From: an uncultured Chloroflexia bacterium
Lineage (GTDB): Bacteria > Chloroflexota > Anaerolineae > Ardenticatenales > Ardenticatenaceae
NCBI GenBank assembly: GCA_963845765.1
Contig: CAWJTI010000001.1
Location: forward strand, 395,107 to 419,106
DNA length: 24,000 nt
Reading direction: 5' to 3'
Shown: piece by piece, positions 1 through 24,000 of the stretch
Layout of the letters: each line of letters starts with the position of its first letter
How positions within the stretch are numbered: position 1 is the first letter of the stretch
Program-made: the position numbers and the translations under genes
The notes under the pieces: model-generated
Seen by the model: only the letters and a program-made list of their open reading frames with translations
Databases searched by the model: none
What the model was told of the DNA's origin: nothing

Positions 1-1
1 C

Positions 2-304
2 AGCTTCGAGACGACCCTGACCATGCGCTTCATCTTCCTGCCCTACGACCTGGTGAGCTACCTTGCGGGGCTGCTGCGCATTGACTATAAAGCCTTCATC
101 CTCGCAACGATCCTCGGCTCGCTGCCGGGCACCATCAGCTTCGTGCTGGCCGGTGCCTCGGTTCCGGTGGACAGCCTGCTGCAAAACAACTTCCGGCCCA
201 GCCTCAACCCCTGGGCGCTGGCCGCCTCCGTCCTGATCTTCGTCGTCAGCCTCGCCTTCTCGCGCTACCTGAAGGGACGAGCGACGACGGACGACGACCG
301 ATGA
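2..304 (+). CDS. TVP38/TMEM64 (DedA-like, SNARE-associated) membrane protein, C-terminal fragment; 5' end lies outside the window
   Basis: The frame is open from the window edge. The hydrophobic segment LPYDLVSYLAGLLRIDYKAFILATILGSLPGTISFVLAG is typical of this family. The stop TGA at 302-304 lies inside a heptamer array. Confidence 0.75.
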   Translation, partial: SFETTLTMRFIFLPYDLVSYLAGLLRIDYKAFILATILGSLPGTISFVLAGASVPVDSLLQNNFRPSLNPWALAASVLIFVVSLAFSRYLKGRATTDDDR

Positions 305-330
305 CCGACGACCGACGACCGATGACCGCC
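277..330. repeat. Degenerate heptamer tandem array, unit GACGACC/GATGACC (~7 units)
   Basis: Read directly: gacgagc gacgacg gacgacg accgatg accgacg accgacg accgatg accgcc. It encodes the last residues (TTDDDR) and the stop codon of the upstream CDS. Confidence 0.9.
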
Positions 331-345
331 ACACAACAGTAGGCG

Positions 346-372
346 CTTTAGGCGGCCTGCCAAAGTTTTTTT
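346..372 (+). terminator. Rho-independent terminator candidate after the TVP38 gene
   Basis: Stem cttt(a)ggc / gccaaag (7 bp with one bulge), 5-nt loop, followed by T7 at 366-372. Confidence 0.65.
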
Positions 373-403
373 CGAATCTACAACACCCCACTTGTGGCAC
401 GTT

Positions 404-449
404 GTCTGTAATCTGCAATCTGCAACCTGCCATCTGCAATCTGCAATCC
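404..449. repeat. Heptamer tandem array, unit ATCTGCA (~6.5 units)
   Basis: gtctgta atctgca atctgca acctgcc atctgca atctgca atccc, ending about 24 nt upstream of the halogenase ATG. Confidence 0.9.
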
Positions 450-472
450 CACCCACCACCCAAAGGAACCCC

Positions 473-2183
473 ATGTCTCCCTCCCCCAAACCCTACGACG
501 TCGCGATCATCGGGTCGGGCATCAGCGGCTCGACGCTGGGCGCACTCCTGGCACGCCAGGGGCTGCGCGTGGTCATCTTCGAGGGCGGCAGCCACCCCAA
601 GTTTGCGGTCGGTGAGTCCATGATCCTCGAAACTTCCGAAACGCTGCGGGCACTGGCCGAGCTGTTCGAGGTGCCGGAGCTGGCCTACTTCAGCTCGGAA
701 AACTACTTCGACCACATCGGCACCTCGCACGGGGTCAAGCGCCACTTCAGCTACCAACTCCATGAGGCCGGGCACGAGCACGACCCCGCGCACGTGCTCC
801 AGGCGGTCATCCCGAAGCAGCCCCACGGCCACGAGCTGCACCTGTTTCGCCAGGACAGCGACTATTTTTTGACAGCGGTCGCTGTCCAGTACGGGGCTAC
901 GGTGCTGCAAAACACGCTCGTCGCCGACATCGAGCTGCGCGCGGATGGGGTGACGGTCGTGACCAAGCAGGGCGAGCGCTACGACGCGGCCTACGTGGTG
1001 GACGCGGGCGGCTTCCGCTCGCTGCTGGCCGACAAGTTCGGTTGGCGCATGCGTGAGCTGCAAACCCACTCGCGCACGATCTTCACGCACATGGTGGACG
1101 TGCCCTGCTTCAACAGCGTCGCCACCCCGCGCGACGAGTATGGTATCCCCTTCTCGCTTTCCGAGGGCACCCTGCACCACGTCTTCGAGGGGGGCTGGCT
1201 GTGGGTGATCCCCTTCAACAACCATGTGCGCTCCACCAACCCGATGGTGAGCGTCGGGCTGCAACTGGACCCGCGCCTCTACCCCATCGACGAGTCGCTG
1301 ACCCCGGAAGAGGAGTTTTGGCGCTTCATCGAGCGCTTCCCGAGCATCCACGCCCAGCTACGCGACGCCAAGGCGGTGCGCGGCTGGACCCGCACCGGTC
1401 GCTTGCAGTACGGCTCGACCCAGGTGGTGGGCGAGCGCTTCTGCCTGCTGGGCCACGCGGCAGGCTTTATCGACCCGCTCTACTCCAAGGGCTTGTACAC
1501 CACGCTGATGAGCGTGGCGGTGCTCGGCCACCTGCTGCTGGAAGCGCAGCGCACCGGCGACTTTTCCGAGGCGCACTTTGCGCCGCTGGAGCGGATGTCG
1601 CGCGCCTTCAACCGCTCCAACGACCGGCTGGTCGCCAACTCCTTCAAATCCTGGTCGAACCCGAAGCTGTGGGGGGCCTACTCGCTCCTCTGGCTGCTGG
1701 GGGCCTACCTGGAGTATCTCTACCTGCTGAGCGCGCGCGGCCAGGCGCGCGACCGCGCCGACTATTTCCGGCGCGTCAGCGGCTTGAAGCTCGTCGGCGG
1801 CGGCTTCCACGAGTTCGACCAGATTGCCGACCAGGTCGACACGATCGTCGAGGCGGTGGACCCACACGACGAGGCGGCGGTGGACCGCGCGGTGGCCGAA
1901 ATCCGCGCCCTGTACGACGGAGGTTCCCTGGATGCCGCTCGCCTACCAGCAGTTGTTGGCGGGCAAGAACCACCTGCCCGCGCAAAAGTTCCGGCTCAGC
2001 CTGTTCAACAAGGAGACCGGCTTTATGGGGAGCGGCGACTACCGTCGGCACTTTTTCGGCAGGCACAGCATGTCGGAGCTTGCCTTCTTCGTCGTGCGCG
2101 ACACGATTCGCTACTCCACCCTGCGCCTGAAGCTGCAAAAGCGGCTGGACTTTTCGCGCCAGATGGCGGCGGCGCAGCGCTGA
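473..2183 (+). CDS. Flavin-dependent halogenase (tryptophan-halogenase-like superfamily) with an apparent +1 frame break near 1919-1928. The N-terminal ~483 codons run in the frame of 473; the C-terminal ~85 codons run in the frame of ORF 1824..2183.
   Basis: Motifs present: GxGxxG (GSGISG), Lys plus GES box (HPKFAVGES), WxWxIP (GGWLWVIPF) and FxDPxxSxG (FIDPLYSKG). The ATG at 473 is preferred over the TTG at 392, which would read through the ATCTGCA array. After ...EIRALYDGG the 473 frame becomes Arg/Ala/Pro-rich junk up to 2245. The next frame reads a protein-like tail, PWMPLAYQQLLAGKNHLPAQKFRLSLFNKETGF...LKLQKRLDF, and stops at 2183, just before the SD and ATG of the next gene. Confidence 0.8.
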
Positions 2184-2214
2184 CGATGGATGCCACAGAA
2201 AGGACAGATAGCAC

Positions 2215-3672
2215 ATGGCTGATAAAGAATACGACGCAATCGTGATCGGCGCGGGCTCCGGCGGCTTTACCGTCGCCATCGGGCTGACCAACTTTGGCAA
2301 GCGCGTGGCGGTCGTCGAGGCGCGTTGGGTGGGCGGGGATTGCACCAACGTCGGCTGCGTGCCCTCCAAAACCTTGCTGCACCAGGCAGAGTTGTACCAC
2401 GGTGAGGGCAGCACCGAGCCCGCCTTTGCCACGGTGCAGCGCAAGCGCAACGCATTGCGCGAGAAAGAAACCGAGGAGCTTCAGGCGATCCCGAACCTCG
2501 ATCTGATCTTCGGGCACGCCCGCTTTCTGGACCCCAGGCGGCTGGAGGTCGAGCTGGAAAATGGCGGCACGCGGGAAATTCGCGGCAAAAAGATAGTCAT
2601 CGCCACCGGCTCGCGCCCGCTCATGCTCAACATCGAGGGGCTGCCAGCGGAGCGCACCCTGACGAACGAGAGCGTCTTTGACCTGCCCGAAGCGCCCGCC
2701 CACCTGCTGATCGTCGGCTCCGGCCCGGTCGGGGTGGAGATGGCGACGGCGTTCGCGGCGCTGGGCAGCAAGGTCACCCTCGTCTCGCTGAGCGCGCGCG
2801 TGCTCTCCCACACCCCGCCCGAAGCGTCCGAGGCGCTGCACCGCGCGCTGACGGAGCGGGGCATTGACATCCACCTGAACGCGCGCGCCGACGCCTACGA
2901 CGAGGCGAGCCAGACCCTCACGATCAAGCGCGGCGACGAGCGCATCCCAATTCCGGGGGTGGATCAGGTGCTGATCGCGGCGGGGCGCACCCTCAACGTG
3001 GACTCGTTGGGGCTGGAGCGGGCAGGGGTGGATTTTGACCGCAAAAAGGGCATTCCCACCGACAGCTACGCGCAGACCAACGTGCCCCACATCTTCGCCA
3101 TCGGCGATGTGAACCCGACCTCGCACTACACCCACTCCGCCAACGCGCAGGGGCGACGGGCCACGCAGCGCATCGCGTTTCCCTTTTTGCCCGCGTGGAG
3201 CAAGGAGCCGCTGTACCCCAGCGCCATCTACAGCAACCCCGAGGTCGCCACGGTGGGCATGCTGCCGGACGAGATCGCGGAGCGCTACCACCCGCGCCTG
3301 ATCCGGCGCATCCGCGTGGAGATGAGCGCGCTGGATCGCGGCTACACCGACGGGGTGGAGCACGGCTTCGTCATGGTGGATGCGGTGCGCCTCACGGGGC
3401 GCATCCTGGGCGCGACGATCGTCGGACCGCACGCGGCGGACATGATCAGCCTCTTCACCCTCGGGATCACCGAGGGAATTTCCCTTTACAAGCTCTACGG
3501 GATAGTTTACCCCTACCCCAGCTACTCCGAGGGGATCAAAAAGGTGGCCGACGAGTTTATGCGCGCCACGCTGCCCAAGCTCCCAGGCGAGCTGTGGAGC
3601 TACCTGCGCTACCGCTGGGCCTCCCCCACCGGCAAGGGCGCAGAGCAATTTACCGAGATCAAGGTCGGATGA
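2215..3672 (+). CDS. Class-I pyridine nucleotide-disulfide oxidoreductase (dihydrolipoyl dehydrogenase / mercuric-reductase-like flavoprotein)
   Basis: N-terminal FAD fold (AIVIGAGSGG), redox-active CxxxxC (GGDCTNVGCVPSK) and a second dinucleotide fold (LLIVGSGPVGVE). The C-terminal dimerisation motif is VYPYPSYSEG, with Tyr in place of the Lpd/GR His, as in MerA-like proteins. There is no C-terminal Cys-Cys pair. An aaagga SD precedes the ATG. Confidence 0.9.
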   Translation: MADKEYDAIVIGAGSGGFTVAIGLTNFGKRVAVVEARWVGGDCTNVGCVPSKTLLHQAELYHGEGSTEPAFATVQRKRNALREKETEELQAIPNLDLIFGHARFLDPRRLEVELENGGTREIRGKKIVIATGSRPLMLNIEGLPAERTLTNESVFDLPEAPAHLLIVGSGPVGVEMATAFAALGSKVTLVSLSARVLSHTPPEASEALHRALTERGIDIHLNARADAYDEASQTLTIKRGDERIPIPGVDQVLIAAGRTLNVDSLGLERAGVDFDRKKGIPTDSYAQTNVPHIFAIGDVNPTSHYTHSANAQGRRATQRIAFPFLPAWSKEPLYPSAIYSNPEVATVGMLPDEIAERYHPRLIRRIRVEMSALDRGYTDGVEHGFVMVDAVRLTGRILGATIVGPHAADMISLFTLGITEGISLYKLYGIVYPYPSYSEGIKKVADEFMRATLPKLPGELWSYLRYRWASPTGKGAEQFTEIKVG

Positions 3673-3902
3673 GGACGGACGACGAAAGACGGAGAACGAA
3701 TAACCGCCAAGACGCCAAGAGCGCCAAGGCTTATCTCATTTTCTAGACAAGCCTTTTATATTTCAAGCACCGTAGATAAATGAGAACGGTGCGCTTTAAC
3801 CCTCATAAAATTTCCTTGGCGTCCTCCGTGCCCTTGGCGTCATGGCGGTTATCTATATCCGTTATTCGTCATCGGTCGTCGGTCGTCGGTCGTCGGTCGT
3901 CC
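3671..3902. repeat. Large imperfect inverted repeat with an AT-rich ~85-bp core
   Basis: Left arm 3671-3730: gaggacggacgacgaaagacggagaacgaataaccgccaagacgccaagagcgccaaggc. Right arm 3814-3902: ccttggcgtcctccgtgcccttggcgtcatggcggttat...cgttattcgtcatcggtcgtc(ggtcgtc)3c. The arms are reverse complements apart from indels. The outer right end is a perfect (GGTCGTC)4 array. Confidence 0.85.
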
Positions 3903-3972
3903 ACACGCAACCGCGCTATCCCTCGCCGCGTAACGTAGGCGCGCTATGGTCAATCTGCAAAGGAGACGCTGA

Positions 3973-4521
3973 ATGTCTGTTCCAGAAATCAAGGCTCGGG
4001 TAAAGGGGCGCGTGTGGCAGGCGATCGCGCAGAGCGGGGTGGATTTGTCCGCAATCCCGCAGGAGGCGATGGACCGCCTGGTCAACACGGTGGCGGAGGG
4101 GGTGCTGGTCGAGGTGGACGATATGCTGGGCGAGGCGTCGGGCCAGCCCCGCTCGGTGGAAAGCCCCGCGCCGACGAGTGCCGAGGACGGGGAGGAGCGC
4201 GTGCTGTGGACGGGGCGGCCCTTCCTCTCGCTGAATGTGACCTACCAGATCACCTCCGAGCGGGTCCGCATCGTGCGCGGGATGATGGGCAAAGAGCGCG
4301 AGGACATCGAGTTGATCCGCGTTCAGGATATTGACCAGACGCAGTCAGCGGGGGAGCGGCTCCTCAACCTGGGCGACATCCACCTGCGCAGCCACGATCC
4401 GAGCAGCCCGAGCCTGACGCTGCACAACGTGGCCGACCCGCAGCAGGTCCACGAGATTTTGCGACGCGCCGTGCTCAGCGCGCGCAAAAAGTATAACTTG
4501 AACTATCGCGAGATGATGTAG
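3973..4521 (+). CDS. Bacterial PH-domain (bPH_2 / YdbT-like, DUF304) protein
   Basis: The C-terminal half, VLWTGRPFLSLNVTYQITSERVRIVRGMMGKEREDIELIRVQDIDQTQSAGERLLNLGDIHL, matches the bPH_2 pattern. An aaggag SD lies 7 nt upstream of the ATG. Confidence 0.7.
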   Translation: MSVPEIKARVKGRVWQAIAQSGVDLSAIPQEAMDRLVNTVAEGVLVEVDDMLGEASGQPRSVESPAPTSAEDGEERVLWTGRPFLSLNVTYQITSERVRIVRGMMGKEREDIELIRVQDIDQTQSAGERLLNLGDIHLRSHDPSSPSLTLHNVADPQQVHEILRRAVLSARKKYNLNYREMM

Positions 4522-4562
4522 GGTGGGGCGTAGTGAATGGTGAATCGTGAATGGTGAATGGG
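4521..4562. repeat. Heptamer tandem array, unit GTGAATG (4 units), preceded by GGGTGGGGCGTA
   Basis: gggtggggcgt agtgaat ggtgaat cgtgaat ggtgaat ggggttgg, starting directly after the stop codon of the PH-domain gene. The 16-mer at 4525-4540 recurs as a reverse complement at 13069-13084. Confidence 0.9.
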
Positions 4563-4634
4563 GTTGGCGCGGCAGCTAGCTGCGCACCTTTCCCGTTTTG
4601 GATCGGACGTGCGCCATTTGTGGGTCATTCACCC

Positions 4635-4667
4635 AAAAGCCTCCTGCTGGGTAGCAGGAGGCTTTTT
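4635..4667. terminator. Bidirectional rho-independent terminator between convergent genes
   Basis: aaaagcctcctgct-gggt-agcaggaggcttttt: a perfect 10-bp GC-rich stem with an A-tract on the 5' side and a T-tract on the 3' side. Confidence 0.85.
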
Positions 4668-4736
4668 CTGTTGCACGCCCTCGCAGAAAGAACCGCTCAG
4701 CCCCGAGCGAACTGCAAATCTATCTCCTGGCTCGCC

Positions 4737-4765
4737 CCTCTGTGCTCTCTGTGCTCTCTGTGGTG
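4737..4765. repeat. Short tandem repeat, 9-mer CTCTCTGTG (~3 units)
   Basis: cctctgtg ctctctgtg ctctctgtg gtg, read directly. It lies just downstream of the M23 gene stop. Confidence 0.8.
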
Positions 4766-4779
4766 AGCCGGTCGTATCC

Positions 4780-6405
4780 CTACCGACTCAAATAATCGAG
4801 CGGGTTGTAGCGATAGCCGTAGTACATCACCTCGAAGTGCAGGTGGGGACCGGTGGAGCGCCCGGTCGAGCCCATGAGCCCGATCAACTGGCCACGCTCC
4901 ACCCAGGTGCCGACCGGGTAGTACATGCCCGACAGGTGGGCGTAGCGGGTGGACCAGCCATTGTGATGGTCCACCACGATGGAAAAGCCATAGCCCTGAT
5001 CGTTCCACCCCGAAAACACAATCTCGCCCCGCTGCGCGGCGAAGATCGGCGTGCCCATCGCCGCCGCGATGTCGATGCCGCCATGCGTGTAGCCGTACAC
5101 CGTCGTGATCCACCCACCCGTGGGCCAACTCAGGTAGCCCTGGCCGCCGTTGTAGTTGATCTGCGGCGCGGCGGGGGCTGCCGCCTGCACGACCACTGCC
5201 TTGCGCCCGCCCGGCACCATGATGCGCTGCCCCACCTGGAGGAGCGAATCGACGCTTTCCAGATAGTTACCAGGGAACCACGCGATCAGCGCGGGGTCGA
5301 TGCCGCCATAGCGCTGCCCGATGCTTTGGAGCGTATCCCCCGCCTGCACCACGTGCAACACCCCGTCGAGCGGGGGGATGAGCAGCGACTGCTCCAGGCG
5401 CAGCAGTTCCGCCGCGCCATCCAACTCCTCGTTCGCCCACAGGATCGTCGTGGGTTGCAGCCCCAAGCGGGTGGCAAGACCGGCAATCGTATCGTTTTCG
5501 CGCACCACGTAGGGCTCGGGGTCGGTGCGCGCAGGCCAGAGGGCATAGCGACGGTCTTCCGGCAGCGCGACAGGCGGCGCGGCGATGGGCTGCGCGCGGT
5601 CGGGTGCGGCGAACTGCGCGGCGGCATCGGCAGGGAGGGTCAAAAAGCCATCGCCCAGGGTGCTCGTCACAGGATCGAATTCTTGCGGCGGCAACGCCTC
5701 GCGTGCCAGGGTGAGGGGGAGGGTGGGCTGCGCGCGACGCGGGGCCGCGCTCTCCGACGGGCGGCTCAGCGGCACGCGGCTGATGGCGAGGGGGGCCGCC
5801 CGCAGCACAAAGCTCGGCACGTCCGCCTCGGCAGCGGCCACGAGCACGGGGGCCACGTGCGCCCCCTGCTTGCTCGGCACCTCGGCCTGCCAGAGGAGCG
5901 ACGCGCCACGCTGCGGGGTGATCCCCGCGCGGCTCACCCCGAGCAGAAGGAGCGAGACAACGATCAGGGCGGCGGCGATCCCCCTGCCCCGCGTTGCGCG
6001 GGGGGCGGCGGGGGTGGCGCGCAGCCCCCGCACCAACTCATCGGCTAGTTCGGAAAGGTCCTGGCGGGGGTGGCGCAATGAGTGTACCAAACGATCGGAG
6101 GGGTGCCTGCGCGGCGTGGGGGCAGGCACGCTTGGCTCCGGGTGGGCTCTAAAAAAGGCGTGCACCTGCTCGCGCGACCACGCGACCGACTCGTGGATGG
6201 CCCCGCTCGCTTCCAGCCGCGCCGCCTTCTGCGCGCAGCGCAGCGACTCCAGCGGCTCCTCCGCGAGCCAGGAGCGCAGCAGCCAGCCATCAGCGAGGTG
6301 GGGCCACTGCTCGCTTAGGTGCAAAGCCAGAGCCTGGGCCTCGCTACGGCGGCCCGTCTGGATGGCGTGCTGTATCTGGTTGAAGGTGTGGGTAAAGCTG
6401 TCCAT
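4780..6405 (-). CDS. Membrane-anchored LysM-domain M23 family metallopeptidase (peptidoglycan DD-endopeptidase type)
   Basis: The C-terminal M23 core has HGGIDI (HxxxD) and GSTGRSTGPHLHFEV (HxH). Two LysM repeats are present (YVVRENDTIAGLATRLGL..., HVVQAGDTLQSIGQRYG...). There is one TM segment (AALIVVSLLLLGV) and a helical-repeat-like N-terminus. Confidence 0.9.
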   Translation of the reverse strand: MDSFTHTFNQIQHAIQTGRRSEAQALALHLSEQWPHLADGWLLRSWLAEEPLESLRCAQKAARLEASGAIHESVAWSREQVHAFFRAHPEPSVPAPTPRRHPSDRLVHSLRHPRQDLSELADELVRGLRATPAAPRATRGRGIAAALIVVSLLLLGVSRAGITPQRGASLLWQAEVPSKQGAHVAPVLVAAAEADVPSFVLRAAPLAISRVPLSRPSESAAPRRAQPTLPLTLAREALPPQEFDPVTSTLGDGFLTLPADAAAQFAAPDRAQPIAAPPVALPEDRRYALWPARTDPEPYVVRENDTIAGLATRLGLQPTTILWANEELDGAAELLRLEQSLLIPPLDGVLHVVQAGDTLQSIGQRYGGIDPALIAWFPGNYLESVDSLLQVGQRIMVPGGRKAVVVQAAAPAAPQINYNGGQGYLSWPTGGWITTVYGYTHGGIDIAAAMGTPIFAAQRGEIVFSGWNDQGYGFSIVVDHHNGWSTRYAHLSGMYYPVGTWVERGQLIGLMGSTGRSTGPHLHFEVMYYGYRYNPLDYLSR

Positions 6406-6625
6406 GAAGGAGGCACGGGGTAGGTGGCGGATGTGGGGCTATCATCCAACATTCGGGGCGGAAACTCAACTGTCCTTTTCTCCTATCGAGCGGGGCTAAA
6501 AGGGAGAAGGATGGCTCCAACCTTCAGAATACGCCAAAGCCCATGCCTTTTCAAGGATTGTGAAGTGATTGATACATGAGCGCCCGCCCGCGCGGGCGAC
6601 TATGACATATTTGAAATAATGCGAC

Positions 6626-8440
6626 TTAGCGCACCAGCCGCCCCTGCCCGCGCCCCTCGATATAGTCGAGCGACTGGTGGCGGAAGTAGGTGTTGTACAG
6701 TTCGGCGTAGTGGCCACCCCGCGCCATCAACTCATCGTGGCTGCCCTCCTCGATGATCTGCCCCTGTTGCAGCACCAGGATGCGGTCCGCCGCCTTGACG
6801 GTGGACAGGCGGTGCGCGATCACGATCGAGGTGCGATCCTTGAAGATGGTTTCCAGCGCCTGCTGAATCTGCGCCTCGGTGAAGGGGTCAATGGAGGCGG
6901 TCGCCTCGTCGAGGATGAAGATGGCGGGGTTTTGCGCCAGCACGCGCGCCAGCACCACCAGTTGCCGCTGCCCCAGGCTGAGCCGCGCGCCGCGCTCGCC
7001 CACGTCGGTTTCCAACCCGTTCGGGAGGTTGTCGGTCCAGTCACTGCCGAGCGCCCGCGCCACCTGCGCCACCTCCGCGTCGCTCAGCTCGGGGCGCGCG
7101 TAGCGGATGTTGTCGGCCACCGTGCCCTCGAACAAAAAGGGCATCTGGCTGACGACCCCCAACTCGCGGCGGTACGCTTCCAGGTCAACGGTGCGGATAT
7201 CCTGACCGTCCACCAGCACGCGCCCCTGCTGGAACTCGTAAAAGCGCGTGACCAGCTTCGCGATGCTGGATTTCCCCGCGCCGGTGTGCCCGACCAGCGC
7301 GACGCTCTCGCCCGGACGGATGTGCAGGTCGAAGTTGCGCAGCACCCAGTCGTCGCTCTTGTACGCGAAGCAGACGTCCTCGAAGCGGATATCGCCCTCC
7401 AGATCACCCACCGGCTGCTGCTCGCTCTGCTGCACCACCGGCTTGGCGTCCATCAGGGCAAAGACACGCTCGGTAGCGCTTAGCCCCGCCTGAAATTGGC
7501 TCCAAAAAGAGGCAAGGTTGATCATCGGGAACCAGAAGCGGTCCACGCTGCTGATGAACAGAAACCAGTCGCCGGGGGAGACCGACCCGTCCACCACCTG
7601 GAGGCCGCCAAAATAAAGGATCACCGCCGTGCCGATGCCGCTGAACACGTTGAGCGTTGGGAAGAGGCTGGAGAGCACCATCCCCTTGCGGACGTTCGTG
7701 TCGTAGCTCGTCTCGTTGACCCCCGTGAACTCGTCGTAGATGCCCGCCTCGCGCCGGAAGTTTTTAGCGACCCCGATCCCCGTCACCGCTTCCTGGATGG
7801 CGACGTTGACCTCGGCCACGGCGCGCTGGCTGCGCTGCGTCACCGTCCGCGCGATGCCGCGAAAGCCCCATGCCACCCCAAAGGCCGCAGGCGACAGCAT
7901 GAGGACCAGCAGCGCCAGGTGCCACTCGACGGCGAAGAGCACAGCGAGCAGCAGCGCGGCGAGCAGCAGCTGGCTGCCCACGTCCACTACCAGCACGGCC
8001 ACGCGCCCGAACTCGTCGGTGTCGCTCGTGACGCGGCTGACGATGCGCCCCGACTGATACTCATCGTAGAAGCTCATGTCGTGGGTCATCGTCGCCTGAA
8101 AGGCATCGCGCCGCATCGCCATCACCACATCGCCGATCAGCCGCGAGGCAAGCCGCCGCTGGACCCAGTTGGTCACCCAGACCAGGATGCCAGTGACGAG
8201 CACCGCGCCGATCAACAGCGCGATCAGCCTATCGTTGCCGCTCGCCACCATCTTGTCCACCCCCTGCGCGACCAGCAGTGGCGCAGCCGCCCCGAAGATC
8301 GAGCGCAGAAAAAGCATCACCATGATGATGACGAGCCTGCCCTTCCACGGCTGAAAATAGCCCCAGATGCGCCCTATCAACTCGCGGTCGCTGTAGTCGC
8401 GGTCGAACCCCTCGGCGGTTAGTCCCTGGATGATGCTCAT
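6626..8440 (-). CDS. ABC exporter, fused permease/ATPase subunit (ABCB/MdlB-like), consensus-site partner of a heterodimer
   Basis: Six-TM N-terminal domain, Walker A GHTGAGKSS, signature LSLGQRQ, Walker B FILDEATA (D-E intact). The ATG at 8440 (MSIIQGL...) is preferred. An ATG at 8485 with a GGAG 5 nt upstream would add a heptamer-array-encoded extension ([15 protein letters not shown]). The track start at 8497 is TTG. Confidence 0.9.
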   Translation of the reverse strand: MSIIQGLTAEGFDRDYSDRELIGRIWGYFQPWKGRLVIIMVMLFLRSIFGAAAPLLVAQGVDKMVASGNDRLIALLIGAVLVTGILVWVTNWVQRRLASRLIGDVVMAMRRDAFQATMTHDMSFYDEYQSGRIVSRVTSDTDEFGRVAVLVVDVGSQLLLAALLLAVLFAVEWHLALLVLMLSPAAFGVAWGFRGIARTVTQRSQRAVAEVNVAIQEAVTGIGVAKNFRREAGIYDEFTGVNETSYDTNVRKGMVLSSLFPTLNVFSGIGTAVILYFGGLQVVDGSVSPGDWFLFISSVDRFWFPMINLASFWSQFQAGLSATERVFALMDAKPVVQQSEQQPVGDLEGDIRFEDVCFAYKSDDWVLRNFDLHIRPGESVALVGHTGAGKSSIAKLVTRFYEFQQGRVLVDGQDIRTVDLEAYRRELGVVSQMPFLFEGTVADNIRYARPELSDAEVAQVARALGSDWTDNLPNGLETDVGERGARLSLGQRQLVVLARVLAQNPAIFILDEATASIDPFTEAQIQQALETIFKDRTSIVIAHRLSTVKAADRILVLQQGQIIEEGSHDELMARGGHYAELYNTYFRHQSLDYIEGRGQGRLVR

Positions 8441-8443
8441 GGG

Positions 8444-8480
8444 TGGACGACCGACGACCGACGACCGACGACCGACAACG
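8444..8480. repeat. Heptamer tandem array (GACGACC)4, left arm of an inverted pair
   Basis: tggacgaccgacgaccgacgaccgacgaccgacaacgg. This is nearly identical to the reverse complement of 9067-9103. Positions 8444-8475 are identical to the reverse complement of 3872-3903. Confidence 0.95.
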
Positions 8481-8515
8481 GACATGCTACTCCGCAAGGT
8501 CTGCTCATTAGCATA

Positions 8516-8947
8516 TTAGCTCTCATCCGAAACAAATTCATCATTATTGTTCTCATAGAACGTGAATTCTTCACGAATCCAGCGTTGGTTAGGCACAATT
8601 GCTTGGCGAAATGCCTGTAGTTTGGCCGCTAGTCTATCAGCATCTTGGTATGCCTGCCTAAGCAAGGTTGTGTCTTTAAGGTACTGGCGACGGTTGATAA
8701 TATGTTGACACGCTACGGTTTCTACAAGCGAACGAAGGGCCAGCCCTATAAAACGCGCCTGCTCCGCATCCGTTTGCCCGGTTGAGCCCTCAGCAATGTT
8801 GAGAGCCACCGACGTTGCCGCTCGCCGCAACTGTGAGGCCAAATTATAAGTTTCGCTTGGAGGCAACTTTTCAGCAATCGCATAGACCAGATCGATATAC
8901 TCCAATGCTAATGTCCAAACCTCTAATTTTTCAAACTTGAAGGGCAT
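8516..8947 (-). CDS. Four-helix-bundle protein (23S rRNA intervening-sequence protein family, PF05635/TIGR02436; same fold family as the DGR accessory protein Avd)
   Basis: N-terminus FEKLEVWTLALEYIDLVYAIAEKLPPSETYNLASQLRRAATSVALNIAEGS is the family signature. A strong SD (ggaggtga) lies upstream. The gene is visibly much more AT-rich than both neighbours. Confidence 0.85.
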   Translation of the reverse strand: MPFKFEKLEVWTLALEYIDLVYAIAEKLPPSETYNLASQLRRAATSVALNIAEGSTGQTDAEQARFIGLALRSLVETVACQHIINRRQYLKDTTLLRQAYQDADRLAAKLQAFRQAIVPNQRWIREEFTFYENNNDEFVSDES

Positions 8948-9066
8948 CCCTCACCTCCACGTTCATCTTTTTAGATCTATCCGTGTCGGTCGTCGCACCC
9001 AGAGGGTACCCGACGGTCGTCCGTCGTCGCGCCCAGAGGTGGGTTCCCGCCTTGCGGGTACTGATT

Positions 9067-9103
9067 CCGTCGTCGGTCGTCGGTCGTCGGTCGTCGGTCG
9101 TCA
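9067..9103. repeat. Heptamer tandem array (GGTCGTC)4-5, right arm of the inverted pair. More degenerate copies lie at ~8984-9040.
   Basis: ccgtcgtcggtcgtcggtcgtcggtcgtcggtcgtca. The last three bases are the reverse-strand TGA stop of the upstream ABC gene. Confidence 0.95.
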
Positions 9104-10879
9104 AATTCGTGCAAAAATGTCGCGGTAGGCCCCCGATTCCGCGAGCAGCTGCTCGTGGGTGCCGTGGGCGACAACGCGCCCCTTTTTGAGGACGACGATC
9201 TTGTCGGCGTGGCGAATTTGGGAGAGGCGGTGGGTGATGAGGAGGGTGGTGCGCCCCTCGGCAGCCGCCTCGATGGCGCGCTGGATGCGATCCTCGGTGG
9301 CGCTGTCGATGGCGCTGGTCGAGTCGTCGAGGATGAGGACGGCGGGGTGAGAGAGGAAAGCGCGGGCCAGGGCCAGGCGCTGGCGCTGCCCACCGGAGAG
9401 CATCACGCCGCGCTCGCCAATCTCGGTGTCGAACCCCTCGGGGAAGGAGGAGATGAAGTTGTCGGCCTGCGCCGCGCGCGCCGCCGCGCGCACCTCCTCG
9501 TCGGTGGCGTCGGGGCGGCCAAAGCGAATATTCTCGCGGACCGAGCGGCTGAACAAAAAGATGTCCTGCTCGATGATCGAGATTTGGCGGCGCAGCGCCT
9601 CAAGGTCCCACTCGCGCACGTCCACCCCATCCACCAGGATGCGCCCCGCATCCACATCGTAGGTGCGGTTGATTAGCTTGGCGATGCTGCTCTTGCCCGC
9701 GCCGGTCTGCCCCACGATAGCAAGCGTTTGCCCAGGCTCCACCTCAAAAGAGATGTTAGACAGGGTGTCACCCTCCGGTCGCCGCCCGTCCGGCCCCTCC
9801 GACTTGTAGCGGAAGCTCACGTTCTCGAAGCGGATGTGGCCGCGCATCGGCTCGGCGATCCCGCCCTCGTTGCGGTCCACCGCGTGCTCCTCCTGCATCA
9901 GCTCCAAAATGCGCCGCGCGCTGGAGACGCCGGAGGAAACCTGCGAGTAGGCGAGCAGCGAGACGAACACGGGAAACCCGTAAAGGGAGATGAGCCCCTG
10001 GTAGGCCACCACATCGCCGATGGAGATGCTACCCGCCTGAAACAGGACGATCGAGTGCCAGAGCGCCGTGCCCTGCGCGATGCCGAGGAGCAGCAGCGGC
10101 AGGTAGCGCGCCTCCAACTCCCCCTGCTCCACAAAGGCGTCGCGCACCTTGCGCGTGAAACGCTCGAAGCGGCTGATCTCGCGCTCTTCCTGCGCCGCCC
10201 CCTTGACCGTCTCGATCCCCTCGATGGCCTGGGTGAGCGCCGCGTTCATCTGCCCGAAACTTTCGCGCACCTCCGCCGTGACGGGGTTTAGCTGGCCGAT
10301 GTAGTGGTAGAGCGCCCACACGTAGCTGACCATGAAGGCGATCGGGGTGGCGACAAGCGCGGGGTGGTAGGAGGGGGCGACCAGCAGCGGCATGACGAGG
10401 AACATGCCGGAGCCGATGACAAGGTTCAGTCCTGGGGCGAGCATCAGCGCGAGCTCGTGCACGTCGTTGGTCGCGCGGGCCATCATCTCGCCGCTGGGGT
10501 GCGAGTCGTGGAAGCGCATGCTCTTGCCCAACAGCGAGCCGTACAACTCATCGCGCGCGTCGCGCTCCAGCCGCTGCCCCAGCATCTCGCTGCCAAAGTT
10601 GCGCACCCACTGGAGCCCGCTGCGCACCATCTGGCTGACCAGCAGCCAGATCGTCGCCCAGAGCAGCACGCTCACCTCCGCTGGCTGGCGGACGATGGCA
10701 TCGAAGGCTTGCCCCGTGAAGATCGGGATGGCCGCCGCAAGGGCCGCGTTCCCGAAGGCCCCCGCCAGCACAACCAAGATGATCCACTTGTTCCGAATCA
10801 CGTGCGCCCAGATCCAACGCACCGGCCCGCGCCGCTCCGTGCGCCACGGGTGCGACACCACAAATTCACTCGTCGCCAT
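9101..10879 (-). CDS. ABC exporter, fused permease/ATPase subunit, degenerate-site partner of a heterodimer
   Basis: TM domain, Walker [10 protein letters not shown], signature LSGGQRQ. Walker B is LILDDSTS, with the catalytic Glu replaced by Asp, as in the degenerate half of asymmetric heterodimeric exporters. The ATG at 10879 (MATSEF...) is preferred over the TTG at 10936. Confidence 0.88.
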
Positions 10880-11206
10880 AGGTTGTCCGTGTGAGGGCAA
10901 GCCTTGTGGTTGCCCATCCCTGTAATTACTAAGCAATGCTAACTATTGTAGCGTAGCCGATTTAAGCGAATTTGCACAGTAGCGCAAATCACGCGATGTG
11001 GGGTGTCGGAACGGAAGGGATCGGGGGAGAAAAGCGGGGTAAATTGCTCGGGGCAGAGAAAGCCGCCAAGAGTGTGGGTTATGCCTAAGTAGATGTTGCG
11101 CTCTAGGCAAGCTTGGTTGCTCGTCTACACGACCATAGGAGATGGTATGCACACGGACAGCGGCGCTGCCTGGTTCGGCACACTCATAAAATGAGCGGAG
11201 TCATAA

Positions 11207-11256
11207 CGGGTGACGGGTAGCCCGCCGCTCTGAAGAACGTTGCTACCCGTCACCCG
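11207..11256 (-). terminator. Long perfect hairpin downstream of the ADH gene (terminator or RNA-stability element)
   Basis: cgggtgacgggtagc (11207-11221) and gctacccgtcacccg (11242-11256) form a perfect 15-bp stem with a 20-nt loop, 15 nt past the stop. No clean U-tract follows on the - strand. Confidence 0.45.
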
Positions 11257-11270
11257 GTTCTCCTATCATG

Positions 11271-12440
11271 TCAGGGTTTGAGGACCACCTTGATGCAATC
11301 TTCGTCGCGGTTCTTGAAGAGCTCGTAGCCCTTGGGTGCCTCGTCGAGCGACAAGTGGTGCGTGATGACGAAGCTGGGGTCGATGCGCCCCTCCTCGATC
11401 AGCTGCAGGAGCGGGCGCAGGTAGCGGTGAACGTGGGTCTGCCCCATCTTGAAGGTCAGCCCCTTGCCGAAGGCGGCACCCATCGGCACCTTGTCGATGA
11501 AGCCCCCGTATACCCCCGGAACAGAGACGGTGCCCCCCTTGCGGCAGGCAATGATCGCCTCGCGCAGGGCGATCGGGCGGTCATTTTCCAGCCCGGTCAT
11601 CTGCTTGGCGCGGTCGTACCACCACTCCATGCCTAAGCCGTGCGCCTCCATGCCGACCGCCTCGATGCAGGCATCGGGGCCGCGCCCGCCGGTCAGCTCC
11701 TTGAGCGCCTCGATGACGTCCTCCACCTCTTCATAGTTGAGCGTGAAGGCCCCGCCCGCCTGCGCCATCGCCAGCCGCTCGCTGTAGCGGTCAATGGCGA
11801 TCACCTGCCCCGCACCGAGCAGGTAGGCGCTACGGATGGCGAACTGCCCGACAGGACCACAGCCCCACACGGCCACGATGTCCCCGCCCTGGATGTTGCA
11901 GTTTTCCGCCGCCATGTAGCCAGTCGGGAAGATATCGGTCAGGAAGAGTACCTGCTCGTCGGTGAGCGAGTCAGGCACCTTGATCGGCCCGACGTTGGCG
12001 AAGGGCACGCGCGCGTACTCCGCCTGCCCGCCCGCGTAACCGCCCAGCATGTGGGAATAGCCAAAAATACCCGCGCCCGAGTAGCCGTATGCCTGCTCCG
12101 CGATGATCGCGTTCGGGTTGGAGTTGTCGCACAGCGACCACATCTCGCGCTGGCAAAAAAAGCAATGACCGCAAGCGATGGGGAAGGGCACCACCACGCG
12201 GTCACCTACCTGCAAATTGCTTACCTCGGGCCCGACCTCCACCACCTCGCCCATAAACTCGTGGCCGAGGATGTCGCCCGATTCCATAGTGGGAATCCAG
12301 CCGTCGTACAGGTGCAGGTCCGAGCCACAGATGGCCGTGGAAGTCACCTGCACGATGCAGTCGCGCGGGTTGATGATCTCGGGATCCGGCACGCTCTCGA
12401 CCTGCACGTCAAAGCGGCCACGCCAACACACTGCTTTCAT
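11271..12440 (-). CDS. Zinc-dependent alcohol dehydrogenase family protein (MDR superfamily, glutathione-independent formaldehyde-dehydrogenase-like)
   Basis: Catalytic Zn ligands are in context ([23 protein letters not shown]). A structural Zn Cys cluster is present ([15 protein letters not shown]), as is a Rossmann GxGxxG (VWGCGPVG). An aaggag SD lies upstream. Confidence 0.9.
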
Positions 12441-12470
12441 GTATTTTTGTCTCCTTCGTGAGTGTAGGGC

Positions 12471-12965
12471 CTACGCCTGGGGCTCGTCGGTCGGTTCCTG
12501 GTTGCCGGTCGGCTGCCCCGTGATGGTGGCGATCTCGCCCGCCTCCATCAGCTGCTTGAAGCGGCGCAGCTCGTCCTGAAGCTTTTCCGCCATCCCCTCC
12601 TCGAAGAAGCCAGCGATGGCATCGCCCACCACGCCGCCGGGCGGGTTGTAGTCAAGTGTCGCGTGCACCTCGGTGCCACGCCCCTGGGGCGCAGCCTTGA
12701 ACAGCACCTTGCCCGCCGCCTCTACCGCGCTATCCGGCAGCGACTGCCAGGCGAGCAGTTCGTTGTCGCGGCTCTCGCTGATCTCACTTTCCCACTCGAC
12801 CCGTCGATCCAGCGGCAGCGCCACCACCCAGCGCGCTCGCCCCTCCCCCGTCGCCTGCACCGATTCCACATGCGCCATGAAACGGGGCAGGTTGTCCGGG
12901 TTGCGCCAAAACTGGTAGAGAGTGGCCGCATCCTTGTCGATCGTTACCGTTCGGTGTACCTGCAT
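12471..12965 (-). CDS. SRPBCC superfamily protein (polyketide cyclase/dehydrase-like, START/Bet v1 fold)
   Basis: MQVHRTVTIDKDAATLYQFWRNPDNLPRFMAHVESV...WESEI...LLAWQS is the typical pattern. The ATG at 12965 has an aggag SD. The longer track ORF (to 13076) would read through a repeat hairpin. Confidence 0.75.
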   Translation of the reverse strand: MQVHRTVTIDKDAATLYQFWRNPDNLPRFMAHVESVQATGEGRARWVVALPLDRRVEWESEISESRDNELLAWQSLPDSAVEAAGKVLFKAAPQGRGTEVHATLDYNPPGGVVGDAIAGFFEEGMAEKLQDELRRFKQLMEAGEIATITGQPTGNQEPTDEPQA

Positions 12966-13028
12966 CTTTTCCACTCCTGTGCGAGTCCAATACACGAGGC
13001 TGTCAAAAGCATACGTTGTGCCGCAAAC

Positions 13029-13093
13029 GGGTGAAGGGTGAAGGGGGCATGAGGCGTGGCCCGCTTTCCCATTCACTACGCCCCCTTCACCAC
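13029..13093. repeat. Inverted heptamer-type repeat (GGGTGAA x2 ... TTCACC) forming a hairpin directly after the GNAT-like gene stop
   Basis: ggtgaaggggg (13037-13047) pairs with cccccttcacc (13081-13091). The loop contains ccattcactacgcccc, the reverse complement of the 16-mer at 4525-4540. Confidence 0.85.
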
Positions 13094-13867
13094 TCAGAGG
13101 CGATGTACCACCCAGACATTGGGTTCGACATATAAGCCGAGATCGGCGCGGCGGTCGATGTGGACGGGGGCCAGTGCTCCCTTGACCAGATAGTCACCAC
13201 TTTCGGGAAAGCTCTGTCCGGTCCATTCCTCCCACTGCGTCACCGTCCCCTCAACCACCATGGAAGGATGCGCCAGACGCACGATTTCCCCACCCGCTCG
13301 CACATGCGCGCGCAGCCACGGATCTTCTGGTAGGCCATCGTCACGCTCCCACCACATGTAGCGCTGCATGGGCACCAGGGGGTACGCCTGCTTCTGCGTC
13401 GGGCGCACCGCCACGATCACGGCCCCAAAGCCATGGCCCCGCCCAAGGGCCTGTGCCGCTTGCAGCATCTTGTAGCTCACGCCCTGCCCCTGCGCCTCCG
13501 GGGAAATCGAGATTTCCAGGGCGACCAGGGTATTCGGCCCGATGCCCTTTGCGTGCCCCTCGGCCACTAGCTCCAAACTGTGCGCCCAGCCGATGGGTAG
13601 CTCCTCCACCTTCCCGCTCCACTGGAGGGGCGCACTTTGTAGCACCGCTACCGGCTCCCCTGCCGCATCCAGCAGGTAAAGTTGGTAGTCAGGGAAGAGA
13701 TCGCCCAGCACATGCCAGAGGCGATTGGCCGTGCGATCCTCGAACATGAAGGGGGGCCATAGCCGCTCCTTCTGCGCCCCGAAGCGCCGCGCCAGCTCCG
13801 GCTGCGCCTGTAAGGATACCAACGAGACTTCCTTGTTGTCGCTCTTCCCTTCTACGTTGTCCGCCAT
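13094..13867 (-). CDS. GNAT-like N-acetyltransferase family protein (tentative)
   Basis: The ORF has coherent composition. VALEISISPEAQGQGVSYKMLQAAQALGRGHGF resembles the GNAT acetyl-CoA (Q/R-x-x-G-x-G/A) motif. It is first in a co-oriented trio with the SRPBCC and ADH genes. Confidence 0.55.
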   Translation of the reverse strand: MADNVEGKSDNKEVSLVSLQAQPELARRFGAQKERLWPPFMFEDRTANRLWHVLGDLFPDYQLYLLDAAGEPVAVLQSAPLQWSGKVEELPIGWAHSLELVAEGHAKGIGPNTLVALEISISPEAQGQGVSYKMLQAAQALGRGHGFGAVIVAVRPTQKQAYPLVPMQRYMWWERDDGLPEDPWLRAHVRAGGEIVRLAHPSMVVEGTVTQWEEWTGQSFPESGDYLVKGALAPVHIDRRADLGLYVEPNVWVVHRL

Positions 13868-14214
13868 GGTTTCCTCTCCTTGTTGATGAGTGGTTGGGGA
13901 TTGACCCGCTACAAGCCATTTAAAAAACAGGGGATGCCGCCCATCGTAACGCTATACCACGCAGCTATGCCACCGCTAGCCGACAGGCTGTTGAATCTTG
14001 CCAGGTTTCTGGCGCGGCGGCGCGCTGTCCTCTCACCAGCTGCCGCGTGCGTGCGAGTGGCCTTATTTGAAAAAAGAGGACAATGGTCCTCTCAAGAGAT
14101 GTACCCCCTCTCCCATATAATTTCATGCAGCAAACTTTTATACTACTAAGCAACTTACCCCTCCCTTATGCGCCCACAAACCCTTGAAAGTAGCCGTGTA
14201 GTCGCACCTGCTTC

Positions 14215-14310
14215 AAGCGCACAGACGAAAAAGGCAAACCCATCGAGAGGTGGGGACGCAAAGCCACGGGTCCTACTGCCATTGCTGAGGATAGCCGGGT
14301 TGCCGACTCA
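14215..14310 (+). promoter_or_regulatory. c-di-GMP-I (GEMM-I) riboswitch aptamer
   Basis: gcgcacag..ggcaaaccCATC-GAGA-GGTGgggacgcaaagccacgggtcctactgccattgctgaggatagccgggttgccga. The conserved blocks GCAAACC, a GNRA-capped hairpin, GGGACGCAAAGCC, CCAUUGC and CGGGUUGCCGA occur in the order and spacing I recall for the V. cholerae Vc2 aptamer. GGCAA(A)CC pairs with GGGUUGCC as P1. Confidence 0.8.
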
Positions 14311-14340
14311 AGCACGAGAGAGTCTGCAATCTGGTTTTTT
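14295..14340 (+). terminator. Intrinsic terminator forming the riboswitch expression platform
   Basis: ccgggttgccgactc (14295-14309) pairs with gagtctgcaatctgg (14320-14334): 15 bp with one mismatch and two G-U pairs, a 10-nt loop, then T6 (14335-14340). The 5' arm reuses the aptamer 3' P1 strand. Confidence 0.65.
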
Positions 14341-14521
14341 GTTGCGCTTTCTCCACTGGATCGGCTTCTTCGTACACAGGGCTCCCAACATAAAAGGGGG
14401 AGATCGAAGAGAATGGCAGCCGCTCCTACAACGCAGCATCCCTACTGCCATCTGCTCTGTTCTGTGTTTGGCTAACAGCTCAGCATTCCGATCACTCACA
14501 ATGTAGTACAGGAGAAAACCC

Positions 14522-16126
14522 ATGAACAAGAAACGCGATAGTGTAACCCCTTTACCCCACAAACTGCTGTTCCACCTTTTGCTGGTAGTCACCCTGCTGG
14601 GCCAGTTTATACCCCTTGGCTGGCTGGGTACCGTCCACGCTGACCCCCCCGTAAGCAAAGTCCTGCCCCAACTCCAGCGCGACGCGACGGCACGTCGCAA
14701 TGAGACGTTCCGCGTGATTATCACGCGGGTAAACGGCAATCGTGGGGCGGACAACGCCGCGCAGGCGCAGGGCCAGAAGGTTCGGGATCTCCCCTTTGTA
14801 GATGGCTTCGTGCTCGAACTACCGGGACGAGCGATCGAGGCGCTCGGGCGAAATCCCCATATCAAGCTCATCACGCCGGATGCTGAAGTATTTTCTACCG
14901 ATGTGGAGGAGGCAAACCTTGGCACCCTCTTCAACCAGACGATTAACTCGGCAGGCTTGTGGTCGCCCGCTAGCGGGTCGAGCCTGACGGGTGCGGGGAT
15001 TGGCGTGGCGGTCCTCGATACTGGCATCACCGAGCGCGCCGATTGGAGGGGAGCCAACGGACAGAGCCGCGTCGTTGCCAACATGCTCTTCAACCCGCGG
15101 CTGGCCAGGACCGATGACGGCCACGGGCATGGCACGCACGTTGCCGGGATCATCGCGGGTAACTCCTGGTACCAGACATCCGCCGCCCTTCAGGGGAAAT
15201 ACATCGGTGTCGCACCCGAGGCAAATCTAATCAACGTGCGCGTCTCGGACGAACGGGGCAGGTCCCTCATCTCCGATGTCGTGTCAGCAATCGACTGGGT
15301 AGTCGCCAACCGCCAGACCTACAACATTCGCGTGATGAATTTGTCGCTCATTTCCAGTGTGCCAGAAAGCTACAAGACGAGCGTACTGGCGGCGGCGGTC
15401 GAGCGCGCCTGGTTCAACGGAATCTTCGTGGTCGTCGCGGCGGGCAATGCTGGCCCCAACACGATGATATACCCGCCCGCCAACGATCCGTTTGTGATCA
15501 CCGTTGGGGCGAGCGACCAGATGGGAACTACAAGTTGGGCCGATGACACCATTGCCCCCTGGTCCAGCTATGGGATCACCCAGGATGGCTTCATCAAACC
15601 CGACGTGGTGGCCCCGGGGCGCTATATCCCCTCGCCGCTCGCTTCCACCGCTAGTACCCTGGGCGTAACCTATCCGACCCGTATTGTGGACGGAAGCTAC
15701 ATCTGGATGTCCGGCACCTCGATGGCCGCACCGGTCGTCTCGGGTCTAGCTGCCCTGGCCTTCCAGGCCCACCCCGAGTGGACCCCCGATCAGGTGAAGT
15801 GGCTCCTGAAACAGACAGCCAACCCGCTGCCGAATGCCCAGCTCGTGCCGCAATCGCAGGGAGCTGGGTCGGTTAACGCAGCAGCGGTTACCGGTTACGC
15901 GCTGACCCCCGGCTTTGCCAATCAGGGTCTTATCATCAACAATTACCTGGTCCCCAGCACGGGCGGCATCGTGTATGACAGTGCCTCGTGGAGCACCGCC
16001 AGTTGGAGCACCGCCAGTTGGAGCACCGCCAGTTGGAGCACCGCTAGCTGGAGCACCGCCAGTTGGAGCACCGCCAACGAGAGCACGGCGAGCGCCAATG
16101 TTGCCCAAGCCGTCGAAGTTGAGTAA
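14522..16126 (+). CDS. Secreted S8 (subtilisin-like) serine peptidase with I9 propeptide and a C-terminal (SWSTA)n repeat tail
   Basis: Signal peptide (…LGWLGTVHA), I9-like propeptide, catalytic Asp (AVLDTGI), His (HGHGTHVAGIIAG), oxyanion Asn (AAGNAGPN) and Ser (SGTSMAAPVVSG). An aggag SD lies 8 nt upstream. Confidence 0.93.
   Translation: MNKKRDSVTPLPHKLLFHLLLVVTLLGQFIPLGWLGTVHADPPVSKVLPQLQRDATARRNETFRVIITRVNGNRGADNAAQAQGQKVRDLPFVDGFVLELPGRAIEALGRNPHIKLITPDAEVFSTDVEEANLGTLFNQTINSAGLWSPASGSSLTGAGIGVAVLDTGITERADWRGANGQSRVVANMLFNPRLARTDDGHGHGTHVAGIIAGNSWYQTSAALQGKYIGVAPEANLINVRVSDERGRSLISDVVSAIDWVVANRQTYNIRVMNLSLISSVPESYKTSVLAAAVERAWFNGIFVVVAAGNAGPNTMIYPPANDPFVITVGASDQMGTTSWADDTIAPWSSYGITQDGFIKPDVVAPGRYIPSPLASTASTLGVTYPTRIVDGSYIWMSGTSMAAPVVSGLAALAFQAHPEWTPDQVKWLLKQTANPLPNAQLVPQSQGAGSVNAAAVTGYALTPGFANQGLIINNYLVPSTGGIVYDSASWSTASWSTASWSTASWSTASWSTASWSTANESTASANVAQAVEVE
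15989..16078 (+). repeat. Six near-perfect 15-bp tandem repeats (TGGAGCACCGCCAGT) encoding (WSTAS)6
   Basis: Read directly. Copies 4 and 6 differ by 2 nt each and the others are identical. Confidence 0.95.
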
Positions 16127-16154
16127 GCTATACTTCTACTTCTGAGTGGAGCCC

Positions 16155-16210
16155 AGCCCGTGCCATTCCACCTGAGTAAAACTCAAGGAGAGTGACACGG
16201 GCTTCTTTGT
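16155..16210 (+). terminator. Terminator candidate after the protease gene
   Basis: agcccgtg (16155-16162) pairs with cacgggct (16196-16203). There is an inner tgagt-aaa-actca hairpin, and the 3' side is T-rich (tctttgt). Confidence 0.45.
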
Positions 16211-16392
16211 CCCCTTACATCATATCGAGCCACTTTTAGAAGGACCAGTTCCATTTGGAGCGCTCCACATCCCGTATCCCACACTTGGGAAGATATCTCA
16301 CCCCGCTTGTTGTTGGCAGGGCTTGCTCCCTACCAGAAGCATAAGGGTGATTTGCTTCCTGGAGGTGGGATTCTTGGTAGATAGCCCCGACT

Positions 16393-19185
16393 ATGAACCA
16401 GACCCCTCGCCGTGCGCAGCTTTACCTACTCGCCTGCTTCCTGGCAGGTAGCATCGCTCTTGGGTGGCTCCTTACGAGCTACCAGCGTGCTCTCACCTTC
16501 CAAGACGCGCTTCTCGCTTTGAGCCTCGGCATCATCGCCTCTTTGTGCCAGGTGTTGGTCGTAGCGCGGGTCGGAACAGCCGGTCAACGGTCTGACCACC
16601 TTACCCTATCTCCCCTCTTCGCTGCGGTCTTACTGCTGCCCCACCCACTGCTGGCGGCAGTCATCATCTGGACCTTTATCCCGGAATGGTACCTGCGCCG
16701 CCGCTCCTGGTACGGGCAGGTGTTCAACATTGCTGCATTTTTGTTGGCAGCCGTCCTCGCCCGCCTCACGCTTGAACAGGTGACAGGCTCGTACGAGCCG
16801 GTGATGATCGAGGCAGGCCTGGCGCTGTGGAAAAAGTCAGCCGCCGTGTTACTGGCGCTCGTGATTTTCGAGGGAATCCAGGTTCTGTTGCTTGCCCTCG
16901 TCCTCAAGCTCGCGCGCGGCCAATCTTTCCGCACGAGTGGTCTCTTCGCCACCGATAGCCTGCTGCTTGAGGTAGCCCTGCTCTGCATGGGGCTCGGCTT
17001 CGCAATCTCGTGGAGCGTTGCCCCCCTCTACGGCCTTCTCTCGCTCGTCCCGCTCGTGCTGATCTTCCAAGCGCTCCACGTGCCCAACCTCAAAGAGCAG
17101 GCAGCCACCGACCCCAAAACCGGCCTTGCCAACATGCGTCGCTTCAACGAGATGGCGACGCGCGAGATTGAGCGCGCGCAGAGCAATCACCACCCGCTCA
17201 GCATCCTGATGTGTGACCTGGACTATCTGCGCAACATCAACAACACCTACGGGCACGAGGCGGGGGATATCGTTTTGCTGGGGATCGCCGACACCCTCGT
17301 GCGACATGTGCGCGACAGCGACGTGGCCGCACGCTTCGGGGGCGAGGAGTTTGTGATCCTGCTACCGAATACGGGGATCGAGGGTGCCTACCACCTTGCC
17401 GAAAGGATCCGCAACGACCTCGCCTCTTCCTTCTTCGATGTGGGCCACTACAAGGGGCCGATTGGCGCGACGGTAAGCATCGGGGCGGCGAGCTTCCCGC
17501 GCGACGCCAACACCCTGGATGCCCTCATGCGGGAAGCGGATTTGGCGGTGTACCAGGCCAAGCGCGAAGGGCGGAACCGCGTAGTGATGGCGGGGCAGGC
17601 GAGCCGCGAGCTGGCGGCGCGCTGGGCCAGCGAGCATCTGATCGCCCCCCATGCCGTTGTCACGCCCGCGCAAAGCGGAGAAAAGGAGCGCCCCTTCGAG
17701 AAGGCGATCAACAAGGTGACCGGCTCCTCGCTGGAAGGGGCGGAGCGGCGCACGCTTATCAACAACCAGCGCGCGGCTAATCAGAAAGGCGCGGCACACC
17801 CCACAGGTGAGCCGCAGCCTGCTGGCCCCTCGCGAAAGTTGCTTCTCGCGATAGGAGCGACGCTTGTACTGGGGCTGCTCGGCCTCGTGCCAGGTCAAGG
17901 GCTGGCCGACATCCCGTGGAGCGTGCTCCTGCTTTTTGGCATTCTGACCCTGCTCGCCGAGCAACTGGCCGTGGCAAGCGTCGGGCAAGGACGAATTTCC
18001 GTCTCGGTCGTCACGATCCTGGCGGCAAGCTTCCTCACGCACGAGTTGGGCATCCTGGTGACGGTGGTGGCTGCCGTGGGCTCCATGGCGATCAAGGCGC
18101 GTAAGCTCTCGTACAAGATGGCGTTTAATTTGGGAAATGTGTTGCTGGCCGCCGAGGCCGCGCATTGGGTTTTCGGGCTGCTCGTTGGCCCGACGCGCGA
18201 GCAGGGTGCCATCTTGCAGGTGCTTCTGGCCGCGGCGCTGGCCGGGCTGGTGTACCATGGGGTGAATCAGCTGCTGCTCTGCATCGTGCGGGGCATGGCC
18301 GAAGAGCGAAACCCGATAGAAATATGGTATACCGAGTATCGTTGGCTCTGGCCGCACTATGTGGTGCTCGGGGCGCTCGCCGCCATTCTGGCGGTGGGCT
18401 ACGATGTATTTGGCACGGTGGGTGTCATCTCCCTCACCGCGCCGGTCGCGATGATGCACCTCGCGATGAAGCAATATCTGGATCACACGCGCGTCTATGT
18501 GGATGAGCTGCGCACGATGAATGACCGCCTGAGCGAGTCCTACGAGGCCACGCTGGAGGCGCTGTCGCGCGCGCTCGACACGCGCGATGACGAAACCGAG
18601 GCCCATTCTAAGCGCGTGGCGCATTACACCCGTTTAATAGCGGAGCGGAGCGGGGTGCCGGACAAGGAGATGGCCGACATCACGCGCGGGGCATTGCTCC
18701 ACGACATCGGCAAGATCGGGGTGCCCGACGCGATCTTGCTCAAGGCCGGCCCGCTCACCCCCGCCGAGCACGCGACGATGCGCCAGCACCCGATCATTGG
18801 CTATCGCATGATCGTCAATATCCCGTTTTTGTCGGAGGCGGCGCAGGTGGTGCTCCACCACCACGAGGCCTTCGATGGCTCAGGCTACCCCAGCGGGCTG
18901 TCCGGCAAGAGCGTCCCCATCGGCGCGCGCATCTTCGCGGTGGCCGACACCTTTGACGCCATGACCTCTGACCGCCCCTACCGCCGCGCCCTGTCCGTGG
19001 AAGCCGCGCGCGGCGAGATTTCGCGCTGCAGCGGTACCCAGTTCGACCCCCAGGTGGTAGAAACCTTTTTGACAATTCCCCTTGAGGAACTGATGGGCAT
19101 GATAGAGATCTTTTCGCCCGCTACCGATCAGGGAATCGGGTGGCCAACGCCGGCGGCGCTGCAAGCCAGCGTGGGCGCGCCCTGA
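16393..19185 (+). CDS. Polytopic membrane GGDEF (diguanylate cyclase) + HD-GYP (c-di-GMP phosphodiesterase) bifunctional protein
   Basis: Domain order: ~7 TM, then GGDEF (DLDYLRNINNTYGHEAGD, active site RFGGEEF, I-site RDSD at PleD-like spacing), then a second block of ~6-7 TM, then HD-GYP (HSKRVAHY, LLHDIGKIGVPD, HHHEAFDGSGYPSGL, ADTFDAMTSDRPYR). Confidence 0.93.
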   Translation: MNQTPRRAQLYLLACFLAGSIALGWLLTSYQRALTFQDALLALSLGIIASLCQVLVVARVGTAGQRSDHLTLSPLFAAVLLLPHPLLAAVIIWTFIPEWYLRRRSWYGQVFNIAAFLLAAVLARLTLEQVTGSYEPVMIEAGLALWKKSAAVLLALVIFEGIQVLLLALVLKLARGQSFRTSGLFATDSLLLEVALLCMGLGFAISWSVAPLYGLLSLVPLVLIFQALHVPNLKEQAATDPKTGLANMRRFNEMATREIERAQSNHHPLSILMCDLDYLRNINNTYGHEAGDIVLLGIADTLVRHVRDSDVAARFGGEEFVILLPNTGIEGAYHLAERIRNDLASSFFDVGHYKGPIGATVSIGAASFPRDANTLDALMREADLAVYQAKREGRNRVVMAGQASRELAARWASEHLIAPHAVVTPAQSGEKERPFEKAINKVTGSSLEGAERRTLINNQRAANQKGAAHPTGEPQPAGPSRKLLLAIGATLVLGLLGLVPGQGLADIPWSVLLLFGILTLLAEQLAVASVGQGRISVSVVTILAASFLTHELGILVTVVAAVGSMAIKARKLSYKMAFNLGNVLLAAEAAHWVFGLLVGPTREQGAILQVLLAAALAGLVYHGVNQLLLCIVRGMAEERNPIEIWYTEYRWLWPHYVVLGALAAILAVGYDVFGTVGVISLTAPVAMMHLAMKQYLDHTRVYVDELRTMNDRLSESYEATLEALSRALDTRDDETEAHSKRVAHYTRLIAERSGVPDKEMADITRGALLHDIGKIGVPDAILLKAGPLTPAEHATMRQHPIIGYRMIVNIPFLSEAAQVVLHHHEAFDGSGYPSGLSGKSVPIGARIFAVADTFDAMTSDRPYRRALSVEAARGEISRCSGTQFDPQVVETFLTIPLEELMGMIEIFSPATDQGIGWPTPAALQASVGAP

Positions 19186-19345
19186 CCCGCACACCGTCCC
19201 GACACCGCCGCCTGCCCGCGCTGGCTCCCGCCCCCAGCCAGGGCGGCGGCGACTTTGACGTTTCTCTCTGTCCCCCGTGCCGCCGTGGTAGCCCCTTTTT
19301 CCGTGCCAGATTGCTCGTACCGCCATCCCCCGCTACCCTACTGGC

Positions 19346-20053
19346 ATGAGCGAGAAAATTCCCCTATCGCTGCTGGCCTTTGATCGCGCGGCGAGGACGC
19401 GCGCGGCCAATGAGTTGTTGCAGGCGCACTACGGACCCCCGGAGCCAGCGCCACGCCCGCAGCCGTCGGATGATCTGCTGGCGCGGCTGATCCGCGTCAT
19501 CATCGCGCAGAACACCTCCAGGGCGAACCAGGCGCAAGCCCTGGAGCGCCTGGGCCGCCGCTTCCCCGATCCGGCGCTGATCGCCGAGGCCCCACTGGTC
19601 GACGTGATCGACGCGATCTATGTAGCGGGGCTGGCAAAGTCCAAAGCGCCGCGCTTGCAGGCCATGATCGCGCAGCTGCTGGAAACGACCGATGGCACAC
19701 TGGAGCTAGACTTTTTGCGGGCCATGCCGGTGGACGAGGCGCGTGCCTTCTTGATGGCGCTCCCTGGCATCGGGCCGCTGTCGGCAAGCCTGGTGCTGCT
19801 CTTCGGCCTGAACCGCCCGGTGCTGCCGGTCAACACCGGCCTGCACCGCGTGGCCCTGCGCGTCGGGATGATCCCCCCCGACACCTCCGCCGAGCGCGCG
19901 CACGAGCTGCTGCAAGCCATGCTGGACGATGACGATTTGTACGCGTTCCACATCAACGCGGTGCGCCACGCGCGCCTGCTCTGCACCGCGAGCCGCCCCA
20001 AATGTGAAAGCTGTCCCCTCGCCGCCATCTGCGCCTGGGTCAACGGCGGGTAG
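19346..20053 (+). CDS. Endonuclease III-like HhH-GPD base-excision DNA glycosylase with a 4Fe-4S cluster
   Basis: HhH motif LPGIGPLSASLVLLFGL, PVNTGLHRV, and a C-terminal C-x6-C-x2-C-x5-C (CTASRPKCESCPLAAIC). Confidence 0.85.
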   Translation: MSEKIPLSLLAFDRAARTRAANELLQAHYGPPEPAPRPQPSDDLLARLIRVIIAQNTSRANQAQALERLGRRFPDPALIAEAPLVDVIDAIYVAGLAKSKAPRLQAMIAQLLETTDGTLELDFLRAMPVDEARAFLMALPGIGPLSASLVLLFGLNRPVLPVNTGLHRVALRVGMIPPDTSAERAHELLQAMLDDDDLYAFHINAVRHARLLCTASRPKCESCPLAAICAWVNGG

Positions 20054-20202
20054 GGATTTCGGATTTCGGATTTCGGATTTCGGATTGGGTTGGAGTGGAA
20101 CCGCGCTTTGCGAAGGGCAGTTCCTCCATTTTCGGATCGCTCAAACGCATCGCCACTCGCTCTGGCTTTGCAGCGAATCCGAAATCCGAAATCCGAAATC
20201 CT
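20053..20202. repeat. Inverted heptamer arrays, (GGATTTC)5 at 20053-20087 and (GAAATCC)4 at 20174-20202, bracketing an ~86-nt spacer between convergent genes
   Basis: Read directly. The left array starts at the last base of the upstream TAG stop. The right array ends within the stop codon of the - strand HD gene. Confidence 0.95.
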
Positions 20203-21020
20203 ACTCTTCCAACACCGTGACGAGGGTATCGGGCTTGAGGTAGGAGAGCAGGTCGCGGATCTGGGGGTCGCGGATGCGGTGGAGTTGCTTCCACAGGGCG
20301 CGGTCAGTCTGGTACCAATCCTGCTCCTGGATGTACCCTGCCTCCACGGCGAGGCGCATCGCCTGGGCGAGCACCCAGTACAGCGCCACCTCGTGGGGCG
20401 AGGACCACATTTTTTCATCCATCTGGAGGTAGGTGTCGGCCATCCAGCGTGCCGCCGCCACATCGTCCATCACGATCAGGCCATCGTGCGCGGTCAGGTG
20501 GGCGAGCATCCACCGCACCTGCGCGGCACTGCCCAGCCCCGCCGGTTGGATGGTGCGCAAAAAATAGTCCACGCGATCGGCGCAGAGCAGGGGCTGAGGC
20601 TGCTCCAGCAGGGTAAACTCGCCGCTTTCCGCCTCCATCTCGCGCCACGCATAGCCGAAGCGCGCGAGAATAGCCGGGAAGGGTGGAGCGTTCGACGATG
20701 GTGTGCCACATGCGCTCGTGGTAGCTGACATCGTGCTCGGCGTAAACGAAATCGGCGACGTGGGAAAACGCGGTGTGGGAAATGTCGTGCAGCAGCCCCG
20801 CGATCTGCTCCTTGAGCGGTGCCCCGAGGCGGCGCAGCAGCAGCATCACCCCCACCGAATGCTCGTAGCGCGAAAAGTCGGGCGAGATGCCGAGCAGCCC
20901 GCTGATGCCCGACTGGGAAACATGGCGTAGCCGCTGCATCGCGGGCGAGGCAATGATCGCCTCCAGCACCGGCTCCTCGATAGACACAACACCATACACT
21001 TTGTCGTGGATCGTAATCAT
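20201..21020 (-). pseudogene. HD-domain phosphohydrolase (COG1078 / SAMHD1-like HD superfamily) interrupted by a frameshift at ~20672-20697
   Basis: The N-terminal part (ATG 21020, aaggag SD) reads MITIHDKVYGVVSIEEPVLEAIIASPAMQRLRHVSQSG...GLLHDISHTAFSH...HERMWHTIVERS, then turns to Arg/Gly junk. The protein-like continuation PPFPAILARFGYAWREME...CADRVDYFLRT...LEE is in another frame (ORF 20201..20731). Confidence 0.8.
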
Positions 21021-21179
21021 ATGGCTCCTTCCCCGTGTGGGAAAGCAAAAAACACGCCGATGCTGCCGTGTGCCCCAACGAGCCGCACGGGCCGTGTACC
21101 CCTCGCCGGCCCCTTCCTGTGCGGCCCCGGTTCCACCGTGCGGGGGCGCGTGGGGGCTGATTTCTTGAGTGCGCTGGCG

Positions 21180-21208
21180 TTGACGCTGCTGGGCCACCCC
21201 CGTATAAT
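21180..21208 (+). promoter_or_regulatory. Sigma-70-type promoter candidate for the FHA operon
   Basis: TTGACG (21180-21185), 17-nt spacer, TATAAT (21203-21208). A gaaggag SD and the ATG at 21230 follow. Confidence 0.6.
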
Positions 21209-21229
21209 GGCACAGCGAAGGAGAAAAGG

Positions 21230-21964
21230 ATGCCAAACCCGCTTACCACGCTGGAAAAACAATTCGAACGATTTATTGAGCGCCCCCTGATGCGTCTGTT
21301 CGGGGGTCGCCTGGAGCCTACCGACATCGCCAAGCACCTGAGCCGCGCGATGGAGGACGAGCGCCAAATTTTTTCGGGCAAGCTGCTCGGTCCCAACTTC
21401 TACGAGGTTCGGCTCTCGGCGGAGGATGCCGAGCATTTCAAGAGCTACCAGAGCACCCTGCGGCAGGATTTGTCGGACTACCTGGTGGACCTCGCGCAGC
21501 GGCGCGGGATCACCCTGCTGGGGCGACCAGAAATTGTGTTTGTGCCGACCGACACGATGGGGCGGGGCGACATCGAGGTGAATGCCCAGTTGAAGGACCG
21601 CAGCGCGGAGGGGCACACGCGCCAGTTCACCCAGCCGTTTGACGCGGTCGAGCTGGAGCCGCAGCGCGAGGTCGCCTCGTCCGCCTGGCTGGAATTGCCT
21701 GACCGCACGGTAGCGCTCAACCAACCCTTCATGACGATGGGGCGCAGCATCGACAACGACATTATCCTGGAGGGCGACGACGTGAGCCGCCACCACGCGG
21801 AAATCAAGCTGAAGGGGGGCCACTACGTGCTGACCGACCTGAACAGCGCGAATGGCACGCGCGTCAATGGCAAGCCGATCAGCGAGTGCGTGCTCCAGCC
21901 CAACGATGAGATTTGTCTGGCGGCCATCTGCATGACCTTTAAAGCGGCAGGCACATGGCAATAG
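21230..21964 (+). CDS. fhaA: FhaA-like protein: DUF3662 N-terminal domain + C-terminal FHA domain
   Basis: N-terminus LEKQFERFIERPLMRLFGGRLEPTDIAKHLSRAM (DUF3662 pattern). FHA core MTMGRSIDNDIILEGDDVSRHHAEI...LTDLNSANGTRVNG. Confidence 0.88.
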   Translation: MPNPLTTLEKQFERFIERPLMRLFGGRLEPTDIAKHLSRAMEDERQIFSGKLLGPNFYEVRLSAEDAEHFKSYQSTLRQDLSDYLVDLAQRRGITLLGRPEIVFVPTDTMGRGDIEVNAQLKDRSAEGHTRQFTQPFDAVELEPQREVASSAWLELPDRTVALNQPFMTMGRSIDNDIILEGDDVSRHHAEIKLKGGHYVLTDLNSANGTRVNGKPISECVLQPNDEICLAAICMTFKAAGTWQ

Positions 21965-22410
21965 AATCGATGTCGTTGTTGCTCTTTTTGCTGCGGATCG
22001 TGCTGCTGCTGCTGCTGTACGGCTTCCTCGGGGTGCTGGCCTGGTTGGTCTGGCGCGATTTGAAGAAGGGGAGCAGCGTCGCCGCCACCGCCACGAGCGC
22101 GCCGCGTGGCGCGCGCCTGACCGTGGTCGCGTCGGGGGATAGCGGCTACGCGGAGGGGCACCAGTTGCCGCTCGGCACCGTGACCACCATGGGGCGCGAG
22201 CTGAGCAACGACATCGTCATCCCCGACGGCTACGCTTCCACGCGCCACGCCCGCGTGGAGCGGCAAGGCGATGGGCGCTTCTGGCTGGTGGACCTGGGCA
22301 GCAGCAACGGGACGCAGCTCAACGGCCAGTTGGTGCGCCCCAACGTCCCCGTGCCGCTCGACACTGGCGATGTGATCAAGGTGGGCAAGGTGGAACTCAA
22401 GATGGGCTAG
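21955..22410 (+). CDS. fhaB: FhaB/FipA-like protein: single N-terminal TM helix + FHA domain
   Basis: TM LLLFLLRIVLLLLLYGFLGVLAWLVW. FHA core TTMGRELSNDIVIPDGYASTRHARV...LVDLGSSNGTQLNG. It overlaps the fhaA stop by 10 nt; an alternative ATG lies at 21970. Confidence 0.88.
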   Translation: MAIESMSLLLFLLRIVLLLLLYGFLGVLAWLVWRDLKKGSSVAATATSAPRGARLTVVASGDSGYAEGHQLPLGTVTTMGRELSNDIVIPDGYASTRHARVERQGDGRFWLVDLGSSNGTQLNGQLVRPNVPVPLDTGDVIKVGKVELKMG

Positions 22411-22436
22411 CCCTTGTCTCGCTCTGCCCCGTAGGA

Positions 22437-22469
22437 AAGGCCGTGCGCTCGCACGGCTTTTTTTGTTTT
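22437..22469 (+). terminator. Rho-independent terminator after the FHA pair
   Basis: gccgtgc-gctc-gcacggc followed by tttttttgtttt. Confidence 0.85.
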
Positions 22470-22526
22470 CGCGCGCACCGCCAACGCCCGATTTGGCCTC
22501 TTTTCCTCTCATCCCACAATTTCCTC

Positions 22527-22556
22527 TTGACAAGCGCCGGCTAAACCATGTATCCT
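22527..22556 (+). promoter_or_regulatory. Sigma-70-type promoter candidate for the LacI-family gene
   Basis: TTGACA (22527-22532), 18-nt spacer, TATCCT (22551-22556). Confidence 0.5.
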
Positions 22557-22566
22557 AGGCTTGATA

Positions 22567-22580
22567 GTTAAGCGGTTACC
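22567..22580. promoter_or_regulatory. LacI-family operator candidate O1 (imperfect palindrome)
   Basis: gttaagcggttacc lies just downstream of the -10. It shares the 12-nt context gatagttaagcg with O2. Confidence 0.5.
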
Positions 22581-22633
22581 TAAATCGATGGCGGCGCTCC
22601 TAATCCAGCATCGCCCTCTTTTTTGAGCGGATA

Positions 22634-22647
22634 GTTAAGCGCTTAAC
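22634..22647. promoter_or_regulatory. LacI-family operator candidate O2 (perfect 14-bp palindrome with central CG)
   Basis: gttaagcgcttaac is its own reverse complement. It has the central-CG architecture typical of LacI/GalR operators and lies 32 nt upstream of the LacI ATG. Confidence 0.6.
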
Positions 22648-22678
22648 GGTCGGTCCGTTAAGGGAGCACAAAAGATAC

Positions 22679-23701
22679 ATGGCGTCAGTGACGATCTACG
22701 ATGTGGCCGCCGCGGCGGGGGTTTCTACCGCGACGGTTTCCAAGGTGCTGTCCGGCCAGCGCTACGTGTCCGAAAAGACACGGGCGAAGGTGCTGGCCAC
22801 CGTGGAACGCCTCAACTACGTGCCCAACGTGGCCGCCCGCGGCCTCGCGGGGGCGCGCACGAACATTATCGGGGTAGTCATCTCCTACGACCCCGAGTAT
22901 CTTTTTTCCGACCCCCACCTTCTCAAGATCCTGCACGGAGCGGACCAAGTGGCCTCTGAGCGCAACAGCGCCTTGTTGCTTTCCACCGCCAGCTCCACCG
23001 ATGATCGCCTTTCGGCCCACCAGCGACTGCTCAGCCACCAGTACGCGGACGGTGCCCTCGTCGAGGGGAGCCTTGGCGAGATCGGCTTCTCGCTCTTGCA
23101 GGAGCGGGGCTACCCGGTGGTTGCCATCGGCTACAGCGAGCAGATTTCCTGCGTCCACACCGACGACCGCAGCGGGGCTCGCCAGATCACCGAGCATCTC
23201 GTCGAGCTGGGCCACCGCCGCATCGGCGTGGTGAGCGGCCCTGCCTCCGACCGGCTGGCGATGCAGGCGCGGCTGGACGGCTACCGCGACGCGCTCGCGG
23301 GGGCGGGCCTCGCCTTCGATGAGACGCTTGTCACTTTCGGCACCTTCCGCCGCGCCTCCGGCTACGAGCGTGCCGAGGAGCTGATGAACCATCCTTCGCC
23401 ACCGACCGCCATCTTCGCCTTCAACGACCGCATGGCCTTTGGCGTCTGCCGCTGGCTACGCGAGCACGACTACCACGTACCCAACGATATTTCAGTGGTT
23501 GGCTTTGATGATATTCCGAGCGCTGAGCTGTGGGACCCGCCGCTCACCACCGTGCGCCAACTTTCCCTCGAACAGGGCCGACAAGCGGCGACCCTGTTGT
23601 TTGACCTGATTCAGAACGAGGCAAGCATGGCTCGGCAGGAGCTTACCCTGCCTGCCCACCTGGTCATTCGCCACTCCACCGCCCCGGCGAAGGGAGGGTA
23701 G
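22679..23701 (+). CDS. LacI family transcriptional regulator
   Basis: N-terminal HTH VTIYDVAAAAGVSTATVSKVLSG...YVSEKTRAKVLATVERLNYVPNVAARGL, followed by a periplasmic-binding-protein-like effector domain. Confidence 0.95.
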   Translation: MASVTIYDVAAAAGVSTATVSKVLSGQRYVSEKTRAKVLATVERLNYVPNVAARGLAGARTNIIGVVISYDPEYLFSDPHLLKILHGADQVASERNSALLLSTASSTDDRLSAHQRLLSHQYADGALVEGSLGEIGFSLLQERGYPVVAIGYSEQISCVHTDDRSGARQITEHLVELGHRRIGVVSGPASDRLAMQARLDGYRDALAGAGLAFDETLVTFGTFRRASGYERAEELMNHPSPPTAIFAFNDRMAFGVCRWLREHDYHVPNDISVVGFDDIPSAELWDPPLTTVRQLSLEQGRQAATLLFDLIQNEASMARQELTLPAHLVIRHSTAPAKGG

Positions 23702-23777
23702 TCCGCCCCACAATTAGCCTTGCAAGCGAGTCGTAAACCTTTAACTATAAATTTCTGGAGGAGAACCCCATGTCGAA

Positions 23778-24000
23778 GCAACTACGACAGTTGTCCCTGC
23801 TAGCACTGTTACTCATGCTTGTTCTGCTGCTTGCCGCCTGCGGCGGTAGCAGCGAGAGCGAGACGACCACCGCGCCGGAAGCAACGGCCGAGGAGGTCAT
23901 GGAGGAGCCTGCGGCCACCGAGGAGGTCATGGAGGAGCCCGCTGCCACCGAGGAAGTGATGGAGGAGCCCGCTGCCGAGGAGACGAGCGGCGACAGCGTG
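23778..24000 (+). CDS. Lipoprotein, N-terminal fragment; probably a solute-binding protein of a LacI-controlled sugar ABC transporter. It continues past the window end.
   Basis: It is absent from the ORF track because it has no stop in the window. The ATG at 23778 follows a ggagga SD. MSKQLRQLSLLALLLMLVLLLAAC is a signal peptide with a lipobox Cys. An acidic repeat linker follows. The function is inferred from context only. Confidence 0.7.
23884..23973 (+). repeat. Three 30-bp tandem repeats encoding (A)TEEVMEEPAA
   Basis: gccaccgaggaggtcatggaggagcccgct occurs three times with a few substitutions. Confidence 0.85.

What the first reader, a model, noticed from the sequence alone, without database searches (positions are those of the whole stretch)
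8441..9103. Low-GC four-helix-bundle (23S-IVS/Avd family) gene inside a 36-nt inverted repeat, inserted between the two halves of an ABC exporter operon
The two half-transporter genes of a heterodimeric exporter are normally adjacent or overlapping. Here one NBD is consensus (D-E) and one is degenerate (D-D). They are separated by 660 bp that begins right after the stop of the upstream gene and ends 3 nt before the ATG of the downstream gene. The insert is bounded by tggacgaccgacgaccgacgaccgacgaccgacaacgg (8444-8480) and its near-exact reverse complement (9067-9103). It carries one visibly AT-rich gene with its own strong SD. That gene belongs to a protein family named for ORFs found inside 23S rRNA intervening sequences, which are themselves bounded by inverted repeats and excised at the stem by RNase III. 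The geometry here mimics an IVS, but within an mRNA. This suggests a mobile IVS-like cassette whose flanking stem could be processed to split the operon transcript. No reverse transcriptase or template/variable repeat, as a DGR would have, is present in the window.
Basis: partly seen in the sequence, partly recalled or inferred. Interest (0 to 1): 0.7.

Follow-up and report, generated by a model that had tools for sequence, protein, structure and literature searches.

The report
Heptamer-flanked gene cassette inside an operon
A small foreign gene of unknown function, wrapped in a long hairpin built from 7-base repeats, sits exactly between the two genes of a transporter operon; its relatives in at least three bacterial phyla are packaged the same way, which links two long-unexplained features: 7-base repeat hairpins and the 'rRNA intervening-sequence' protein.

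Summary
On the minus strand, a 657-bp cassette (8446-9102) lies between the stop codon of a degenerate-site ABC half-transporter gene and the start codon of its consensus-site partner. It carries a PF05635/TIGR02436 four-helix-bundle (4HB) gene with its own Shine-Dalgarno sequence. Two 37-nt arms that are 97% complementary bound it.

The closest orthologous ABC pairs (83%, 78% and 74% identity) lack the gene. In the closest one, stop and start are 8 nt apart. The gene's GC3 is 0.47, against 0.89 in the flanking genes. It is therefore a recent insertion.

The arms are not a unique 36-mer. They are arrays of the heptamer GACGACC. In 143 related loci from Chloroflexota, Bacteroidota and metagenomes, most 4HB genes are flanked by inverted GACSANN heptamer arrays. 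In 75 of 93 cases they sit between two co-directional host genes, such as ilvB|ilvN and pth|mfd. Three cyanobacterial plasmid copies have the same layout with a different unit.

At shared sites the protein is under strong purifying selection (dN/dS 0.04-0.10). Gene-less hairpins of the same units also occur.

The cassette resembles an ORF-bearing 23S rRNA intervening sequence placed in mRNA. RNase III processing and protein binding to the repeats are inferred, not shown.

The parts
9101..10879 (-). Upstream ABC half-transporter gene (ABC1; TMD+NBD, degenerate Walker B D-D). Its stop TGA (9103-9101) overlaps the first heptamer unit.
   Evidence: Translation. PF00664+PF00005. 100% identical to P0001, 592 aa.
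9066..9102 (-). 5' arm: (GACGACC)n heptamer array, read in the sense of the genes.
   Evidence: Pairs with 8446-8482 in the minimum-free-energy fold.
8948..9065 (-). 118-nt leader, GC 0.62. It holds degenerate GAC units (9012-9028, 8984-8995), a small CCCGC/GCGGG hairpin, and the Shine-Dalgarno GGAGG at 8958-8954.
   Evidence: No promoter-like site lies between the arm and the ATG.
8516..8947 (-). Four-helix-bundle protein gene (143 aa; PF05635 / TIGR02436). Conserved stripe R-x3-S-x3-N-x2-E in ...QLRRAATSVALNIAEG...; acidic C-terminal tail.
   Evidence: Homologous to the pentameric XCC0516, PDB 2GSC (E=7e-14). GC3 0.47.
8483..8515 (-). 33-nt trailer between the stop codon and the 3' arm.
8446..8482 (-). 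3' arm: (GGTCGTC)n array, the reverse complement of the 5' arm. No U-tract follows it.
8441..8445 (-). CACCC spacer. It is what remains of the ancestral stop-start spacer (compare gcaccATG in the empty site of L081).
6626..8440 (-). Downstream ABC half-transporter gene (ABC2; consensus Walker B D-E).
   Evidence: N-terminus MSIIQGLTAEGFDRDYSDRE aligns with the L081 ABC2 start MSIVQGLTAEKYDRDYSDRE.
3663..3901 (.). Gene-less ('solo') hairpin built from GAC-type heptamers (same GGTCGTC units at 3868-3901). It has a nested second inverted repeat and an AT-rich ~90-nt loop. It starts right after the stop of gene 2215..3672.
   Evidence: RNA fold z=-5.7. No remnant of a 4HB gene.
275..330 (+). Unpaired (GACGACC)n array. 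It overlaps the 3' end of the upstream ORF, whose reading frame ends at a TGA inside the array.

Best explanation
The feature is a horizontally acquired, promoter-less cassette: a 5' array of GACGACC heptamers, a leader with a Shine-Dalgarno sequence, a four-helix-bundle (PF05635) gene, and a 3' array of the complementary heptamers. It is inserted into the stop-start spacer, only a few nucleotides long, of a heterodimeric ABC exporter operon.

It belongs to a widespread family of cassettes with this design, which I did not find described. Members live inside host operons and are transcribed by read-through.

In the operon transcript the two arrays pair into a 37-bp stem. The base of the stem brings the upstream stop codon and the downstream start codon back within a few nucleotides of each other.

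I infer that the stem makes the insertion tolerable in one or both of two ways. RNase III may cut the long duplex, releasing the 4HB mRNA as it releases the rRNA IVS. Alternatively, a ribosome terminating on the upstream gene may open the stem base and unmask the downstream start, preserving translational coupling.

The protein is functional and probably pentameric. I infer, with lower confidence, that it recognises the periodic GAC units.

Shown: the insertion, the architecture, its conservation, the operon habit, purifying selection, and the predicted stem. Inferred: RNA processing, coupling, and protein-repeat recognition.
For: Insertion:
- The closest ABC1 orthologs (83%, 78%, 74% identity) have ABC2 directly downstream. 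The gaps are 8 nt, 53 nt, and ~150 nt holding an unrelated heptamer hairpin. None has a 4HB gene.
- Synteny of the neighbouring genes is kept.
- GC3 is 0.47 against 0.86-0.89 in host genes. The deficit of -0.17 compares with a family mean of -0.08.

Family architecture:
- Of 79 relatives with full flanks, 57 have phased (GACN4)3 runs upstream and 60 have (GTCN4)3 runs downstream. The background is 0.2 per kb.
- Arrays called independently by TRF: 52 of 64 upstream arrays contain GAC and 49 of 61 downstream arrays contain GTC. The unit logo is G.99 A.95 C.96 S A.82 N N.
- Replicated in 63 metagenome loci: 61 upstream, 57 downstream, 55 both.
- Cyanobacterial plasmid copies also carry inverted heptamer arrays, with other units.

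Operon habit:
- In 51 of 65 cassettes, the stop of a co-directional ORF of 80 codons or more lies within 40 nt upstream to 12 nt downstream of the left boundary, in most cases within 8 nt.
- In 57 of 65, a co-directional ORF starts just after the right boundary; the most common position puts the ATG's first base 9 nt past the last GTC.
- Both neighbours are co-directional in 75 of 93.
- Hosts include ALS large|small subunit, pth|mfd, glyS|dnaG and aminopeptidase P|CDP-alcohol phosphatidyltransferase, and cmr2|cmr3 (PMC3936711).

Stem:
- The 37-bp terminal helix appears in the MFE and centroid folds, z=-9.
- A cassette's own arms pair better than arms taken from different loci (19 vs 11).
- Arm lengths correlate (rho 0.44, p=4e-4).
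- There is no internal promoter-like site upstream of the gene and no terminator at the arms.

Protein: dN/dS is 0.04-0.10 at syntenic sites. The homolog 2GSC has five chains in its PDB entry and is described as a homopentamer in PMC4990558.

Precedent: the Coxiella IVS (428-444 nt, 28-bp stem, S23p ORF, low GC) is excised by RNase III (PMC4990558). Hairpins of 7-bp repeats between hupS and hupL have been proposed to stabilise transcripts or couple translation (PMC2670836).
Against: - No transcript data exist, so RNase III cleavage and coupling are untested.
- Mismatches in the arms show no excess of G.U over A.C (67 vs 63, p=0.79). Selection on sense-RNA pairing would be expected to produce such an excess.
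- In old, syntenic copies the arms keep the GACSANN character, but their units are not mirrored one by one. What is conserved may therefore be the motif rather than the helix.
- No target-site duplication is visible and no recombinase lies nearby, so the way the cassette arrived is unknown.
- The protein is a singleton at 90% identity. No relatives were found in viral contigs or phage records.
- The arms and leader have host-like GC while the gene does not. This could mean the gene entered a hairpin that was already there.
- The related loci were chosen by similarity to this protein (41-77% identity). The generalisation covers this subfamily, not all of PF05635.
Confidence: 0.6

Rival explanations
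1. The arrays are primarily binding sites for the 4HB pentamer. The protein would read GAC triplets spaced 7 nt apart on single-stranded RNA (or DNA), as HutP reads (UAG-N4)3 and TRAP reads spaced GAG/UAG triplets. Binding to the 5' array would compete with stem formation and autoregulate translation or processing. Complementarity of the two arms would be secondary.
For: - GAC is nearly invariant (0.95-0.99) while the last two positions vary freely.
- Old copies keep the motif but not unit-by-unit mirror symmetry.
- There is no G.U excess.
- The family forms pentamers (2GSC has five chains in its PDB entry, and is described as a homopentamer in PMC4990558). The related Avd is a positively charged pentameric barrel that works with RNA and a reverse transcriptase (PMC6182149).
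- Arrays typically have 4-9 units.
- In many Chloroflexota loci the 5' array runs up to the ATG and contains SD-like AGGA/GGAG (28/39, against 3/26 in the mostly Bacteroidota set).
Against: - There is no binding data.
- Cyanobacterial copies use other units (GTCAGGA, GGAGATA), so GAC is not universal.
- The window protein has a net acidic charge by my own count of its residues in the translation, owing to its C-terminal tail.
- The inverted arrangement and the correlated arm lengths are not explained by binding alone.
Confidence: 0.25
2. It is a DNA-level foldback or MITE-like element. The heptamer arrays are terminal inverted repeats used by a recombinase encoded elsewhere, or by hairpin-prone replication, and the RNA stem is incidental. 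The gene-carrying and gene-less hairpins are autonomous-like and derivative forms of one repeat family.
For: - Mismatch spectrum is symmetric, as expected for neutral decay of a DNA palindrome.
- Gene-less GAC hairpins occur in the window (3663-3901) and in related loci. 43 of 88 non-adjacent heptamer arrays are of GAC/GTC type.
- Unit flavours are more alike within a locus than between loci (0.47 vs 0.36, p=4e-5).
- The site is polymorphic for presence and absence.
Against: - No target-site duplication, and no transposase in the window.
- No near-identical copies.
- The within-locus flavour similarity is confounded by genome GC content.
- The strong bias to co-directional, intercistronic sites (75/93) and purifying selection on the gene point to an expressed, selected cargo.
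Confidence: 0.2
3. A generic heptamer hairpin of the STRR type, common in this genome's intergenic regions, was already present at the ABC junction. A foreign 4HB gene was later captured into its loop by recombination between arrays, so the arms did not arrive with the gene.
For: - The arms and the 118-nt leader are host-like in GC (0.62-0.71) while the gene has GC3 0.47.
- The same GACGACC units occur twice more within 9 kb.
- A 74% ortholog has an unrelated heptamer hairpin at exactly this junction.
- Other heptamer hairpins abut stop codons in the window (20054-20201).
Against: - 4HB relatives in lower-GC genomes already carry GACGACC-type arms (L007, L009), so the arms could have come with the gene.
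- The near-universal association of arms and gene across phyla is simpler if they travel together.
Confidence: 0.2
4. The gene is ancestral to the operon and was precisely lost in the relatives examined.
For: Only three ortholog lineages were examined and their branching order relative to the window is unknown. Long palindromes are prone to deletion.
Against: - Codon composition has not shifted toward the host's (GC3 0.47 vs 0.89).
- The arms are near-perfect.
- The same cassette type sits in many unrelated operons.
- The 8-nt empty spacer retains caccATG, as seen at the right edge of the insert.
Confidence: 0.05
5. It is the accessory (Avd) gene of a diversity-generating retroelement, or a remnant of one.
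For: It belongs to the same protein superfamily as Avd (PF05635; PMC10053308; PMC6182149).
Against: No reverse transcriptase domain was found in any large ORF of the 24-kb window. No direct repeat resembling a template/variable pair turned up near the cassette or in a search of the window with the cassette sequence. The immediate neighbours are the ABC genes.
Confidence: 0.02

Closest known systems
ORF-bearing 23S rRNA intervening sequences (Coxiella burnetii, Leptospira; S23p/PF05635 ORF)
   Same: A few hundred nt long. Terminal complementary sequences form a long stem of roughly 28-37 bp. The loop carries a PF05635 gene. GC is below the host's. Acquisition is horizontal. The insert is closed off from a host RNA whose two flanks must keep working (PMC4990558).
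   Different: The host RNA here is an operon mRNA, not rRNA helix 25 or 45. The stem is built from tandem heptamers. The gene has its own SD, and at shared sites its relatives are under strong purifying selection, whereas the Coxiella ORF is decaying. RNase III excision is unproven here.
Heptanucleotide tandem repeats and STRR hairpins of cyanobacteria, and GGGAATC repeats of Xanthomonas
   Same: Tandem 7-nt units in intergenic or intercistronic regions, often as inverted pairs, close to the stop codon of the upstream gene. One example lies between the two subunit genes hupS and hupL. Proposed roles are transcript stability or translational coupling (PMC2670836; PMC4692102).
   Different: Those reports describe repeats without a gene in the loop and make no link to PF05635 proteins. 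Here a specific unit class (GACSANN) is tied to a specific gene family in Chloroflexota and Bacteroidota.
Avd of diversity-generating retroelements
   Same: Homologous four-helix-bundle fold, pentameric assembly, works with nucleic acid (PMC6182149).
   Different: No reverse transcriptase and no template/variable repeats. The context is intercistronic in housekeeping or transport operons.
REP/REPIN elements and their RAYT gene
   Same: A gene flanked by inverted copies of a short repeat that is also dispersed, without the gene, as hairpin-forming doublets in intergenic regions (from my own knowledge of REPIN-RAYT systems; not tested here).
   Different: A RAYT is a Y1 HUH transposase, whereas the 4HB protein has no known catalytic motif. 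The repeats here are tandem heptamer arrays, not single palindromes.
23S_rRNA_IVP genes reported as CRISPR-associated
   Same: The same protein family was found inside cas operons, for example between cmr3 and cmr2 (PMC3936711; PMC10910872). I see the same in Picosynechococcus.
   Different: My data suggest this reflects a general habit of landing between co-directional operon genes. It may also reflect repeat arrays that resemble CRISPRs. A CRISPR-specific role is not needed to explain it.

Membership tests
PF05635 / TIGR02436 four-helix-bundle (23S rRNA IVS protein) family | Profile HMM score above the curated cut-off | tested here: met
   PF05635: 89.8 bits against a cut-off of 33.8. TIGR02436: 89.4 bits against 24.
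PF05635 / TIGR02436 four-helix-bundle (23S rRNA IVS protein) family | Conserved motif GxxRxxxSxxxNxxE (PMC3936711) | tested here: met
   The protein has R-x3-S-x3-N-x2-E in QLRRAATSVALNIAEG. The leading G is not present.
PF05635 / TIGR02436 four-helix-bundle (23S rRNA IVS protein) family | Homology to a solved pentameric four-helix-bundle structure | tested here: met
   2GSC (XCC0516, 5 chains), E=7e-14 over residues 5-116. The oligomeric state of this particular protein was not tested.
23S rRNA intervening sequence (IVS) | Located within a 23S rRNA gene (helix 25 or 45) | tested here: not met
   It is flanked by two ABC transporter genes. No Rfam hit in 8300-9300.
23S rRNA intervening sequence (IVS) | Bounded by complementary termini that form a long stem | tested here: met
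   A 37-bp stem appears in the MFE and centroid folds, z=-9.
23S rRNA intervening sequence (IVS) | Excised from the precursor by RNase III | not testable with these tools
   This needs transcript end-mapping or an in vitro cleavage assay.
Diversity-generating retroelement (Avd accessory gene) | Adjacent reverse transcriptase and a template/variable repeat pair | tested here: not met
   No RT domain in the window's ORFs. No TR/VR-like direct repeat near the cassette or matching the cassette elsewhere in the window.
Heptanucleotide SSR / STRR-type hairpin | Tandem 7-nt units in an intergenic region, present as an inverted pair able to form a hairpin | tested here: met
   Period-7 arrays of 4.4-4.9 copies on each side, which pair in the fold.
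Transposon / MITE / foldback element | Target-site duplication and a cognate transposase | tested here: not met
   The flanks ATTT|GAC... and ...GTC|CACCC show no duplication. No transposase is present in the window.
Transposon / MITE / foldback element | Multiple near-identical copies in the genome | tested here: inconclusive
   The protein is a singleton 90% cluster. The rest of the 517-kb contig and the genome could not be read.
REPIN-RAYT system | Flanked gene encodes a Y1/HUH transposase | tested here: not met
   The only family hits are PF05635 and TIGR02436.
Known anti-phage defence or phage gene families | Match to PADLOC or PHROGs profiles | tested here: not met
   No hits. No relatives in viral contigs or phage records.

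The most novel reading that the evidence does not exclude
The PF05635 four-helix-bundle pentamer is the trans-acting partner of heptanucleotide repeat arrays. It would recognise the periodic units, and it would create, maintain or spread heptamer hairpins of the STRR type, in a protein-repeat partnership analogous to RAYT-REPIN but with a different biochemistry. Under this reading, the ORF-bearing rRNA intervening sequences, the 'CRISPR-associated' IVP genes and the operon-embedded cassettes are all the same self-insulating element: an insert that survives inside essential transcripts because its own hairpin closes it off at the RNA level. This would give a function both to a protein family and to a repeat class that have been unexplained since about 1990.
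Probability: 0.15. Interest if true: 0.9.

Novelty: new variant of a known kind. Interest (0 to 1): 0.72.

Why it matters
Two orphan features may share one explanation. The first is the PF05635 '23S rRNA IVS protein' family, which is abundant, has a solved structure, and has no known function outside DGRs. The second is the tandem heptanucleotide repeats and hairpins known since the STRR reports in cyanobacteria and Xanthomonas. This locus and about 140 relatives show the two physically coupled in one conserved architecture.

The design also shows how a bacterial operon can tolerate a 650-nt insert between tightly coupled subunit genes. Examples include the ABC heterodimer here, acetolactate synthase large and small subunits, and cmr2|cmr3. 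The insert's hairpin restores the adjacency of the stop and start codons.

Reports that this protein family is 'CRISPR-associated' may simply reflect its habit of inserting into operons.

Testable predictions follow directly: RNase III cleavage of the stem, translational coupling that depends on the stem, and binding of the pentamer to (GACSANN)n. Culturable carriers were identified for such tests: Phnomibacter, Larkinella, Dyadobacter, Nostoc punctiforme and Picosynechococcus PCC 7003.

Tried and rejected
- Exact-protein look-ups for the 4HB protein and for ABC1 (P0001) returned no contig, so the rest of the 517-kb source contig could not be read.
- Rfam gave no family in 8300-9300.
- PADLOC and PHROGs gave no hit. 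The viral contig scan and phage records held no relatives.
- A search for a degraded 4HB gene in the loop of the gene-less hairpin at 3663-3901 found none.
- The G.U versus A.C mismatch asymmetry test for RNA-level selection was null.
- The unit-order shuffle test for mirror symmetry of the arms was null (mean z 0.29, 3 of 61 with p<0.05). Its power is low for homogeneous arrays.
- I first read 'GAC array upstream, GTC array downstream' as strand polarity relative to the gene. I rejected this. An inverted pair reads GAC-first on both strands, so the pattern only defines the unit of the terminal repeat. The real orientation signal is that the gene is co-directional with both of its neighbours.
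- The within-locus similarity of unit flavours is real but confounded by genome GC. I do not use it as evidence for homogenisation by a trans-acting factor.
- I recalled from memory that the classical STRR1-3 heptamers contain GTC/GAC. I could not verify this because Vioque 1997 is not held, so it is not used.
- Literature searches for PF05635, TIGR02436, S23p, and heptamers with Chloroflexi found no description of heptamer-flanked 4HB cassettes.
Full report
WHAT IS THERE

All relevant genes lie on the minus strand. Reading 5' to 3' in the sense of the genes:
- An ABC half-transporter gene (10879..9101; PF00664+PF00005; Walker B region LILDDSTS, a degenerate D-D site) ends with TGA at 9103-9101.
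- The GA of that stop codon is also the start of the first unit of a (GACGACC)n array, 9102-9066.
- A 118-nt GC-rich leader follows. It holds a few degenerate GAC units and a GGAGG 6 nt before the ATG.
- Next comes a 143-codon gene (8947..8516), then a 33-nt trailer, then the complementary array (GGTCGTC)n at 8482-8446.
- After five bases (CACCC) comes the ATG (8440) of the second half-transporter gene, which has a consensus D-E site (FILDEATA).

The two arms are 37 nt long and 97% complementary. A 17-mer of the unit occurs 17 times in the window, against none expected from shuffles. The small gene matches PF05635 (E=1.6e-25) and TIGR02436 well above the curated cut-offs. It is homologous to XCC0516, a four-helix-bundle protein deposited with five chains (PDB 2GSC) and described as a homopentamer in PMC4990558. 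The spacer before the ATG is 5 nt, not 3.

IT IS AN INSERTION, AND A RECENT ONE

A search with ABC1 found the source protein itself (P0001, 100% identity, on a 517-kb contig that I could not retrieve) and orthologs at 83%, 78% and 74% identity. Their contigs keep the local synteny (HhH-GPD glycosylase, ABC1, ABC2, LysM/M23 peptidase, bPH_2) but have no 4HB gene (window genes).
- In the 83% ortholog, the stop and start are 8 nt apart (TAAaaagcaccATG). The 'caccATG' matches the 'cacccATG' at the right edge of the insert.
- The 78% ortholog has a plain 53-nt spacer.
- The 74% ortholog has a ~150-nt spacer holding a different heptamer hairpin, (ATGTGAG)n...(ATCTCGC)n, and no gene.

The cassette gene has GC3 0.47, against 0.86-0.89 for the three neighbouring genes. 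Across 82 related loci the 4HB gene is always somewhat below its flanks (mean -0.079). It also tracks host GC closely (r=0.94), so old copies drift toward host composition. The window's deficit of -0.171 is among the largest. I conclude that the gene arrived recently from a lower-GC donor. No target-site duplication is visible. No reverse transcriptase, transposase or integrase is encoded in the window.

THE ARMS ARE A FAMILY TRAIT, NOT A LOCAL ACCIDENT

I collected 80 loci from species-representative genomes that encode relatives of the protein (41-77% identity; L001-L044 mostly Chloroflexota, L045-L080 mostly Bacteroidota). I also collected 80 metagenome loci.
- Of 79 genes with full 200-nt flanks, 57 have at least three in-phase GAC-N4 units upstream and 60 have GTC-type units downstream. 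Only 10 and 8 have the opposite type. The background elsewhere in the loci is 0.2 per kb.
- Tandem Repeats Finder does not know the motif, yet it gives the same picture: 52 of 64 upstream-adjacent period-7 arrays contain GAC and 49 of 61 downstream-adjacent arrays contain GTC. The unit logo is G .99, A .95, C .96, G/C, A .82, N, N.
- The metagenome set replicates this: 61, 57 and 55 of 63 have the upstream array, the downstream array, and both.
- More distant cyanobacterial plasmid copies (36-44% identity) are also bracketed by inverted heptamer arrays. Their units differ and resemble a Shine-Dalgarno sequence: (GTCAGGA)n/(TCCTGAC)n in Nostoc punctiforme and Aulosira, (GGAGATA)n/(TATCTCC)n in Picosynechococcus.
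- In 50 kb of the Nostoc plasmid there are only a handful of heptamer arrays, and two of them flank the single 4HB gene.

A caution I had to correct in my own reading: an inverted pair reads 'GAC-first' on both strands. This polarity therefore defines the unit of the terminal repeat, not the orientation of the gene.

THE CASSETTES LIVE INSIDE OPERONS

I defined element boundaries by the outermost phased units.
- In 51 of 65 cassettes, the stop of a co-directional ORF of 80 codons or more lies between 40 nt upstream and 12 nt downstream of the left boundary, in most cases within 8 nt. The stop often shares bases with the first unit, as T|GAC or TA|GAC.
- In 57 of 65, a co-directional ORF starts just after the right boundary. 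Most commonly the first base of its ATG is 9 nt past the last GTC.
- Judged without strand bias, by the longest open frame on either strand, both neighbours are co-directional with the 4HB gene in 75 of 93 cassettes.

The host gene pairs, confirmed by Pfam, include:
- acetolactate synthase large|small subunit;
- peptidyl-tRNA hydrolase|Mfd-like;
- GlyS beta|DnaG;
- aminopeptidase P|CDP-alcohol phosphatidyltransferase, in a syntenic set spanning many Chitinophagaceae and other Bacteroidota.

In Picosynechococcus the gene lies between cas10/cmr2 and cmr3. This matches the Pleurocapsa example published as a 'CRISPR-associated' 23S_rRNA_IVP gene (PMC3936711; see also PMC10910872).

The window cassette has no promoter-like site between the arm and the ATG, and no terminator at the arms. 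The ABC operon case is thus typical of this subfamily.

THE PROTEIN IS UNDER SELECTION; THE ARMS TURN OVER

At syntenic sites the 4HB gene shows dN/dS of 0.04-0.10, even where synonymous sites are near saturation. In those old copies both arms remain clearly GACSANN arrays, but their units differ between genomes and are not mirrored one by one. A cassette's own arms still pair better than arms taken from different loci (mean best-stem score 19 vs 11). Arm lengths are also correlated (rho 0.44, p=4e-4).

Mismatches within the best stems show no excess of G.U over A.C (67 vs 63). I therefore have no sequence-level signature that pairing is selected in the sense RNA. What is most strictly conserved is the periodic motif.

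Gene-less hairpins of the same unit type occur in the window (3663-3901; fold z=-5.7) and in related loci. 43 of 88 non-adjacent arrays are of GAC/GTC type. Unit flavours are more alike within a locus than between loci, although genome GC confounds that comparison.

HOW IT MOST LIKELY WORKS

Shown:
- The cassette is transcribed only if the operon is.
- The predicted fold of the transcript closes the insert with a 37-bp helix (MFE and centroid, z=-9).
- The base of that helix places the ABC1 stop and the ABC2 start 5 nt plus one helix end apart. The ancestral spacing was 8 nt.

Inferred: this self-insulating geometry is what allows the insert to sit between tightly coupled genes. Two mechanisms are possible, and they are not exclusive.
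- RNase III may cleave the long duplex, as shown for the architecturally equivalent Coxiella IVS, which has a 28-bp stem (PMC4990558).
- A ribosome terminating on the upstream gene may open the first units of the 5' arm and free the region just before the downstream ATG, preserving translational coupling. Coupling and transcript stability were proposed long ago for the 7-bp-repeat hairpin between hupS and hupL (PMC2670836).

A third idea is that the pentamer reads the GAC units at 7-nt spacing, by analogy with HutP and TRAP (an analogy from my own knowledge). This would explain why the motif is conserved more strictly than the pairing. No binding data support it, and the cyanobacterial units differ.

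COMPARISON WITH WHAT IS KNOWN

The cassette works like an ORF-bearing rRNA intervening sequence, but it is not a member of that class, because it is not in rRNA. It is not a DGR. It fails the transposon criteria I could test. Its arms belong to the known class of heptanucleotide repeat hairpins (STRR-type; Xanthomonas GGGAATC inverted pairs, PMC4692102).

In the held literature I found no report that links such repeats to PF05635 genes, and none that describes the intercistronic habit. I rate it a new variant of a known kind.

LIMITS

- No transcript or biochemical data are available.
- The source genome beyond the window could not be read.
- The related loci were selected by similarity to this protein, so they represent a subfamily rather than all of PF05635.
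- How the cassette moves is unknown.

Noticed in passing
window 20054-20201: A hairpin of a different heptamer, (GGATTTC)n ... (GAAATCC)n, with about 90 nt between the arrays. It sits exactly between the TAG stop of the endonuclease III-like gene (19346..20053, +) and the TAG stop of a 176-aa minus-strand ORF (20201..20731). Each gene is followed immediately by the same repeat in its own sense.
   Followed up: partly
window 4533-4561: A (GTGAATG)n array between the bPH_2 gene (stop at 4521) and the next ORF. Every unit contains both TGA and ATG, so successive units offer a stop and a start in all three frames. The ATG at 4558 lies in the last unit.
   Followed up: no
window 405-448: A (TCTGCAA)n array of 6.3 units lies about 25 nt upstream of the ATG of the halogenase/FAD-like gene. 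It follows the (GACGACC)n array at 275-330 and a small T-tailed hairpin. Heptamer arrays of several unrelated units are dense in this genome.
   Followed up: no
L084/L085 5783-5930: The 74%-identity ortholog of the ABC operon carries an unrelated heptamer hairpin, (ATGTGAG)n ... (ATCTCGC)n, at the same ABC1|ABC2 junction and has no gene in it. This junction seems to attract heptamer hairpins independently.
   Followed up: partly
L047 and L048 3421-3530; L001, L003, L004, L006, L014 gene 3' ends: Arrays can be translated. In Phnomibacter (L048) the downstream array appears in frame as an N-terminal extension (SSSVVGGPSSVAGGPSSVVGG) of the phosphatidyltransferase ORF. In several Chloroflexota loci the sense-type array extends into the 3' end of the 4HB gene and encodes its tail.
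   Followed up: no
L166 (Picosynechococcus sp. PCC 7003 plasmid) 1451-1878: The 4HB gene lies between cas10/cmr2 and cmr3, with (GGAGATA)n/(TATCTCC)n arms. Published 'CRISPR association' of 23S_rRNA_IVP genes may be a by-product of their habit of inserting into operons, or of repeat arrays being picked up by CRISPR finders.
   Followed up: partly
loci L001-L080, 5' arms: SD-like motifs (GGAG/GAGG/AGGA) occur in the 5' arm in 28 of 39 cassettes of the mostly Chloroflexota set. The figure is 3 of 26 in the mostly Bacteroidota set, a phylum that, to my knowledge, makes little use of Shine-Dalgarno pairing. The matching 3' arms then resemble the anti-SD sequence. Base composition confounds this comparison.
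   Followed up: partly
window 15989-16093 and 23888-23976: Tandem repeats with periods that are multiples of three: a 15/45-nt unit (TGGAGCACCGCCAGT) inside the subtilase (S8) gene, and a 30-nt unit near the end of the window. They are unrelated to the heptamer arrays.
   Followed up: no

Follow-up and report, generated by a model that had tools for sequence, protein, structure and literature searches.

The locus lies within a 24-kb stretch of Chloroflexota DNA (hereafter the window, meaning the whole stretch that was analysed) and comprises a c-di-GMP-I riboswitch aptamer, a gene for an AprX-like subtilase and a gene for a membrane protein with GGDEF, MASE9 and HD-GYP domains, all in the same orientation (Table 1).

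Table 1. Coordinates of the features described at the riboswitch–subtilase–GGDEF/HD-GYP locus, in window positions.
Feature	Position	Strand	Basis or remark
Candidate −10 element TATAAT (tentative)	14116..14121	+	~100 nt upstream of the aptamer; read from the sequence
c-di-GMP-I riboswitch aptamer (P1, P2 with GAGA tetraloop cap, P3)	14224..14308	+	RF03167, R1, covariation alignment A4
G, equivalent of Vc2 G20	14233	+	Unpaired, just 5′ of P2 in the cmscan alignment
A, equivalent of Vc2 A47	14260	+	Window ACGCAAAGCC; the RF03167 (GGC) consensus has G here
Terminator hairpin, 15 bp	14294..14335	+	Minimum-energy folds
C, equivalent of Vc2 C92	14303	+	Unpaired 'GC' between P3 and P1, cmscan structure line
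U6 tract closing the intrinsic terminator	14335..14340	+	TTTTTTG directly after the hairpin
Shine-Dalgarno-like AGGAGA	14510..14515	+	6 nt before ATG; read from the sequence
AprX-like subtilase (Peptidase_S8), 534 aa, secreted (predicted)	14522..16126	+	Pfam E 9e-52
15-nt tandem repeat, C-terminal (A)SWST pentapeptides of the protease	15989..16076	+	TRF
Long hairpin after the S8 stop codon, possible inter-gene terminator	16155..16203	+	Followed by UCUUUGU
930-aa membrane GGDEF/MASE9/HD-GYP protein	16393..19185	+	Pfam and NCBIfam

The protease carries all the Asp/His/Ser triad motifs (DTG, HGTH and GTSMA) and shares 57–70% identity with its homologues in Chloroflexota. Its N-terminus is K/R-rich, then hydrophobic and then reads VHA-D, an arrangement that resembles a signal peptide and is predicted to span approximately aa 1–40 (14522–14641). 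Towards the C-terminus, TRF returned a repeat with a period of 15, 5.9 copies and 94% matches, and repeats of aromatic residues are conserved across the protease family. Both the Peptidase_S8 match and the signal-peptide-like segment agree with the initial annotation, in which the 5′ leader that holds the aptamer belongs to a secreted subtilisin-like protease.

The product of the downstream gene matched the Pfam families GGDEF (E 1.4e-44), HD_5 (E 4.5e-41) and MASE9 (E 1.6e-07), and its GGDEF domain scored 162 bits with TIGR00254. The domains run from an N-terminal multi-TM region with a weak MASE9 match (19.9 bits, below the cut-off) through GGDEF (aa 237–396) and MASE9 (aa 515–678) to HD-GYP (aa 723–888). 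The GGDEF domain reads RDSD-VAARF-GGEEF, with the RxxD I-site five residues upstream of the active-site motif; GGEEF is kept in all nine orthologues that have a GGDEF domain, and the I-site less strictly. The HD-GYP domain has the motifs HDIGK, HHHEAFDGSGYP and DTFDAMTSDRPYR, which the orthologues conserve. The protein thus appears, from its motifs, to be intact for both c-di-GMP synthesis and hydrolysis, in line with the earlier proposal that the gene next to the protease encodes both a synthase and a hydrolase.

Scanning the 24-kb window with Rfam cmscan at gathering thresholds displayed only one match, at 14224–14308 of the forward strand, which covered the full length of the RF03167 model (1–80 of 80; clan CL00126) and scored 75.5 bits (E 1.6e-16), the gathering score of this model being 59. 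One more match from the same clan, masked by the clan filter, also reached its own gathering score and is presumably RF01051, for which the gathering score is 35 bits. Our own subfamily model, R1, scored 94.2 bits. In an alignment of 13 sequences of relatives (A4), 93.8% of the helix cells were paired, compared with 28–45% in slid registers, and compensatory changes on both sides occurred in 8 of the 20 pairs; P1 was weak (58% paired). Because none of 500 shuffles reached the observed pairing and compensation values, chance can be excluded, and 14224–14308 is a genuine member of the c-di-GMP-I riboswitch clan. The clan match and the covariation bear out the GEMM-I (c-di-GMP-I) aptamer claimed initially, and all the sequence blocks then quoted for it are found in the window; the Rfam check suggested at that time stood at the level of the clan, the best displayed model being RF03167 and not RF01051, the one that had been named.

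In Vc2, G20 contacts one guanine of the c-di-GMP ligand and C92 pairs with the other in Watson-Crick fashion (PMC4744006, PMC5888326). A c-AMP-GMP (GEMM-Ib) riboswitch has A in place of G20, a role of A20 described in PMC6140456; the aptamer does not fit this class, as it has G14233. This nucleotide, A14260 and C14303 are all invariant in the 13 relatives. Around the A47 position, the RF03167 consensus reads ACGCGAAgCc and that of RF01051 ACGCAAAgCc; the window, like each of the 13 relatives in the alignment, reads ACGCAAA, never ACGCGAA, and the G that defines the variant is absent from every one of them. Since G14233, A14260 and C14303 match the canonical G20, A47 and C92, we read the aptamer as an ordinary c-di-GMP sensor with a canonical pocket, predicted to bind c-di-GMP.

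The hairpin downstream overlaps the aptamer. It reads GCCGGGUUGC-c-GACUC in its 5′ arm, AAGCACGAGA in its loop and GAGUC-u-GCAAUCUGGU in its 3′ arm, and the 5′ arm (14294–14309) consists of the 3′ strand of P3, the C92 equivalent and the 3′ strand of P1. The hairpin with its U6 tract (14294–14340) and the ligand-bound aptamer, having the segment 14294–14309 in common, are thus mutually exclusive. The hairpin escaped a scan for consensus terminators because its loop has 10 nt, whereas the scan allows no more than 8. The minimum-energy fold, which contains the terminator, has −41.8 kcal/mol, compared with −24.0 kcal/mol for the aptamer-enforced fold; the first 100 nt fold into P2 and P3. The overlap between aptamer and terminator is kept in five other distinct metagenomic leaders (L086/L092, L091, L093, L097 and L100), and U-rich tracts stand at the matching place in five related leaders. 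For this conserved hairpin, 97.8% of the cells were paired, as compared with 22–42% in slid registers, with one compensatory pair (U-A to C-G). The sole promoter cue in the window leader is the lone TATAAT at 14116–14121, which a consensus promoter scan did not call, its −35 being poor; relatives have TAnnnT elements 29–117 nt upstream of their own aptamers.

Because aptamer and terminator share a strand, the 3′ strand of the former serving as 5′ arm of the latter, and this overlap is conserved, we predict that the riboswitch is most likely a transcriptional ON switch acting by antitermination. Without ligand, 14294–14309 would pair with 14320–14335 to form the 15-bp hairpin followed by U6, and transcription would halt approximately 180 nt before the protease start codon. 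With c-di-GMP bound, the same strand would be tied up in P3/P1 and in the ligand pocket, which would keep the terminator from forming, and the protease gene would be transcribed. One of the five leaders, L092, precedes a GAF-HD-GYP phosphodiesterase, for which ON control would make sense as negative feedback.

Two alternatives bear on the riboswitch itself. The GGC variant class was reportedly defined by Weinberg in PNAS in 2017, and its name presumably refers to positions 20, 47 and 92, as we take it from the comparison of consensuses. That the aptamer is a true c-di-GMP-I-GGC variant (RF03167), with a ligand other than c-di-GMP or an unknown one, we consider highly improbable, even though RF03167 is the best Rfam family for the window and for most orthologous leaders. 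The helices of the window aptamer are nearly identical to the variant in sequence and length, and the high score comes from these shared helix sequences, not from a variant pocket; RF03167 outscores RF01051 because the distal P3 of the window is short and has no CUAAG...UAUG receptor as in the RF01051 consensus. Of the three ligand-contact positions, the consensuses differ solely at A47, where the window and the 13 relatives have A and not the defining G, and the G20 and C92 equivalents are canonical too. Moreover, the second model of the clan passed its gathering score, and the leader of a close relative (L002) fits RF01051 best, with 72 bits. A GGC-variant model that outranks the canonical one on aptamers with a canonical pocket is a pitfall for annotation, and automated pipelines would label such aptamers as a variant class of uncertain ligand.

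It also seems unlikely that the riboswitch is an OFF switch or a translational one, with the hairpin and U6 tract not being the regulated element. The window leader contains, by its folds, no second terminator, its sole hairpin with a U-run uses the 3′ strand of the aptamer, the same layout is kept in five other leaders, and no pairing of the aptamer with AGGAGA at 14510–14515 was seen. These points have to be set against the negative regulation of the C. difficile zmpI protease (PMC6366702), the 180 nt between the U tract and the ATG, which could hold other elements, and the closest orthologous leader (L081/L082). The latter contains a 22-nt insertion and an extra perfect terminator, the 5′ arm of which is the partner of the aptamer strand, a classical OFF layout; the insertion would convert the design to OFF. 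The leaders of L083 and L084 have no obvious terminator, and the predicted switch polarity is not uniform in the family, since the platforms differ. If both the ON polarity in the window and the sign inversion in L081/L082 are true, they would constitute a compact natural case of riboswitch logic rewired by a small indel.

The pairing of riboswitch and S8 gene is found again in Chloroflexota, in Armatimonadota and in a single locus from Acidobacteriota; aptamers precede S8 orthologues or paralogues in L081-L084, L002, L007, L010, L016, L026, L029, L035, L057, L058, L091 and L093. A GGDEF and/or HD-GYP gene lies beside this pair in at least seven other loci (L081/L082, L083, L084, L002, L010 and L057), being HD-GYP only in L002 and GGDEF only in L010. 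The order riboswitch, S8, GGDEF/HD-GYP is repeated, with different outer flanks, in the Chloroflexota loci L081/L082 and L083, and the conservation of this order in related genomes, proposed as a check in the initial annotation, was thus found. The arrangement had also been described as unusually self-contained, but it is not unusual within these phyla: riboswitch-controlled S8 paralogues are common there, often with tandem aptamers, and zmpI is a precedent for a protease target (PMC6366702). Riboswitch, S8 and enzyme form a conserved neighbourhood, not necessarily an operon. Linkage is independent of co-transcription, because L084 has the enzyme gene in divergent orientation and L057, from Armatimonadota, in convergent orientation.

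Is the enzyme gene merely a neighbour by chance, the functional unit being the riboswitch and S8 only? GGDEF/HD-GYP genes are numerous in these genomes, the outer flanks vary between genomes, and L007, L026, L058 and L091 have no such gene within the locus sequence examined. Nevertheless, orthologues of the enzyme with 47–60% identity over ~900 aa are immediate neighbours of S8 in five loci from Chloroflexota, the outer flanks of which are unrelated, and in 27 of 80 genome loci from several phyla (a raw count) S8 has an HD-GYP gene, often with a MASE9 membrane module, no more than 6 kb away. We therefore give a chance association little credence; the comparisons support a linkage of the three elements beyond chance, and synteny makes the adjacent enzyme the best candidate for setting the c-di-GMP level that the riboswitch would read. 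Stronger, but still improbable in our view, is the possibility of a single operon in which c-di-GMP would control, by read-through, the protease together with its own synthase/hydrolase. The genes share strand and order in the window, L081/L082, L083, L002 and L010, there is no consensus terminator between them in L081 or L083, and riboswitches of the same subfamily stand immediately before genes for c-di-GMP turnover in L092 (GAF-HD-GYP) and, with a small ORF in between, in L094 (GGDEF-HD-GYP). On the other hand, a stable hairpin followed by UCUUUGU stands right behind the S8 stop codon of the window, where 16120–16230 folds with −36 kcal/mol (z-score −3.4); the U tract of this hairpin (16155–16203) is weak, and the scan for consensus terminators left it uncalled. 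The spacer between S8 and the enzyme gene is 267 nt in the window and 267–630 nt across loci, and the orientations in L084 and L057 exclude co-transcription there. The enzyme gene probably has its own promoter.

An accessory origin, at which the initial annotation had hinted from a lower GC content, is not supported. The lower GC content itself holds only weakly: GC3 is 0.74 in S8 and 0.80 in the GGDEF/HD-GYP gene, as compared with 0.76–0.88 in neighbouring genes, and the two flanking intergenic regions (0.53 and 0.52) do not differ from the other intergenic regions of the window (0.51–0.55). The genes around the locus are also of an ordinary chromosomal kind.

Together, these results are best explained by a canonical c-di-GMP-I sensor in the S8 leader that would act as an ON switch, with the adjacent enzyme as candidate level-setter, a reading that we hold to be probable. 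The locus is a well-conserved case of a known kind of switch, nothing new in kind, and leaves the known workings of class I c-di-GMP riboswitches unchanged. More speculatively, and doubtfully as a whole, it could form a closed circuit from the extracellular space to RNA. The membrane enzyme would sense a consequence of protease activity, or the same surface cue, and set local c-di-GMP, which the riboswitch would turn into protease expression. The S8/HD-GYP pair would be the ancient core (within 6 kb in the 27 of 80 loci, a raw count), the riboswitch would have been added in Chloroflexota and Armatimonadota as a direct link, and small indels in the platform, as the 22-nt insertion suggests, could flip the sign of the switch between close relatives. 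To our knowledge, c-di-GMP signalling has hardly been studied in Chloroflexota and Armatimonadota. The locus offers a concrete c-di-GMP output, with an RNA receptor, a predicted secreted subtilase as effector and an adjoining candidate for a dedicated synthase/hydrolase, in a trio that recurs across genomes.

The adenine riboswitch of B. subtilis pbuE/ydhL is a transcriptional ON switch in which the terminator takes up the 3′ strand of the aptamer. The window leader resembles it in its two-state design, with a ligand-stabilised aptamer and a terminator sharing a strand and no separate antiterminator, and differs in aptamer class and ligand, its own switch function being predicted. With the RF01051 examples Vc2 and Vc1 of V. 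cholerae, the window aptamer shares the three-helix architecture, the GNRA tetraloop on P2, the conserved blocks GGCAAACC, GGGACGCAAAGCC and UGCCGA, and the G20/A47/C92 equivalents (PMC4744006); besides the short distal P3, it differs from them in its host phylum, Chloroflexota, and in its target, an S8 protease. As in the MASE9-HD-GYP phosphodiesterases TM1467 of T. maritima and HdgA of S. venezuelae, presented in a section of bioRxiv 10.1101/2021.11.05.467447, MASE9 in the window protein lies immediately before an HD-GYP domain that has the full set of metal-binding motifs. The window protein adds, further upstream, a multi-TM region and a GGDEF domain that looks active and has an I-site; this order, membrane region-GGDEF-MASE9-HD-GYP, is not among the architectures listed in that section. 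A functional parallel is C. difficile zmpI (CD630_28300), the leader of which holds a class I c-di-GMP riboswitch that controls the secreted protease ZmpI/PPEP-1 (PMC6366702); that protein is a zinc metalloprotease under negative regulation, whereas the window encodes a subtilase for which the platform predicts positive regulation.

The only Rfam match of the whole window at gathering thresholds is a c-di-GMP-I aptamer on the + strand (see table), at which a second match of the same clan, most probably that of the canonical family RF01051 (gathering score 35), also reached its own gathering score. The initial annotation had read a GEMM-I aptamer here, and this reading was confirmed, with a clan CL00126 match above the gathering score and all of the quoted sequence blocks found. 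The structure is well supported in A4, an alignment of 13 aptamers including that of the window: 93.8% of cells are paired, as compared with only 28–45% in slid registers, compensatory changes occur in 8 of the 20 pairs, and none of 500 shuffles reached the observed values, with P1 being the weak helix (58% paired).

The top-scoring family, RF03167, is nominally the c-di-GMP-I-GGC variant. In the Vc2 aptamer, c-di-GMP is contacted by G20, A47 and C92 (PMC4744006, PMC5888326). Alignment places their equivalents at G14233, A14260 and C14303. In the cmscan alignment, the consensus of RF03167 reads ACGC-G-AAgCc where the window has ACGC-A-AAGCC, like the consensus of RF01051 (ACGC-A-AAgCc); since this difference falls on A14260, the position that varies between the two families is the A47 equivalent. 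The name GGC, which we take to stand for G20/G47/C92, agrees with this comparison of the two consensus lines. With the canonical A at the A47 equivalent, we do not count the element as a GGC variant, and the G found at the equivalent of position 20 makes a cGAMP-type (A20) sensor less likely. The three pocket columns are invariant in A4, with the canonical set in the window and in all twelve other aptamers. On these alignments, the high RF03167 score is due to helices of almost the same sequence and a short P3, not to a variant pocket, and the element was thus filed as canonical c-di-GMP-I. Judged from its sequence, it is a real, canonical c-di-GMP-I riboswitch. RF03167 also outranks RF01051 on most of the orthologous leaders despite their canonical A47, so that clan competition in automated annotation would mislabel the whole aptamer subfamily as the GGC variant class.

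Features of the window and tandem aptamers of the comparison loci (positions in each sequence)
Sequence	Feature	Position	Strand	Remarks
Window	LysM + Peptidase_M23 ORF	4780-6405	-	overlaps 4558-6048 (+)
Window	small gene, '23S rRNA-intervening sequence protein' family	8516-8947	-	between two ABC exporter genes
Window	candidate TATAAT, perfect	14116-14121	+	read from sequence
Window	c-di-GMP-I aptamer	14224-14308	+	RF03167, 75.5 bits vs gathering score 59, E 1.6e-16, full model
Window	terminator hairpin, GCCGGGUUGC-c-GACUC / 10-nt loop / GAGUC-u-GCAAUCUGGU	14294-14335	+	in folds of 14215-14350 or 14285-14345
Window	U6 tract	14335-14340	+	directly 3' of hairpin
Window	AGGAGA before ATG	14510-14515	+	read from sequence
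Window	Peptidase_S8 ORF	14522-16126	+	E 9e-52
Window	GGDEF + MASE9 + HD_5/HD-GYP ORF	16393-19185	+	E 1.4e-44, 1.6e-07, 4.5e-41
L010	tandem aptamers	5608-5846
L026	tandem aptamers	5511-5814
L058	tandem aptamers	5389-5724, 7927-8261, 10582-10910
L084	tandem aptamers	3409-3686, 5646-5923
L091	tandem aptamers	4267-4513
L097	tandem aptamers	216-461
L098	tandem aptamers	944-1176

The aptamer runs into a predicted intrinsic terminator, whose 5' arm comprises the P3 3' strand, the C92 equivalent and the P1 3' strand, and aptamer and terminator are thus mutually exclusive. The best fold with the aptamer pairs enforced has −24.0 kcal/mol, as compared with −41.8 kcal/mol for the unconstrained fold containing the terminator, and the first 100 nt, folded alone, form P2 and P3. 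Bound ligand would hold the shared strand in the aptamer, the terminator would then fail and the protease gene would be transcribed. From this layout we infer a two-state transcriptional ON switch, in which the riboswitch most likely switches on the secreted S8 protease by antitermination. A metagenome scan with the 41-nt aptamer pattern returned 16 loci, and five other distinct leaders (L086/L092, L091, L093, L097 and L100) show the same overlap followed by a U-rich tract. In a six-sequence alignment of these with the window, the terminator helix was 97.8% paired, as compared with 22–42% in slid registers, and one pair changed from U-A to C-G in two sequences, although this covariation is modest evidence, the aptamer placing its own constraint on the 5' arm. 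The overlapping leaders precede S8 proteases at L091 and L093 and a GAF-HD-GYP phosphodiesterase at L092; in the latter case, switching on by c-di-GMP would amount to homeostatic negative feedback.

The predicted polarity differs among relatives: L083 and L084 lack an obvious terminator, and an OFF layout is predicted for L081/L082, which hold the closest orthologous leader. There, L081 5800-5870 and L082 335-405 correspond to the leader at window positions 14294-14343, except that 22 nt (CUCUAGGUAGAGCCGAGUUAUG) are inserted after the hairpin 3' arm and before the U tract. With these extra nucleotides, a separate perfect terminator becomes available as a competitor of the aptamer-strand hairpin. 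The partner segment of the aptamer strand serves as its 5' arm, and the switch would thereby go from an ON to an OFF layout.

For the leader, scans for consensus promoters and terminators gave no guidance, with no promoter call upstream of the aptamer; TAnnnT elements lie 29–117 nt upstream of the aptamers of relatives. About 25 nt upstream of the candidate TATAAT, a perfect palindrome preceded by A6 (AGAGGAC-AATG-GTCCTCT, 14069-14093) looks like an intrinsic terminator when read on the - strand, where this divergent intergenic region holds no gene to terminate, and may be a regulator-binding site. Neither other Rfam families nor a second aptamer were found in 13800-16500 (Rfam, E≤1). An exact 11-nt repeat (CCTACTGCCAT, 14272-14282 and 14441-14451) copies part of the aptamer P3 loop, and its second copy coincides with the best non-self match (14387-14450, 5.7 bits, E 0.46) in an unfiltered search for a tandem aptamer with R1, our subfamily covariance model. 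Possibly this is what is left of a second aptamer; as the match is not significant, it was rejected as a feature.

That the aptamer precedes a secreted S8 protease, as initially proposed, is supported by the Peptidase_S8 match, a signal-peptide-like N-terminus ending VHA|D and the subtilase motifs DTG, HGTH and GTSMA. The protease falls into a large AprX-like Chloroflexota family (best matches, 57–70% identity). AprX-like S8 proteins from every phylum sampled end in tandem repeats of 5–6 residues around one aromatic, as in the window (15989-16076, ASWST x6) and in L006, L007, L009, L010, L035, L044/L061, L048, L058 and L091; further examples are NLAWD x8, SVNWG x7, QAIWG(S/T/N) x12, SAIWGT, NAYWE and NVFFD. 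A conserved VDLSS-AI-GE motif often follows in Armatimonadota and Acidobacteriota. These tails match no Pfam or NCBIfam model; their repeats look like pentapeptide repeats whose central residue is Trp.

The next gene had been read as a GGEEF cyclase with I-site joined to an HD-GYP hydrolase, which agrees with its domain matches and motifs (RDSD-x5-GGEEF, HDIGK and HHHEAFDGSGYP). MASE9-HD-GYP proteins have already been described (bioRxiv 10.1101/2021.11.05.467447). The order riboswitch-S8-GGDEF/HD-GYP, proposed for comparison in related genomes, recurs in L081/L082 (S8 identity, 65%) and L083 (62–63%), where S8 is followed, in the same orientation, by an orthologous enzyme gene (926–940 aa), the outer flanks being unrelated. 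In L084, the enzyme gene and two tandem S8 paralogues are divergently oriented. Orthologues retain the catalytic motifs of both domains, and the predicted bifunctional c-di-GMP enzyme is, at this level, a conserved neighbour of riboswitch and S8.

Rfam placed aptamers upstream of S8 in these loci (tandem in L084) and in L002 (riboswitch-S8-MASE9/HD-GYP), L007 and L010 (riboswitch-S8-GGDEF). Searching all 100 loci with R1 added the Armatimonadota L016, L026 (tandem) and L035; L057, with an aptamer before each of two S8 paralogues and, adjoining them, GGDEF and HD-GYP coding segments in convergent orientation; L058, a single Armatimonadota chromosome with three consecutive S8 paralogues, each preceded by a tandem pair; and the Acidobacteriota locus L029. 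S8 paralogues often have aptamers, or complete riboswitches, in tandem before them. The identical 41-nt core also precedes non-S8 genes: the phosphodiesterase gene of L092 (=L086), a small membrane ORF upstream of a 935-aa GGDEF/HD-GYP gene in L094, and, in L088, L095 and L098, genes for GH26 glycoside hydrolases and a secreted transglutaminase-like protein.

A scan of genome contigs listed mostly loci with distant Acidobacteriota S8, which served as a control set: Rfam detected no riboswitch in 11 of them, and R1 only that of L029. In 27 of the 80 genome loci listed (L001-L080), many of the 27 from Acidobacteriota, S8 has an HD-GYP gene no more than 6 kb away, a raw count over these loci; the HD-GYP genes often carry MASE9 and sometimes GGDEF (for instance L015, L044, L048, L061 and L079). 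Eleven S8/HD-GYP loci, with Acidobacteriota, Clostridia and Symbiobacteriaceae among the riboswitch-less ones, contained no riboswitch by Rfam. The same trio in several loci, and S8/HD-GYP also without the riboswitch, therefore indicate a recurrent neighbourhood and a pairing wider than the riboswitch, and this pairing looks older as well as wider than the riboswitch link.

Linkage could also reflect a single operon of riboswitch, S8 and enzyme gene. In L081 and L083, consensus scans called no terminator in the spacer of the two genes, as such an operon would have it; however, the window spacer is 267 nt long, with a stable hairpin and weak U tract 3' of the S8 stop codon (16155-16203), and the enzyme gene has the opposite orientation in L084 and L057, indicating that linkage is independent of co-transcription. 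We consider a single operon unlikely, and favour a conserved neighbourhood. No structured RNA was found in the spacer (Rfam, E≤1).

An accessory origin, initially suggested from GC content, was not borne out. The two flanking intergenic regions (GC 0.53 and 0.52) are typical of the others (0.51–0.55), GC3 is only slightly low (S8, 0.74; enzyme gene, 0.80; neighbouring genes, 0.76–0.88), the window contains no mobile-element genes and the locus is surrounded by ordinary ones (oxidoreductases, ABC exporters, GNAT, endonuclease III and LacI). The real compositional outlier is 8501-9000 (GC 0.478), the site of the '23S rRNA-intervening sequence protein' gene. Additionally, the ORF at 4558-6048 (+), within 4558-6405, has no Pfam match and an atypical GC profile by codon position (GC1 0.83, GC3 0.69), and the LysM/Peptidase_M23 ORF is probably the real gene of this overlapping pair.

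The locus opens an unexplored phylum with a conserved trio, and exposes an annotation pitfall between RF03167 and RF01051. That protease, sensor and riboswitch form a closed feedback circuit, with a sign changeable by small indels, is a speculative reading that we regard as improbable. Class I c-di-GMP riboswitches are well characterised. A literature search found no link of c-di-GMP riboswitches to subtilases or Chloroflexota, which, given its incomplete coverage, is weak evidence of novelty. A class I riboswitch is known on a secreted protease mRNA, that of C. difficile zmpI (PMC6366702), where regulation is negative, whereas the platform in the window is predicted to be ON.
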